DNA of 64,000 nucleotides from Escherichia coli (lineage in GTDB: Bacteria; Pseudomonadota; Gammaproteobacteria; Enterobacterales; Enterobacteriaceae), in the NCBI RefSeq assembly GCF_030013595.1, contig NZ_CP122768.1; one strand, written 5' to 3'. The notes under the pieces are model-generated. The model saw nothing but the letters and a program-made list of their open reading frames with translations. It searched no databases and was not told the origin of the DNA. Below are positions 1 through 64,000 of the stretch, piece after piece. Position 1 is the first letter of the stretch, and each line of letters opens with the position of its first letter. The position numbers and the translations under genes are program-made.

Positions 1-1
1 G

Positions 2-442
2 CTTGATGCTGAAGATCAGGAGGCTGTACGTCAGCATGCTATCGCCGCCCTTAACCTCACGCAGCAGGCCAAGCGTCTTGCCACCGACGATAACGATGGG
101 ACGCTCAATACTGCTCTTATTGACGGAGTGCGTCGCTTTGCGATGGATGTGCGCGATTTAGACATAGACCTTATCGACCGCATCAATCCCTTTGGTGAAG
201 CCTACGCTATCCTTGCTAAGACGATGAGTGAAGACAGTTTGAAGCAGGTCGCGGCGGCAATCTCGGCCAAGCGTACCTCGATCACACCTGAAGATGCCAA
301 GGTGATCGCCAAGCGTGCCGCTGAATTCAAACGTGAACGTGGCCGCCTCCCATCGTTAACTTCGCCGGATGCTTGGGAAAAACACCTTGCTGAAGGTGCA
401 GCTGCGTTTATGCGTTTTAGGGCGGAGGGACGTTATGAATAA
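2..442 (+). CDS. 3' portion of a gene that starts upstream of the window; hypothetical protein
   Basis: Frame of ORF 128..442 stays open back to the window start (LDAEDQEAVRQHAIAAL...); stop TAA 440-442 overlaps the ATG of the next gene (ATGAATAA), suggesting a co-translated pair. Confidence 0.5.
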   Translation, partial: LDAEDQEAVRQHAIAALNLTQQAKRLATDDNDGTLNTALIDGVRRFAMDVRDLDIDLIDRINPFGEAYAILAKTMSEDSLKQVAAAISAKRTSITPEDAKVIAKRAAEFKRERGRLPSLTSPDAWEKHLAEGAAAFMRFRAEGRYE

Positions 443-1613
443 TTCTGATTTAGACGATTTGGCAGCAGAACTTGCCGAGTTTGCACCACCTGAGAAGAAA
501 AAAGGACGTCCAGCCAGCGAGGAACGCATCATAGCCGGTTTTGAAGAGATCCAGCGCTTTACTGAGCAACATGGGCGTGTCCCGCAACATGGCGAAGAGC
601 GTGATATCTTCGAGCGTCTCTATGCAGTGCGGCTCGACCGCCTACGCAGTCTCCCAGACTGCCGTGCCTTGCTAGAGCCACTGGATCATCAGGGCTTATT
701 AGCTGGAGGGGGCGATGTAGCGGAGTCTGCGGACGAAATTATCGATATCGATAACTTGGCTGCCGAACTGGCGGATGTTTCCAGCGAGGACGATATCACG
801 GTCTTGCGTCATGTTCGTGCTAGCACCGAAAAGCGCGTTGTACAAGGAGTTGCGGATCGCAAGCCGTGCGAGGATTTTGATGCGTTCAAACCACTATTTG
901 AGCAGGTACGCAATGATCTAAGTTCAGGGTTAAGAGTGACCCGACCTTTTGGGCAGTATGCAACGATTGAAGTGGGTCATTGGTTTATCCTGGATGGTCA
1001 AACGGCTTATGTGTCTGAGGAAGGTGAAGAGTTCGATTCTCCACAGGGGAAGAAAGATGCTCGGCTGCGTGTCATTTATTCGAATGGTACAGAAAGCAAC
1101 CTACTTCGGCTGTCATTGGTTCGTGCTTTGTATAAAGACGAAACAGCGCGTCGAATTACCGATCCAGACATGGGGCCTTTATTCAGCGATGCTCTAGAAG
1201 AGAGCGATCTAGAAAGTGGCACTATTTATGTGTTGCGTTCGCTATCTGATAACCCTTATGTAGCTGAACATCGTGATGTCATTCACAAGATTGGAGTGAC
1301 TGGCGGCAAAGTAGAGGCGCGTATTGCCAATGCGGAACACGATTCCACCTATCTGTTAGCGAAAGTCGAGGTGGTAGCTTCATACAAGCTTGCAGGCATC
1401 AACAGCACCCGGATGGAAAACCTGTTTCACAGGTTGTTTGCACCCGCAAGGCTTAACATTACCATTAACGACCGTTTCGGCCATCCAGTGCAGCCCGAGG
1501 AATGGTTTCTCGTTCCGTTATTCGTTATCGATGAGGCTGTTGCACGTATTAAGGATGGTAGCATCATTGGGTATGTTTATGACCCCATGTCTGCGAAACT
1601 GGTGAAGGCATAG
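435..1613 (+). CDS. hypothetical protein with GIY-YIG/T5orf172-like motif region
   Basis: ATG 435 preceded by GGAGGGA; 392 aa; segment TIYVLRSLSDNPYVAEHRDVIHKIGVTGGKVEARI resembles the T5orf172 signature (G.VYVL...KIG.T); assignment by motif recall only. Confidence 0.5.
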   Translation: MNNSDLDDLAAELAEFAPPEKKKGRPASEERIIAGFEEIQRFTEQHGRVPQHGEERDIFERLYAVRLDRLRSLPDCRALLEPLDHQGLLAGGGDVAESADEIIDIDNLAAELADVSSEDDITVLRHVRASTEKRVVQGVADRKPCEDFDAFKPLFEQVRNDLSSGLRVTRPFGQYATIEVGHWFILDGQTAYVSEEGEEFDSPQGKKDARLRVIYSNGTESNLLRLSLVRALYKDETARRITDPDMGPLFSDALEESDLESGTIYVLRSLSDNPYVAEHRDVIHKIGVTGGKVEARIANAEHDSTYLLAKVEVVASYKLAGINSTRMENLFHRLFAPARLNITINDRFGHPVQPEEWFLVPLFVIDEAVARIKDGSIIGYVYDPMSAKLVKA

Positions 1614-1639
1614 TGAAGTGACACACTGAATTTGGCCAC

Positions 1640-1672
1640 CTGTTCTGAGGTGAGTATATCACCTCAGAACAG
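1640..1672. terminator. perfect 14-bp inverted repeat hairpin (5-nt loop) 27 bp after the stop of the preceding gene; no T-tract
   Basis: ctgttctgaggtga-gtata-tcacctcagaacag read directly; could be a terminator or a recombination/insertion target. Confidence 0.4.
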
Positions 1673-1841
1673 CACAGGAATAAAAGATACTGATTTGAAT
1701 GTGCCTATACTTTGTGATGTGAGGATCAATGAATAGTAACCTGATCAAGATATGTTACCGTGGTGAGACTGGTGAAAGTGGTGAAAGTGATCTAAGAACA
1801 TTGATACTTGGTGAGATTCTATATATCTCACTATGAAGTGG

Positions 1842-2261
<420 letters not shown>

Positions 2262-2448
2262 GTAAGCGTCGTCTGAGTACCGTCTGGTCCCGAATCCAGG
2301 ATCCTGTAACTTAAGCACCCACTTATTTTGCAGGTGGACACCTCATGCGCACCAAAGAACGACTCCCCCGGAAACGCTATTCTCCTGAATTTAAAATGGA
2401 ACTGGTCAGGCTGGCCCTTGAACAAGATATCACGAACGGTGCAATAGT

Positions 2449-4171
2449 GGTTCTTCCGCAACTTGGGTGGAAGAAAATGGATGAAACTTTCTGGTGAACA
2501 AGGATCTAAGCTGTTTTAAGTTATGGGCAACGCAATGCACTCTCTTAAGACACTTCTACAGTTACCTTGCGGATGGCGATGCAGTCGACAAATTATTAGC
2601 TCTGACGGTATCACCCTCCATCTCCACGGAAAACGCAAAACAGCACAATGTCCTGAATGCTCTAAGCGTAGCGACTCTGTTCATAGTTCTCGTCGGCGCC
2701 GGATACAGCATCTACCCTGCTCCGGGCAGACGCTATGGCTTGTATTTTCCGTCCGCCACTGGTACTGCCGTAACCCGGCTTGTTCACGTAAAATTTTTGC
2801 CGAGTCGCTTGCTCCCTTCGCCGGTTCACACCAGCAGTCTTCACAGGCGTTACAAAATTTACAACGTCAACTGGGATTAATAGCTGGAGGTGAGGCTGGA
2901 AAACGGGCTGCAACGGCAGCGGGTCTCCGTTGCAGTGCTGATACTCTTCTTCGCAGGGTTATCAATACCCCGGAGACGAAACAGTCAGGCGCGCCTCATG
3001 TCGGTATTGATGAGTGGGCGTGGCATCGGGGCCACTGCTGCGGTATGTTAATAGTCAATCTTGATACTCACCGTCCCCTCGTCCTGCTTCCCGGCCGTGA
3101 TCAGCGTACGCTGGCGACCTGGTTCAGAAAATATCCGGAAATACAGGTTGTCTCGCGTGATCGCAGTGGAGTCTATGCGACAGCAGCACGTGAAGGTGCA
3201 CCTCAGGCCAGACAGGTGGCCGATCGATGGCACCTGCTAAAAAATATTGGTGATGAGCCTGAACGAATGATGTACAGACATATACCTCTGATACGTCTTG
3301 TTGCCAGTGAGTTGTCACCAAAGAAATCACCTGAGCCAGAACTGTCTGTGCCTGCAGCATCGCTCCGTCGTCCGGAACGCCTTAAACAGCAAACCCGCAA
3401 AAAACGGCATCAGCGTTGGACAGAGGTTATGGCCCTGCATAACAAGGGATGTAGTTTCAGGGAAATATCCCGTATTACAGGCCTGTCGCGTGTGACAGTC
3501 AGTCGCTGAGTACGTTCAGGAACATTCCCTGAAATGTCAACCCGACCTCCAAAGCGAGGGCTTTTGGACCCATGGAGGGAGTGGTTAAAAGAGCAACGAG
3601 AAAGTGGGAATTATAACGCCAGCCGGATAATGGCGGGAAATGGTGGTCCGGGGGTTTACAGGCAGTGAAACCATTGTCAGGGATACTGTTGCCAAATGGC
3701 GTAAAGGCTGGATCCCACCGGTTACTACTGCCGTCAGACTTCCTTCAGTGTCCCGGGTAAGGCGCTGGTTGATGCCCTGGAGAATAATCAGGGATGAAGA
3801 AAATTATGCTTCCCGATTTATTAGTCTGATGTGTGAAAAAGAACCGGAGCTGAAAATAGCGCAGCAACTGGTACTCGAGTTCTACCGTATTCTGAAAACC
3901 CAAAATAAATCACAGCTTAGCAGCTGGTTCACTCGAGTCCACGAAAGCGGTTCAGCAGAACTTCGGCGCGTGGCTGCGGGGATGGAAGCTGATGCTGCGG
4001 CTATATGTGAGGCAATCAGCAGTCGCTGGAGTAATGGTGTTGTCGAAGGTCATGTAAATCGCCTGAAGATGTTGAAACGCCAGATGTATGGTCGAGCCGG
4101 ATTTGAACTGCTCAGGCAGAGGGTCATGAGTCCACTGGCATGAAAATCTCCACCCAAGTTGCGGAAGAACC
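2449..4171 (+). mobile_element. ISL3-family insertion sequence with ~24-bp terminal inverted repeats, nested inside the IS66 orfA
   Basis: Left end ggttcttccgcaacttgggtggaag (2449-2473) is the reverse complement of the right end ctccacccaagttgcggaagaacc (4148-4171); the transposase reading frames lie between. Confidence 0.7.
2523..4143 (+). pseudogene. ISL3-family transposase, disrupted (at least two frame changes between 3509 and 3640)
   Basis: N-terminal zinc-finger-like CPEC...C..PAC, central GIDEWAWHRGHCCGMLIVNLD...VSRDRSGVY...VADRWHLLKN, C-terminal SNGVVEGHVNRLKMLKRQMYGRAGFELLRQR split across ORFs 2523..3509 and 3640..4143. Confidence 0.65.
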
Positions 4172-4498
4172 ACTTTTCATCCGTCGTTGACACAAGAGGG
4201 CAGTATCGCTGCTCTGGCCCGTCAACATGACGTCAACGATAATCTGCTCTTTAAATGGATAAGGCTCTAGCAACGTGAAGGGCGGGCGGGTCTGTCGACC
4301 CCGAAAAAATGCATCGTCGCTTCCTGCCCTGATACCCGTGCAACTTCAGGCGGAGCCTTCTCTCCCGGCATTCGAACCACCATCCTGTTCACCTACCACT
4401 GCCTGCCACATAAAATGTCGGGGCGGAGAAATAACACTGACCTCTCCCTCAGTTGAGCTTATGAGCACTGTCCTGCGCGAACTGATGCGGGGGTCTGT

Positions 4499-4864
4499 AT
4501 GATAAATCTTCCCGCAGGCACAAAAATCTGGCTGGTTGCCGGTATCACCGATATGCGCAACGGCTTCAATGGTCTCGCCGCAAAGGTGCAGACAGCGTTG
4601 AAAGATGACCCGATGTCCGGCCACGTCTTCATCTTCCGGGGCCGCAGCGGCAGTCAGGTCAAACTGCTGTGGTCCACCGGCGACGGACTGTGCCTGCTGA
4701 CCAAAAGGCTGGAGCGTGGCCGCTTCGCCTGGCCGTCGACCCGCGATGGCAAAGTGTTCCTGACGCCGGCGCAGCTGGCGATGCTGATGGAAGGTATCGA
4801 CTGGCGACAGCCAAAGCGGTTACTGACGTCCCTGACATGTTGTAGCCCAGGTCTTCTTCGTTGA
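4499..4864 (+). CDS. IS66-family orfB (TnpB-like accessory protein)
   Basis: MINLPAGTKIWLVAGITDMRNGFNGLAAKVQ...FIFRGRSGSQVKLLW...DGLCLLTKRLERGRFAWP matches the conserved IS66 Orf2 family. Confidence 0.75.
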   Translation: MINLPAGTKIWLVAGITDMRNGFNGLAAKVQTALKDDPMSGHVFIFRGRSGSQVKLLWSTGDGLCLLTKRLERGRFAWPSTRDGKVFLTPAQLAMLMEGIDWRQPKRLLTSLTCCSPGLLR

Positions 4865-5684
4865 TAAAGTTCACATCCAGAGGATGGATACTTCCTGTAG
4901 CCCGTAATATCGTCGGTTCAATATCCTGCACATTCATCGGGATCACCGATGCAAGAAAAGCCCATTGATCAGAATAAGGCTGGAAATTAATATCAACAAA
5001 AACGCTTCCCCCCGATGCACGCGGTCTTTTTTGCAGAGGTAACGCGATAAGATTACCAAATCCTCCTTTTGGCATAGTATCCTGATTAGGAAATAATCGG
5101 TCATAAGAACTCAATTGCAGCTGTCGGGTCCGGCTGCACGTATAGCTAATAATAGCAGTCCCCAGACGGCGAGCTTCGCGGGCCGAAACTCGTGAAGCAA
5201 AAAATATCCAGACATGCGCTCCCTGACGTGAGCGGGATATTTCCAGCGCAGCAGGTACACTCAGCTCATCACAGGCTCGCATGAACGCGGATGCATCCTT
5301 CTGCCATTCAGCTTTATCAAAATCAACAGCCAGAAAATAACAGGAATCATCTTCCAGCAACGGATATAACCCGGCAGTATGCGTGCCTGCCAGATGCTGG
5401 TAGATGACAAGATCAGATACAGGGAGTAACTGACGGTGCGTACAGTCCCCGCATTTTATCCGGGGTTTACCGCATATTCTCGCCTGCCATTCGTTAGCGC
5501 AGGCAGGAGAGTACCCTGATTTGCCGCTGGTTTTACTTTCCCAACGAAGGGCCCATATATCATCACGCCCACGAAACAACCGACGAAATAATGCAACCTT
5601 CTCGTCGGTGGATAATACGGAAACGCGCTGCACAGGGCTCGGCGGTTTACGTCGCCATTCCAAGTAATGAGACCAGACGGGCAT
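4850..5684 (-). pseudogene. archaeo-eukaryotic-type primase-polymerase-like protein, N-terminal fragment; C-terminus replaced by the IS66 remnant (boundary approximate)
   Basis: ORF 4659..5684 contains DxD-like YFLAVDFDKAEW and sGxH-like SRQGAHVWIFF motifs plus Cys cluster CGKPRIKCGDC; its last ~60 codons are antisense to IS66 orfB, so the gene is truncated near 4850. Confidence 0.35.
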
Positions 5685-5887
5685 TTTCTGCCCTCAATGC
5701 AGCTAATTCATCGCTGTCAGATTTATGAACCATATTCGTTACCTGTATCCGATCCACTGAGGCACCACGGCAGAAATTCGGGTCCCCTACACTGATGACA
5801 AAGCGCCCCGCCCTCTTCTGCCTATTAACTCAAGCACCTCCCAACAACTTACAGAAACTTAATTCTAATACCTAATACAGCTGTAAT

Positions 5888-6451
5888 TCAGTTGTGTCGT
5901 GGTCGGCCCCGGTTACTTTTTTCGGGAAGCCTGCTACGGCCCAGAATAATACCGTGTTCTTTCTGATCCTGTTTAGCCAGGTAGCTGAGGGCGTAACGTA
6001 AGTCGTCTACCGCGGACTTATCACTATAGTGAATCACGTGATCGATACGCACCGGGTATTTATCTTTAGCCCGGCACAGATGAAAATAACCATCCCCTTC
6101 CGTGATCCGCCTCCAGATATCTCCCAGTTGCCTGGATATCTGATAAGAGTTCTTGTGACGTTGTCCATCCAGGTAGCCGATAAAATGAATATGAAGCCCT
6201 TTGTCTGGTGTATATTCCATAACCCAGTAATATCCTGCCAACATCGTTTGGTTTTCGCTAAGTAAACGGTATATTTCCATACACATACTGTGCTTACAGG
6301 AATGCCCGAAACTGGGCGTGTATTTCCTGTAGGCAAAATCAATTCTGAAAGGTAACAGTTTAGAAAAACGTTGAAACAGACCTTCCATGTGTTCATTCAC
6401 ATCTTTCAGAATCGCGAAATTCATTTCGTAATTGGGATTGGCATTATACAT
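5888..6451 (-). CDS. YagK/YfjJ-family (inovirus Gp2-like) prophage protein
   Basis: 187-aa ORF; resemblance to the YfjJ/YagK C-terminal domain family found in CP4-type cryptic prophages (by recall). Confidence 0.5.
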   Translation of the reverse strand: MYNANPNYEMNFAILKDVNEHMEGLFQRFSKLLPFRIDFAYRKYTPSFGHSCKHSMCMEIYRLLSENQTMLAGYYWVMEYTPDKGLHIHFIGYLDGQRHKNSYQISRQLGDIWRRITEGDGYFHLCRAKDKYPVRIDHVIHYSDKSAVDDLRYALSYLAKQDQKEHGIILGRSRLPEKSNRGRPRHN

Positions 6452-7423
6452 TTTATAGTCCTTACTTTATAAAATTCACAGGAAGAGGGAATTACGTAAA
6501 TACTGAGAGTACATAAACGCCGTACCACGGCATTAATAAACGAGGTAACCAGCAGTACAGACAACCTGATAAAACTGTTTGGTATTACCTCATTACAATG
6601 AGGTAATACTTCAGAATACAGTGAGGCTCTCTTAAACAGAGGACTAGTAAGAATTACAATGGCAAAAACACACCTCATAGAATTAAGTTTAAGGAAGTAC
6701 CATTCAATCACTTACAGGAAGTAATCTGATCTTCACAAAAGTCAGCTATCGAATAGCCACAGGCAACATCGCTATTAATATTGCCGTACCATTAAGTAAA
6801 AACAGGGACTCTGCAGAGAGAGCCTACAGATATTTAACCTCACAATAAGAAGATTATTTTATACAGAAAATATTATATTTACCCATACTTATAAACTGTA
6901 ATGGAGCTATAACATACGAACTAAAGACAATATACTCTAATAGTGTTCTGGTACGTAACTAGTGTTAAATACAAACCAGACATACATTCAGTGGATTAAC
7001 TATCTCAATATTACGCTATGAGCGTAGTAACATAATTTACACATAACTAAACCCCATACACCTCCACACTGTAGTATATGGGATAGACGCATTACGCACA
7101 TACAGAATACTCAGCATAACATAAAGAGGAGTGACATTACGATAAAAAGAGACAACATAACAGATAACATAACTCCCATTAATAATACTAATTAACCTAA
7201 ATTATTTATTGAATACGAAAACAATGAAGGCCCCACCTCACCTCAGACTAAAGCCGACAATATCCTGAGCAACAGGATATCCAATAGTAAATAGTGGTTA
7301 CACCAGTTATATTTACTGACTGACCTGTACCAGAGTTTTCTAATACAACGCTGACATGGTAAAGGCATTAGTCTCCTCCGCAAGTAGCAGAGGAGACTAT
7401 ATGTTAGTCAACGATTAAGTTGT

Positions 7424-8874
7424 TCAGAGGTCAAAGTTAGGTGCGACACACAACGTTTTTCCCTCAATAACCGGTACAACTCTGTTTTGTTCATACAGTA
7501 AATCCAGTAACCAGTTGATTTTATCCTTTTTCCGGAAACGGTTCGGACCACGCTGTAAAATGTCATTTTTTTTCATACAGAGGATCCCCTTCTCAATGCA
7601 ATAGCTTTTTATCCAGTTGAAAAGTTCAAGCTCCTCTGGAATGAGTCGCACAGGTACGGTCAGGGCAGGGTTGTCAAAAGTTAACGGATTAGACAACCGC
7701 ACATACTCATTACCGTACCATATTGCTAATTCTCTCGCCATTTCTGCAATGTAAGGGGAAATCTCCCCCTCCTCACCGCTCGAATGGTAAATAAGTCCTG
7801 CCAGTCTTGCCATATACTCTGCATTTTTAGCAGCATATTCCCGGCAATGTCTTAAAGGCCCCAATCCCCCCAGCTTCGATTCCACATCATTGTAATAATC
7901 CGTCCAGATTCTGGCAGCCTGAGGAGAAAAGTGAAGGCAACGTCGTTCACCACTCATCGCCAGACTTTCATCAATAAGCTCATTGATCCTCTGTTCAAAC
8001 AAATCCTGATACTGTGATGAATAATTATCTCCGGTTATTATCCTTGTCCCCTGCGTTGATGTTGGTTGACACATCAAAAACCTTGCATGATGTCCTGACG
8101 TTTTCACAAGTTCTTTTTTTCGCGTACAAAAACCTTTGTGGTAAACATCAGGCTGAATCATCGCCGACATCGTCAGTCTTGGCTCCTTCAAATTAATTCC
8201 GGGAGATGATTTCCTGTCGATGAAAAGAGAACCTCCATCCCACAAAGTGTTAATAATTCCCAGTTTACTCATGGCCCGGCTGTCAAAAATTCCCCCCCTT
8301 CACTGGATACAAGAGCAAAAGAACGATTGCTATCGGAGTAATATTTTAACATTCCCTCTATCGTTGTCTCATTAAAAATTGTTCGACGTATCTGCGGCGG
8401 AACAGGAGACTTATTCAGATGCGTTTCAAGCTCTGATTCTGTTGCCTTGTAATCTTTACCGGCACGAATCTCTTTATGAAATTTTGATTCCAGCGCTTTT
8501 TGTTTTTGCTCCCATATTTCCTTTTCTGTGCTGTAATTCTCAACCAGTTTCGCGTATTCTTCCGCCAGGGCTTCATCCCTGAGATAAAATGCTTTCATAA
8601 ACACTTTATCCACGGTCGTTTTCCTTTCACCAGAATCAGCCAGAATCAGAGAGTAAAGATTAACAGGCCCACGTAAATTTCCAGGTCTGCACACGTCAAT
8701 CTGATTCTGACAGGCAATTGAGATCGCTGTTAATGCGGATGTCGCCACCATAGCCAAAGGTGCCTGTGTATTTTTTTGAGTTTCAATTATTGCATTTCTC
8801 ACCAGCGGTGGTAGTGCATATATCGGATAAGGATTTTCTGGTGCAAGTAAGCACATAAAAGCCTCTCTTTTCAT
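7424..8874 (-). pseudogene. DUF3987 (YfjI-like) protein split into 201-aa and 282-aa reading frames at a G7 homopolymer/ATGA junction
   Basis: ORFs 8269..8874 and 7424..8272 lie in different frames; coding-strand G7 tract (plus-strand C7 at 8292-8298) sits 20 nt before the junction; adding one G would fuse them into ~483 aa. Confidence 0.55.
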
Positions 8875-9104
8875 TAATGGGTTAGTAAAGTAGCAGCAAC
8901 TCCCGCTATAATAGCGAAATAGCTGCTGTTCAGACCTAATGTTCTGAGAAATACAGAATATCTGTAGATCTGATGTTTAATAAACCGATAAGGTTAATTC
9001 AGTTCATACTGTGTTATTTACCACGAAATATCATTCATGTTTCTCATTCTTAACACCTCCTAAAATTATTTCACTAACACCTTCCCCCCGGTCTTTTTCC
9101 TTTC

Positions 9105-9332
9105 TCAGGAATCAGCCAGAACCATAGTGTAAATATTAACGGGCCCACGTAAATTTCCGGGGTTGCACACGTCAATCTGATTCTGACAGGCAATTGATAT
9201 CGCTGTTAATAATGATGTTGTAGTCATAGCCAGAGATGCTTTTTCATTGTGTTGAGTTTCAATTATTGCATTTCCAGTCATTGATGGTTGCGCATATACT
9301 GGATACGGAGTATCCGGTTTGATGTAAGACAT
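9105..9332 (-). pseudogene. truncated duplicate of the N-terminus of the DUF3987 gene
   Basis: 75-aa ORF ...GNAIIETQHNEKASLAMTTTSLLTAISIACQNQIDVCNPGNLRGPVNIYTMVLADS parallels ...RNAIIETQKNTQAPLAMVATSALTAISIACQNQIDVCRPGNLRGPVNLYSLILADS of ORF 8269..8874. Confidence 0.5.
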
Positions 9333-9437
9333 AAATATTTCCTTTTTTCGTAATAACTTTCGGTTATAGCAGCTATTTCCGCTACAATAGCAACAATAGC
9401 TGCTATACAGACTGGATATACTGAAAATACAGACAGT

Positions 9438-9686
9438 TCATCTGGTCTGTATCCAGCAGAGAAGGTCACTTAACAACCATCCGCAAGATTTCTTTCCGAT
9501 AGACTTACGTGGTGGAAATGTTCCCTCCCGTTCAAGTTTCCACGCTTGTGTACGAGAAATTGACGTGATCTCATATCGTTCCTTTTCACGTACCAGTCTG
9601 TCGCATTCAATCCCATAAGCTTTCAAAATGACCAGACGCTGTTCATCTGTTAATGGAAGCCACATACTACCCTCCTGATATATCAA
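9438..9686 (-). CDS. AlpA-family phage/island transcriptional regulator (HTH)
   Basis: C-terminal ...ITSISRTQAWKLEREGTFPPRKSIGKKSCGWLLSDLLCWI matches the AlpA pattern (helix-turn-helix followed by ...G...W...W); position next to the DUF3987 gene as in CP4-57-type islands. Confidence 0.6.
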   Translation of the reverse strand: MIYQEGSMWLPLTDEQRLVILKAYGIECDRLVREKERYEITSISRTQAWKLEREGTFPPRKSIGKKSCGWLLSDLLCWIQTR

Positions 9687-10355
9687 TACTTTTTATTTCC
9701 GGCATGAGCATGAAATGACTAAGTTTCCCGGATAAACAATGAGTGAAAGTCACTATCATTCATCCAGTCAACACCTTACAAATAAAATGTAATACTATGA
9801 TTTTTATAGGTCAAAATACTGAATTGAAATGTTAAAATGGCTTTTAATAGAAAAAATAAAGACATATAGAACCAAATAAAAACAAGCCGCGACCAATAAA
9901 AACAAAAATTAATATTAAAAATCCATTATGACGATTTTTGTTGACTAAAATTAGGTTGGGATATATAAATAAATCCATGTAAAATTCAAACAAAGCATGG
10001 AGGAGTCGCAGGAAGGTGAAATATTTCCATCTAATTTGTGATAATCATCACAAAAATAAGCTACAACAAGCGGAGGAAAAGACAATCTGTTGCTGAACAG
10101 ACAGAAGCAGGCTACGAATGATCGGAAAATGAAGCAAATACGCTTATACAGAAGACGCAGAGGTAACTGACGGAGACAATCACAATCAGGAGAAAATTAT
10201 CGTAAATAATGTATAAAATCTCAGGATATAAACAAATGTACACAAGCTATCCACGTAATCAGCGGCTGGCTCAGGATTAACGTTTCATTTCAGTGGACAA
10301 CATCGATTCTGTCTGACAGCGGACCAATATGTAGCAAGCAGAAACTTCTGACATC

Positions 10356-11954
10356 ATGGTAACTCGGACAATGCAACAAAAGTATCAGTATGATCGTGTT
10401 TTATCCGGCGAACTCCACCCATTCCCTGGCATATACGAGGCGGTTTCCGAACAAATCCTTTTGCTCATTTTTAAAGCACGTCAACTATATCAGGATCCAG
10501 AATATCGCCCCTGGTTTGAAGAACAGCACAGAGTACTCTCTGCATTACGTGCCAATACAGAGCTCCTGAGAATCTTTAGAGAACAAAGAAGCGCTGAAGA
10601 ACCAAAGCTTACTATTGAAGAGTCTACCTCCCCCCAACCCACTCCTTCTGCTCTTACAGATGCGCTTAATGTGATGTGCCATTTATACAATGGTTTTGAT
10701 GAAGGAAATATCAGTCTGAAAACTTGGGGGGCGATGCAAGAGGTACAGACAACATCAACCTTTATCAGCCCAGGACCGAGAACCTGGAAAACACCTGAAC
10801 TGGCAAAGTTTGTAGGAGATGATTTATTTAATATTCTGACTGAATGTAAGGCCTGGAGTTCACCAATTCCAGCAGAAACCCGACAGGGGTATTGCCATCA
10901 GGATCTGTCTGTTGCACACTCCTGCACCTCAGAGTTACTGGCACACCTGAATCAATATCATGAAATTGATGAATCAGCAATACTTGCCAGAGTTATTGGT
11001 ATAACAGTTAACGGATTCTACAAGAAAAATAATACAGACCTTCCAGAATGGCTATCCCCCTTTAAAGAGGAACATAAAATATTCAGAGATTGTCCGGAGC
11101 AAAATACCGGGGATGTAATCAGACGGAAAGAACAACTGTTGAAAACAGGACGTACAGAATTCGTGAATAATTTGTGTCGGGTCGCCAACTGGTATGAAAT
11201 TGAGTCAATATACGATGAATACGTCCGTCTTTATGCCAATGAAATCATTGACTGGTTCAACAAAACCATGAAGTATTTTAAACCAACAGATTTTATCCGA
11301 TATACATGGAAATTCGCAACAGTTACTCCGGATAAAGATACAGAAACCGGGCATACAACTGCATGGGAAAAGGATTATTGCCAGATAACCATACAACGTG
11401 ATGAACTTCTGAGGTTGATTCACACCAATACCCTTCAGGATGCAGTAATTTATCTTTGTCATTGTCTACAGAAGGAATACAAGAAATCATCCCAAAATGA
11501 GATAGAGTTCCCAGGAATAAAACCTCCGACATCAGAGAGTAAAATTAATATAACAAATAATATTAAATTTCATTCTCTCCTGGAGCTCAGTAAAGATAAT
11601 GAGAAGCGTCTGGAAACATTTCAAAAATGGTATGAAAAAAATAAAGTTTTGTTAGAAAGTCATAAACAAAAACGAACAGAGAAGATTGACGTTGCCGTAC
11701 GACTTGTAGGGCTGAAAGCCTATGATCTGCATGAAGGGATTCCGGATAGTCCAAAACGAAAAGTTAAAGATGGCATAAATGAAGACATCAAAGCCGATAC
11801 CAGTTTACGCCTGTCAAAGACAAATATAAGTGATACGTCGCTAAACCGTTATCGCCGCACTGTTAAGGAGATTATCAATAACGAAATTGACGCATTCCTG
11901 TTGGAACAGAAGAAAAAAATAAAAGATTTCCCTACAGTGAAGATAGAGATGTGA
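10356..11954 (+). CDS. hypothetical protein, 532 aa, AT-rich island cargo gene; no recognisable domain
   Basis: Long ATG-initiated ORF with no stops in a visibly AT-rich block, preceded by ~670 bp of AT-rich non-coding DNA; lysine-rich C-terminal third. Confidence 0.6.
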   Translation: MVTRTMQQKYQYDRVLSGELHPFPGIYEAVSEQILLLIFKARQLYQDPEYRPWFEEQHRVLSALRANTELLRIFREQRSAEEPKLTIEESTSPQPTPSALTDALNVMCHLYNGFDEGNISLKTWGAMQEVQTTSTFISPGPRTWKTPELAKFVGDDLFNILTECKAWSSPIPAETRQGYCHQDLSVAHSCTSELLAHLNQYHEIDESAILARVIGITVNGFYKKNNTDLPEWLSPFKEEHKIFRDCPEQNTGDVIRRKEQLLKTGRTEFVNNLCRVANWYEIESIYDEYVRLYANEIIDWFNKTMKYFKPTDFIRYTWKFATVTPDKDTETGHTTAWEKDYCQITIQRDELLRLIHTNTLQDAVIYLCHCLQKEYKKSSQNEIEFPGIKPPTSESKINITNNIKFHSLLELSKDNEKRLETFQKWYEKNKVLLESHKQKRTEKIDVAVRLVGLKAYDLHEGIPDSPKRKVKDGINEDIKADTSLRLSKTNISDTSLNRYRRTVKEIINNEIDAFLLEQKKKIKDFPTVKIEM

Positions 11955-12078
11955 TTCGACCTTTATGGGGAAAATGCCTGACCGGGCAGTAGATCACAGA
12001 TGGGATAACATCCCGGTTATCCCCTGTTTGTTCTGCTTCAGGTTGCCAGAGCTCCAGGAACACGAGGCAATCGGCAAA

Positions 12079-12675
12079 TTATGCGGCTTTTCCATTAACA
12101 GATTCGGCCACAAGAACAACACCGTGTTTGTTTCGATCAGGATGTTCACTCCAGATTTCTGATTCAGGAATACTTTCCCCATCATAGCAGATCCGATCAC
12201 CATCAAACGGATAATACCGTGCGGAATCTGTATCTAAGATAAACACCTTAAGATTCGTTGAACGACGCGCTATATGCTGCCAGAGGGCTTTACCTCCTTC
12301 ATATTGCTCGTTATCACTTAATAGTATAACGCCTGCTTTTGTGGCTATTGTTTCATAAACAAACGTAGCAAGGCTAACATCACGTACAGCACCATCGACA
12401 ACAATCCCTTCAATCTGAGCAACGTCCTGTTCTTCCCAGAATTTCCGGACAAACACCCCTTCAAGCTGTGAACGACGCTGAAGCTCCAGAGTGGCAACAA
12501 CCTTATGGCGAATATCACCATCAATAACAGAAGGTGCAGCTTCGATTACCGCAGCGAACGGAGTCTTTGGATCCCAGATGATCTGGTAAAGCACACCCTG
12601 AATAGTTACTCCATCCAGTATCGAAAAACGACGAGCTACAGTAGCAGGGGAGTAAGACATTGGAATGACAGCCAT
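12079..12675 (-). CDS. hypothetical protein, 198 aa, adjacent to the tRNA 3' end
   Basis: ATG-initiated ORF convergent with the 532-aa gene; no recognisable motif; no clear Shine-Dalgarno upstream. Confidence 0.5.
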   Translation of the reverse strand: MAVIPMSYSPATVARRFSILDGVTIQGVLYQIIWDPKTPFAAVIEAAPSVIDGDIRHKVVATLELQRRSQLEGVFVRKFWEEQDVAQIEGIVVDGAVRDVSLATFVYETIATKAGVILLSDNEQYEGGKALWQHIARRSTNLKVFILDTDSARYYPFDGDRICYDGESIPESEIWSEHPDRNKHGVVLVAESVNGKAA

Positions 12676-12985
12676 TTTATGGCCTAAAATTTGAAAACAT
12701 CAGTATCAATACTGACCTCATCAGTCTGAGCATATATTGATAAAGTTTTTATGTTTACACTCAATAAATACCTTACCAAACAACTAATAGCGATGTCTAC
12801 ATTGCCATTCGACATGCTTACAATTTTTGTCAACAAGAAAGTGAATTTATATCAACGGTAAGAAGTAAACACGAGGACACCAAAACCAAATGTACACACT
12901 TTTGTGCTTTGTGTCCCCTGTGTGTACCCAAATGACAAACTGCAAGAAAATCTAGGCACACACTTATCTAACTTATTGATTTAAA

Positions 12986-13061
12986 TGGTGCCGATAATAG
13001 GAGTCGAACCTACGACCTTCGCATTACGAATGCGCTGCTCTACCAACTGAGCTATATCGGC
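12986..13061 (-). tRNA. thrW: tRNA-Thr (anticodon CGU), thrW-like; island integration site at its 3' end
   Basis: Reverse complement reads GCCGATATAGCTCAGTTGGTAGAGCAGCGCATTCGTAATGCGAAGGTCGTAGGTTCGACTCCTATTATCGGCACCA: cloverleaf-compatible, anticodon loop ttCGTaa, CCA end. Confidence 0.93.
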
Positions 13062-13175
13062 CCTGAAAGGACATGTTCACGAACGTGAATCACGGTGGAC
13101 AAGGTTAAAACTAACCGGGCGATGCGTCAATGGCCTTGTGAATCAAATGGCTACTTTTGCATCACCCGGTTTTAT

Positions 13176-14429
13176 TTACGCACGAATGGTGTAATCACCA
13201 ATGCCGATCCACTTGTAAGTGGTCAGTGCTTCCAGCCCCATTGGGCCACGCGCGTGGAGTTTTTGTGTGCTTACCGCCACTTCCGCACCCAGACCAAACT
13301 GGCCGCCATCGGTAAAACGCGTAGAGGCGTTAACGTAAACAGCGGACGAATCCACTTCGTTAACAAAACGCTGGGCGTTGCGCATATCGCGGGTCAGGAT
13401 CGCATCGGAGTGTTGTGTGCCGTGTTCACGAATATGGGCGATGGCATCGTCAAGATCGCTGACGATTTTAACGTTCAAATCTAATGACAGAAACTCATCG
13501 TCATACTCTTCGGCTTTAACAGCCACCACCTTCGCGGGGCCTGCCTGCAACTGCGCCAGCGCAGCTACATCTGCGTGTAATGCCACGCTGCTTTCCGCCA
13601 TTTGCTTGCTTAATGCGGGCAGGAAGCTATCGGCGATGTTTTTATTTACCAGCAACGTTTCTACCGTATTACATGTGCTCGGACGCTGAGTTTTTGCGTT
13701 GACGATTACTTTCAGGGCTTCAGCGATCTCTGCACTTTCATCAACGTAAATATGGCATACGCCTATACCGCCTGTGATCACTGGGATTGTCGACTGTTCG
13801 CGGCACAGCTTATGCAGGCCAGCGCCTCCACGCGGGATCAGCATGTCGATGTATTTATCCATACGCAGCATTTCACTGACCAGCGCACGGTCAGGATTAT
13901 CAATCGCCTGCACGGCACCCGCCGGTAAGCCGCAGGATTTCAGGGCGTCCTGAATCACCGCTACCGTTGCAGCGTTAGTGCGACAGGTTTCTTTGCCACC
14001 ACGCAGGATCACCGCGTTACCGGTTTTCAGGCACAGCGAAGCGACATCAACCGTCACGTTCGGGCGCGCTTCATAAATCACGCCAATAACCCCCAGCGGT
14101 ACGCGACGACGCTCAAGACGCAGGCCGCTGTCCAGTACGCCGCCATCGATTACCTGCCCCACCGGATCGGCGAGATTACACACCTGACGCACATCGTCGG
14201 CGATGCCTTTCAGCCGTGCGGGCGTCAGTGCCAGACGGTCAAGCATCGCTTCGCTAAGGCCATTGGCACGCGCGTCAGCAACATCCTGGGCGTTAGCGTT
14301 GAGGATGATTTCGCTTTGTGCTTCCAGTTCATCGGCGATTTTTTCCAGCACGCGATTTTTTTCGCGGCTGGAGAGTTGCGCTAATTTATACGAGGCTTGC
14401 TTCGCGGCAATGCCCATTTGTTCCAGCAT
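13176..14429 (-). CDS. proA: gamma-glutamyl phosphate reductase
   Basis: 417-aa ORF, recognised as E. coli ProA; followed by proB in conserved operon order. Confidence 0.95.
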
Positions 14430-14440
14430 CGGCCAGCTCC

Positions 14441-15544
14441 TTAACGGGTAATCATGTCATCACGGTGAACGGCAACCGGGCCATATTCATATCCCAGTAT
14501 TGCATCAATTTCTTGCGAGTGGTGTCCGGCAATGCGGCGTAACGAATCGCTGTTGTAACGACTGACGCCGTGAGCGATATCGCGACCTTCGAGGTTGCAA
14601 ATGCGGATGACTTCACCACGCGAGAAATTGCCAGTCACGCTTTTAATGCCTTTCGGCAACAGGGAGCTGCCGCGTTCAAGAATGGCGGCAGTTGCGCCTT
14701 CATCTACCGTGATTTCACCCGCCGGCGGCGCACCGAAAATCCAGCGTTTGCGGTTTTCAAGCGGAGTCGCCTGGGCATGGAACAACGTACCGACGGAGAT
14801 GCCTTCCATCACATCACCAATAACGCCCGGCTTGCTGCCCGCGGCAATAATGGTGTCGATACCCGCACGGCAAGCCACGTCCGCGGCCTGCAATTTGGTA
14901 CTCATGCCGCCAGTTCCGAGGCCTGAAACGCTGTCGCCAGCAATCGCTCGCAGTGCGTCATCAATGCCGTAAACATCTTTAATCAGTTCTGCCTGCGGAT
15001 TGCTGCGCGGGTCAGCGGTATACAAACCTTTTTGATCGGTCAGCAGCAACAGTTTATCGGCACCCGCCAGAATCGCCGCCAGCGCAGAAAGGTTATCGTT
15101 ATCGCCGACCTTAATCTCTGCAGTCGCGACAGCATCGTTCTCATTGATTACCGGAACGATATTGTTATCGAGCAACGCACGCAGGGTGTCGCGGGCGTTC
15201 AGGAAGCGTTCACGGTCTTCCATATCAGCACGGGTCAGCAGCATTTGCCCGACGTGAATGCCATAAATCGAAAACAGCTGTTCCCACAGTTGAATCAGTC
15301 GACTCTGCCCTACCGCCGCCAGCAGTTGTTTCGAGGCGATAGTCGCTGGCAGTTCTGGGTAACCCAGGTGCTCACGTCCGGCGGCAATCGCGCCCGACGT
15401 CACAATAACAATCCGATGCCCGGCGGCATGTAACTGCGCGCACTGGCGAACGAGTTCAACAATATGGGCACGGTTCAGGCGGCGCGATCCGCCTGTTAGC
15501 ACACTGGTGCCGAGTTTTACCACCAGCGTCTGGCTGTCACTCAT
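14441..15544 (-). CDS. proB: glutamate 5-kinase
   Basis: ORF 14441..15631 trimmed to the ATG giving [16 protein letters not shown]... (367 aa). Confidence 0.93.
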
Positions 15545-15732
15545 GATTCTCTGCCATTCAATTTTAGGAAAAATGATATCAAACGAACGTTTTAGCAGGA
15601 CTGTCGTCGGTTGCCAACCATCTGCGAGCAAAGCATGGCGTTTTGTTGCGCGGGATCAGCAAGCGTAGCGGCAGTTGTTTACGCTTTTATTACAGATTTA
15701 ATAAATTACCACATTTTAAGAATATTATTAAT

Positions 15733-15750
15733 CTGTAATATATCTTTAAC
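15733..15750 (+). promoter_or_regulatory. Pho box (PhoB binding site) of the phoE promoter
   Basis: ctgtaatatatctttaac resembles the Pho box consensus CTGTCATA(A/T)A(T/A)CTGT(C/A)A(C/T), ~80 bp upstream of phoE. Confidence 0.55.
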
Positions 15751-15831
15751 AATCTCAGGTTAAAAACTTTCCTGTTTTCAACGGGACTCTCCCGCTGAAT
15801 ATTCGCGCGTTAATTAAAATCAGGAATGAAA

Positions 15832-16887
15832 ATGAAAAAGAGCACTCTGGCATTAGTGGTGATGGGCATTGTGGCATCTGCATCCGTACAGGCCGCAGAA
15901 ATATATAACAAAGACGGTAATAAACTGGATGTCTATGGCAAAGTTAAAGCCATGCATTATATGAGTGATAACGACAGTAAAGATGGCGACCAGAGTTATA
16001 TCCGTTTTGGTTTTAAAGGCGAAACACAAATTAACGATCAACTGACGGGTTATGGTCGTTGGGAAGCAGAGTTTGCCGGTAATAAAGCGGAGAGTGATAC
16101 TGCACAGCAAAAAACGCGTCTCGCTTTTGCCGGGTTGAAATATAAAGATTTGGGTTCTTTCGATTATGGTCGTAACCTGGGCGCGCTGTATGACGTGGAA
16201 GCCTGGACCGATATGTTCCCGGAATTTGGTGGCGACTCCTCGGCGCAGACCGACAACTTTATGACCAAACGCGCCAGCGGTCTGGCCACTTACCGTAACA
16301 CTGACTTCTTCGGCGTTATCGATGGCCTGAACTTAACCCTGCAATATCAAGGGAAAAACGAAAACCGCGACGTTAAAAAGCAAAACGGCGATGGCTTCGG
16401 TACGTCATTGACATATGACTTTGGTGGCAGCGATTTCGCCATCAGTGGGGCCTATACCAACTCCGATCGCACTAACGAGCAGAACCTGCAAAGCCGTGGC
16501 ACAGGCAAGCGTGCAGAAGCATGGGCAACAGGTCTGAAATACGATGCCAATAATATTTATCTGGCAACTTTCTATTCTGAAACACGCAAAATGACGCCAA
16601 TAACTGGCGGCTTTGCCAATAAGACACAGAACTTTGAAGCGGTCGCCCAATACCAGTTTGACTTTGGTCTGCGTCCGTCGCTGGGTTATGTCTTATCGAA
16701 AGGGAAAGATATTGAAGGCATCGGTGATGAAGATCTGGTCAACTATATCGATGTTGGTGCTACGTATTATTTCAACAAAAATATGTCGGCATTTGTTGAT
16801 TATAAAATAAACCAACTGGATAGCGATAATAAGCTGAACATCAATAATGATGATATTGTCGCGGTTGGCATGACCTATCAGTTTTAA
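15832..16887 (+). CDS. phoE: phosphate-starvation outer membrane porin PhoE
   Basis: [37 protein letters not shown]... with C-terminal ...VAVGMTYQF porin signature; second ATG of the ORF chosen. Confidence 0.93.
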
Positions 16888-16894
16888 TGGATAT

Positions 16895-16917
16895 TGCCGG
16901 ATGTGATGCATCCGGCA
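16895..16917. terminator. hairpin between convergent phoE and crl (probable bidirectional terminator)
   Basis: tgccggatgtgatgcatccggca palindrome immediately after the phoE stop. Confidence 0.55.
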
Positions 16918-16925
16918 CATTTCAC

Positions 16926-17384
<459 letters not shown>

Positions 17385-18629
17385 TTAACACAATCGTTTT
17401 TCGATCCAGTCGGTGATTTCCTGAAGACCTTTGTCAAAATTCCGATACACCGGGTTAAATGGGATCTCTAATAATTTACCGTCAGCAGATGATGAGGTGA
17501 TTAAGCGTGAGTCCTCTTCCGGGCTGAACGGATCGTTCTTCCAGTAGCCTGATAACATTGGCGTTGGGCAGCGACGTCCCAGCAATCCTTGCACTTTTAA
17601 TGAATAGCGATTCAGCTCCACGCGCAACGCTTCGTCGGAAGCATCATGCATCCCCAAACGGCTCGCCAGAACGTCAAGATACATTTCCGGCACCTGTTGC
17701 TGGCACTTAAAATCACTCAACAGGGTATGAACTACCGGACCAAGACAGGCAACCGCTTTCAGACGCGGCGATTCAAGGTATGCCAGACGTACGGCAACGT
17801 TAGCGCCGAAACGGAAACCAAAGGCCGCGACACGAGTGTGATCTACCCACGGAACGTTAGGCAGCGCCTTTAAAACGTGCTGATGCAACAGGCTGGAGTC
17901 CTGGGTGAGCTTCCATTTTGAAGAAAAGCCCACCGACGGCATATCAATAGTCAGCATCGCAATGCCGCGCGGCGCAAAATAACGTTCATACAGGCTGTAA
18001 TAGTCCGTCTGCATCGCATCCAGACCACCACACATTAATACTGTCGGGAACGGGCCATCACCTTTCGGCATATGCAAAAAGCCGGTGATGGGCGCACCGC
18101 CGGGTACGGTAAACTCCATCTGCCGCATCGTGCCCGGCAGACGCTGAGCGGCCTCTTCATAGGCGCGGTTTGACAAAGCTTGCGCTTGCTCGGCCAGGTC
18201 ATCTCCTTTCAGATGAGGATAGGCGGCAATGTTGTACAACGTAGCCGCATGCAGCCAGTGTCGACCACTGAGTTGCGGATCTTCTTCCGCACAGGCTTTT
18301 TGTTGCCACACCATCGCCTGGGTGGCCCACTCATAAATCCAGTTGCCGCCGCGGTAGCCAATCACCGTATCGTATAAATCATCGTCGGTACGTTCGGCAT
18401 CGCTCATCACAATACGCGCCTGGACGTCGAGGATTTCACGTGGGTCAATGCCGCGCCAGATCCACATCAAACGGTTAATCATGCGATACCAGTGAGGGAT
18501 GGTTTTACCATCAAGGGCCGACTGCACAGGCGGTTGTGCGCCGTGATTAAAGCGGCGAACTAGCGTCGAGGTTTCAGGATGTTTAAAGCGGGGTTTGAAC
18601 AGGGTTTCGCTCAGGTTTGCCTGTGTCAT
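17385..18629 (-). CDS. frsA: esterase FrsA (fermentation/respiration switch protein)
   Basis: 414-aa ORF recognised as FrsA; conserved position between crl and gpt. Confidence 0.92.
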
Positions 18630-18720
18630 GGATGCAGCCTCCAGAATACTTACTGGAAACTATTGTAACCTGCCTGAAGTTAAAAAGAACAACGCCCGGC
18701 AGTGCCAGGCGTTGAAAAGA

Positions 18721-19179
18721 TTAGCGACCGGAGATTGGCGGGACGAATACGACGCCCATATCCCACGGTTGTTCGATCCAGGTATCTTGCGGGATATCAA
18801 CAACATAATCATCAACCAGCGGACGACCGGCCGGTTTTGCGAAGATGGTGACAAAGTGCGCTTTTGGATACATTTCACGAATCGCAACCGCAGTACCACC
18901 GGTATCCACCAGGTCATCAATTACGATGAAGCCTTCGCCATCGCCTTCTGCGCGTTTCAGCACTTTAAGCTCGCGCTGGTTGTCGTGATCGTAGCTGGAA
19001 ATACAAACGGTATCGACATGACGAATACCCAGTTCACGCGCCAGTAACGCACCCGGTACCAGACCGCCACGGCTTACGGCAATAATGCCTTTCCATTGTT
19101 CAGAAGGCATCAGTCGGCTTGCGAGTTTACGTGCATGGATCTGCAACATGTCCCAGGTGACGATGTATTTTTCGCTCAT
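18721..19179 (-). CDS. gpt: xanthine-guanine phosphoribosyltransferase
   Basis: 152-aa [26 protein letters not shown]... with PRTase motif [14 protein letters not shown]. Confidence 0.93.
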
Positions 19180-19439
19180 GTGAAGTGTCCCAGCCTGTTT
19201 ATCTACGGCTTAAAAAGTGTTCGAGGGGAAAATAGGTTGCGCGAGATTATAGAGATCTGGCGCACTAAAAACCAGTATTTCACATGAGTCCGCGTCTTTT
19301 TACGCACTGCCTCTCCCTGACGCGGGATAAAGTGGTATTCTCAAACATATCTCGCAAGCCTGTCTTGTGTTGACAACATTTTCTGCTAACCCTGTGACCT
19401 GCAATACTGTTTTGCGGGTGATCGACAAGGAGACTTAAC

Positions 19440-20897
19440 GTGTCTGAACTGTCTCAATTATCTCCACAGCCGCTGTGGGATATTTTTGCCAAAATCTGTT
19501 CTATTCCTCACCCGTCCTATCATGAAGAGCAACTCGCTGAATACATTGTTGGTTGGGCAAAAGAGAAAGGTTTCCATGTCGAACGCGATCAGGTAGGTAA
19601 TATCCTGATTCGTAAACCTGCTACCGCAGGTATGGAAAATCGTAAACCGGTCGTCTTACAGGCCCACCTCGATATGGTGCCGCAGAAAAATAACGACACC
19701 GTGCATGACTTCACGAAAGATCCTATCCAGCCTTATATTGATGGTGAATGGGTTAAAGCGCGCGGCACCACGCTGGGTGCGGATAACGGCATTGGTATGG
19801 CCTCTGCACTGGCGGTTCTGGCTGACGAAAACGTGGTTCACGGCCCGCTGGAAGTGCTGCTGACCATGACCGAAGAAGCCGGTATGGACGGTGCGTTCGG
19901 CTTACAGAGCAACTGGTTGCAGGCTGATATTCTGATTAACACCGACTCCGAAGAAGAAGGTGAAATCTACATGGGTTGCGCGGGGGGTATCGACTTCACC
20001 TCCAACCTGCATTTAGATCGTGAAGCAGTTCCAGCTGGTTTTGAAACCTTCAAGTTAACCTTAAAAGGTCTGAAAGGCGGTCACTCCGGCGGTGAAATCC
20101 ACGTTGGCCTGGGTAATGCCAACAAACTGCTGGTGCGCTTCCTGGCGGGTCATGCAGAAGAACTGGACCTGCGCCTTATCGATTTCAACGGCGGCACACT
20201 GCGTAACGCCATCCCGCGTGAAGCCTTTGCGACCATTGCTGTCGCAGCTGATAAAGTCGACGCACTGAAATCTCTGGTGAATACCTATCAGGAGATCCTG
20301 AAAAACGAGCTGGCAGAGAAAGAGAAAAATCTGGCCTTGTTGCTGGACTCTGTTGCGAACGATAAAGCTGCCCTGATTGCGAAATCTCGCGATACCTTTA
20401 TTCGTCTGCTGAACGCCACCCCGAACGGTGTGATCCGCAACTCCGACGTGGCAAAAGGTGTGGTCGAAACCTCCCTGAACGTCGGTGTGGTGACCATGAC
20501 TGACAATAACGTAGAAATTCACTGCCTGATCCGTTCTCTGATCGACAGCGGTAAAGACTACGTGGTGAGCATGCTGGATTCGCTGGGTAAACTGGCTGGC
20601 GCGAAAACCGAAGCGAAAGGCGCATATCCTGGCTGGAAGCCGGACGCTAATTCTCCGGTGATGCATCTGGTACGTGAAACTTATCAGCGTCTGTTCAACA
20701 AGACGCCGAACATCCAGATTATCCACGCGGGCCTGGAATGTGGTCTGTTCAAAAAACCGTATCCGGAAATGGACATGGTTTCTATCGGGCCAACAATCAC
20801 CGGTCCACACTCTCCGGATGAGCAAGTTCATATCGAAAGCGTTGGTCATTACTGGACACTGCTGACTGAACTGCTGAAAGAAATTCCGACGAAGTAA
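19440..20897 (+). CDS. pepD: cytosol non-specific dipeptidase (aminoacyl-histidine dipeptidase)
   Basis: 485-aa ORF starting at GTG; VSELSQLSPQPLWDIFAKICSIPHPSYHEE... recognised as PepD. Confidence 0.92.
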   Translation: MSELSQLSPQPLWDIFAKICSIPHPSYHEEQLAEYIVGWAKEKGFHVERDQVGNILIRKPATAGMENRKPVVLQAHLDMVPQKNNDTVHDFTKDPIQPYIDGEWVKARGTTLGADNGIGMASALAVLADENVVHGPLEVLLTMTEEAGMDGAFGLQSNWLQADILINTDSEEEGEIYMGCAGGIDFTSNLHLDREAVPAGFETFKLTLKGLKGGHSGGEIHVGLGNANKLLVRFLAGHAEELDLRLIDFNGGTLRNAIPREAFATIAVAADKVDALKSLVNTYQEILKNELAEKEKNLALLLDSVANDKAALIAKSRDTFIRLLNATPNGVIRNSDVAKGVVETSLNVGVVTMTDNNVEIHCLIRSLIDSGKDYVVSMLDSLGKLAGAKTEAKGAYPGWKPDANSPVMHLVRETYQRLFNKTPNIQIIHAGLECGLFKKPYPEMDMVSIGPTITGPHSPDEQVHIESVGHYWTLLTELLKEIPTK

Positions 20898-20909
20898 TTA
20901 TTTGATTTG

Positions 20910-20941
20910 CTGCCGGATGGCGTTTAATCGTCTTCCGGCAG
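20910..20941. terminator. hairpin downstream of pepD
   Basis: ctgccggatggcg...cgtcttccggcag stem-loop right after the pepD stop. Confidence 0.45.
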
Positions 20942-20953
20942 TTTCATCCTTCA

Positions 20954-21508
20954 TTATCCTTCGATAAAAGCCATCCCTGTAAATGTCCGTCTCGGGTTGC
21001 CACGTTCAATCTGGTGATGGAACATTCGCCGCTGCGATTTCAGCACCGCGCTATTTTCCTGTTGCTGTTGTTCCAGCTTCCAGGCAATCAGCAATCGCGC
21101 CAGCAGCTTGTTAGCATGCCCAGAAACCAGTTTTTGCGCCCATGATGAGGCCGATACGGACTCGGACAAATCCACTGAATAGTGCCGCACCAACTTTCGC
21201 TTAATGCCCATGCGTTATCGCCATCCAGAGAAATCAGCGCCGAACGCAGCGTGTCAGAGTAGCGGCCCGTTTCTGTTTCCAGCACCGTTACCGCGACGTC
21301 TTGCCGGGTAAAAACGACCAACAGAGAATAACGCTGCGCCAATCGGGTAGCCGCGTCCGGGGTGTAAATCTGGCATCCCTACTACGCGCTGCATGTTGGG
21401 TAAATTTGCCGTGGTGTGTAATTGTTGAATCGCTAAACTCTCGATCCGCAGGTCATCAGATGCGATGGTAAATACCGCATCGGATAAGGGACGAATATAT
21501 TTGCCCAT
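20954..21508 (-). pseudogene. prfH: rtcB-like 5' fragment and prfH (release factor H) remnants, frameshifted
   Basis: 21254..21508 encodes an RtcB-like N-terminus (...[16 protein letters not shown]...); 20954..21342 encodes PrfH-like segments in two frames (...[51 protein letters not shown]). Confidence 0.65.
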
Positions 21509-21752
21509 GTATCATTCCATTTATACTCGTCATACTTCAAGTTGCATGTACTGCGACTCGAATTATTTAGAGTATATAAATATAAAAATCAGGAAATGGC
21601 AGACGAATCCAGGGCAAGAAAAAAGAATTAATCCTGGAAAGGTCTGCAAAGAGTCATTGATAAAGGATTTGTCATGATTTACCTCCTTGCAGTTTGTGGA
21701 ATAAGAAAACGCGCACATACCAGGCGGGTGTTATTTTCATTGCAAGCTGGAT

Positions 21753-22205
21753 TTAATGTTGCGGTTTATATCGCATAGAAAAATTAGTAAACCACGCTCC
21801 CCTGCATTCAACGCGCTGCTGCTTAACTGTCTGAAAACCATAACGTTCAAAAAAGGGTTTTGCGGTTATGCTGGCGTCCACCGTAAGTTCGGATTCAGAC
21901 TTAATCAAAGGTTTTAACAAAGCGCTGGCAACCCCACGGCGGGTGTATTCAGGGTCAACAAATAACATATCGATATAATGTTCAATGCGGGAAATAAAAC
22001 CAACCGGTTGTGCATTAATGATCGCAACCCACACTTGTGATTTCGCGAGTTTCTCCTTCCAGCGAGATTCGTCAATCTGCGCCCAGGCGGCAATTTGTTG
22101 TGGTGAATAATGCTGACTGGCGGTCATCGTAACCGCTCTAATGAAAATAGCGCATAGTTGCTGAAAATCGCCAGGCTGATAATCTCTTATTTGTATGTTA
22201 TTCAT
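21753..22205 (-). CDS. yafP: GNAT-family acetyltransferase YafP
   Basis: 150-aa ORF; last gene of the dinB-yafN-yafO-yafP arrangement. Confidence 0.85.
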   Translation of the reverse strand: MNNIQIRDYQPGDFQQLCAIFIRAVTMTASQHYSPQQIAAWAQIDESRWKEKLAKSQVWVAIINAQPVGFISRIEHYIDMLFVDPEYTRRGVASALLKPLIKSESELTVDASITAKPFFERYGFQTVKQQRVECRGAWFTNFSMRYKPQH

Positions 22206-22214
22206 AATATAAAT

Positions 22215-22613
22215 TCAAAAACGCATGCGAAACGCTTCTGCCATTTTTCCAATTTTATGCATTTGGTTGTTATCTCGAGCCAGTTTATGAGGTTCAGGCT
22301 TCAGAATGGCAATGAGCAACCATGCTTGCTCATCAAACGCACCCTGACAATATACCAAATGCGCTTCGTCATTCGTTCTGCTGAATTGGCGCAACTGTGG
22401 CGGAAATGGATTATTCACATTTGCCAGATGAATATGAGCAACTCGCTCAAATTTGATTAATGGCCAGGTAAACGAGTCGTCGTAGAGTGCATCGCGACCA
22501 AATATATCTGGCAAAATACCGTCACGCTTATAGGAAATAAAATCCGCCGTTAACGCATCAAGTTCCTCTGCTGTAAGTTGCAGGCGAATAAGTTTTGTTT
22601 TGAATACCCGCAT
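22215..22613 (-). CDS. yafO: mRNA interferase toxin YafO
   Basis: 132-aa ORF immediately downstream of the yafN antitoxin gene (3-bp spacing). Confidence 0.85.
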   Translation of the reverse strand: MRVFKTKLIRLQLTAEELDALTADFISYKRDGILPDIFGRDALYDDSFTWPLIKFERVAHIHLANVNNPFPPQLRQFSRTNDEAHLVYCQGAFDEQAWLLIAILKPEPHKLARDNNQMHKIGKMAEAFRMRF

Positions 22614-22615
22614 CC

Positions 22616-22909
22616 TTATTCCTTAAAGTCATTGAAATCATCATCCGTCATATCATTAAGATATTGTTCAGCGCGGCGTGTAATTTCCTCTAATCTTGCG
22701 GCACTCGGACGGAAGCGCGCCTTCACCAGTTTTTTCTCCTCTTGTTCTGCAAGCATGTCCATTAACGCTTCGAATGCGCTGGCACTTAAGAGATATCCTG
22801 CGGGGCGATTATTAGAAAGAACCGCAACCGGTTGATCAATAAAGTATTTTGCTGGATTTTTACGTAACTCAGTGATATTGACCGATTTTTCAGCGAGAAT
22901 TCGATGCAT
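22616..22909 (-). CDS. yafN: antitoxin YafN (Phd/YefM family)
   Basis: 97-aa ORF MHRILAEKSVNITELRKNPAKYF... typical Phd/YefM-type N-terminus. Confidence 0.85.
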   Translation of the reverse strand: MHRILAEKSVNITELRKNPAKYFIDQPVAVLSNNRPAGYLLSASAFEALMDMLAEQEEKKLVKARFRPSAARLEEITRRAEQYLNDMTDDDFNDFKE

Positions 22910-22960
22910 ACAGTGATACCCTCATAATAATGCACACCAGAATATACATAATAGTATACA

Positions 22961-24016
22961 TCATAATCCCAGCACCAGTTGTCTTTCCATTTGCGGGTCA
23001 AGCAACGTCACATGCAGCCCCACCAGCCGCACACCGCGCCCGCCGCGACGTTCATCCCAGGTTTTACGCGCGGTGGCAATTAAGTCAGCTTTATTCAGCC
23101 GCGGCCAGACGTGCTCCTGAGTGGTTTGCTGAAAATCGTCGAACTTTAATTTCACCCCCTGGCGAGCAATCAGTAAATCAGGTTTCACCTTTGCCAGACG
23201 GCGTTCAAGTTCCGGATACAGCCGCTCGATAATCGCTTCACATTCAGACCAGTGATGAATATCTTCCGCCATCGTGCGTTCCACGCCGACGGATTTTCGT
23301 AACCGTTCGCTGTTAACGTCGCGCTCGTCAATCCCCTGACTACGCTCCCACAAAATGCGGCCAAATTTGCCAAAACGTTTGAGCAGAGTCACCAGATCAC
23401 ACTTTTGCACATCACCGCAGGTCCGCAGCCCCATCGCTTCCAGTTTTGCCGCCGAGACTTTGCCGACGCCGGGAATTTTTGCCAGCGGTAAGGTTTGCAG
23501 AAATGCCGGAACTTCTGCCGGCGTAATCACAAACTGGCCGTTGGGTTTATTCATGTCGGAGGCGATTTTAGCGAGAAACTTTACTGGTGCCACGCCCGCA
23601 GACGCCGTCAGTTGCAGCTCGTTGAAGATTGTCTGGCGGATTTCCTGGGCGATGAGGGTCGCAGAACCGTGGCAATGGACGCTATCAGTAACATCGAGAT
23701 AGGCTTCATCCAGTGACAACGGTTCAATACGCGAGGTGTAGCGCGAGAAGATTTCACGGATATGATTTGAGGCTTCTTTGTAGGCGTCAAAGCGCCCCGG
23801 AAGCAAGGTGAGATGTGGGCATAATTTGAGCGCCATCCCAGTAGGCATAGCGCTACGTACGCCAAATTTACGCGCGGGATAATTGGCGGTGCTGATCACC
23901 CCCCGACGTTCGCGGCTGCCGCCAATAGCAATAGGGATATCGCGCAGGGCGGGATTGTCGCGCATCTCCACTGCGGCGAAAAAGCAGTCCATATCCACAT
24001 GAATGATTTTACGCAT
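22961..24016 (-). CDS. dinB: DNA polymerase IV (Y-family translesion polymerase)
   Basis: 351-aa [36 protein letters not shown]... classic Y-family motifs. Confidence 0.95.
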
Positions 24017-24030
24017 TGCTCACCTCTCAA

Positions 24031-24050
24031 CACTGGTAAAGTATACAGTG
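24031..24050. promoter_or_regulatory. LexA (SOS) box upstream of dinB
   Basis: cactggtaaagtatacagtg = CTG-N10-CAG palindrome 15 bp upstream of the dinB start. Confidence 0.8.
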
Positions 24051-24086
24051 ATTTCAGGGTTTGAGAAATGCGTAAAGATTCAGCAT

Positions 24087-25010
24087 CTAGCGCGTTCGCT
24101 GCGAAAGCACCTGCTGCTTATCCAGCTTTTGCACCAGCGGCTGCACCACTTTATCCCCATGCTGACCAAAGTATTGATACAGCGTATCGGACGCACTTTT
24201 GGTCAGCACCATAATCTCAATGCGTCGGTTGCCCGCGCTTTGCGGATTTTTCGCGTCCAGCAGCATCTGGTCCGCCATCGCGCTTACCTGCATCACTTTA
24301 TCTTCCGGCATTCCGGCCTCTTCCAGCACCCGACGGGCCGAAAGCGCGCGATCGCCCGAAAGGTTCCAGTTGTTGTAGATATTGTTTTTGTAGGCCATCG
24401 CATCGGTATGCCCGGTAATAATAATTTTGTTATCGAGCGAGTCGAACACTGGCGCGAGCTCCACCAGCAAAGTTTTAAAGAACGGCATAATCTGCGCGCT
24501 GCCGCGTTCAAACATATTGCGGTTCTGGTCATCTTTAATCAGCACGCGTAATCCCTGCGGGACAATCTCCATCTCCAGATTCGCTTCCATATGTGCATCA
24601 CGGGCAATGGTGTTGATACTGGTTGCCAACTCGCCAAGCTCGGTGGCGGATTTCTTCTTCAGCAGCGCCGGTTTCTCATTCACATCACGCGCTTTTTTCT
24701 CCGTCTCTTCCGGCACCGCTACGGTGGCAGGTTTTGGCGGATGAGACGGGCTGATTTTATTTAACGGCGACAGCCCACCACCGTTAAAAATCGACTGCCC
24801 GTGCAGCGCGGCGATAATGCTTTCACGCTCGGATTTACTGACGCTGTTGACAATCCACAGCGTCATAAACAGCGCCATCATTGCCAAAGTAAAGTCGGCG
24901 AACGTCACCTTCCGCGCCCCGCCGTGGTGCCCGGCATGATTCTTTTTGATCTGCCGCCGGACGATGGTGGTTTTTGCCCCACGCTCGCGGCGGTTGCCCG
25001 TCTTTCTCAT
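24087..25010 (-). CDS. lafU: lateral-flagellar stator protein MotB-like (OmpA-like C-terminus), intact
   Basis: ORF trimmed to MRKTGNRRERGAKTTIVRRQIKKNHAGHHGGARKVTFADFTLAMMALFMTLW... (MotB N-terminus with TM helix); C-terminal peptidoglycan-binding region; follows the MotA-like gene. Confidence 0.85.
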   Translation of the reverse strand: MRKTGNRRERGAKTTIVRRQIKKNHAGHHGGARKVTFADFTLAMMALFMTLWIVNSVSKSERESIIAALHGQSIFNGGGLSPLNKISPSHPPKPATVAVPEETEKKARDVNEKPALLKKKSATELGELATSINTIARDAHMEANLEMEIVPQGLRVLIKDDQNRNMFERGSAQIMPFFKTLLVELAPVFDSLDNKIIITGHTDAMAYKNNIYNNWNLSGDRALSARRVLEEAGMPEDKVMQVSAMADQMLLDAKNPQSAGNRRIEIMVLTKSASDTLYQYFGQHGDKVVQPLVQKLDKQQVLSQRTR

Positions 25011-25012
25011 GC

Positions 25013-25876
25013 TTATTCTTGCTCCAGCATCGCATTCACCCACGCGTCGAGGTTGGCGAAGGTCGGTTTAGATGCCAGATGCAGCAGCTTACGCCCGGCG
25101 TCCACCGCCAGCAGGGTCGGTTTGCCGCCTGCCTGCGCCACCAGCACGGTGCGCACGCATTCCAGCAAAGAATGTTCCGCCCGTGCCTGTTGTTCCATGG
25201 CGTTGGCAAGCGGGTCCATCAGGCAGTAGCAGATAAAGACGCCTAAAAACGTCCCCACCAGAGCCGCCGCCACTTTCAGGCCAATCAGGGCGATAGATCC
25301 ATCAATCGACTGCATGGTGATGATGATGCCCAGCACCGCCGCGCAAATACCAAATCCCGGCATCGCTTCGGCAGTACGTTGCAGCGAGCGCGACGGCGTT
25401 AACAGGGACTCTTCCGCGGTGTCCAGTTCCTGATCGAGAATGCCTTCCAGTTCGTGGGCGTCGATTTTGCCCATCGCCATCAGGCGAAAGTTATCGGCAA
25501 TAAAGGTCACCAGCCGCTTCTGGGTTAATACCAACGGGTATTTCTGGAAAACGGTGCTATCTTCCGGTTGCTCAATATGCTGATCCAGCATGCGCAGGCC
25601 GCCGTTTTGTACCATTTCAAGCAACTCATACAGGCACATTAATAGCTGACGCTGAAACTCCGGCCCGAGCTGTTTTTTACTGATCACGCCTTTAATTTGA
25701 TGGGCAATCTCTTTCAGCACATGTTTCGGGTTACCAATAATCATCGCCCCAAAACCGGCACCCAAAATAATGATCATCTCCGCCGGTTGCCAGATAGCCA
25801 CTAATTGCCCGCCCGCTTCAAAATAACCGCCAAATACGCAGCCGAGCACCACCAGTAAACCTAATATTTTTTGCAT
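25013..25876 (-). CDS. lafT: lateral-flagellar stator protein MotA-like
   Basis: 287-aa four-TM MotA-type protein ending ...AALVGTFLGVFICYCLMDPLANAM... Confidence 0.85.
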   Translation of the reverse strand: MQKILGLLVVLGCVFGGYFEAGGQLVAIWQPAEMIIILGAGFGAMIIGNPKHVLKEIAHQIKGVISKKQLGPEFQRQLLMCLYELLEMVQNGGLRMLDQHIEQPEDSTVFQKYPLVLTQKRLVTFIADNFRLMAMGKIDAHELEGILDQELDTAEESLLTPSRSLQRTAEAMPGFGICAAVLGIIITMQSIDGSIALIGLKVAAALVGTFLGVFICYCLMDPLANAMEQQARAEHSLLECVRTVLVAQAGGKPTLLAVDAGRKLLHLASKPTFANLDAWVNAMLEQE

Positions 25877-25888
25877 GATTTCTTCACT

Positions 25889-26605
25889 TTAATTCGGATA
25901 GACAAAATCACGAATTTTCTGCGCGATCTGTTTATTCAGTTGACAAATTCGGGCCTCGGTTAGCCCTAATACCAGCGCAATTTCTTTGAGATTCATCTCA
26001 TGCTGGTAATACATGGAGAGGATCAGTTGCTCTTTTTCGCTTAATTGTGAAAGCGCCTGTTGCAACATTTGCTGGGTGACAAACTGATCTTCCAGTTCCC
26101 GGCCAGCAAGCGGAATGCCAGGCCCTTCGCCGTTCAGCAGTTCGTCAAGGCTGGCGAGCGTTTCCGCCCCTTCCAGTTGCTGATATTCGAGATAATCTTC
26201 ATGCGAGATCCCTTCCACGGCCAGTTCTGGCCACTCCGGTTCGTGCCCCAGTTTTTTACGCGTTTCGCGAATCAGGTCTTTCATCTGATGATATTTCTGT
26301 CGCAGCTGGCGCGGTCGCCAGTCGAGAGCGCGCAGCTCATCAAGGATCGCGCCGCGAATACGGTGCACGGCATAGCCGGCAAAACCTTCGTCCGGCAGCC
26401 CGTAGCGGCGAATGGCGTTAAGCAGCCCCATTAACGCCGTTTGTTCCATATCCTGACGGTCAATAATGCAATTACACTGCGGGGCAAGTTGCCGCACCAC
26501 TTTACGCACCAGTGGTAAATAGGCCTGCAAGTAGTGGCTCTCCTGCTGCGGGGTTAATACCGGCGCGGCAGCAAATTCTTCTGACTCGAATACGTCCTGT
26601 AGCAT
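25889..26605 (-). CDS. lafS: sigma-28 (FliA-like) sigma factor of the lateral system
   Basis: 238-aa sigma-70-family protein with region 2 and region 4 HTH (...EIALVLGLTEARICQLNKQ...). Confidence 0.85.
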   Translation of the reverse strand: MLQDVFESEEFAAAPVLTPQQESHYLQAYLPLVRKVVRQLAPQCNCIIDRQDMEQTALMGLLNAIRRYGLPDEGFAGYAVHRIRGAILDELRALDWRPRQLRQKYHQMKDLIRETRKKLGHEPEWPELAVEGISHEDYLEYQQLEGAETLASLDELLNGEGPGIPLAGRELEDQFVTQQMLQQALSQLSEKEQLILSMYYQHEMNLKEIALVLGLTEARICQLNKQIAQKIRDFVYPN

Positions 26606-26624
26606 GTTTATATCCGCCTGGTGA

Positions 26625-27092
26625 TTACTGGAAGACCACTTTTTTCACCAGCAAATCCTTATACGGTGCGCTCATTTTGCGACGTTGAAGATCTTTCTTT
26701 AACGCATCCGAAATCAGTTTGCGGATGGCAGATATTTTCATGCCGCGCAAATCTTCAAATTTCATTTCCGTCAGGCATTCAACCGCAATACTTTGATACA
26801 GCGGCTCCTGATGTTTTATTTTTTCCGCTTCTTTGTCACTGGCAACCACCATCACTAATTCCGCCGACAAATAATGGTCCGCGCCGTTGTTGTCATGCAG
26901 CGTGACAATGGTTTCCGGCAACGTCACAAACACGCTTTTGCTTTCATCCAGGGTTTCCACCGTTTCCGTCTGCGCGGCGGCAGTCGGTTTTCCTTTTCCG
27001 GCATAATGATGCCAGACACCCCATCCAGCTCCGACCCCCACCACCAACGCCAGAACGGCGCTGACCACGCCCGCCACCACGATTTTCTTCAT
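26625..27092 (-). CDS. lafF: FliL-like flagellar basal body-associated protein
   Basis: 155-aa protein with a single N-terminal TM segment, FliL-like. Confidence 0.75.
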   Translation of the reverse strand: MKKIVVAGVVSAVLALVVGVGAGWGVWHHYAGKGKPTAAAQTETVETLDESKSVFVTLPETIVTLHDNNGADHYLSAELVMVVASDKEAEKIKHQEPLYQSIAVECLTEMKFEDLRGMKISAIRKLISDALKKDLQRRKMSAPYKDLLVKKVVFQ

Positions 27093-27099
27093 ATTGCCT

Positions 27100-28161
27100 T
27101 TACACTTTGATCAAAACGGATTCGTTCTGTTGAAATTGAGGCGCATCATCAAGCTGTAAGGCGGCACTCACCTCTTCCTGCTGATGGCCCGACTGTTGTT
27201 GTTGCTGCGACTGCCCTTCGGAGGAAACCTGTACGTTCACCTCCATAAAATTTTGCGCCGTCAGATGCTGGCGGAGATCGTCGCTAAACTGTTGTAACGC
27301 GCGGCAAACTTCACTTTGGTTCGCGCCGATATGCACCATCAGTTTGCCGTTATCGAGTTGTACGGCGATCTCAAGCTTGCCAAGCGACGGTGGATCGAGA
27401 CGGATGGTGGAGATCTGCTGTTGTTTGTTGAGCTGAAAGTGGATCTGATCTTTCAAAAGCGTCGTCAGTTTTTCGCCCAGTTCGTCCATCGAAAGCGTGG
27501 CTGGTTTGGCGACAATCTCCTGATGTTCGCTGACCAGATCCGGCGTCTTAACCTGCAACACCGCACGCGCAATAACCGGTTCGCTGTCCGGCACTTTTTC
27601 CGTTTTACGCTCGACCTGCGGGCGCGCGTTCACACGGGTTAGTTCAGGTTTCGGGCGAGCTGGCTGTGTTGAGACGCGCGGCTGCGTCGGCGCAATGGCA
27701 TGTAAATATTCACTGGCGTAAGTCGCCAGTCTGGCCTGCTGTTCGGGTTTCGCCTGCGGCAACTGACTGATCAGTTCCTGCAACTGCGGCGGCAACGGCG
27801 TGAGTTCCTGCTGCTGCGTCGGGCGTTGCGGCGCGTTTTGCACCACCGCTTTCGTCAATTGCTGGATAACCGGCGATGTTGCGACGTTTCGCGGCTGCGG
27901 CGTGTCCTGATGCGGCGCGGCAGGTTGCGGAAGTAACAGCGCCATTAGCGCCTGCATCGCCACCAGATCGTTCTCCTGCGGGCGCGTCGCCTGTTGCTGA
28001 CTGGTTTTAGCGCTATGAACGCGCTCCGCCACCGCCGCGACCGCCATTTTCGGCAGGGTAAACGCGGGCGCGTTTTCACCGCTCACCGGCGGTAAAATAT
28101 CCGCCTTCAACGAAGCGGTTTCCGCAAGCGTTCCGAGCGTGGCAAGCAATGCCGGATTCAT
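27100..28161 (-). CDS. lafE: FliK-like hook-length control protein
   Basis: 353 aa, Pro/Gln-rich central region and conserved C-terminal hook-length domain. Confidence 0.75.
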   Translation of the reverse strand: MNPALLATLGTLAETASLKADILPPVSGENAPAFTLPKMAVAAVAERVHSAKTSQQQATRPQENDLVAMQALMALLLPQPAAPHQDTPQPRNVATSPVIQQLTKAVVQNAPQRPTQQQELTPLPPQLQELISQLPQAKPEQQARLATYASEYLHAIAPTQPRVSTQPARPKPELTRVNARPQVERKTEKVPDSEPVIARAVLQVKTPDLVSEHQEIVAKPATLSMDELGEKLTTLLKDQIHFQLNKQQQISTIRLDPPSLGKLEIAVQLDNGKLMVHIGANQSEVCRALQQFSDDLRQHLTAQNFMEVNVQVSSEGQSQQQQQSGHQQEEVSAALQLDDAPQFQQNESVLIKV

Positions 28162-28469
28162 GACTTCTCCGAAAGTAAATTAACAATTGAGTAGGCCAGT
28201 ACGCCTTCCTGATGCCGCTGATGCTGTTCCATACGCGCTTTCAACACTTCTGCGCGCTGCTCGCGCCGTTTAATCAGGGCGTTAAACGCGTCATACAGTC
28301 GCGCTTTCACTGCATCCAACTGCGCCGCATCGGTTTCCGCCGCCGCGTAATCGTGAAACTGGCGTATCAACTGCTGATGCAGTGCCGGAAGGCGTCGCCA
28401 GCGTTGCTTGTCGAGGGCTTCATTCATCGCCTCGACCAGTGCGAAAAGTTGCCTGCGTTGTTTTTCCAT
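28158..28469 (-). CDS. lafD: FliT-like flagellar chaperone
   Basis: 103-aa helical protein between the FliS-like and FliK-like genes. Confidence 0.6.
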   Translation of the reverse strand: MEKQRRQLFALVEAMNEALDKQRWRRLPALHQQLIRQFHDYAAAETDAAQLDAVKARLYDAFNALIKRREQRAEVLKARMEQHQRHQEGVLAYSIVNLLSEKS

Positions 28470-28473
28470 CGTC

Positions 28474-28866
28474 TTAACCCAGCTTGCCCGAAAGCCCTTC
28501 CCAGCCTTCGCGCAGGTTGCTTAAGATCAGCATCACTTCATCGATTTTCTCTGCCGACAGTTCGCCGCTGGCCTCATACAATCGGTAAACGCAGTGGTCA
28601 TAGAGTCGCGAAAGGTTGACCACCAGCTCGCCGCCAGTTTCAAACTCCAGCGAACTGGTGAGCGCATTGAGAATGTCGATGCATTTATTGATGCTCTGGG
28701 CTTTCTTCTCGAAACGCCGCCCTTCAATATGGCTTTTGGCGCGTTCCAGCTCGTCCATCAGGCCAGAAAACAGCACCAGCACCAGTTCCAGAGGCGATGC
28801 CGCCGCAGTACGCGCCGCGAGATCGATCTCTTTATATTGCGAATAGCCGTCCTGTACTTGGTACAT
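28474..28866 (-). CDS. lafC: FliS-like flagellin chaperone
   Basis: 130-aa protein MYQVQDGYSQYKEIDLAARTAAASPLELVLVLFSGL... FliS family. Confidence 0.8.
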   Translation of the reverse strand: MYQVQDGYSQYKEIDLAARTAAASPLELVLVLFSGLMDELERAKSHIEGRRFEKKAQSINKCIDILNALTSSLEFETGGELVVNLSRLYDHCVYRLYEASGELSAEKIDEVMLILSNLREGWEGLSGKLG

Positions 28867-28888
28867 CTTTAGGGATATTCCTTCTGAG

Positions 28889-30205
28889 TTACGCGAATGC
28901 CGCCATGCTGGCTTTCATGGTGTACACCTCGACCAGCGTGTTGGTGTACTCCTCGAGATAACGGTCGTAGTTGGCGTTATAGGTATCAGTAAGCTGATCG
29001 CCTTCGTCCTGAATTTTGCTCATCTGATCGTCAATGTTCTGCTGGCGCAGGGTGATGATGCCGTTGCTGGAGTCCGTGTAGGTGTTAATCAGGTCGTCCA
29101 TCTGCGCTACCATGCTGTTGTCGCCAACGAAAATAGAGGTCAGACCGTCAGGATTTTTCGCCATTTCGTCGTTGAACTGGTCGGAGTCAATCTGTAAGTG
29201 GCCGTGAGAATCGAGGGTGATGCCATAGTCAACAATCGACACGCCGTTGTAGCTGGCATGGGCGATGTCATCGAGCTGGTTCGCCAGTGAACTGAGTCCG
29301 GCGTCGCCTGCAAATACCCCGGCGCTGGTACTGTCATCACCGTGAGTGGTTAGCGAATCAACCGTATCGATCAGGGTGTTATAGGCATCGACAAAGGTCT
29401 GCACTTTCTCCTGGCTGGCGCTGGAATCTTCGCTAATGTTAAAGGTAGTGAGGTCGCTGTCAGAATCGCTGACTTCGGTGAAAGTCATGGTGACGCCGGG
29501 GATCACATCATCAAACGTATTGCTGCTGTTGGTGATCTCAGGCCCCGTGGCGCTGCCAAGATGAATAATCGCGTCCTGAGCGGAGGAAACATCCGTGGCA
29601 ACGGGCGCGCTGGTGCTATCGTTGCTGCCGTCATGCCCCGTTACGCTCACCGAAAATGCGCTCTGCGCCCCGGTGCTATCGGAGGTGAGCATAATCGTGG
29701 TGGTGCCGTCGGTTTTTACCAGTGCCGCCGACACGCCCGGATTGTCATCAGAGTCGTTAATCGCATTCACCAGCTCGCTGGCGTCGATAAAACCGTCGCC
29801 GTCACCGTTCTGATCTGCCGCCGACAGATCAATATCCATGGTGCTGTCGCCCATCGTCAGTTCAAAAGTGCCGGTGGCGGAAAAGGTGTCGTCGCCCATA
29901 CTGAACGTGGTTTGCTGCCCCTGCGCCAGTTGCTCAACGAAAAACGAGTAGCTTCCCGCCTGTGCCTGCGAGTTAGCAGAAACGGTCGCCGAGTCATTAT
30001 TGCTGGTGGCGGCAAAAGTCACCGGGCCGTCGGTATCGCTGTTCAGCGCGTCAACGGCGCTCTGAAAATCGCTTAACGCCGAGCTGAGCGAGTCCAGGCC
30101 GCTGCTTTCAGCGTCCAGCTCGGTCTGCTTCTCCTGCAAATTTGCCGCCTGGGTGGCGACATCCGCATAAGCAATTTCTTGCGCAATGGTTCTTGGGTTA
30201 ATCAT
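28889..30205 (-). CDS. lafB: FliD-like filament cap protein
   Basis: 438-aa Ser/Thr/Asp-rich axial protein with cap-like terminal heptads. Confidence 0.8.
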   Translation of the reverse strand: MINPRTIAQEIAYADVATQAANLQEKQTELDAESSGLDSLSSALSDFQSAVDALNSDTDGPVTFAATSNNDSATVSANSQAQAGSYSFFVEQLAQGQQTTFSMGDDTFSATGTFELTMGDSTMDIDLSAADQNGDGDGFIDASELVNAINDSDDNPGVSAALVKTDGTTTIMLTSDSTGAQSAFSVSVTGHDGSNDSTSAPVATDVSSAQDAIIHLGSATGPEITNSSNTFDDVIPGVTMTFTEVSDSDSDLTTFNISEDSSASQEKVQTFVDAYNTLIDTVDSLTTHGDDSTSAGVFAGDAGLSSLANQLDDIAHASYNGVSIVDYGITLDSHGHLQIDSDQFNDEMAKNPDGLTSIFVGDNSMVAQMDDLINTYTDSSNGIITLRQQNIDDQMSKIQDEGDQLTDTYNANYDRYLEEYTNTLVEVYTMKASMAAFA

Positions 30206-30235
30206 TGATGACTCCGGGTAACGATGTCAGGTTAA

Positions 30236-30252
30236 TGGCAAAAGGCGTGCCA
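30236..30252 (-). promoter_or_regulatory. sigma-54 promoter core (-24/-12) for the lafB operon
   Basis: Minus strand reads TGGCACGCCTTTTGCCA = TGGCAC-N5-TTGC, placing the predicted start site ~15-20 nt before the lafB ATG (30205). Confidence 0.65.
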
Positions 30253-30387
30253 ATATTTTTTATGTGAATAATCAATAGATTGAAAAACAGGCGGAAATGG
30301 TGTTTCCGGTCTGGCGGAAAAAAGCCTGCCGCTGAAAGCACAACACCGCCTGCAGGCGGTGTTGAGACTGATGACAAACGCAACACT

Positions 30388-30488
<101 letters not shown>

Positions 30489-30495
30489 TCCGCCA

Positions 30496-31410
30496 TTACT
30501 GCAGCAGGCTGGAAACCATGCTGGACATGCTGTTGGACTGTTTCAGCATGGTGATGCCGGTCTGCATCAGCACCTGCTGTTTGGTCATGTTGGACGCTTC
30601 CGTCGCGTAGTCGGTATCCATGATGTTACCGATAGCAACTTCGGTGTTGTCCTGCATGCTGGTCAGGTTATTAGCCGTGTCGTTCAGACGGTTGATAGAC
30701 GCACCCAGTTTGGACTGGATCTGAGACACGTCATCCATCGCGGTAGAGATGCTGGTGATCATCTGGTTAGCCGAGCCAGACGCAGTCAGCTCAGTACCGC
30801 CAGAAACGCCTGCGGTGCCCGTGGTGTCAGCCTGATCCGCACTAAAGGAGTTGCTGATAGCAGAAAGATCAGTCACCAGGGTATTCAGCTGGCTTGAAAT
30901 ATTCACGGTCATGGTGTCGGAAGATTCCGCGCCCACCTGGAAAGTTACCGCGCTCTGGAACAGACCGTCAGTACCGGTGTTGCTGGTGCCGGAAACACCG
31001 AACAGGTTGGTGCCGCCGTAAGTGGTGTTTTGCAGCATGTCAGACATCTGCTGGCCCAGTTCGTCGTATTCGTCCTGCATCGCCTGCAGGTCGTCGTCGC
31101 TGTAGGTGCCGTTCGCTGCCTGAGTTGACAGGTCTTTCATACGACCCAGCACGTCAGACATTTCGTCGAACATGCTGTCAGCGGTTTGCAGCATCGCGGT
31201 GGCATCATTGATGTTGCTCAGCGCAACACCCATACCGCTGGACTGTGCTGTCAGACGGTTAGCAATTTGTTTGCCTGCGGCGTCATCGGCAGAAGAGTTA
31301 ATCCGGTTACCCGTTGCCAGGCGTTCCATAGATGTAGACAGAGAAGAGCTGCTTTTGCTGATTGCATTAACGGCGGCCATTGAGGCGTTATTGGTGTTAA
31401 TAGATAACAT
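30496..31410 (-). CDS. lafA: lateral flagellin
   Basis: ORF trimmed to MLSINTNNASMAAVNAISKSSSSLSTSMERLATGNRINSSADDAAGKQIANRL... (flagellin N-terminus) with C-terminal ...QTGITMLKQSNSMSSMVSSLLQ; AAGGA 8 nt upstream of ATG 31410. Confidence 0.9.
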   Translation of the reverse strand: MLSINTNNASMAAVNAISKSSSSLSTSMERLATGNRINSSADDAAGKQIANRLTAQSSGMGVALSNINDATAMLQTADSMFDEMSDVLGRMKDLSTQAANGTYSDDDLQAMQDEYDELGQQMSDMLQNTTYGGTNLFGVSGTSNTGTDGLFQSAVTFQVGAESSDTMTVNISSQLNTLVTDLSAISNSFSADQADTTGTAGVSGGTELTASGSANQMITSISTAMDDVSQIQSKLGASINRLNDTANNLTSMQDNTEVAIGNIMDTDYATEASNMTKQQVLMQTGITMLKQSNSMSSMVSSLLQ

Positions 31411-31455
31411 GATACTGCTCCTTGGGATTAATCGTTTTCGTTTCGATACCCTGTA

Positions 31456-31482
31456 AAAACGACACCTCGGGAGCAAACTTAA
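31456..31482 (-). promoter_or_regulatory. candidate sigma-28-type promoter for lafA (weak -10)
   Basis: Minus strand TTAAGTTT-N11-GTCGTTTT versus consensus TAAAGTTT-N11-GCCGATAA; -35 7/8, -10 only 4/8. Confidence 0.3.
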
Positions 31483-31843
31483 AACCGCTATGAAAAAAAT
31501 TCGCTACGTATTATCCGATGCCACTTTTAGCTAAAAAAAGCAGAGTTTAAATTCAGATAAAAAGATTATTAGCAATATCTGCCACATGGCCAGGTATCAA
31601 AATATGTCTTAATCAAACGCTTGATATAGTTAAGATTGTCATCAATTATCGCGTTTTGTTCTCAATGTACTGATGCCAAAATTTACATTGCGTTGCAAAT
31701 AGCACACATTTGGCTATTGTACCTGTCCTGTCATTTCGTTACATTTCCACGCCATATAGTGATTAAGAATAATCCTATTACCGTAAAATATTAATTATCA
31801 CGCAGAAAAATCATCTTCTCAGGGACGTATAAGACTGTGCTTT

Positions 31844-32737
31844 ATGCAAAGCACTATCAGGAAACATTTATCCCTTGCTAAGGTAAACTCAACTATGAGT
31901 ATTATTATCAACAACTGGCGGATGGACCCGTCGCTTAATGCCTTAATACATTGCGAAACGGGTGAAACACGTCGTCTCGGCGAATACCATTTTATTTTGC
32001 TGGAAACATTAGCAAAAAATGCCGATGTGGTTTTATCGCGATCTTATTTATGTGCCGAAGTATGGAAGAACCGTATTGTCGGCGGAAACAGCCTACCGAC
32101 GGCGATCCATGCATTGCGCGTTGCTATCGATGATGATGGCAAACAACAGAACATTATTAAAACCATCCCGAAAAAAGGTTACCTGTGCAATAAAGAGTAT
32201 GTGTCTTTGCCGGAGTCATCGCCTGCAGAAGCGCTGATTATTACCGACCAGATACAGGATACAGCCCCAGAAGAGATATCTTCGACAACACCGCCTGTGC
32301 CTGTCAGAAAAAAACATAAAGGACTGATGGGGTTAGCCTTGACCGCGGCTGTTATATTTATTGGCTCGACCGTGGGGTATTCACACTTGAAAAATACACC
32401 TGACGCCCCGCAGCTGGTAAAAGAGTCAATTAACAGTCCAAGAATAAAAATATTTCATCTTAGTTCTGGAAAAGAAAATAATTCTGTACCGTTACTGTCA
32501 CAAACCCTCGCACCAGGAAAAGACAAACTCGATAATTTATTGTCAGCGCATAATATGACAATGACAACCTATTATAAATATGTTCGTAACCGACTGGAGA
32601 GTGATATTGTTCTGCGCAACCAGTGCAACGGTAGCTGGCAATTAACTTTTAATGTGGATAGCTGGCAGAATAGCGATATTAATAGCGCGATGTATCAGAA
32701 TTTAGAGAAGTTGTTAAATACTGTGCAGAAGTGCTGA
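31844..32737 (+). CDS. lafZ: membrane-anchored ToxR/CadC-like transcriptional regulator (winged-helix N-terminus, one TM segment)
   Basis: N-terminal winged-helix-like region (...RLGEYHFILLETLAKNADVVLSRSYLCAEVWKNRIVGGNSLPTAIHALRVAIDDD...), then hydrophobic GLMGLALTAAVIFIGSTVGY segment; divergent from lafA. Confidence 0.7.
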   Translation: MQSTIRKHLSLAKVNSTMSIIINNWRMDPSLNALIHCETGETRRLGEYHFILLETLAKNADVVLSRSYLCAEVWKNRIVGGNSLPTAIHALRVAIDDDGKQQNIIKTIPKKGYLCNKEYVSLPESSPAEALIITDQIQDTAPEEISSTTPPVPVRKKHKGLMGLALTAAVIFIGSTVGYSHLKNTPDAPQLVKESINSPRIKIFHLSSGKENNSVPLLSQTLAPGKDKLDNLLSAHNMTMTTYYKYVRNRLESDIVLRNQCNGSWQLTFNVDSWQNSDINSAMYQNLEKLLNTVQKC

Positions 32738-32750
32738 TGAGTGCCAATAT

Positions 32751-32788
32751 ATGCCGGATACGACGCTAAAGGCGTCTTATCCGGCTGA
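32751..32788. repeat. REP-like palindrome between lafZ and lafW
   Basis: atgccggatacgacgctaaaggcgtcttatccggctga. Confidence 0.6.
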
Positions 32789-32791
32789 TAA

Positions 32792-33769
32792 TTACCCCAA
32801 TAAATTCCTCACCGTCTGGCTGGAAATTCGCGCCTGACCGTTCACCGCCTGCAATAAAACCTGATAGTTATGATTGGCGCTATCCAGCACGCCGCCGAGA
32901 TTTTCCGACGCCTGCACGGCGCTTTCCGTTTGCGGGAAGCGCGACATGCCGTCGATCAACTGCCGCGCCTTTTCCTGCTGTACCGCCATCTGCACACGCT
33001 GCTGATTAATGCTTTCTAACGTCTGAGAAATCCCCGCTCCGCCCTGTTGCAGGCTTTGCACTAAGCGGTCCGCCTGCGACGGTTCGGCAAAGGTTTTTAG
33101 TGGCATAAACGCTGATTTATCACCATCGGTGCGCACGCTTAGGGTGCTTTCAATGTTGGGCCACTGTTTTTCAGTGGTGGAGAAACTTATACCATCGGCG
33201 TTTTGATGCATCTGCACGCCCACGCGGCGCAGGGCGTTGGTCAGCCGCGTTTGATACTGCGCGGCGCTGTCATCCTCAGACAGCATCACCGCCGAAAGCT
33301 GAGTCTGCCGCCCGTCAGAGACGCTGAACATCCGCGTTCCCGGCGTGGGATTGTGTACCAGATTCGCCAGATCCGGCGAGTGAAAGCTCACCCGCGCTTC
33401 CCCCTGCAACACTGGCTGCAACTGGCGGTCCACCGCACCGCCGGAAAGCGCGGTGCGTTTGTCCAGCATCTGCATCAGCGCCGTACTCTGCGCCTGCCCG
33501 CCCTTACGCTGGCTGTGACGGTAATCGAGCAACTGCTGCTCCAGTTGCCCGAGATAATGATCCGCCTGCTGCAACGTGGTGAGCTGGTCGTTAAGCTGCA
33601 CGCTGTAACGCTGCGGGCGAGTGGTAATCAGCGGCGAGGCCGGATATTCACTCGCCGTCGCCGGGAGTTTTTGCCGCACCGCCTGAGTGGGCGCAACGGT
33701 TGACGACGATACCGCAGCGCTATGCGCGCCGCCGGTGGTGAGTGACGAAGAAGTAAGTCCGACCTGCAT
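32792..33769 (-). CDS. lafW: Flag-2-specific axial-protein-like protein (LafW)
   Basis: 325-aa Gln/Ser-rich protein with axial-protein-like C-terminus ...ISSQTVRNLLG; GGAG upstream; located after lfgL. Confidence 0.6.
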   Translation of the reverse strand: MQVGLTSSSLTTGGAHSAAVSSSTVAPTQAVRQKLPATASEYPASPLITTRPQRYSVQLNDQLTTLQQADHYLGQLEQQLLDYRHSQRKGGQAQSTALMQMLDKRTALSGGAVDRQLQPVLQGEARVSFHSPDLANLVHNPTPGTRMFSVSDGRQTQLSAVMLSEDDSAAQYQTRLTNALRRVGVQMHQNADGISFSTTEKQWPNIESTLSVRTDGDKSAFMPLKTFAEPSQADRLVQSLQQGGAGISQTLESINQQRVQMAVQQEKARQLIDGMSRFPQTESAVQASENLGGVLDSANHNYQVLLQAVNGQARISSQTVRNLLG

Positions 33770-33785
33770 ACTGCTCCTGAAAGAG

Positions 33786-34715
33786 TTAGAGAACGCTGAA
33801 TAAATTCAACTCACTCACTTTCGAGTAAGTCTTGAGGGTAGCTTCCATTGCTACTTCCAGTCCGGTAAAGGTGATCGACGCCGGGCCGTAATCGAGATCC
33901 TGTAATGAACCAATCAACTCATCATTAGAAGTAGAGATATCGGTCTGCGCATCGCTCAGCATCGACATGGTGTTCTGCGTCTCGCCGAGCGACGCAATCG
34001 AGGCGTTGAGGTCGTCCGAGGCGGTGTCCACCACGTTAACTGCGTTCTGAATATCGCTCTGCATCTGCGGATCGGCCGGGTCAACGTTTGGGTCTTGCAA
34101 CTCCTGCGACAGGGTATTCAGTGTGTTGAGCACATCTAAATTGCTGCCGAAGAAATCGCTCGCCGCCACGTTGGTATCCACTTCCACGCCGTTCGACACC
34201 GTGGTCTGGCGGTGGTCGCTGTTGCCCTGATAGCTGTAGCTGTCGGTCACGCCATCGCCGTCATCGTCCACCGCCACAATCGGCGGCTGATCGTTGATGG
34301 TACCGCCAAACACGTAATGCCCGTCTTCGTCCTGATAGTTCAGCGCCGCGACCATTGATTCGGTGAGCGACTCAATATCCTGCCCGAGACTTGCGAGCGA
34401 ATCGGCGGTATTGGTGCCATTCGCCGCTTCCAGCAGGTCGTCGCGCACCGCCAGCAGGCTGTTGTTGACGCCATCAAGGATTGATTCCTGCTGACTTAAC
34501 CCCGCCGACGCGGAGTCGATATTGCTCTGATACTGCTCAATCGCCGACTGTTGGCGGTTCAACTGGGTGATGCGCGTGGCGGCGATCGGGTCATCCGACG
34601 GCTGCAAAATTTCCTTGCCGGTTGCCATCTGCTCGACCACATGCGCCAGATCGCCGGAGAGATTATTAAAACTTTGCGTCATCGAGACGTAGGTTTGTTG
34701 GGTGGTTACTCGCAT
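33786..34715 (-). CDS. lfgL: FlgL-like hook-filament junction protein (HAP3)
   Basis: ORF trimmed to MRVTTQQTYVSMTQSFNNLSGDLAHVVEQMATGKEILQPSDDPIAATR..., FlgL-like N-terminus. Confidence 0.8.
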   Translation of the reverse strand: MRVTTQQTYVSMTQSFNNLSGDLAHVVEQMATGKEILQPSDDPIAATRITQLNRQQSAIEQYQSNIDSASAGLSQQESILDGVNNSLLAVRDDLLEAANGTNTADSLASLGQDIESLTESMVAALNYQDEDGHYVFGGTINDQPPIVAVDDDGDGVTDSYSYQGNSDHRQTTVSNGVEVDTNVAASDFFGSNLDVLNTLNTLSQELQDPNVDPADPQMQSDIQNAVNVVDTASDDLNASIASLGETQNTMSMLSDAQTDISTSNDELIGSLQDLDYGPASITFTGLEVAMEATLKTYSKVSELNLFSVL

Positions 34716-34729
34716 TTTCGCGCTCCCGC

Positions 34730-36106
34730 TTAGCTGCACATTTCCAGCACCGAATCGAAAATCTCGGCCCCGGCGGAAATGACTTTCAGATTGGCTTCAT
34801 AAATTTGTTGATAGGTGATCAGGTTAACCGCCTCTTCGTCCATGCTGACGCCGCTGACGCTGCTCTGCTGGTTTTGCGCTGCGGAATAGACATTGGACGC
34901 GGCATCGACTTCCGTCTGGTTTTGCTGGCTGTAAATGCCGATATTGCTGATGATTGACGAGCACGCCTGCCCGACCGTCACGCTGCCGAGGTTGGCTATC
35001 TCCAGCGGTTCGGTGGAGATATTGATCAGCGCCTGTAAGTTGTCGCTGTTACCGCTTTCGTCCGGTGAACTGGAAAACGCCAGCTCATCGGCGGTGATAT
35101 CCGGGTTGACGGTCAGCGGGCCATCGGCGTTGCTGGCGTCATAAATAAACAGCGGCTCGCCGGGGTTGCCGTTGAGATCGTAGCCCTGCGCCAGTTGATT
35201 GTTGACCGCATCGGCAAACTGCGACGCCATGCTGTTGATGGTGTCGGTCAGCGGCGTCAGCACGTCGTTTTGATAATCAAACAGTGCGCCTAATGAACCT
35301 CCAGTGTCGGTGGTCATCGTCGAGGTGGTTCCGGCGAAGGTCAGCGACATGGTCGGCGTGCCGTCGGCGTTGGTTTCCAGCGCGATGGTCGAGCTTTGCT
35401 GCCCGCTCACCAGCGGTTGACCGTTTTTCAGGGTAACGTTGTAGTTGCCCTGGTCGTCGATATTGACCTGCACATCCATCATCCCGCTGAGTTCTTCCAC
35501 CATCTGGTCGCGGGCGTCGTACAGCGCGGAGGCGTTATCGCCGTTGGCTTCGGCCTGAGCGATTTGCTGGTTATAGCTGGCGATGCCGCTGGTGAGCGTG
35601 TTGATTTGCGACACCATCGCCTGCTGCTGGCTGATGATTTCCGTGCTTTGCGAGTCGATGTAATCCAGCGTGTTGTCGATACGCAGCGACAGCGCCCCGG
35701 CTTCGCTGATCACCTGTTCGCGCAGGGCGGAATCGTCAGGGCTGGTGGTCGCTTCGTTAAGGGCGGCGAAGAAGTTATCGAACCCGCCGCTCAGGCTGCT
35801 GTTATCGTCGCTCAGTACCGCTTCCAGTTGCGTGAGATACCCCTGCTGGGTGCTGTAATAGCCGTAATCGCTGGCGGCATACCACACCTGATTCACCTGA
35901 TACTGGTTAGAGACGCGGCGAATGCTGTCGACCTGCACGCCGTTACCGGCGCTGTTCGGCGAACCACCGCTGGCACCGATGGTGCTGATTTCTGCCACCT
36001 GACGGGTGTAGCCCGTAGTCATGGCGTTGGCGGTGTTTTGCGCCGTGACGTTCAGCTCCACCTGCGCGGTTGATGCGCCGCTGTAGCCGATGTTAATCAT
36101 GTCCAT
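34730..36106 (-). CDS. lfgK: FlgK-like hook-associated protein (HAP1)
   Basis: 458 aa, ...NTANAMTTGYTRQ... N-terminus and ...YQQIYEANLKVISAGAEIFDSVLEM C-terminus. Confidence 0.85.
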   Translation of the reverse strand: MDMINIGYSGASTAQVELNVTAQNTANAMTTGYTRQVAEISTIGASGGSPNSAGNGVQVDSIRRVSNQYQVNQVWYAASDYGYYSTQQGYLTQLEAVLSDDNSSLSGGFDNFFAALNEATTSPDDSALREQVISEAGALSLRIDNTLDYIDSQSTEIISQQQAMVSQINTLTSGIASYNQQIAQAEANGDNASALYDARDQMVEELSGMMDVQVNIDDQGNYNVTLKNGQPLVSGQQSSTIALETNADGTPTMSLTFAGTTSTMTTDTGGSLGALFDYQNDVLTPLTDTINSMASQFADAVNNQLAQGYDLNGNPGEPLFIYDASNADGPLTVNPDITADELAFSSSPDESGNSDNLQALINISTEPLEIANLGSVTVGQACSSIISNIGIYSQQNQTEVDAASNVYSAAQNQQSSVSGVSMDEEAVNLITYQQIYEANLKVISAGAEIFDSVLEMCS

Positions 36107-36182
36107 GTTGGATCCTTACCGGTAAATCGTGCCGGTTAAAAGCGGCGTGAAGATGGGGATTCTTAAGTGGATAATGGTGCGC

Positions 36183-36298
36183 GCTGATGCCCTCACCCCG
36201 GCCCTCTCCCACAGGGAGAGGGAGAAAACCTGCGCCATATTCACCTCCGCGCTCAATCGGTCCCCTCGCCCCTTTGGGGAGAGGGTTAGGGTGAGGGG
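36183..36298. repeat. GC-rich composite palindromic intergenic repeat (Box C-like class; name uncertain), copy A
   Basis: ccctcaccccggccctctcccacagggagaggg ... cccctcgcccctttggggagagggttagggtgaggg; inverted relative to copies at 38461 and 48730. Confidence 0.7.
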
Positions 36299-36311
36299 CA
36301 AAGCGCGCCCC

Positions 36312-36611
36312 TCATTTCCCCTTCGGCGACAACTGCTTCACAATCATCGCCGCGATCCCAATCCCGTGCTGCTGCGCCAGGGTGTTACACAACTCATCGT
36401 CATAAAACCCCTGCATCATGCGCACCGAATCGCTGTTAAACGGGTTATCTTTCGAATCGAACAACTCGTTGGTTTTGCGCATCTCTTTGAGCATATTGCG
36501 TAAAAAAATCGCCTCAAACTGTTCGGCGGCCTGCCTGATATCATTGGCCTGAACCTTCGGCCCCATTAACGCATCGCTGCCGTCAATCCCGCCGCTGCCG
36601 TTAACTTTCAT
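36312..36611 (-). CDS. lfgJ: FlgJ-like rod-binding domain protein, no muramidase domain
   Basis: 99-aa protein ...QFEAIFLRNMLKEMRKT...DSVRMMQGFYDDELCNTLAQQHGIGIA matching only the FlgJ N-terminal rod-binding domain. Confidence 0.75.
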   Translation of the reverse strand: MKVNGSGGIDGSDALMGPKVQANDIRQAAEQFEAIFLRNMLKEMRKTNELFDSKDNPFNSDSVRMMQGFYDDELCNTLAQQHGIGIAAMIVKQLSPKGK

Positions 36612-37711
36612 CAGATCACCTCCAGGTCGGCATCCAGCGCGCCCGCTTCATGCAGCGCCTGCAAAATCGACATAATGTCGTCCGGCGTCGCACCTAAACT
36701 GTTCAACGCATTAACCAACGTTTTCAGGCTGCTCGACTCCGGCAAACTTACCACGCCCGGACGGGCATGATTCACCGCAATATTGCTCTGCGGCGTTACC
36801 GCCGTGCGCCCGCCCGCAAAGGCATTCGGCTGGCTGACGTTGCTGGTTTCGTTAATCGAAACGGTCAAACTACCGTGCGACACCGCCGCCGCGTGCAGCG
36901 CAACGCCATCGCCCATCACCACCGTGCCGGTGCGCGAGTTAAACACCACGCGGGCGCGGATTTTCTCCGCCTGAACCTGCACATCGTCCAGTTGCGACAT
37001 AAACGCCACCCGCGCGCCGGGGCTGGTAGGCGCACGCACGGTAACGTTGGTGGAACTCTGCGCGGTGGCAATGCCGCCAAACGAGGCATTAATCGCCGCC
37101 GCAATGTTGTTGGCATCTTTAAACGACGGGCGTTTCAGGTTGAGGGTGATGGTATCGCCCATCTGAAAATCGCTGGGGATCTCGCGCTCCACCGTTGCGC
37201 CGTTAGGAATTAACCCGGCGGTTGGTGTATTAACCGTTACGCTCGAGCCGCTGGCCCCGGTGGCATTCATCCCACCCACCACCACGCTGCCCTGCGCCAG
37301 GGCATACACTTCGCCATCCGCGCCGTGCAACTGCGTAAGCAATAAAGTGCCGCCGCGAATACTTTTGGCATCTCCAATCGACGAAACGGTGACATCAATA
37401 GTCTGCCCGCGCGAGTACATCGGCGGCAATGTGGCGCTCACCGCCACCGCGGCGACGTTTTTCACCTTCGGGTCGATTTTATTCGGCAGCTGCACACCGA
37501 ACTGGCGCAGCATATTGGTGATGGTCTGGTTGGTGAATTTGACCTGATTTTTATCGCCGGTGCCGTCGAGGCCGACCACCAGGCTGTAGCCGACCAGTTG
37601 GTTTTCGCGCACACCCTGTACGTTGACCAGCGACTCCAGCGATTGCGCCAGCGCCACACCGGGCAGCGCCAGGCTTACGGCTACGACCACCGTCTTTATC
37701 CAGTTTTGCAT
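36611..37711 (-). CDS. lfgI: FlgI-like P-ring protein
   Basis: ORF trimmed to [22 protein letters not shown] signal peptide (GGAG upstream); FlgI family. Confidence 0.85.
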
Positions 37712-37725
37712 TGCACTCTCCGGCA

Positions 37726-38391
37726 TTAGATCGGGAACAGAGGATGGTTAAACAGCCGCGTCAGCCAGCCTGCGGCGTTGGCGTCGCTTAACGCGCCGCG
37801 TCCGGCATAGGAAATGCGGGCGTCGGCGATCCGCTGGGAGGAAACAGAGTTGTCGTTCTGGATATCGTCGGCGCGTACCAGGCCGCTCAAGCGGATGTAC
37901 TCATCGCCCTGGTTGAGGGTCAGCCATTTTTCGCCGCGAATTTCCAGGATGCCGTTGGGCTGCACCGCATGGACGGAAACGGTGATCTCCCCGCGCAGGC
38001 TGTTCTGCTGCTGGGAAGTGGCGCTGCCGTCAAAGTCGCGGTTGGCATCGATGGAGCCGGAAAGCTTATCTTTGGTGTGACCAAAAATGGTCGGTGCGCC
38101 GATGTCGACGGTGTTGTTTTTACCGAAGTTGGTTTTCGCCTGTTTGCTCGACTGGGTGGATTCTTCGAGGATCACCGTCAGGATATCGCCCACGCGGTAA
38201 GCCCGCCTGTCGGCGGTGAGCGACCAGTTGTAGCCAGTTTCAAACACGCCCCCGGCACGCCCGTCTGCCGGAGGCGGCGCTTCGGTTTTCGGTGGCGCAA
38301 AGTATGCGTCGTCTTTTTTGACCAGAATGGCCTGCGATTCACACCCGCTAAGCAGGGGAAGCAGCGCCACCAGCCAGAAATAATTTTTCAC
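37726..38391 (-). CDS. lfgH: FlgH-like L-ring lipoprotein
   Basis: [17 protein letters not shown] lipoprotein signal with lipobox; FlgH family. Confidence 0.85.
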
Positions 38392-38460
38392 GTTCTGCCT
38401 GTTTAGTGTTGCAGGCCACGGGGTGGCCGTTTTTTTGGTGGGTGCGGAGCCGATTTGTTC

Positions 38461-38576
38461 CCCTCACCCTAACCCTCTCCCCAAAGGGGCGAGGGGACCG
38501 ATCGAGCACAATGTTGCATACAGCGCCGGTCTGCTCCCTCTCCCTGTGGGAGAGGGCCGGGGTGAGGGCATCAGAC
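38461..38576. repeat. GC-rich composite palindromic intergenic repeat, copy B
   Basis: ccctcaccctaaccctctccccaaaggggcgaggggacc ... ctccctctccctgtgggagagggccggggtgaggg; reverse complement of copy A. Confidence 0.7.
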
Positions 38577-38596
38577 CGCACGTTGCCCCCACGCCC

Positions 38597-39382
38597 TTAC
38601 AGCGTCTGGCTGATGTACTGCAACATATCGTCCGCTGCCGACACCATTTTGGCGTTCATCTCGTACGCGCGTTGCACCGTAATCATCGCCACCATTTCGT
38701 TGACGATATCCACGTTCGAGCCTTCCAGTGCGTTGTCCTGCAAAGTGCCAAGCCCATCTTCGCCCGGCACACCTTCTGTCGGCTGACCGCTGGCGGCGGT
38801 TTCCAGATAGAGGTTGTCACCCTCGGCGGAAAGCCCCGCCGGGTTAGCGAAGTTAACCAGCGTCAGTTGCCCTAACTCGGTCACGTCGCTGTCGCCAGGT
38901 AAGATCGCCGTCACCGTGCCGTCCTCACCAAAAGCAACATTAGTCGCCCCCGCCGGAACGTCGATTTCCGGTTGTAACGGCAAGCCCTGCGAGTTGGTCA
39001 GCACGCCGTCGGCGTTCACCTGCAAGTTGCCGTCGCGGGTATAGGCGATATCGCCGTTGGCCTTTTGCACCTGTAAAAATCCCTGCCCCATAATGGCGAC
39101 ATTCATCGCGTTGTCGGTGGTTTCAACGTTGCCTTCGGTGAAGGTTTTCTGGGTGCCGACAATGCGCACGCCGCTACCGAATTGCAGCCCGGTCGGCATG
39201 ATGTTGTTCTGGTCGAGCATCGCGCCCGGCGCTTCCTGGGTCTGGTAGAACAGATCCTGAAACATCACCCGGTCGCGCTTGAAGCCGGTGGTGTTAACGT
39301 TGGCGATGTTGTTGGCAATCGCGCTCATTTCAGCATCCTGCGCCGAGAGGCCGGTTTTGCTGATCCATAGTGCTGCGTTCAT
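38597..39382 (-). CDS. lfgG: FlgG-like distal rod protein
   Basis: 261 aa, MNAALWISKTGLSAQDAEMSAIANNIANVNTTGFKRDR... and ...ITVQRAYEMNAKMVSAADDMLQ. Confidence 0.88.
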   Translation of the reverse strand: MNAALWISKTGLSAQDAEMSAIANNIANVNTTGFKRDRVMFQDLFYQTQEAPGAMLDQNNIMPTGLQFGSGVRIVGTQKTFTEGNVETTDNAMNVAIMGQGFLQVQKANGDIAYTRDGNLQVNADGVLTNSQGLPLQPEIDVPAGATNVAFGEDGTVTAILPGDSDVTELGQLTLVNFANPAGLSAEGDNLYLETAASGQPTEGVPGEDGLGTLQDNALEGSNVDIVNEMVAMITVQRAYEMNAKMVSAADDMLQYISQTL

Positions 39383-39415
39383 GGTGGTAAATTCCGTATT
39401 GTTTTGGGCCGCGGT

Positions 39416-39447
39416 TGCCGGATGCGGCGTGAACTTATCCGGCCTAC
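39416..39447. repeat. REP element between lfgG and lfgF
   Basis: tgccggatgcggcgtgaacttatccggcctac. Confidence 0.75.
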
Positions 39448-39456
39448 GATGTGCGG

Positions 39457-40194
39457 TTACGAGCCGCGCAATAAGCGGTTGCCCGCGTCGCTGATATCTT
39501 CGGCGGTTTTCATCATCTTGATTTGCGCTTCAAACTGGCGGTTCATGGCGATGGACGACATCATCTCGCTCACCGCCGAGACGTTGCTGCCTTCGAGAAA
39601 ACCGCCACTGACTTTGATATTTTCATCGCGCTGGGCCGGAACGCCGTCGGCAGTTATCAGCATCCCTTCAGGATTTTTCGCTAGGTTAGCAACCGGAATA
39701 TCCACCAGCTTCAGGCGGTCGATATCCATCGTCGCGGTCACGTCGCCGTCATCGGGCGTCACCGACAGCGTGCCGTCGCTGCCAAACGAGGCGATGGCGT
39801 TCGGCGGCAGAATGATCGGCCCGTTATCCCCCTGCACCAGATTGCCGTCGATGACCAGTTGCCCCTGGTCGTCCTGCTGAATGTTGCCGTTGCGGGTATA
39901 CACTTCGTTGCCGTTTTTATCCTGCACCGCAATGTAACCCGCGCCCTGAATCGCCACGTCCAGCGGGCGTTCGGTTTTCTCCGCTACACCCGTGCTGTCG
40001 TTCACGCCGCTGGCCCCTTCCTGCGCCATATAGCGCGTGTCGAAGCCACCGCCTTTCACCTTGTCGTTGGTCGCCATCGCCATATCGGCACGAAAACCAT
40101 TGGTGTTGACGTTCGCCAGGTTGTTGGCGCTGATCTGCTGCTCGTACAGGGTCTGAGAAGCACCGCTCAGGGCGGTATAAATCAAACGGTCCAT
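39457..40194 (-). CDS. lfgF: FlgF-like proximal rod protein
   Basis: 245 aa, MDRLIYTALSGASQTLYEQQISANNLANVNTNGFRAD... Confidence 0.85.
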   Translation of the reverse strand: MDRLIYTALSGASQTLYEQQISANNLANVNTNGFRADMAMATNDKVKGGGFDTRYMAQEGASGVNDSTGVAEKTERPLDVAIQGAGYIAVQDKNGNEVYTRNGNIQQDDQGQLVIDGNLVQGDNGPIILPPNAIASFGSDGTLSVTPDDGDVTATMDIDRLKLVDIPVANLAKNPEGMLITADGVPAQRDENIKVSGGFLEGSNVSAVSEMMSSIAMNRQFEAQIKMMKTAEDISDAGNRLLRGS

Positions 40195-41396
40195 TACATT
40201 GCCTGGAACAGCGCGTCATCGAGCTGCGTGCTGGTAGCGATAACTTTGGTGTTGGCCTGATAGTTACGCTGGGCGGTCATCAAGTTGACCAGTTCGCTGG
40301 TGATATCGACGTTAGAGCTTTCGAGCACGCCGGACGACAGCGTGCCGCAGGTGCCGGAGCCGGGAACGCCAATCAGCGGGGTGCCGGACTCGCCCGTTTG
40401 TACCCACGCGGTGCCGCTCACTGCCTCCAGGCCGTTTTCATTCGGGAAAGTCGCCAGCACCACCTGCCCCTGCAACATGCGCTCGCCGTTGCTGTAGGTG
40501 GCGTAAACTTTGCCATCGTCATCAACCTGCACACCGTTTTGCGTTGCGGAGGCGTAGCCGTTGGCAGCGTTGGTGGTGACCGAGAAGTCCGAGCCGTATT
40601 GCGTACAAGTGGTGTAATCGACGGTTAAGTCGATGGGTGCGGCGGCGTCGGTCTGAAACTCAATGGTCTGCGGTGTGGTTGGCGAGGTCAGCTTCCCGGT
40701 ATTCGGGTCGAAAGTTAAGGTCGTCGCCGGAACGCCAGTCTGCTGCTGACCGTCGAAGGTGTACTGCACTTCCCAGGTGTTTTCGCTGGTTTTGGTGAAA
40801 TACTGGCATACCGAGTGTTCGTTACCTAATGAGTCATACACCGTGGTGGTGTAGCTGTCGGTGTACGAGCTGCTGTTGGTCGGGTCGAACGGTACGGTGG
40901 TGCGATCGATAGCTTCATCGCTGGCGTTGAAGTTAGCGGTAAAGGTCAGGCTGCTGCTGGCCTGCGCCGGGATATTGCCGGTTTTGATCTGGATATCGGT
41001 GACCGTACCGGTTTGCAGAGTGCCCGTGTCATCGACCGGATAACCCTGTAAATAAGCGCCCGAGGCGTTGACAATATAGCCGTTTTTGTCGGTTTCAAAC
41101 GATCCGGCGCGGGTATAAGAAATGTTGCCCGCGCTGTCGCAGGTCACAAAAAAGCCATCGTTGTTAATCGCCAGATCCAGCGCGTTACCGGTGGAGACCA
41201 GCGAACCGCCGCGCGAAATGCTTTGCGCGGTGCCTGCCACGCTGACGCCCATCGCCTGACTTCCGGCATACATGGCTGAAAACTGGGTGGTCATCGACTT
41301 ATAGCCTACCGTTCCGGCGTTGGCGATGTTGTTACTGATCCCGTCGAGCTGTTCGTTAACGGCATTCAGCCCCGTTGCGGCAATTTCATAACTCAT
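40194..41396 (-). CDS. lfgE: FlgE-like hook protein
   Basis: 400 aa, MSYEIAATGLNAVNEQLDGISNNIANAGTVGYK... and ...VNLMTAQRNYQANTKVIATSTQLDDALFQAM. Confidence 0.88.
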   Translation of the reverse strand: MSYEIAATGLNAVNEQLDGISNNIANAGTVGYKSMTTQFSAMYAGSQAMGVSVAGTAQSISRGGSLVSTGNALDLAINNDGFFVTCDSAGNISYTRAGSFETDKNGYIVNASGAYLQGYPVDDTGTLQTGTVTDIQIKTGNIPAQASSSLTFTANFNASDEAIDRTTVPFDPTNSSSYTDSYTTTVYDSLGNEHSVCQYFTKTSENTWEVQYTFDGQQQTGVPATTLTFDPNTGKLTSPTTPQTIEFQTDAAAPIDLTVDYTTCTQYGSDFSVTTNAANGYASATQNGVQVDDDGKVYATYSNGERMLQGQVVLATFPNENGLEAVSGTAWVQTGESGTPLIGVPGSGTCGTLSSGVLESSNVDITSELVNLMTAQRNYQANTKVIATSTQLDDALFQAM

Positions 41397-41441
41397 TGTT
41401 TCGTCCTGTTAATTCAAATTTTGACAGCGTGCCCGTTGTTT

Positions 41442-41524
41442 TGCCGGATGCGGCGAACGCCTTATCCGGCCTACAAAACCATGCAGTTTCATGTAGGCCT
41501 GATAAGCGAAGCGCATCAGGCAAT
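41442..41524. repeat. BIME (paired REP elements) between lfgE and lfgD
   Basis: ttgccggatgcggcgaacgccttatccggcctaca ... tgtaggcctgataagcgaagcgcatcaggca. Confidence 0.8.
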
Positions 41525-41537
41525 TTGGCACCGGACA

Positions 41538-42251
41538 TCACGCCACATCACTGTCGGCATCGGGTACGCCAAACTGGCTAATCATGGTGAACGGCACTTC
41601 GCCCACGCCTGCAACATTGAGCACCGGAGAGCCGCCGTCGAGCGGGATGCGTACATCTTCCACTTCGCCGGAAACTTCAATCGGCACCTCTTCTTCCCCG
41701 GTGTTGGTCACCACCGAGACGTCGTAATCACCCGGCGGGATACCGTAATCCGCCGGATTAATCGAGAAATCCACCTGGCCTGGCCCGACGGACGAACTGC
41801 CTTCCGGGATCAGCGACACCGTATAGTCATCGCCTGCGGCATCGGTAAAGTGGAGATCGGCGGTGGTACAGGCGTCGTCAAGCGTGGCGCGACCATTAAT
41901 GGTCTGGTCGCTCACCTGCAAGGCGGTGGTCTGCACCATAATGTCGTCACCCACCAGGTTGCCGAGCGCCATTACCTGAATGTTGCTCATCAGCACCGCG
42001 TTGGTGTTGGCCTGCACGCTCATCTCTTCCATCATCGCCACCTGCGCCATCGACGAAAGCTGGTCGATGTATTCGGTGGCGTCAGTCGGGTCGGTCGGGT
42101 CCTGGTTTTGGATCTCGGCGACAAACAGCGTCAGGAAGGTATCGACGGGCGAGCTATCGCTGCTGCTTGTCGTGTCGCTGGCCGCCACGTTGTTGCTTTC
42201 CGCCGTGGCGGTCGGCTGCGGCGATTGCGCATTCAGCACCAAGGTATTCAT
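41538..42251 (-). CDS. lfgD: FlgD-like hook capping/scaffold protein
   Basis: 237 aa with FlgD-like N-terminus ...VDTFLTLFVAEIQNQDPTDPTDATEYIDQL. Confidence 0.8.
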   Translation of the reverse strand: MNTLVLNAQSPQPTATAESNNVAASDTTSSSDSSPVDTFLTLFVAEIQNQDPTDPTDATEYIDQLSSMAQVAMMEEMSVQANTNAVLMSNIQVMALGNLVGDDIMVQTTALQVSDQTINGRATLDDACTTADLHFTDAAGDDYTVSLIPEGSSSVGPGQVDFSINPADYGIPPGDYDVSVVTNTGEEEVPIEVSGEVEDVRIPLDGGSPVLNVAGVGEVPFTMISQFGVPDADSDVA

Positions 42252-42682
42252 CAGGCTTCTCCCAGTTTCAGCAAACTTTGCTGCATACTTTTCACGTTGT
42301 TGAGCACATCGACATTGGTTTCGAAATCGCGCGAGGCCGACATCATGTCCGCCATCTGTTCCACCACGTTGACGTCGGGATACCAGACATCCCCGTTAGC
42401 ATCCGCCAGCGGCGAATGCGGTTCATAGCGTTTCACCGCCCCGCCGGTTTGCAGCACGTCCTGCACCTGCACGCTGGCACCATCGATCGCATGGCGATGC
42501 GTTCCCGCCAGCAAGCTGTGGTGATACACCGCCGCAAACACCGGGCTGCGCGCTTTATACGCCTGTGCCTCGCTGCCGGCAGGTGCATTGGCATTCGCCA
42601 GGTTACTGGCAACGGTATTCAGACGTAGCGTTTGCGCCGTCATCGCCGAACCGGAAATCTGATAGATATCAGTAAATGACAT
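42251..42682 (-). CDS. lfgC: FlgC-like rod protein
   Basis: 143 aa, MSFTDIYQISGSAMTAQTLRLNTVASNLANANA... Confidence 0.88.
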   Translation of the reverse strand: MSFTDIYQISGSAMTAQTLRLNTVASNLANANAPAGSEAQAYKARSPVFAAVYHHSLLAGTHRHAIDGASVQVQDVLQTGGAVKRYEPHSPLADANGDVWYPDVNVVEQMADMMSASRDFETNVDVLNNVKSMQQSLLKLGEA

Positions 42683-42684
42683 GC

Positions 42685-43020
42685 TTATTTCCCTTCAATG
42701 GCCTCTCTGATGCCGCTGATTTGCAGATTCAGAAAGGTCAGACTGCTTTGATAATCCATACTATTTTGTGAAAACCGCGCCTGTTCACTGTTCAGCTCCA
42801 CGGTGTTGCCATCTTCCGACGGCTGCATCGGCACGCGGTACTGGACATCCACCGCCGCGTTATTTGCCCGTTGCATCTCCCTGGCAAAATCAATATCTTT
42901 AGCCTTGAAATTTGGCGTATCGACGTTCGCCAGATTCGCAGTCAGTAGCTCGGTCCTCTCAAGACGTAACTTCACTGCCTGCGGATGCACTCCCAATGCT
43001 TGTTGAAAACTGATCCCCAT
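42685..43020 (-). CDS. lfgB: FlgB-like rod protein (start moved downstream of the sigma-54 promoter)
   Basis: MGISFQQALGVHPQAVKLRLERTELLTANLANVDTPNFKAKDIDF... FlgB-like; the upstream ATG at 43050 lies inside the predicted promoter-to-start-site interval, so ATG 43020 (GGAG upstream) is preferred. Confidence 0.75.
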   Translation of the reverse strand: MGISFQQALGVHPQAVKLRLERTELLTANLANVDTPNFKAKDIDFAREMQRANNAAVDVQYRVPMQPSEDGNTVELNSEQARFSQNSMDYQSSLTFLNLQISGIREAIEGK

Positions 43021-43056
43021 TCTCTGCGTCACTCCTGCTTCAATCCGCATACGCTA

Positions 43057-43072
43057 AGCAATCGCTGTGCCA
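43057..43072 (-). promoter_or_regulatory. sigma-54 promoter core (-24/-12) for the lfgB rod/hook operon
   Basis: Minus strand reads TGGCACAGCGATTGCT = TGGCAC-N5-TTGC, ~35 nt upstream of the lfgB start. Confidence 0.7.
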
Positions 43073-43101
43073 TTTTTTAAGTGACTGATGAGAAAGGGTT
43101 T

Positions 43102-43839
43102 ATGAGTTTTCAATTTTGCAGGCGGAAGTTTTATTTCCTCCTGGCGCTGACCTTACCGGGCTACGCCGCCGTCCACCCCGTGCAACACAGCGCGCGGGAA
43201 CAAGTCAACGCCCAGGTACTGAATGCCGCGAGCCAGGAAATTGAATCGCTGGCGCAACAGCGGCGCTGGCATGACTATCGCTACACCTTTAAGGTCTATA
43301 TTCCCTCGCAGATTGCGACCGCCGCCCCCTGTGCGACTACACCCGGCGTCACGCTCACTTCGCCTGCGGAAATCACCCTCAACCGGATGAACTTCACCGT
43401 CAGTTGCCCGCAAAGCTGGCAGATGAACGTGGCGGTGCGCCCGGATGTTCTGGTGCCGGTGGTAATGGCGAAGTCACTGGTTGCCCGCGACACGCCGCTC
43501 ACGGCAAATGATGTGGAGTTGAAGCCCTACAACGTCAGCGCCCAGCGCCGCAATGTGTTGATGGATCCCGATGACGCGATTGGTTTCAGCAGTAAACACG
43601 CGCTGCAACCGGGCAGGCCCATCACCAAAGAAGAGCTGGTTTCGCCAGTGCTGGTCGAACGCGATCAGCCGGTGATGATTGTTTACCAGAGCGCGGGGAT
43701 CACCGCCTCGATGCCCGGCGTGGCGCTGAAAAATGGTCGCAAAGGCGAGATGGTGAAAGTGCGTAACGCCAGCAGCCAGCGGGTCATCAGCGCGATGGTG
43801 GCGGAAAGCGGCGTGGTAACAACGGTAAGCGCGGAGTAA
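43102..43839 (+). CDS. lfgA: FlgA-like P-ring assembly chaperone
   Basis: ORF trimmed to MSFQFCRRKFYFLLALTLPGYAAV signal peptide; divergent from lfgB. Confidence 0.75.
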   Translation: MSFQFCRRKFYFLLALTLPGYAAVHPVQHSAREQVNAQVLNAASQEIESLAQQRRWHDYRYTFKVYIPSQIATAAPCATTPGVTLTSPAEITLNRMNFTVSCPQSWQMNVAVRPDVLVPVVMAKSLVARDTPLTANDVELKPYNVSAQRRNVLMDPDDAIGFSSKHALQPGRPITKEELVSPVLVERDQPVMIVYQSAGITASMPGVALKNGRKGEMVKVRNASSQRVISAMVAESGVVTTVSAE

Positions 43840-44026
43840 TTTGCTGTAATACCGCGTAGCATATGTATGACTAGCTCCCAATATTCTGACTTTCTGACAA
43901 ATTTCATTGTGTATTTTGGATAATTATTGAGCACTCAATCACTACTGTTTAAATATCCAGATGATAACTATTTCATCTGGGTCAAATGAGTGATATTGTA
44001 TCACCAATAAGACCTACGGGGGTGCT

Positions 44027-45451
44027 ATGTCTGAATTTGAATTGCTCGTGAAAGATCTTCTTTTAAAATCAGAAGAAGACGAGAAAAAGCGACAAGAAAA
44101 AGATCGAGAATTAATTTCAAAGGTTCTTGAAATCTATGATCAAAAATATGTTGCAGAACTCCTACGAAAAGTAGGAAAAAATGAATGGAGCAGAGAAACA
44201 CTTAACCGTTGGATAAATGGTAAGTGTAACCCTAAACAATTAACTTCTGCTGAGGAAACTTTACTTCGAAAGATGCTTCCAGAACCTCCCGAACATCATC
44301 CTAACTATACATTTCGTTTTATTGATTTATTCGCAGGGATTGGTGGTATTCGTAAAGGCTTCGAAAATATTGGTGGGCAGTGTGTTTTTACTAGCGAATG
44401 GAATAAAGAAGCGGTAAGAACCTACAAAGCTAATTGGTTTAATGATGAACTAAATCATAAATTTAATCTTGATATACGAGAAGTCACTTTAAGTGATAGA
44501 GATGATGTTTCCGAAATGGAAGCCTATAATCATATAGACAAAAATATTCCAGATCATGATGTCCTTCTGGCCGGTTTTCCATGTCAGCCCTTTAGTCTGG
44601 CTGGGGTAAGCAAGAAAAATTCTCTGGGGCGTGCACATGGTTTTGAATGTGAGGCACAAGGAACACTATTTTTTGATGTCGCTCGAATTATTAAATCAAA
44701 AAAACCAGCTATTTTTGTGCTTGAGAATGTGAAGAACCTTAAAAGTCATGATAAAGGTAAGACTTTTAAAGTCATCATGGAAACACTCAATGAATTAGGG
44801 TATGAAGTCGCCGATGCTGGTGTGACTGGCTCAGATGATCCTAAAATTATAGATGGAAAACATTTTTTACCCCAACATCGTGAGCGTATAGTGTTGGTAG
44901 GATTTCGTAGGGATCTAAATATTCACAAGGATTTCACGTTACGAAATATTAACCGCTTTTACCCTCAAAACAGGCCAACATTTGGTGAATTATTAGATCA
45001 TGATGTTGACGACAAATATATTTTGACTCCAAGGTTATGGGAATATCTTTACAATTATGCAAAAAAACATGCAGCAAAAGGAAATGGATTTGGTTTTGGT
45101 TTAGTGGATCCTAAAAATCCAGATAGTATCGCACGAACGCTGTCTGCTCGTTACCATAAAGATGGCTCTGAAATACTGATCGATCGTGGCTGGGATAAGG
45201 CTGTCGGTGAAATCGATTTTAGTAATCCAGCGAATCAAGAGAATCGACCAAGAAGACTGACACCTCATGAATGTGCCAGGTTAATGGGTTTTGAAAAACC
45301 AGGGGGAAGACCTTTTAGAATACCTGTATCAGATACTCAAGCTTATAGACAATTTGGGAACTCAGTTGTTGTGCCAGTATTTGAAGCTGTAGCAAGATTA
45401 CTAGAACCGTACATACAAAAGGCTGTCAGCATGCAAGTTATTAACGATTAA
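44027..45451 (+). CDS. DNA (cytosine-5)-methyltransferase, Dcm/M.EcoRII-like (predicted CCWGG specificity)
   Basis: 474 aa with motifs [15 protein letters not shown] (I), [10 protein letters not shown] (IV), ENVKNL (VI), [10 protein letters not shown] (X); collinear with E. coli Dcm as recalled; ACGGGGG RBS; AT-rich compared with flanking flagellar genes. Confidence 0.85.
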
Positions 45452-45474
45452 TAATAATTAACTTTCACTATTGT

Positions 45475-45498
45475 GAGGCCTTTTTTATTAAAGGCCTC
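45475..45498. terminator. bidirectional hairpin between the convergent methyltransferase and endonuclease genes
   Basis: gaggccttttttattaaaggcctc perfect stem-loop in the 87-bp convergent intergenic region. Confidence 0.6.
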
Positions 45499-45538
45499 TA
45501 AATATATAATCATAAGTTATTATAAGTATACTTTTATA

Positions 45539-46744
45539 TTATATAAAATCTTCATACAGCGTTATTAACTGTGTGATAAAACCCTCTAACGTTAATAATC
45601 CATCCCTGATTTCCTCCGGATATTTTTTATGAAGAGGGGAAGGTACAACCAAGGTGACACCTTCAGCTCTCATTTCGTTAAATTGAGCAACTGAGACACC
45701 CTCTTGTAAGGTAAACAAATATATTTTGTTGATTTTATTTGCTTCATTGAGTGCCTGACGCCACCGATCCTTACATGTTGTTTTTACAGCAAGCATACGG
45801 AGTTTTTCTCTTGGAAAGTGATCATCATGGTAAGCTGCCGCTGATGGAAAAAGAAAATCGGGTTTCTTTTTTCCTTCAGTAATACATTGAGTAGCAAAAT
45901 GATGCAGTCCATGCTCAATAAAAATTTGCTCAAGATGTAGCTCCAGTGATTTCCCGGCTCGAGATTTTCTTCGATTACTAACAGAGTTAGCCATAGCTAT
46001 AAAATCATCTACAGAACCAAACCCTTGACGGATGATGTCCAGTACGTGAATTTCTTCAACCATTAGAAAGAGATCATATTCAATACGGCGGCGTTCTAAA
46101 AGTTGGTCATCTGGACTGGTTACGCCTGTTGGGTAATAACCCGCAGCATATTGAATAATCTCTAAGCCAGAAGGAAAGCTATGTTTCCAGCTTTCCGGAA
46201 TAACATATTCCTTTTGAGAGATTTTTGGCCTTGATGCGAGTACACCAAGTATTTCACTGGCAGGCCCAAACATTAAAGTTCCAGGAATGATCTCCCCAAT
46301 AGCTGATTCCAGTACATCCTCTTCTTCTGGGCTAACACAAACCCATACATCAACACTTTTGCTGTCTCTCCCTGGCTCATGTTCAAACGCAAGCACAGAC
46401 AAAGCACCTGTATTTTCCGGATCCTGTAGGGGACTGCCAGCCCCCCACCGAGTGATGCGTTTTTCATTTCTTGTTTGCCCGAAATACTTATTATTGTAGT
46501 AAATAGCGCGAACCTCACTGTCTACACATTCATGAGAGGAATAAGTTGCGCGCAATAAAACCGAAGGATTTTTTTCTGACGTATGATCTATAGATGGGAA
46601 AAGTTCAGCGACGATACCAGAAGGGATATATACCCCCACTTGATGCCCTCCTGTTGCACCAGTGTCGTTTGCTGAAAGACGTTTAATATAGAGATAGTTG
46701 TTACCACCGACCTTATCAAGCAGCCAATCTTGTAATCCTGACAT
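45539..46744 (-). CDS. type II restriction endonuclease, EcoRII-like
   Basis: 401 aa; N-terminal ...YIKRLSANDTGATGGHQVGVYIPSGIV... and overall collinearity with R.EcoRII as recalled; convergent partner of a Dcm-like methylase. Confidence 0.65.
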   Translation of the reverse strand: MSGLQDWLLDKVGGNNYLYIKRLSANDTGATGGHQVGVYIPSGIVAELFPSIDHTSEKNPSVLLRATYSSHECVDSEVRAIYYNNKYFGQTRNEKRITRWGAGSPLQDPENTGALSVLAFEHEPGRDSKSVDVWVCVSPEEEDVLESAIGEIIPGTLMFGPASEILGVLASRPKISQKEYVIPESWKHSFPSGLEIIQYAAGYYPTGVTSPDDQLLERRRIEYDLFLMVEEIHVLDIIRQGFGSVDDFIAMANSVSNRRKSRAGKSLELHLEQIFIEHGLHHFATQCITEGKKKPDFLFPSAAAYHDDHFPREKLRMLAVKTTCKDRWRQALNEANKINKIYLFTLQEGVSVAQFNEMRAEGVTLVVPSPLHKKYPEEIRDGLLTLEGFITQLITLYEDFI

Positions 46745-46797
46745 AAGACATCCTTATTTTTGCATAGTATCCGATTCAGATTTTTCCACATATCCAT

Positions 46798-46831
46798 CAG
46801 AACGACCAGAACGACCAGAACGACCAGAACC
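46798..46831. repeat. tandem 9-bp repeat (CAGAACGAC, three full copies plus one partial) in the endonuclease/lfgM divergent region
   Basis: cag-aacgaccag-aacgaccag-aacgaccag-aacc read directly, 54-87 bp upstream of the endonuclease ATG. Confidence 0.9.
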
Positions 46832-46934
46832 AACATATCTGAACAAAAAGTAAATATGCGATAACGATTAAAGTTTTGCCGCCTGTTAACCGCTTTACCG
46901 GAGTAACCCACCTAAATACCGAGACGAGGTTGCG

Positions 46935-47210
46935 ATGAAAATCACCCCGACTATGCCAGGCAATCGCCCGACAGTCACAACGGCAGGCTCCAGCCAGCCG
47001 CGCAAAGGCACGGCGACCACCACGACGCTAAGCGCCGACGACATTACCCAGGCGGGATTGCAGTCTGCCCAGCAAACACTGAACGACCAGCAAGAGAGCG
47101 ATATCGACAGCGATAAAGTGGCGCAAATGCAGGCGATGCTGGCCTCCGGCAGCCTGCAAGTGGACACCGAACAGTTAGCCAGCGACATGCTGAGTTTTTT
47201 CCAGAACTAA
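46935..47210 (+). CDS. lfgM: FlgM-like anti-sigma-28 factor
   Basis: 91 aa; C-terminal ...VAQMQAMLASGSLQVDTEQLASDMLSFFQN matches the FlgM sigma-28-binding region; GAGG RBS. Confidence 0.8.
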   Translation: MKITPTMPGNRPTVTTAGSSQPRKGTATTTTLSADDITQAGLQSAQQTLNDQQESDIDSDKVAQMQAMLASGSLQVDTEQLASDMLSFFQN

Positions 47211-47222
47211 GAGGCCGATGAA

Positions 47223-47651
47223 GTGAGTATCAGGTTACAACAGGTGAAGGCGTTGTTGCAGGGAATTCGTGACGATGACGCGCTGTATGATTCCCTGCGC
47301 GAACTTCTCCAGCGCCAGCGGATCTGCATGATTCGCCGCGCCAGCGAAGAGCTGCTGGCGGTAAACGAGGAGATAACCCATCACTATGAGCAGTTGCATG
47401 GGCATAGCCATCAGCGACACAGCCTGCTGAAAATGCTCGGTGTTAGCGTAAATCGTGACGGTCTGGCGCAGGTATTTGCCTGGCTTCCGGCGGTACAAAA
47501 AGCGGCAGCACAACAGTTGTGGCAACGCCTTGAGCAAAAAGCGGAACGCTGCAAAGCCTACAACGACAAAAACGGCGAGCAGTTGATTCGCCAGTATGAA
47601 TTTATTCAGTCTTTTTTAGGCAGCGAAGCGGATTTTCTGTACCAGGAATAA
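47223..47651 (+). CDS. lfgN: FlgN-like chaperone
   Basis: 142-aa helical protein starting at GTG 47223 with AGAGG upstream; follows lfgM as in flgM-flgN pairs. Confidence 0.7.
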   Translation: MSIRLQQVKALLQGIRDDDALYDSLRELLQRQRICMIRRASEELLAVNEEITHHYEQLHGHSHQRHSLLKMLGVSVNRDGLAQVFAWLPAVQKAAAQQLWQRLEQKAERCKAYNDKNGEQLIRQYEFIQSFLGSEADFLYQE

Positions 47652-47778
47652 CGACCATTCCTTCCCCCATCGCGGAAACGGATTTTCCGCCTGATTCACA
47701 ATCCTTTGTTTTTGATTATAAAAAATCACGGCACGCTTATTGCACATTCCGCAAAGTAATAAAGACTGGAAGCCACCT

Positions 47779-48609
47779 ATGAGTTTTATTGAATGTTACG
47801 AACCGGAATACGTGCGCAATTTTATGACGCAATATCCCGATTCGCCTTTGTACATCCGCAAGGTGTGGAAAAACGAGATTCGCCTGAGCCTGATGCTGAC
47901 AGAGCCAGAAAGTTGCGAAGCGGTGCTCAACGATGCCAGGGCCTTTGATTTACAGCTCACCTACCGCCCGGCGGAAGAAAATGCCGCAGAGCTTTCCGCG
48001 CGCGATGCGATAGTAAACCAGGTCATTTTGAGTACCCTCACGCTCCCCGATTTAACCCCAGAGCTTTCACTATATGCCATCGGGATTTTACTCTCCCGCG
48101 CCAGCAAAATGCCGGGCAGAGACGGAGATATTCTTGCCCGTTTGACGACGCTGCCGCAGGCGCTGGCCGATCATGCGAAAAAAGGCACGCTACAGGCACA
48201 GTTCGCCCAACTTCCGCCCGTGCCACAGCTGGCGCGTCACCTGGCCACGCTACTCGGGAGTTTTACGTTTGACTGGTCGATTTTGCCGGAAAGCCCGCGC
48301 AAAACTTCGCTGCCGTTGCAGATGCCTTTGCTGGCGCTACATGACGCCAACAGCGAAGCCCTGGTGCAACAGCAGCTTCAGGCTCAGTGGCAAACCACCT
48401 GGCAACAGCATTTTGCCACCGCGCCCTGGATGATGCGTAACTGGCTGATTTACCGCGTTTACCATGAGGTGATTGGACAGGCAGACGGAGCAGATTATTG
48501 CCCGCTGGTGTGCGATTTTTATCTTATCCGCACGTTAATCAGTTTTATGGACGCTGGATGGTTCTCCGCTGCGACAGGAGGATATTTTCGCCCTTTTTGC
48601 GGTGTTTGA
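47779..48609 (+). CDS. hypothetical protein in the Flag-2 variable region
   Basis: ORF 47740..48609 begins at a TTG; first ATG with GGAAG RBS is 47779 (MSFIECYEPEYVRNF...); no recognisable domain. Confidence 0.55.
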   Translation: MSFIECYEPEYVRNFMTQYPDSPLYIRKVWKNEIRLSLMLTEPESCEAVLNDARAFDLQLTYRPAEENAAELSARDAIVNQVILSTLTLPDLTPELSLYAIGILLSRASKMPGRDGDILARLTTLPQALADHAKKGTLQAQFAQLPPVPQLARHLATLLGSFTFDWSILPESPRKTSLPLQMPLLALHDANSEALVQQQLQAQWQTTWQQHFATAPWMMRNWLIYRVYHEVIGQADGADYCPLVCDFYLIRTLISFMDAGWFSAATGGYFRPFCGV

Positions 48610-48729
48610 ACGCTGGCGAGAGAGTGAAAATGCGCTGTTTATTCGCCAGCAAATTCAGTCGTTATGTGCGGCAGAGCCGCTGCTTTCAGCATTTTCGCTG
48701 CTGACGTGAGTCGCTCTGTGCGCGCTTTT

Positions 48730-48845
48730 CCCCTCACCCTAACCCTCTCCCCAAAGGGGCGAGGGAACCGATCGAGCACGGTGTTAAAATCGGCGCTGGT
48801 TTTCTCCCCTCTCCCTGTGGGAGAGGGTCGGGGTGAGGGCATCAG
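48730..48845. repeat. GC-rich composite palindromic intergenic repeat, copy C
   Basis: ccctcaccctaaccctctccccaaaggggcgagggaacc ... cccctctccctgtgggagagggtcggggtgaggg, same orientation as copy B. Confidence 0.7.
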
Positions 48846-48888
48846 CACGCACATTCATCACATTCACCCCTTAACTCACCCAGACACC

Positions 48889-51360
48889 ATGCCAACACAA
48901 ACCATCATCAAAACACTCGCCACCCACCGCGAAAAACCGTTTGTCAGCGTCGTCACGCCAACCTGGAACCGTGGCGCATTCCTGCCGTACCTGCTTTATA
49001 TGTACCGCTATCAGGATTACCCGGCAGACCGCCGCGAACTCATCATCCTCGACGACTCGCCGCAAAGCCATCAACACATCATCGACCGCCTGACCAATGG
49101 CACACCGGAAGCCTTTAACATCCGCTATATTCATCACCCGGAAAAACTGCCACTGGGCAAAAAACGCAACATGCTCAACGAACTGGCGAGCGGCGAATAC
49201 ATCCTCTGCATGGACGATGACGACTACTACCCGGCAGATAAAATCTCCTGGACCATCGCCATGATGCAAAAACATAGGGCGCTCATCTCCGGCTCCGACC
49301 AGATCCCCATCTGGTACAGCCACATCAACCGCATTTTCAAAAGCCGCAGCTTTGGCCCGCATAACATCCTCAACGGCACCTTTTGCTATCACCGTAACTA
49401 CCTGAAAAAGCACCGTTACGACGACGATAGCAATTTAGGCGAAGAGAAAAGTTTCACCAACAATTTCAGCGTTAACCCGCTACAACTGCCCGGCGAGCGC
49501 ACGATTCTGTGTATCTCGCACAGCCACAACACCTTTGATAAAGACTTTATTCTCGGGGCCAGCACGCCTGTAAACGCGGCGCTTACGGATATCGTCCGCG
49601 ATCCGCTGCTCCGCAATGCTTATCTGAGTCTGCATAACGCCACTCATCACCAGGCGATCAACCATCAGGCGATCGATCAGATCGTTCTGCTGAATCTGGA
49701 TAAACGCCCGGATCGCTTACAACAGATCCGTGAAGAACTGGCATTGCTGCATATTCCACCTGAGAAGATCACCCGCCTTGCCGCCAGTGAAGATCAAAAC
49801 GGTCAACGGGGTCGCCGCCAGTCGCACTTGCAGGCGCTGCGCCTGGCGCAACAGCACGGCTGGCAAAACTATCTGCTGCTGGAAGATGACGCGGTTATTC
49901 TCAAGCAGGAGAAACATATTCAGGTGCTGAACACGCTGCTGGCGAGCCTGGCGAAAATTCCCTGGCAGGTGATGATCCTTGGCGGCGAAATTTCGCAAGG
50001 AACTATGCTAAAAAGTTTGCCGGGGCTGGTGCACGCGCGGGACTGCCGCAAAGTGTGCGCTTATCTGGTGAACAGCCGCTACTACCCGCAACTGGCGCAG
50101 CAGATGAGCAACGATGAGCACTCGCTGGAAGCCTGCTGGCAGCCGCTGCTACACGCCGACAAATGGCTGGCCTGTTACCCGAGCCTTTGTTACCAGCGAC
50201 CGGGCTTTAGCGATATCGAGAAAAAAGTCACCGACAACATTAGTCACTATTTCAATAAGTTACACGTAACCACCAAGCCATCCACGTTACCCATCGCCGA
50301 CACCATCGGCTTTTTTATGGAAACCTCATTCCACTACGCGCTGTATCGCCCAATCATCACCGCTCTACAGGCGCAGGGGGAGAGCTGCACGCTGGTGATC
50401 AACGACCGCGTGTTTAAACCGTTTCTGGATGAAATGCTGGAGACGCTAAAAAGCATCGACGACCCACAGCTTAAAGGTATGCGCTTGTCTGAGATGCAGG
50501 CACACGGCCAGCGGATGAAATGCCTGGTCAGCCCCTACCACACGCCCGCGCTCAATGGCCTGGCAGCGGTGAACGTTCGCGCCATGTATGGCTTAGCCAA
50601 AGAAACGTGGAACCACGCCGACTGGAACCGTTTTTATCAGCGCATTTTGTGTTACAGCCACTACAGCCAGCAGGCGCTGGCGCATTTCGGTAGCGCAAAA
50701 GTGGTCGGCAACCCACGCTTCGACGCCTGGCATAACGGCACGTTCGACCGCACTCTGCCGGAAAATATCCAACCCGATTCCTGTAAACCTACGGTGCTCT
50801 ACGCCCCTACGTTTGGCGCACTAAGCTCCCTGCCCCACTGGGCAGAAAAATTAGGCCGCTTAAGTGGCAATGTGAATCTGATTTGCAAACTGCACCACGG
50901 CACCTGCTCGCGCCCGGAAGAAACTGCATCGCTGGCACTGGCGCGCAGGCATTTAAAACGGCGCACCGACTCCGCCCGCCACACGCTGGCGCTGCTGGCA
51001 AAGGCCGATTACGTGCTGACCGATAACAGCGGCTTTATTTTCGATGCTATTCACGTTGATAAGCGGGTGATCCTGCTCGACTTTCCGGGCATGAGTGAAT
51101 TGCTCGACGGCGAGAAAAGCTACTCCACGCCGGAGAGCGCCGATCAGCAAATCCGCGAAATATTGCCGGTGGCTCATGATATGGCAGAGTTGCGTTACTT
51201 GTTGTCAGAGGCGTTTGACTGGGGGGCGGTGCAGACACGGCTTAAGGAGATTCGTCATCACTATTGCGATGCGTTTATGGATGGCAAGGCGGGAGAACGG
51301 GCGGCGATGGTGATTGTTGAGGCGCTGGCGGACAAGGAACCGTCAGGGATATGTCGATAA
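48889..51360 (+). CDS. three-domain glycosyltransferase: N-terminal GT2-like, central GT25-like, C-terminal CDP-glycerol glycerophosphotransferase (TagF)-like
   Basis: 823 aa from ATG 48889; VVTPTWNR...CMDDDD (GT-A/DXD); IVLLNLDKRPDRLQQI...LLLEDDAVIL (GT25-like); VLYAPTFG and YVLTDNSGFIFDAIHV (TagF-family signatures). Confidence 0.7.
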   Translation: MPTQTIIKTLATHREKPFVSVVTPTWNRGAFLPYLLYMYRYQDYPADRRELIILDDSPQSHQHIIDRLTNGTPEAFNIRYIHHPEKLPLGKKRNMLNELASGEYILCMDDDDYYPADKISWTIAMMQKHRALISGSDQIPIWYSHINRIFKSRSFGPHNILNGTFCYHRNYLKKHRYDDDSNLGEEKSFTNNFSVNPLQLPGERTILCISHSHNTFDKDFILGASTPVNAALTDIVRDPLLRNAYLSLHNATHHQAINHQAIDQIVLLNLDKRPDRLQQIREELALLHIPPEKITRLAASEDQNGQRGRRQSHLQALRLAQQHGWQNYLLLEDDAVILKQEKHIQVLNTLLASLAKIPWQVMILGGEISQGTMLKSLPGLVHARDCRKVCAYLVNSRYYPQLAQQMSNDEHSLEACWQPLLHADKWLACYPSLCYQRPGFSDIEKKVTDNISHYFNKLHVTTKPSTLPIADTIGFFMETSFHYALYRPIITALQAQGESCTLVINDRVFKPFLDEMLETLKSIDDPQLKGMRLSEMQAHGQRMKCLVSPYHTPALNGLAAVNVRAMYGLAKETWNHADWNRFYQRILCYSHYSQQALAHFGSAKVVGNPRFDAWHNGTFDRTLPENIQPDSCKPTVLYAPTFGALSSLPHWAEKLGRLSGNVNLICKLHHGTCSRPEETASLALARRHLKRRTDSARHTLALLAKADYVLTDNSGFIFDAIHVDKRVILLDFPGMSELLDGEKSYSTPESADQQIREILPVAHDMAELRYLLSEAFDWGAVQTRLKEIRHHYCDAFMDGKAGERAAMVIVEALADKEPSGICR

Positions 51361-51504
51361 AATTCGATTTTTTAAACATGTCGTTGGAATACGTTTATGC
51401 CATCGACATGTTTTGGCGATATGTCGAAAAAACACGATTTTTTAAACATATTTAACATAGCCAAACGGCAGACGGCATCATCTTCTCTCACAGCGGGAAT
51501 TAAA

Positions 51505-51909
51505 TCAGTAGGTGGCTGATTTACCCCTAATCACCTCAATGATCCCCGTCGTCGACACCGACGGCGTGCGGGGGAAATACACCACCTCACAAATATACGC
51601 AAAGCTGTCAAACTTCCCTGCCCAATCATCACCCATCACCAGAATATCCGCACCGTACCCCCGCAGATACTCCGCTTTCTGCTCCAGCGATTCTTCCAGA
51701 AATACGCCATCCACGCACGCCAGCCCGGCGATGATCGCCATGCGGTCATCCTGATGGTAAACCGGCGCTCTGCCCTTTTTGGCAATATTTAAGGCGTCGG
51801 ACGATACGCCGACCAGCAGCCGTTCGCCCAGCGTGCGGGCGCGTTGTAAAAGGCGCAGATGACCGACGTGAAACACATCGAAGGTGCCAAAGGTGATGAC
51901 CGTTTTCAT
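51505..51909 (-). CDS. glycerol-3-phosphate cytidylyltransferase (TagD-like; CDP-glycerol synthesis)
   Basis: 134 aa MKTVITFGTFDVFHVGHLRLLQRA...VMGDDWAGKFD...EVVYFPRTPSVSTTGII with HxGH and C-terminal motifs matching TagD; ATG directly follows the lfiJ stop with GGAG RBS. Confidence 0.85.
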   Translation of the reverse strand: MKTVITFGTFDVFHVGHLRLLQRARTLGERLLVGVSSDALNIAKKGRAPVYHQDDRMAIIAGLACVDGVFLEESLEQKAEYLRGYGADILVMGDDWAGKFDSFAYICEVVYFPRTPSVSTTGIIEVIRGKSATY

Positions 51910-51911
51910 GG

Positions 51912-52346
51912 CTACTCCGCTAATTTGTGCCGCAGCCAGCACTGAACGGCGATATCGTCCACCGCTTTTTGCGCTTTCGCGTTGGCGCTTTCCTGCTGCT
52001 CGCGGCGTTTGTCGTCCAGCGTCAGGGCCACCACTTTCTCTTCGCACGCCGCCGCCGTCAGGTTTTTCTGCATTCGCGTGGCTTTGATGTTAGCCAGCGT
52101 TTTTTCCTGCTCCTGCCATGCGATCACCTTGCGCAAAGTGCCTTTGTAGCCGCTGACGTTTTTCAGCGATTCCACCGACGCCGCCGCGCCCGCAGACGTT
52201 TTCTCCACAAGGTAGCCTAACGCCTTGATATTGTTGTCATAGCCCGCGCAGATCTGTTTTTGCTTTGCCAGTTCGACGGTTTTGTCTTTGACCGATTTAT
52301 CCCGCAGGCGCTGCAACTGCGCCAGGGTGTCGATGATTTGTCGCAT
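51912..52346 (-). CDS. lfiJ: FliJ-like export apparatus protein
   Basis: 144-aa coiled-coil protein following the FliI-like ATPase gene. Confidence 0.7.
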   Translation of the reverse strand: MRQIIDTLAQLQRLRDKSVKDKTVELAKQKQICAGYDNNIKALGYLVEKTSAGAAASVESLKNVSGYKGTLRKVIAWQEQEKTLANIKATRMQKNLTAAACEEKVVALTLDDKRREQQESANAKAQKAVDDIAVQCWLRHKLAE

Positions 52347-52348
52347 GG

Positions 52349-53686
52349 TTACTGTTCTGCCTTTTTGGCGGTGGGAAAGAGAATTTGCAGGCGGCTTTGC
52401 ACCAGTTCCAGGGAGGCGGGTTCGCGCATCTCCTGGCGCAAAAATCGCTCGATAGCCGGGAACATTTTCACCGCTTTGTCGACGCTGGCATCCGCGCCTG
52501 CCACGTAGCCGCCGAGTGGGATCAGCGGTTTGATCTCCATATAGGCGGCGTAGTTTTGCTTTAACGCGCGGGCGGATTGCTGATGTTCCAGGCTTGTGAC
52601 CTGGTTCATGCAGCGGCTGATCGACTGACCGATATCAATGGCCGGATAGTGCCCCGCTTCCGCCAGTTTGCGGGTTAATACGATATGCCCGTCCAGCACC
52701 GCGCGGGCGCAGTCAACGATGGGATCTTGCTGGTCGTCGCCTTCCGCCAGCACGGTGTAGATGGCGGTCATCGATCCCGCGCTTTCGCTGTTGCCTGCGC
52801 TCTCGACCAGTTTGGGGATCATGCCGAATGCCGATGGCGGATAGCCTTTGGTGGCGGGCGGTTCGCCGAGCGAGAGAGCAATTTCCCGCTGTGCCATCGC
52901 GTAGCGGGTCAGGGAATCCACCAGCAGTAAAACGTGATGCCCGCGGTCACGAAACCAGGCGGCGATGGAGTGGCACAGTTCGGTGGCTTTCAGGCGCATC
53001 AGCGGCGATTCATCGGCGGGCGCGACAACAACGATAGACTTTGCCAGCCCGTCCGCGCCCAACGAGTGGTCGATAAACTCTTTCACTTCGCGCCCGCGTT
53101 CGCCAATCAGCCCGACCACCACGATGTCTGCTTTGGTCTGGCGGGTGATCATCCCCAGCAGCACACTTTTCCCGACGCCGCTGCCCGCCATCAGACCGAC
53201 GCGCTGGCCTTTGCCGATGGTCAGCAGGCCGTTGATCGCTTTCACGCCCACGTCCAGCGGTTCGTCCACTGAACGGCGGGTTAAGGGATTAACCGAGGGC
53301 GGCAGCGGCGGCAGAAGGTCATTGCCGTTCAGGCGGCCTTTGCCATCCAGCGGTTCGCCGAGGCCATTCACCACGCGGCCTAACCAGCTTTCGCCAATCA
53401 GGATGTCGTGGGCTTTTTCTTCCGGGAAGACGCGTGCGCCCGCCATCAGGCCGACCGGCAGTTTAAACGGCATCAGGTAGGTGATGTCGCGATTAAAGCC
53501 TACGGCCTGCGCGTCGATAAGCGTGTGGTTGGCGCTTTCGATGCGGCACAGCTGCCCGGTCATTAGCGGGCAGCCGACGCTCTCCAGCAGGATGCCGTTT
53601 AGGCGCACCAGCCGCCCGGCGACGCGGGCCAGCGGGATCGACTCCAGCGAGCGCAGGGCGTTATCGAAAGCGGAAAAATCACTCAC
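52349..53686 (-). CDS. lfiI: FliI-like flagellum-specific export ATPase
   Basis: 445 aa with Walker A GSGVGKS and FliI/F1-ATPase-like architecture. Confidence 0.9.
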   Translation of the reverse strand: MSDFSAFDNALRSLESIPLARVAGRLVRLNGILLESVGCPLMTGQLCRIESANHTLIDAQAVGFNRDITYLMPFKLPVGLMAGARVFPEEKAHDILIGESWLGRVVNGLGEPLDGKGRLNGNDLLPPLPPSVNPLTRRSVDEPLDVGVKAINGLLTIGKGQRVGLMAGSGVGKSVLLGMITRQTKADIVVVGLIGERGREVKEFIDHSLGADGLAKSIVVVAPADESPLMRLKATELCHSIAAWFRDRGHHVLLLVDSLTRYAMAQREIALSLGEPPATKGYPPSAFGMIPKLVESAGNSESAGSMTAIYTVLAEGDDQQDPIVDCARAVLDGHIVLTRKLAEAGHYPAIDIGQSISRCMNQVTSLEHQQSARALKQNYAAYMEIKPLIPLGGYVAGADASVDKAVKMFPAIERFLRQEMREPASLELVQSRLQILFPTAKKAEQ

Positions 53687-54389
53687 CCTGCGACTCCGGC
53701 GTTAGGGTTTCTTTCAGTGCGGTCATGCACTGTTCCAGGCGGTGCTCGCAGCCGATATCCAGTTCTGATTTATCAGTGATCACCCGGCATTCCCCCGGCG
53801 GCAAATCCGGCGAAGGCGTCAGCCCCCATTCGCTGACCTTTTCCGGCACCGCGTCGCGCAGGCGGTTAAACTCTTCCGTGCTCAGCATTACTTGCAGGGT
53901 CTCCGGCATCGCCGGGAAGGCCGCCAGCGCCTCTTCCACCAGCGCCAGCAACTGCGTCGGTTGCAGCGCAAGCTCGCAGCGGATCACCTGGCGGGTGACT
54001 TTTTCCACCAGTTGCAGCAAATCTTCCCGCTGTTTACGTTCGATATGGGCGAGGAAGTCGTTCACTTTTTCGGTGATGGCTTCCAGCGGTTGCGCCGCCT
54101 CAACAAACTGTTTGCGCCCTTCCTGCTGCCCGGCGAGGCTACCTTCGGTGTAGCCCTGGCGTCGCCCCTCGGCAAAACCTTGCTGATGACCTTCGCTAAA
54201 GCCCTGCTCCTGACCTTCGGTCATTCCCTGAGCAAACCCTTTTTGCAGCCCTTCCTGAAAACCGTCCATCAGCTGGCGCTGGTAATCGGCGGCGCTGATG
54301 CTGGCGGTGAGCGGTTCTCCGGTCACCGCACGCTGGCGCGGCGGAAAACGATGCAGGCGATAGCGCCCGCGCAGTGTTTCAATGGTCAT
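53679..54389 (-). CDS. lfiH: FliH-like export ATPase regulator
   Basis: 236 aa with repeated QG(F/Y)AEG-type segments, between FliG-like and FliI-like genes. Confidence 0.7.
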   Translation of the reverse strand: MTIETLRGRYRLHRFPPRQRAVTGEPLTASISAADYQRQLMDGFQEGLQKGFAQGMTEGQEQGFSEGHQQGFAEGRRQGYTEGSLAGQQEGRKQFVEAAQPLEAITEKVNDFLAHIERKQREDLLQLVEKVTRQVIRCELALQPTQLLALVEEALAAFPAMPETLQVMLSTEEFNRLRDAVPEKVSEWGLTPSPDLPPGECRVITDKSELDIGCEHRLEQCMTALKETLTPESQGE

Positions 54390-54392
54390 GGG

Positions 54393-55403
54393 TTACTCCG
54401 CCGTCTGTTCCGCAAAGAGCTGTAGCTGAATTTCGCCCGCCTCTTCCAGTTCACGGGCGATGCCCATGATTTCGCGGCGGATCTGTTCGATACGGCTGAC
54501 CGGCACCGGCCCCAGACGCGCGGTAATGGCTTCCAGTTGCTGCGCCTGACGTTTTGGCATTACCGCGTAAATCGAGCGGCGCAACAGGGCTTCGGTGCCT
54601 TTCAGCGCCACCGCCCAGTCTTCCATCGGCACTTCGTCGAGCAGACGTCGACGCACCTCTTCGTTCTGGCGGCTGAGGATAAAGAAGTCGTACATCTCAT
54701 CCTGGAGCTGCTCCAGCACCTCTTCGTCGCGCTCGCGCATCTGGTCGAGGATCACCTGCTGGTTACCCTGGAAGCGGTTGACGATATCCGCCGCCTGTTT
54801 GATGCCTTTTACCTTCGAGCCGTGTTCCGAAAGTACCGACAGACCGCGCTCGATCAGGCGGTCCAGTTCATCCACCACGTCGCGGTTAACATCGTTGAGT
54901 TTCGCCACCCGATAGAGAATTTCGTTTTGCACCGATTCGTTGAGATACGAGAGCACCGCCGCCGAGATTTCCGGCGTCAGAAACGCGAGGAACACCGCCT
55001 GCAATTGCAGATGTTCTTCGGAGATCAGCATCGCCAGCTGGCGTGGTTCCACCCATTGCAGGCGCGCCATCCGCGAGCGGATCTCATCGCCATAAATGCC
55101 GTTGATCACGCTGCTGGCGATCTCGGTGCCGAGGGCTTTGTTGAGAATGCCCTGCAACATGGATCGCGACGCACCGTTGATCCCGCTCTGCTCCCTGAAT
55201 TCATCAAAGAAGTTGTTGATCACTTTGCGCGCCATGCTGGTTTTAACGCCGGAAAGCCGCGCCATGTTTTCGCTCAGGCGCACCACTTCTTCGCGGCTGA
55301 GTTTTTGCATCACCGTCGCCGCCGCTTCTTCGCCAAGGCACAGCAGCAGGATCGCCGCCTGTTCCAGGTAGCTGTTGCTCTTATTTGTTGTCAATTCGCT
55401 CAT
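54393..55403 (-). CDS. lfiG: FliG-like rotor/switch protein
   Basis: 336 aa, FliG-like C-terminal charged helix region. Confidence 0.85.
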   Translation of the reverse strand: MSELTTNKSNSYLEQAAILLLCLGEEAAATVMQKLSREEVVRLSENMARLSGVKTSMARKVINNFFDEFREQSGINGASRSMLQGILNKALGTEIASSVINGIYGDEIRSRMARLQWVEPRQLAMLISEEHLQLQAVFLAFLTPEISAAVLSYLNESVQNEILYRVAKLNDVNRDVVDELDRLIERGLSVLSEHGSKVKGIKQAADIVNRFQGNQQVILDQMRERDEEVLEQLQDEMYDFFILSRQNEEVRRRLLDEVPMEDWAVALKGTEALLRRSIYAVMPKRQAQQLEAITARLGPVPVSRIEQIRREIMGIARELEEAGEIQLQLFAEQTAE

Positions 55404-57027
55404 TGCTGGTGATCCATTGTCTGAGAACTTCGGCTACGCGATCGGTGTCGCTCATGGCCAGTTTTTGCAGGAACTCGAGTTTTACTTCGAGGCCGGAACT
55501 CTGGGACGGCAGGCTGTCATCACCAGGCAGCGACGGCAGGTCGACGTTTTTGCGCTCCTCTTCCGGCATGGCAATCCACGGTTCGCTGACAGCTTCCGGT
55601 TCTGGTGTGATAACTGGCGCACGTACCGCCGTCAGCCGTTTCATCAGTGGGCGCACCACGAACAACAGCAACAACAGCGCCAGCAGGCCACAGCCAATCA
55701 GCCGCACCCAGGCCAGCACGCTGTCATCTTTCCACAGCGGAATAATTGGTTCGACCGGCATCGCCTGCGGGACAAAGTTAAGCAGCGATAAGGTGAGATT
55801 GTCACCGCGCTGGACGTCAATCCCGGCGGCATTGTTCAGCAACGCGGTCAGTTGCGCAGTCTGCTCCGGCTTCCAGTTTTTCAGCGCCGGGGCGTTTTGA
55901 TTGAGCACCACCGCCACGTTAAGGCGTTTCACCGCAAATCCGGGATGCTGAATATGCTGGACGCTGCGGTCGTAAGAGTAATCGCGCTTGCTTTCGCTGT
56001 GTTTCGAAAGCGCTTCCGGCGAGCGGTTTTCTTCCGTGCCGTTGGTCATTTGATTCGCCGCAACCGGCGGGCGGTTGCTGAGCGAACCGGGCACGCCCAT
56101 CGCCACCTGGTTAGTGTCGCTGTCCAGCACGCTCTCTTCGCGGTTGATTTTCGGCGCGTCGCCGTAGTGTTCCTGGGTTTCGTCGATGGTACTGAGGTCG
56201 AGATCCGGCATCACGCTGACGCGGTAATTCCCCGTACCAACCAGCGAATCCAGCACGTTCGCCACGCTGGCGCGGGTTTTGTCCTGGATATCTTTGAGGA
56301 TCTGATCGCGTTTACGGGTGGCGGCAGAAACCGCCTCGCCTGCGCCAATGCCGTCGGTCAGCAGATTTCCCGCCTGATCGACGACGCTAACTTTGCTGGC
56401 GTGCAGCCCCGGAATGCTGTCGGACACCAGATGCACAATGGCGTTCACCTGGTCCATATTCAGCTTCGCGCCGTAGTGCAGGCGCACCACCACCGAGGCG
56501 CTGTTTTGCGGCTCATCGCTGACCACAAACGAGCTTTCTTCGTTAAGCGCCAGATGCACCCGTGCGCTCTCCACCGCGTCCAGCGACATAATGCTCTGCG
56601 CCAGCTCCCCTTCGAGGCTGCGTTTGTAGCGCACGTTCTGCACGAACTGGCTGCTGCCGAGCACTTCGTCTTTGTCCATCAGCTCGTAGCCGCTGGGCAA
56701 TATCGCCTGCACGCCTTTGGCGGCAAGGGTCATGCGCGTTTTCGACAGTTCATCTTCCGGCACCAGAATTTGCCCGCTCTGCGGGTCAATGCGGTAGCTG
56801 AGCTTTTCACCGTCCAGCACGGTGACAATCTGCGACACAGGCAGATTTTCCTGGCGTCCGTAGAGCGAGACGTAGCCGCGATTACCGGTCCACAGCACAC
56901 TAACGATAATCGCCGTCGCCGCAACGGCAAGCCCCACTCCCGCCATCAATGCCCAGCGTTTGTTATCTGCAAGACGCAGTCGAAACGCCGGAAACGCCTG
57001 GGTTAACTTATTTATTTGTGCATTCAT
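55381..57027 (-). CDS. lfiF: FliF-like MS-ring protein
   Basis: 548 aa with N- and C-terminal TM segments, FliF family. Confidence 0.88.
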   Translation of the reverse strand: MNAQINKLTQAFPAFRLRLADNKRWALMAGVGLAVAATAIIVSVLWTGNRGYVSLYGRQENLPVSQIVTVLDGEKLSYRIDPQSGQILVPEDELSKTRMTLAAKGVQAILPSGYELMDKDEVLGSSQFVQNVRYKRSLEGELAQSIMSLDAVESARVHLALNEESSFVVSDEPQNSASVVVRLHYGAKLNMDQVNAIVHLVSDSIPGLHASKVSVVDQAGNLLTDGIGAGEAVSAATRKRDQILKDIQDKTRASVANVLDSLVGTGNYRVSVMPDLDLSTIDETQEHYGDAPKINREESVLDSDTNQVAMGVPGSLSNRPPVAANQMTNGTEENRSPEALSKHSESKRDYSYDRSVQHIQHPGFAVKRLNVAVVLNQNAPALKNWKPEQTAQLTALLNNAAGIDVQRGDNLTLSLLNFVPQAMPVEPIIPLWKDDSVLAWVRLIGCGLLALLLLLFVVRPLMKRLTAVRAPVITPEPEAVSEPWIAMPEEERKNVDLPSLPGDDSLPSQSSGLEVKLEFLQKLAMSDTDRVAEVLRQWITSNERIDNK

Positions 57028-57031
57028 AGGG

Positions 57032-57373
57032 TTAGATCGACATACTCATCAGATCGTTAAATCCGGTGGCGATTTTGTTGCGCACCTGCACCAGCGCGGA
57101 GAACGAGAGCGATGCCTGCTGGCTGGCGATCATCGCGCCGGCCAGGTCATCGCTTTTACCCAGGTCGATTGCCGTTTGCTGCTGCTCCGCCACCTGCTGG
57201 AACTGGTCAACGTGACCGAGCGCACCGCTCATAATGCGGTTAAACGACACGTCCGGGTCGGTGGAACTGAAGGTCATGGCGGGCAGCACCGGTGCCTGGG
57301 CGTTGGCCTGCATCCGCTGCACGTCCTGCATGATTTGCGCCTGCATGGTGCTGTTGATTGTGGTAATGCTCAT
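57032..57373 (-). CDS. lfiE: FliE-like basal body protein
   Basis: 113 aa, ...FNDLMSMSI C-terminus, FliE family. Confidence 0.8.
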   Translation of the reverse strand: MSITTINSTMQAQIMQDVQRMQANAQAPVLPAMTFSSTDPDVSFNRIMSGALGHVDQFQQVAEQQQTAIDLGKSDDLAGAMIASQQASLSFSALVQVRNKIATGFNDLMSMSI

Positions 57374-57387
57374 TTTTAACTTCCGGG

Positions 57388-58374
57388 TCAGGAGAAAACT
57401 TCAATACCGTGCTTGCGCATGGAGGCCAGTCGATAGCGCAGTGCGCGCGGGGTAATGCCTAACAGGTCGGCAATTTTGCTGCGGTTGCCCTGATATTTAC
57501 GCATCAGGTCGGCGATATATTGATACTGGGCGCTACGTCCGGCCTGGCCTAAATCGCTGGTTTCCGCAACAGATACGGAGGGCTGAATGGGCCATTGCAG
57601 TTCGCTGTGGTCGGCAATGTCATTTTCCGGCAGGCCTAACGCGTCCGGGTAAATCACGCCGTCGCGATTTAAAATCATTCCCCGCTGAATGGCGTTTTCC
57701 AGCTGGCGCACATTACCCGGCCAGCGGTAATTCAGCAGCGCACGGCGGGTAGATTCCGAAAGGGTGATATTTTTCACCAGCACCGTGGAGTATTTTTTAA
57801 TAAATGACTCTGCCAGCGGAATAATATCGTTCAGACGTTCACGCAGCGGCGGCATGGTAATAGGAATAACCACCAGACGATAATAGAGATCTTCACGAAA
57901 ACGCCCTTCGGCGACTTCCTGCTCAAGGTTTTTATTGGTGCAGGCAATCAGGCGAAAATTGAGTTTAATTTGTCGGTTGCTGCCTAATCGCTCAACCTGT
58001 TGTTCCTGCAATACGCGTAATATTTTGGCCTGTAATGCCAGCGGCATATCGCCAATTTCATCGAGCAATAAGGTGCCGTTATTTGCCAGTTCCATTTTGC
58101 CTGGCACGCTGGCAATTGCGCCGGTAAATGCGCCTTTGTCGTAGCCAAATAATGTAGCTTCCAGCATGTTTTCCGGGATCGCCGCGCAGTTCACGCCGAC
58201 ATAGGGTGCGCTTTCATTTTCACCAAAGGCTACGGTGTGAATATATTTTGCCACGCACTCTTTGCCCGCGCCGGTTTCGCCCTGAATGAGCACCGGCACG
58301 TTAAATGCGGCGACACGCTTTGCCAGAGTAAAAGCGTTAATGCTGGAAGCGGCAGTTGCAATAAGTTCAGACAT
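57388..58374 (-). CDS. lafK: sigma-54-dependent transcriptional activator without an N-terminal receiver domain (AAA+ plus C-terminal HTH only)
   Basis: 328 aa; Walker A GETGAGKE ~30 residues from the N-terminus, GAFTGA loop, C-terminal HTH ...SKIADLLGITPRALRYRL. Confidence 0.85.
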   Translation of the reverse strand: MSELIATAASSINAFTLAKRVAAFNVPVLIQGETGAGKECVAKYIHTVAFGENESAPYVGVNCAAIPENMLEATLFGYDKGAFTGAIASVPGKMELANNGTLLLDEIGDMPLALQAKILRVLQEQQVERLGSNRQIKLNFRLIACTNKNLEQEVAEGRFREDLYYRLVVIPITMPPLRERLNDIIPLAESFIKKYSTVLVKNITLSESTRRALLNYRWPGNVRQLENAIQRGMILNRDGVIYPDALGLPENDIADHSELQWPIQPSVSVAETSDLGQAGRSAQYQYIADLMRKYQGNRSKIADLLGITPRALRYRLASMRKHGIEVFS

Positions 58375-58526
58375 AGGGTGAACGATATAAGTAGCGACAA
58401 TAATCAGGATGTTCTGAAGCGTATCACCGGCGGGATTAACAAGTTCGAATTAAACGATAATAAAAATATTATTTGATGGTAAACAATGAGTTAGATATTA
58501 ATACTGTTAATTTGGACATCTGTGAT

Positions 58527-58567
58527 GCCCCCTCACCCTAACCCTCTCCCCGGATGGGGCGAGGGGA
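58527..58567. repeat. partial copy (one arm) of the GC-rich palindromic repeat, copy D
   Basis: ccctcaccctaaccctctccccggatggggcgaggggaca in the lafK-lfiM divergent intergenic region. Confidence 0.65.
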
Positions 58568-58746
58568 CAGACCGCAGACTGATTGGCGAAAATCACTCCC
58601 ATTAAGCAATTAATCGATTAATTATTTTTTCATCCTATTAATAATTTGCCCCTTTCACTCCCCCTCTATTTAATACCTCACCTTGTGTCACTGCCGGATT
58701 TGCGTGCACAAAATCGCCCATACCATTACAGCAGAGAAAGTAAGCC

Positions 58747-59598
58747 ATGCTGAAGTACAGTAAAACGCCAGGCATCTTTAAATTAGAAGGTAATCGGCTC
58801 GGACGCCCCTACCATCGCCTGCCGACCCTGTTTACGGGGAATTTTGACGTGATTGATTCGCATCTTGGCAGCTACTTTCTCAAAAAGCATCGCAGCAATA
58901 TCACCTTAAAAAAGATTGGCTGCGAAATGGATATTATTAATAAAAACGCCGAGCTGATGGTTTCCCAGGTCGGGCATCTGGCGTTTGATATTGATCGCTC
59001 CTTGCTGTTAATGCTGCTGGGCAATTTTTATGGTCTGGAGTCGTCTCTTGAAGAGGCGAAAGACCATAATGGCCTGCCGACCAAAACCGAAACGCGGTTA
59101 AAGAACCGCCTCGCGCTGGATATCTGCACGCTGATTTTTAATCTGCAAACCTCCGGTATTGCGCTGAAATTAAAGCTGGATAGCAGCACGGTGATTACCC
59201 ACTGGGCGTATCAATTAACCTTTACCCTCGCGGGTGATGAAGAGAGCAGTTTTCGTATTTTGCTCGACGACGCCCATACCGATTTTATTTTAAATCTGAT
59301 CCGCCACAGCGAGCACAGTAAACCGCAGCAGGTGGCAAAATCGGTTAATAAACCGGCCCTGATTAAAGAAATCATCCGCTCCCTGCCGCTGACCCTGAAC
59401 GTCAAAATCGCCGAGCTGTCGATGAATGTCGCCGATCTGGCGCAGATAAAAGCCGGGGATATTTTACCCATCTCGCTGGGAGAAACGTTCCCGGTGGCGA
59501 TTGGGCAATCTGAATTATTTAGCGCCCTGATTGTGGAAGACAAAGACAAACTGTTTTTGTCGGAGCTGGCGGGCAAAAATGAGAATAGCCATGAGTAA
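58747..59598 (+). CDS. lfiM: FliM-like switch protein
   Basis: 283 aa; precedes the FliN-like gene with overlapping stop/start. Confidence 0.65.
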   Translation: MLKYSKTPGIFKLEGNRLGRPYHRLPTLFTGNFDVIDSHLGSYFLKKHRSNITLKKIGCEMDIINKNAELMVSQVGHLAFDIDRSLLLMLLGNFYGLESSLEEAKDHNGLPTKTETRLKNRLALDICTLIFNLQTSGIALKLKLDSSTVITHWAYQLTFTLAGDEESSFRILLDDAHTDFILNLIRHSEHSKPQQVAKSVNKPALIKEIIRSLPLTLNVKIAELSMNVADLAQIKAGDILPISLGETFPVAIGQSELFSALIVEDKDKLFLSELAGKNENSHE

Positions 59599-59962
59599 GC
59601 AAGAAGATATTTTAGCCGGGGATTTTGGCCTCACCGATGAAGTTGCGCCTGTCGCGAAATCCGCCGACGCTGAAACGCTGGTCACCCGCCTGGAAGACCG
59701 CTTTTCCGACTCGATGACGCTGCTGAAACGCATTCCGGTGACCTTAACGCTGGAAGTGTCGTCGGTGGAAATTATGTTAGCCGACCTGCTTAACATCGAC
59801 GACGACACGGTGATTGAGCTGGATAAGCTCGCCGGGGAGCCGCTGGATATCAAAGTGAACAATATCCTGCTGGGCAAAGCGGAAGTGGTGGTGGTCAACG
59901 AGAAGTACGGCCTGCGCGTGCTGGAGTTTAACACCCGCGATATCAACGACCTGGCACCATGA
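59591..59962 (+). CDS. lfiN: FliN-like switch protein
   Basis: MSKQEDILAGDF... C-terminal SpoA-like ...GEPLDIKVNNILLGKAEVVVVNEKYGLRVLEF; ATG overlaps the lfiM stop (alternative ATG at 59579). Confidence 0.8.
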   Translation: MSKQEDILAGDFGLTDEVAPVAKSADAETLVTRLEDRFSDSMTLLKRIPVTLTLEVSSVEIMLADLLNIDDDTVIELDKLAGEPLDIKVNNILLGKAEVVVVNEKYGLRVLEFNTRDINDLAP

Positions 59963-60711
59963 AACGCCGCACTCAACTGACGCTGGGCCTTGGGCTGCTG
60001 GCGCTTGCGCCGCTGGCGTTAGCCCAGGGTGGCGATATTGCGCTGCTTAACGTGGTCACCCACGGCAACACTCAGGAGTACAGCGTCAAAATCCAGGTGC
60101 TGATTCTGATGACCCTCGTCGGTTTGCTGCCGACGATGGTGCTGATGATGACCTGCTTTACGCGCTTTATTATCGTGCTGTCGCTGCTGCGCCAGGCGCT
60201 GGGGCTGCAACAAACGCCGCCAAACCGTATTCTGATTGGTATTGCGCTCTCACTCACCATGCTGGTGATGCGCCCTATCTGGCTCAATATTTACGACCAT
60301 GCGGTGGTGCCGTTCGAAAACGATCGGATTACGCTGACCGATGCGTTAAGCATCGCCGCGACGCCGCTGAAACGCTTTATGCTGGCGCAGACCGACAAAA
60401 AAGCGATGGCGCAAATCATGACCATCGGCGGCGCAAAGGGCAATGCCGCCGACCAGGATCTCTCGATTGTGGTGCCCGCCTATGTGTTGAGCGAGCTGAA
60501 AACGGCCTTCCAGATTGGCTTTATGATTTACATCCCGTTTCTGGTTATCGACCTGATTGTCGCCAGCGTATTGATGGCGATGGGGATGATGATGCTGTCG
60601 CCGCTGATTGTTTCGCTGCCCTTTAAACTGATGCTGTTTGTGCTGATCGACGGCTGGTCGCTGACAATCGGTACGCTCACCACCAGCATTCGCGGGCTGG
60701 GGCTGGGCTGA
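59959..60711 (+). CDS. lfiP: FliP-like export gate protein
   Basis: 250 aa with signal peptide and FliP TM pattern; ATG overlaps the lfiN stop. Confidence 0.88.
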   Translation: MKRRTQLTLGLGLLALAPLALAQGGDIALLNVVTHGNTQEYSVKIQVLILMTLVGLLPTMVLMMTCFTRFIIVLSLLRQALGLQQTPPNRILIGIALSLTMLVMRPIWLNIYDHAVVPFENDRITLTDALSIAATPLKRFMLAQTDKKAMAQIMTIGGAKGNAADQDLSIVVPAYVLSELKTAFQIGFMIYIPFLVIDLIVASVLMAMGMMMLSPLIVSLPFKLMLFVLIDGWSLTIGTLTTSIRGLGLG

Positions 60712-60713
60712 TT

Positions 60714-60986
60714 ATGTTGACCGTAGACGTAGCCGCCGACATTGTCGCGAGCGGCATTAAAGTGGTGATTTTACTGGTTTCGGTACTGGTAGTGCCAAGC
60801 CTGCTGGTTGGCCTGCTGGTGAGCGTGTTCCAGGCGGTGACGCAGATTAACGAACAGACCCTGAGTTTTTTGCCGAGGCTGATTGTCACGCTGGTGGTGC
60901 TGGGCGTGTGCGGCAAATGGATGATTATCCAATTGCATGATCTGTGTATTCATCTGTTTACCCAGGCCGCGTTGCTGGTGCATTAA
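60714..60986 (+). CDS. lfiQ: FliQ-like export gate protein
   Basis: 90-aa two-TM protein. Confidence 0.85.
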   Translation: MLTVDVAADIVASGIKVVILLVSVLVVPSLLVGLLVSVFQAVTQINEQTLSFLPRLIVTLVVLGVCGKWMIIQLHDLCIHLFTQAALLVH

Positions 60987-60987
60987 G

Positions 60988-61770
60988 ATGCGCACAAGCG
61001 ACGTTACGCAACTGATGGATCTGGCGATGGGGCTGTGGTTTCCCTTCGTGCGCATTATGGCGTTTCTGCGCTATGTGCCGGTGCTGGATAACAGCGCCCT
61101 GACCGTGCGCGTGCGGATCATTTTGTCGCTGGCGCTGGCAATCATCATCACGTCGTTGATCCCCCATCCCATTCCCCATGATTTGCTATCGCTCAACAGC
61201 CTGATCCTGACGGTGGAGCAAATTTTATGGGGCATGTTGTTCGGGCTGATGTTTCAGTTTCTGTTTCTCGCGCTACAACTCGCCGGGCAAATTCTCTCGT
61301 TCAATATGGGGATGAGCATGGCGGTGATGAACGACCCGAGCAGCGGCGCATCGACCACCGTGCTGGCGGAGCTTATCAACGTCTACGCGATCCTGCTGTT
61401 TTTTGCCATGGATGGGCATCTGCTGCTGGTGAGCGTGCTGTATAAGGGTTTCACCTACTGGCCGATCGGCAACGCGCTGCATCCGCAAACCCTGCGCACC
61501 ATCGCGCTAGCCTTTAGCTGGGTGCTGGCGTCCGCATCGCTGCTGGCGCTGCCGACCACCTTCATTATGCTGATTGTGCAGGGCTGCTTTGGCCTGCTTA
61601 ACCGTATTGCACCGCCGCTGAACCTCTTTTCACTGGGCTTTCCCATCAACATGCTGGCGGGGCTGGTCTGCTTCGCCACCCTGCTCTACAACCTGCCGGA
61701 TCACTATCTGCATCTGGCGAATTTTGTCCTGCAACAACTCGACGCGCTGAAAGGTCACTATGGCGGATAG
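60988..61770 (+). CDS. lfiR: FliR-like export gate protein
   Basis: ORF trimmed to ATG 60988 (MRTSDVTQLMDLAMGLWFPFVR...), polytopic membrane protein. Confidence 0.85.
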   Translation: MRTSDVTQLMDLAMGLWFPFVRIMAFLRYVPVLDNSALTVRVRIILSLALAIIITSLIPHPIPHDLLSLNSLILTVEQILWGMLFGLMFQFLFLALQLAGQILSFNMGMSMAVMNDPSSGASTTVLAELINVYAILLFFAMDGHLLLVSVLYKGFTYWPIGNALHPQTLRTIALAFSWVLASASLLALPTTFIMLIVQGCFGLLNRIAPPLNLFSLGFPINMLAGLVCFATLLYNLPDHYLHLANFVLQQLDALKGHYGG

Positions 61771-62899
61771 CAGCAGCGAAGAAAAAACAGAGAAACCCTC
61801 GGCGCAAAAGCTGCGTAAAGCGCGTGAAGAGGGGCAACTGCCACGCTCGAAGGATATGGGGCTGGCGGCGAGCCTGTTTGCGGCGTTTGTGGTGATCTCC
61901 AGTAGCTTCCCGTGGTATGCCGATTTTGTGCGCGAGAGTTTTATCAGCGTGCATCAGTACGCGCAGGAGATTAATAACCCGGATGTGATCGGCCAGTTTC
62001 TGCGCCATCACCTGTTAATTCTCGGCAAGTTTATTCTCACCTTGCTGCCGATGCCCGCCGCCGCGCTGCTCTCCTCGCTGGTGCCCGGCGGCTGGCTGTT
62101 CTTGCCGAAAAAAATCCTCCCGGATTTCAGCAAAATCAGCCCGTTAAAAGGCATTGGGCGACTGTTTTCCAGCGAACATCTGGCGGAAACGGGAAAGATG
62201 ACGGTGAAGTCGGTGGTGGTGCTGGTGATGCTGTGGGTAAGCCTGCGCAATAACTTTGTCGCCTTTCTCGGCCTGCAGGCACTGCCGTTCAAAGTAGCGA
62301 TGAATGACGGTTTATCGCTCTACGCCAGCGTGATGCGCAACTTTGTCATCCTGTTTATCTTCTTTGCGTTAATCGACGTGCCGCTGGCGAAAGCCCTGTT
62401 CACCAAAGGGCTGAAGATGACCAAACAGGAGCTGAAAGAAGAGTATAAAAATCAGGAAGGCAAGCCGGAAGTGAAGGCGCGCGTGCGGCGGCTGCAACGG
62501 CAGCTGGCGATGGGGCAAATCCGCAAAGTGGTGCCGAAAGCCAACGTGGTGATCACCAACCCGACCCACTACGCCGTTGCGTTGCAGTACGACCAGTCGC
62601 GCGCCGCCGCGCCGTTTGTGGTGGCGAAAGGCACCGATGAAATCGCCCTCTATATTCGCCAGGTCGCCACGGAGAATCAGGTAGAAGTGGTCGAGTTCCC
62701 GCGGCTGGCGCGCTCGGTTTACTACACCACCCAGGTGAACCAACAAATTCCGTTTCAGCTTTACCGGGCCATTGCCCACGTTCTGACCTACGTCCTACAA
62801 ATGAAACACTGGCGCGAGGGCGCACAGCCGCGCCCGGCCCTGAACAGACATATTTCCATTCCCAAAGAGGTGCTTAAACTGGATGGCGAAAACAACTAA
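61760..62899 (+). CDS. lfhB: FlhB-like export switch protein
   Basis: 379 aa, MADSSSEEKTEKPSAQKLRKAREEGQLPRSKD... with NPTH autocleavage motif (...VVITNPTHYAVAL...). Confidence 0.9.
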   Translation: MADSSSEEKTEKPSAQKLRKAREEGQLPRSKDMGLAASLFAAFVVISSSFPWYADFVRESFISVHQYAQEINNPDVIGQFLRHHLLILGKFILTLLPMPAAALLSSLVPGGWLFLPKKILPDFSKISPLKGIGRLFSSEHLAETGKMTVKSVVVLVMLWVSLRNNFVAFLGLQALPFKVAMNDGLSLYASVMRNFVILFIFFALIDVPLAKALFTKGLKMTKQELKEEYKNQEGKPEVKARVRRLQRQLAMGQIRKVVPKANVVITNPTHYAVALQYDQSRAAAPFVVAKGTDEIALYIRQVATENQVEVVEFPRLARSVYYTTQVNQQIPFQLYRAIAHVLTYVLQMKHWREGAQPRPALNRHISIPKEVLKLDGENN

Positions 62900-64000
62900 A
62901 TCGTTCCTCGCGCTGCTGCGCGGCGGCAATCTCGGCGTGCCGCTGGTGATACTTTGTATTCTGGCGATGGTTATTCTGCCGCTGCCGCCTGCGCTGCTGG
63001 ATATTCTGTTCACCTTCAACATTGTGCTGGCGGTGATGGTGCTGCTGGTGGCGGTGTCGGCGAAACGACCGCTGGAATTCAGCCTGTTCCCGACCATTTT
63101 GCTGATCACTACCTTAATGCGCCTGACGCTCAACGTTGCTTCTACGCGCGTGGTGCTGCTGCACGGGCATCTCGGCGCGGGCGCGGCGGGTAAGGTGATT
63201 GAGTCGTTTGGTCAGGTGGTGATTGGCGGCAACTTTGTCGTCGGTTTCGTGGTGTTTATCATCCTGATGATCATCAACTTTATTGTCGTCACCAAAGGGG
63301 CCGAGCGTATTTCCGAGGTTTCTGCCCGCTTTACCCTGGACGCGATGCCCGGCAAACAGATGGCGATTGACGCCGATCTTAACGCCGGGTTGATCAACCA
63401 GGCGCAGGCGCAAACCCGGCGTAAAGATGTTGCCAGCGAGGCCGATTTCTACGGCGCAATGGACGGGGCATCGAAGTTTGTGCGCGGGGACGCCATCGCC
63501 GGGATGATGATTCTGGCGATCAACCTGATCGGCGGCGTCTGTATCGGGATCTTCAAATACAACCTGAGCGCCGATGCCGCCTTCCAGCAATATGTGCTGA
63601 TGACCATCGGCGACGGCCTGGTGGCGCAGATCCCGTCCCTGCTGCTCTCCACCGCGGCGGCAATTATCGTCACCCGCGTCAGCGACAACGGCGATATCGC
63701 CCATGACGTGCGCCACCAGCTGCTGGCAAGCCCGTCGGTGCTCTACACCGCCACCGGGATCATGTTTGTGCTGGCGGTGGTGCCGGGGATGCCGCATCTG
63801 CCGTTTTTGCTGTTCAGCGCCCTGTTGGGTTTTACCGGCTGGCGGATGAGCAAACGCCCGCAGGCGGCGGAGGCAGAAGAGAAAAGCCTCGAAACGCTGA
63901 CCCGGACTATCACCGAAACCAGCGAGCAACAGGTCAGTTGGGAAACCATTCCGCTGATCGAGCCTATCAGTTTAAGTCTCGGCTACAAGCTGGTGGCGTT
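62883..64000 (+). CDS. lfhA: FlhA-like export gate protein, 5' portion (continues beyond the window)
   Basis: ATG 62883 (MAKTTKSFLALLRGGNLGVPLVILCILAM...) open to the window end; FlhA TM domain motifs (...FTLDAMPGKQMAIDADL...). Confidence 0.88.
   Translation, partial: MAKTTKSFLALLRGGNLGVPLVILCILAMVILPLPPALLDILFTFNIVLAVMVLLVAVSAKRPLEFSLFPTILLITTLMRLTLNVASTRVVLLHGHLGAGAAGKVIESFGQVVIGGNFVVGFVVFIILMIINFIVVTKGAERISEVSARFTLDAMPGKQMAIDADLNAGLINQAQAQTRRKDVASEADFYGAMDGASKFVRGDAIAGMMILAINLIGGVCIGIFKYNLSADAAFQQYVLMTIGDGLVAQIPSLLLSTAAAIIVTRVSDNGDIAHDVRHQLLASPSVLYTATGIMFVLAVVPGMPHLPFLLFSALLGFTGWRMSKRPQAAEAEEKSLETLTRTITETSEQQVSWETIPLIEPISLSLGYKLVA

Follow-up and report, generated by a model that had tools for sequence, protein, structure and literature searches.

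Among sigma-54 enhancer-binding proteins (EBPs), PspF is the textbook example of an activator free of a cis-acting control domain, and FleQ and FlrA are flagellar sigma-54 activators with an N-terminal domain that is not phosphorylated. LafK, the activator found in lateral flagellar loci, has been grouped with PspF and HrpR/HrpS as EBPs without a signal-recognition domain (Francke et al. 2011, PMC3162934). The domain-less class of EBPs, LafK included, is already known, and the observation of such a protein in Escherichia coli is correct but ordinary. A sequence-only reading of the locus had described a sigma-54 activator that starts directly with its AAA+ domain, ends with a helix-turn-helix (HTH) and leaves no room for a receiver or sensory domain, implying control by expression level or by a partner protein rather than by phosphorylation. 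Here the gene, its upstream spacer, its relatives and its candidate target promoters are compared with these described systems. The window is the whole 64-kb stretch of E. coli DNA that was analysed.

Domain organisation of LafK in the Flag-2 locus

The gene at positions 57388..58374, on the minus strand, encodes from an ATG start a 328 aa sigma-54 EBP in which no N-terminal regulatory domain is present, as judged from the open reading frame and the Pfam matches. Within Flag-2, the lateral-type flagellar locus of E. coli, it is flanked by lfiMNPQR-lfhBA on one side and lfiEFGHIJ on the other. Its identification as lafK is supported by this position together with the 50% full-length identity of its product to the equivalently placed LafK of Vibrio parahaemolyticus. 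The RefSeq product name in a 99.9% identical genome is 'sigma-54 interaction domain-containing protein'.

The AAA+ sigma-54 interaction domain covers residues 6-172 (57859..58359, minus strand; PF00158 Sigma54_activat, 215 bits against a cut-off of 20.2, E 7e-64). It is followed by the AAA+ lid domain in residues 178-246, which includes the WPGNVRQLEN sensor II region (57637..57843, minus strand; PF25601 AAA_lid_14, 71 bits, E 5.8e-20), and by a Fis-type DNA-binding HTH in residues 284-317 (57424..57525, minus strand; PF02954 HTH_8, E 8e-9). In an alignment of EBPs, Walker A is GETGAGKE in residues 32-39 (58258-58281, minus strand) and the intact GAFTGA is in residues 81-86 (58117-58134, minus strand), while Walker B within the AAA+ domain reads LLLDE. 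An AAA+ domain from the very start with Walker A some 30 residues in, and an HTH at the C-terminus, is thus what the sequence-only reading had described. The GETGAGKE, LLLDE and WPGNVR motifs, and four residues of GAFTGA, map to invariant alignment columns (G32, G35, G37, K38, E39, G81, A82, T84, A86, D105 and E106, and W218-R223), and F83 and G85 of GAFTGA fall in nearly invariant ones. All catalytic motifs are thereby intact in both the Pfam and the alignment data, and LafK has what marks a bacterial EBP, namely an AAA+ domain with Walker A, Walker B and lid/sensor II, and a GAFTGA loop. No match to the receiver family PF00072 was obtained in Pfam, and no histidine kinase gene is annotated in the Flag-2 locus.

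The lafK start codon and upstream spacer

Between lafK and the divergent lfiM lies a non-coding spacer of 372 bp (58375..58746), which holds an in-frame TAA and a strain-variable palindromic repeat cassette and has a GC content of 41% compared with 51% for the whole window. The TAA is found at 58450-58452, 26 codons 5′ of the lafK ATG, and the 25 sense codons between them contain no ATG, GTG or TTG. On the minus strand, 58375-58746 is interrupted by 7-9 stops in each frame and is nowhere open for more than 36 codons. In tblastn searches the best match of FlrC-type receiver domains anywhere in the 64-kb window had E 0.26, with none in the spacer, and the N-domain of V. parahaemolyticus LafK, the N-domains of two other LafK proteins and MotY_L matched nothing at E<=1, whether in the window or the Hafnia locus. 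The claim that a receiver or sensory domain would have no room here is borne out by the Pfam result, the in-frame TAA and the closed spacer.

Neither a Shine-Dalgarno sequence in the spacer nor, with simple scans upstream of lafK, a sigma-70 promoter or a terminator was found, and no sigma-54 element or enhancer palindrome was detected upstream of lafK or of lfiM. With no recognisable promoter and no Shine-Dalgarno, lafK expression may be very low.

In an alignment with three further E. coli alleles (93-96% identity), conservation extends over the ATG, the first 30 codons and some 120 nt of 5′ flank with the TAA; for these alleles the RefSeq CDS is the matching 987 bp or 981 bp. The four E. 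coli alleles share both the TAA and the start. Three long database proteins with REC or ACT domains (P0055, P0061 and P0078; ~70% identity) were considered as evidence of an N-domain and rejected as metagenome assembly chimeras. All three come from contigs of 2.6-5.2 kb and turn into LafK sequence at a conserved FREDL(Y/F) motif, and the N-terminal halves of two of them exceed the NtrC (721 bits) and TyrR (728 bits) equivalog cut-offs. Two others, P0009 and P0011, were rejected as N-terminal extensions, being C-terminal fusions to FliE and FliG sequence.

Comparison with LafK of Vibrio and with other flagellar activators

Vibrio LafK was found through the lateral-type gene context of a relative (P0142), and the member names of its cluster include V. 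parahaemolyticus, V. harveyi and V. alginolyticus. Relatives of another short protein (P0267) carry names from Ectothiorhodospira, Thioalkalivibrio and other Gammaproteobacteria, not Vibrio. The alignment with V. parahaemolyticus LafK runs end to end, E. coli residues 1-328 against residues 123-438, with 50% identity and E 9e-110. At 443-444 aa the Vibrio protein is 116 aa longer, and it has a receiver-like N-domain that the E. coli protein does not. This N-domain scores 22 bits against Response_reg, under the Pfam cut-off, and has neither the phospho-acceptor Asp nor the conserved Thr and Lys, and phosphorylation control is therefore unlikely even in the prototype. A pseudo-receiver of about 120 aa is carried by LafK of both Vibrio and Shewanella and is absent from that of E. 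coli. By sequence comparison E. coli LafK is a real truncation relative to Vibrio LafK. It belongs with the LafK orthologous group in gene position and in full-length AAA+/HTH similarity and departs from it in the pseudo-receiver; since neither the pseudo-receiver nor an upstream remnant of it is present, enterobacterial LafK is a truncated sub-type of the group.

The gene order agrees with this assignment. In the window, in Hafnia, in Thaumasiovibrio and in a V. parahaemolyticus-group locus (L013), lafK is located between divergent lateral operons, fliMNPQR-flhBA and fliEFGHIJ. The order in the V. parahaemolyticus-group locus is motY_L-lafK-fliEFGHI, opposite fliMNPQR-flhB, and that in Hafnia, fliM<->lafK-fliEFGH, is identical to E. 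coli.

An alignment with FleQ was also run. The AAA+ domain of FleQ and FlrA is clearly homologous to that of LafK (E 1e-64), but LafK is without the FleQ-type N-domain. The FleQ AAA+ sequence used was 100% identical to PDB 5EXP. FleQ residues R144, R185, N186, E330 and R334, which we take from the structural literature on FleQ to be its c-di-GMP contacts, are not kept in LafK, where R144 is absent, R185 is replaced by K43, N186 by Y44, E330 by S and R334 by K. FleQ-type c-di-GMP binding by LafK was rejected since the contact residues are not conserved.

Conservation of the short form

Between E. coli alleles the dN/dS of lafK is 0.036-0.138, and the gene is therefore under purifying selection. 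LafK is also short, at 324-348 aa, in Citrobacter, Leminorella, Hafnia, Budvicia, Pantoea, Regiella and others, and many enterobacterial genera retain this form at 60-82% identity. The Flag-2 region is present in 1409 of 5426 complete E. coli genomes. In the near-identical genome all Flag-2 structural genes are annotated intact, and a frameshifted lysine-N-methylase is the sole pseudogene annotated in the locus.

Sigma-54 promoter modules in the Flag-2 locus

Three sigma-54 promoters in the Flag-2 locus each have a GGAAA-N6-TTCCGCC palindrome. The lfgB promoter module (43057..43138, minus strand) consists of the palindrome GGAAATAAAACTTCCGCCTG at 43119-43138 and then an exact sigma-54 -24/-12 element, TGGCACAGCGATTGCT, at 43057-43072, with the sequence TGGCAC-N5-TTGCT. 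The modules before the lafB (fliD_L) operon and the variable-region operon have sigma-54 sites with one mismatch. The former (30237..30308, minus strand) has the palindrome GGAAACACCATTTCCGCCTG at 30288-30307 and the sigma-54 element TGGCACGCCTTTTGCC at 30237-30252, and its operon includes lafS, encoding sigma-28. The latter (47674..47744, plus strand) has the palindrome GGAAACGGATTTTCCGCCTG at 47674-47693 and the sigma-54 element CGGCACGCTTATTGCA at 47729-47744, and its operon encodes a lysine-N-methylase and a glycosyltransferase.

Matches to the sigma-54 consensus alone numbered 6 in the 64-kb window against 3.6 expected, which is not above chance, and the evidence for these promoters is taken from the positions of the sites and the common palindrome, not from the match count. 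For GGAAA-N4-7-TTCCG there were 6 matches in the window against 0.53 expected by chance. The exact 9-mer TTCCGCCTG has just 3 copies in the window, each followed after 36 or 47 nt by the GGCAC core of one of the three sigma-54 matches with 0-1 mismatches that stand just before flagellar operons. When palindrome and promoter were scanned together in one genome per species, across 100,044 species, 21 matches were obtained, 15 of which are directly upstream of lateral-flagellar genes. In Vibrio rotiferianus and Photobacterium galatheae, with a FliD just 34-35% identical to that of E. coli, the module is found before fliD_L. An lfgB-type module precedes flgB_L in Pseudocitrobacter, Escherichia sp. 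and Enterobacteriaceae bacterium B14, and the variable-region operon module is conserved in Escherichia, Citrobacter and Pseudocitrobacter. These positions make the GGAAA-N6-TTCCGCC palindrome a likely candidate for the LafK enhancer, and no prior description of it was found in the literature available.

Discussion

The reading preferred here, to which we assign a probability of roughly 0.65, is that lafK is a functional gene of Flag-2 encoding a two-module EBP from which the pseudo-receiver has been removed, which binds the palindrome and which is controlled through its expression. The protein would descend from a Vibrio-type LafK by loss of the N-terminal pseudo-receiver of about 120 aa, the neighbouring motY_L being gone as well. 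Its HTH is predicted to bind GGAAA-N6-TTCCGCC, whose centre is some 50-60 nt 5′ of the -24 GG, and the AAA+ domains would assemble into a ring that opens sigma-54 promoters by ATP hydrolysis and the GAFTGA loop. The predicted targets are the lfgB rod/hook operon, the lafB-...-lafS (sigma-28) operon and the flagellin-modification operon. The lfiM operon has neither sigma-54 element nor palindrome before it, and LafK does not therefore govern the whole locus as its only master regulator; the lafK-lfiEFGHIJ operon is likewise without such a module and is therefore not auto-activated.

With no receiver and no room for one, two-component phosphorylation of LafK is excluded on structural grounds, and on this point the sequence-only reading holds. 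Its other proposition, control by expression level or by a partner, is what such a domain anatomy would ordinarily suggest. Since there is no inhibitory or sensory N-domain, newly made LafK should be active at once, and control would then lie in the amount of LafK, set by transcription and translation of the lafK-lfiEFGHIJ operon. A domain-less LafK is likely, though not guaranteed, to be constitutive; in NtrC and similar positively controlled EBPs removal of the receiver inactivates the protein and does not activate it. No candidate partner gene for LafK was found in the Flag-2 locus, and transcription of lafK is the more likely level of control than a partner protein. A more detailed scenario is put forward tentatively, as somewhat short of an even chance: a single ancestral event would have taken out both motY_L and the 5′ third of lafK, the part encoding the pseudo-receiver, leaving enterobacterial LafK as a constitutive deletion derivative, with the input moved to lafK transcription, LafZ as candidate regulator and the palindrome serving as enhancer from Vibrionaceae to Escherichia. 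LafZ is Flag-2-specific, with a ToxR-like architecture in which the OmpR-type winged helix is N-terminal.

The absence of a domain could be an annotation artefact if the start were mis-called and a receiver or sensory domain were encoded upstream, in frame or in frameshifted or split form, as might be thought from the 372-bp gap before an ATG lacking a Shine-Dalgarno and from the few database proteins of 462-521 aa (67-71% identity) with REC or ACT domains. Those long proteins are however assembly chimeras, the TAA lies upstream with no start codon in between, stops recur in every spacer frame, no tblastn match was obtained for receiver domains, the Vibrio LafK N-domain or MotY_L, and the start is identical in the four E. 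coli alleles, Citrobacter and Leminorella. The mis-called start is already refuted by sequence, and we leave it next to no probability. It is improbable, but less so, that lafK, in a locus prone to degradation in enterobacteria, is no more than a shortened Vibrio-type gene that has lost its function. The 122 N-terminal residues missing relative to Vibrio LafK, the lack of a Shine-Dalgarno and of a recognisable promoter, the presence of the region in only 1409 of 5426 complete E. coli genomes, the frequent gene loss in Flag-2 loci (PMC6993521) and the statement, in the discussion section of PMC4481668, that Flag-2 is non-functional in some E. coli and Yersinia strains would all fit such decay. 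Against it stand the dN/dS of 0.04-0.14, the intact catalytic motifs, the retention of the short form at 60-82% identity in many enterobacterial genera, the conserved target promoter modules and structural genes that are annotated intact, with the frameshifted lysine-N-methylase as the only pseudogene.

Of the alternatives in which LafK is functional, the one given most room, though still judged unlikely, is that it is held by an anti-activator, as in PspF-PspA, HrpS-HrpV and FleQ-FleN, or by a small ligand, for instance c-di-GMP on the AAA+ domain, until a signal releases it. PspF and HrpR/S, listed with LafK (PMC3162934), are precedents among domain-less EBPs, and LafV, a degenerate-EAL protein of V. 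parahaemolyticus, acts as a repressor of surface-regulon genes when LafK is present (PMC9303241). In E. coli, however, no lafV-like gene follows lafU, the next gene being dinB, and no gene of PspA, HrpV or FleN type is annotated in the locus, although a partner could be encoded elsewhere in the genome; moreover, LafK retains none of the five c-di-GMP contacts of FleQ and falls under both NCBIfam PspF cut-offs. That short LafK works only in mixed rings with a second EBP, in the manner of HrpR/HrpS, has very little in its favour apart from two tandem EBP genes upstream of fliE in one distant metagenomic locus (L005), as lafK is the sole EBP gene in the E. coli Flag-2 locus and in the Hafnia stretch examined.

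If the preferred reading, a functional and expression-controlled LafK, is followed, the question of how a locus present in about a quarter of complete E. coli genomes is switched on concerns the lafK promoter, not LafK itself. The operons that carry the conserved palindrome/sigma-54 module form a candidate LafK regulon open to direct testing. For annotation, the gene should be named lafK in place of the generic RefSeq product name, and the JGI name 'response regulator FlrC' for lafK orthologues is wrong because there is no receiver. The general understanding of sigma-54 activators is unchanged by these findings.

With E. coli PspF (325 aa) LafK has a common architecture, the AAA+ domain beginning within the first 10 residues, a C-terminal HTH and no regulatory domain. 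The likeness is architectural, as the regulon differs, LafK is outside the PspF family (234.5 bits for TIGR02974, cut-off 443.55; 202 for NF008622, cut-off 529) and linkage to the psp operon is not shared, no pspA-like or other psp gene being annotated in the Flag-2 locus. PspF itself is under negative control by PspA, which binds at its surface Trp56 region. HrpR and HrpS, the T3SS activators of Pseudomonas syringae, are domain-less like LafK and also control a type III export-based machine, but they are a paralogous pair antagonised by HrpV, whereas Flag-2 has one EBP gene and no HrpV-like gene annotated. The AAA+ domain of V. cholerae FlrC is the closest solved structure (E 3e-74), and flrC/fleR, which encodes a two-component activator in polar flagellar loci, is, as lafK, immediately 5′ of fliEFGHI; LafK lacks both the phosphorylatable receiver of FlrC and the cognate kinase gene that lies upstream of flrC. 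REC-less proteins of 325-345 aa occur alongside REC-bearing ones of 440-456 aa in other Gammaproteobacteria, 60-67% identical to the same REC-less query, and the short REC-less forms checked there adjoin fliE. V. parahaemolyticus LafK is, as in E. coli, encoded between the fliMNPQR-flhBA and fliEFGHIJ lateral operons, and its HTH recognition region LGVSTRALRYKLA is near-identical to the E. coli LGITPRALRYRLA. It differs in some 122 extra N-terminal residues, which form the receiver-like domain that E. coli LafK lacks, and in having motY_L directly 5′ with a 4-nt overlap, a neighbour that E. coli lafK does not have. The long form of Vibrio and the short enterobacterial form of LafK constitute a natural experiment on the role of the pseudo-receiver.

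LafK domains and start codon

The lafK gene (57388-58374, minus strand), encoding a sigma-54 enhancer-binding protein (EBP), is an open reading frame of 328 codons with an ATG start. The Pfam domains are a sigma-54 interaction AAA+ domain (residues 6-172; 215 bits, E 7e-64), an AAA+ lid (residues 178-246) and a Fis-type HTH_8 (residues 284-317). GETGAGKE, the Walker A motif, spans residues 32-39 and the GAFTGA loop contacting sigma-54 spans residues 81-86; both lie in columns that are invariant, or nearly so, in an alignment of 18 sequences. The sequence-only reading, which had put the AAA+ domain near the N-terminus, Walker A about 30 residues in and the HTH at the end, was accurate. Among E. 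coli alleles dN/dS was 0.036-0.138, a purifying signal indicating that the short lafK is not decaying.

An N-terminal domain encoded upstream in frame, and hence a mis-called start, had been named as what could overturn this reading. In frame, the 25 sense codons between the ATG and an upstream TAA at 58450-58452 include no ATG, GTG or TTG, and every minus-strand frame of the 372-bp spacer between lafK and the divergent lfiM (58375-58746) holds 7-9 stops. Three FlrC-type receiver domains searched by tblastn against the window gave a best E of 0.26, and the N-domains of Vibrio parahaemolyticus LafK and two other LafK proteins, together with MotY_L, had no match at E≤1 in either the window or the Hafnia locus. 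Nor did other strains reveal an in-frame extension: in three further E. coli alleles of 93-96% identity the ATG and first 30 codons are identical, and about 120 nt 5′ of lafK, TAA included, are conserved bar a few substitutions. As the TAA, the closed frames, the lack of tblastn remnants and the conserved 5′ end agree, a mis-called start is rejected.

At its middle the spacer carries a repeat cassette that varies by strain and is swapped between conserved flanks. This strain has a G/C-rich imperfect palindrome (...CCCCTCGCCCCATCCGGGGAGAGGGTTAGGGTGAGGGGG...) at 58520-58600, replaced at the same site in other E. coli alleles by canonical REP/BIME-type repeats (GCCGGATGCGGCGTAAACGCCTTATCCGGCC). 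Within the 40 nt that precede the ATG (58375-58414) nothing matched the Shine-Dalgarno AGGAGG at more than 2 of 6 positions, and simple scans of the spacer found no sigma-70 consensus promoter.

Comparison with Vibrio LafK

Through the closest receiver-bearing relatives a Thaumasiovibrio protein was found in a lateral-type locus, with fliMNPQR divergent from motY_L-EBP-fliEFGH, and a search seeded with it yielded 431-465-aa proteins in Vibrio, Photobacterium, Enterovibrio, Grimontia and Shewanella. One cluster (that of P0474; 90% identity, 1333 sequences) includes the V. parahaemolyticus, V. harveyi and V. alginolyticus proteins, all 443-444 aa, with the gene context motY_L-lafK-fliEFGHI opposite fliMNPQR-flhB. 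It also holds 340-aa MotY-family members, which may be a clustering artefact since the motY_L and lafK genes overlap by 4 nt.

In the alignment with V. parahaemolyticus LafK that the sequence-only reading had proposed, E. coli residues 1-328 match residues 123-438 at 50% identity, and the E. coli protein is therefore the Vibrio form lacking residues 1-122. The Vibrio N-domain covers the entire Response_reg profile at 22 bits, which is under the Pfam cut-off. Aligned with bona fide receivers, it has Ser for the phospho-acceptor Asp, E-P-N as the acidic pocket, Val for the conserved Thr and Arg for the conserved Lys, and with these key residues replaced it is a pseudo-receiver. In Enterobacterales the N-domain is truly gone, and so is motY_L. 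On these alignments, enterobacterial LafK is a real truncation of a pseudo-receiver-bearing Vibrio-type LafK, which is a modest new point.

Database relatives in Citrobacter, Leminorella, Hafnia, Budvicia, Pantoea, Pragia, Regiella and others have lengths of 324-348 aa, and Hafnia lafK has the same fliM<->lafK-fliEFGH layout. The few longer LafK-like proteins with REC or ACT N-termini were artefacts and not true N-domain forms. Three of them (P0055, P0061 and P0078), on metagenome contigs of 2.6-5.2 kb, switch to LafK sequence at a conserved FREDL(Y/F) motif, and the N-terminal halves of P0061 and P0078 pass NtrC and TyrR equivalog cut-offs, marking them as chimeras. The partners in the three are E. 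coli NtrC, E. coli TyrR and one receiver-bearing EBP, joined at FREDL(Y/F)-RL; such assembly chimeras are a caution for surveys of EBP domain architecture. Two more proteins, P0009 and P0011, are C-terminal fusions and not N-terminal extensions.

The Flag-2 locus

The window comes from the E. coli chromosome. With 1.8 kb around lafK as query, 1409 of 5426 complete E. coli genomes gave a match, and identity to a pig isolate was 99.9%. The RefSeq annotation of the 99.9% identical genome contains a complete Flag-2 (lateral-type) locus in the order lafU ... lafA, lafZ, lafW, flgL ... flgB, flgA, an inserted restriction-modification pair, flgMN, a variable region with methylase and glycosyltransferase, fliJIHGFE, lafK and then the divergent fliMNPQR-flhBA. 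The published position of lafK, lfhAB-lfiRQPNM-lafK-lfiEFGHIJ (PMC6993521), is the same. The inserted pair, annotated between lfgA and lfgM (44027-46744), consists of a DNA cytosine methyltransferase of 474 aa on the plus strand and, on the minus strand, a 401-aa type II restriction endonuclease. A lambdoid prophage (holin, antiterminator Q, integrase) makes up the left end of the window (1-13100), integrated beside a tRNA-Thr gene, and phoE (about 15830-16880) is annotated with an internal stop in the near-identical genome.

A candidate LafK enhancer

Consensus matches to sigma-54 promoters in the whole window were not above chance in number, and those counted here are the sites with 0-1 mismatch just upstream of flagellar operons (n=3). 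They precede lfgB (43057-43072, minus strand, exact match; module 43057-43138), the lafB/fliD_L operon to which the sigma-28 gene lafS belongs (30237-30252, minus strand, one mismatch; module 30237-30308) and the methylase/glycosyltransferase operon (47729-47744, plus strand, one mismatch; module 47674-47744). Each has GGAAA-N6-TTCCGCCTG upstream, followed by an A-tract, and the three occurrences of the 9-mer TTCCGCCTG in the 64-kb window are all at these sites; the palindrome pattern matched 6 times in the window against 0.53 expected. GGAAA-N6-TTCCGCC sits 36-47 nt upstream of the sigma-54 GGCAC, and from palindrome centre to GG the distance is 49.5 nt at two of the sites and 60 nt at the third, which differ by roughly one turn of the helix.

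Scanning one genome per species for palindrome plus promoter (100,044 species) gave 21 matches in 19 DNA stretches, where a rough estimate expects a few by chance. Fifteen were directly upstream of lateral flagellar genes, in Escherichia, Citrobacter, Pseudocitrobacter, the more distant Enterobacteriaceae bacterium B14 and, ahead of fliD_L, Vibrio rotiferianus and Photobacterium galatheae, whose FliD is only 34-35% identical to that of E. coli (module loci in other genomes: L014-L017, L021, L022, L024-L026, L028-L031). The other six were in unrelated taxa and had no Flag-2 protein encoded downstream. The palindrome, of which no description was found in the searchable literature, is a candidate LafK enhancer predicted from sequence. 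Long and short LafK would also have a common DNA specificity, which fits their near-identical HTH. A second modest new point is the conserved candidate enhancer that goes with the sigma-54 promoters in the lateral flagellar regulon.

The variable-region operon (47740-51360) encodes a lysine-N-methylase, whose gene carries an annotated frameshift in the near-identical RefSeq genome, and a glycosyltransferase of 898 aa. The operon has its own LafK-type sigma-54 promoter module, and flagellin modification thus appears co-regulated with the rod/hook and filament-cap operons.

Control of LafK

Control by expression level or by a partner, as the sequence-only reading had it, was a reasonable, textbook inference; expression level is now the most likely, and the partner is without support in the locus. 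LafK may be controlled by a partner or ligand, but no lafV, pspA, hrpV or fleN-like gene is annotated in the Flag-2 locus and the c-di-GMP contact residues of FleQ are not conserved in LafK. Since LafK has no cis-acting regulatory domain, its control would most likely be through the amount made. Neither the palindrome nor a sigma-54 element was found upstream of lafK or lfiM, so that lafK is not auto-activated. The Flag-2-specific regulator LafZ (280 aa, about 31890-32732, plus strand) has an N-terminal winged helix of the OmpR/PhoB type (residues 25-97), a ToxR/CadC-like layout, and is a speculative candidate for an upstream regulator of lafK transcription.

Relation to known systems

Among solved structures, the V. 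cholerae FlrC AAA+ domain is the closest to LafK (E 3e-74). Receiver-less EBPs of 325-350 aa encoded directly 5′ of fliEFGHI also occur in other, distant Gammaproteobacteria, where at 60-67% identity they are interleaved with FlrC-type proteins, which bear a receiver and have a kinase gene upstream. Receiver loss in this flagellar EBP lineage thus seems recurrent. A distant metagenomic flagellar locus (L005, 3312-5011) has two tandem EBP genes directly upstream of fliE (230 aa and 336 aa, 4-nt overlap), recalling a paired HrpR/HrpS-like system or a split gene. Membership of LafK in the PspF family is rejected by the NCBIfam cut-offs, and the likeness is therefore of architecture only. Francke et al. 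(2011) placed LafK, PspF and HrpR/S together among EBPs 'lacking a separate signal recognition domain' (PMC3162934), which may reflect the pseudo-receiver nature of the Vibrio N-domain. Both the gene, lafK, and its locus were already known, as was the class of domain-less sigma-54 activators, in which LafK is already included.
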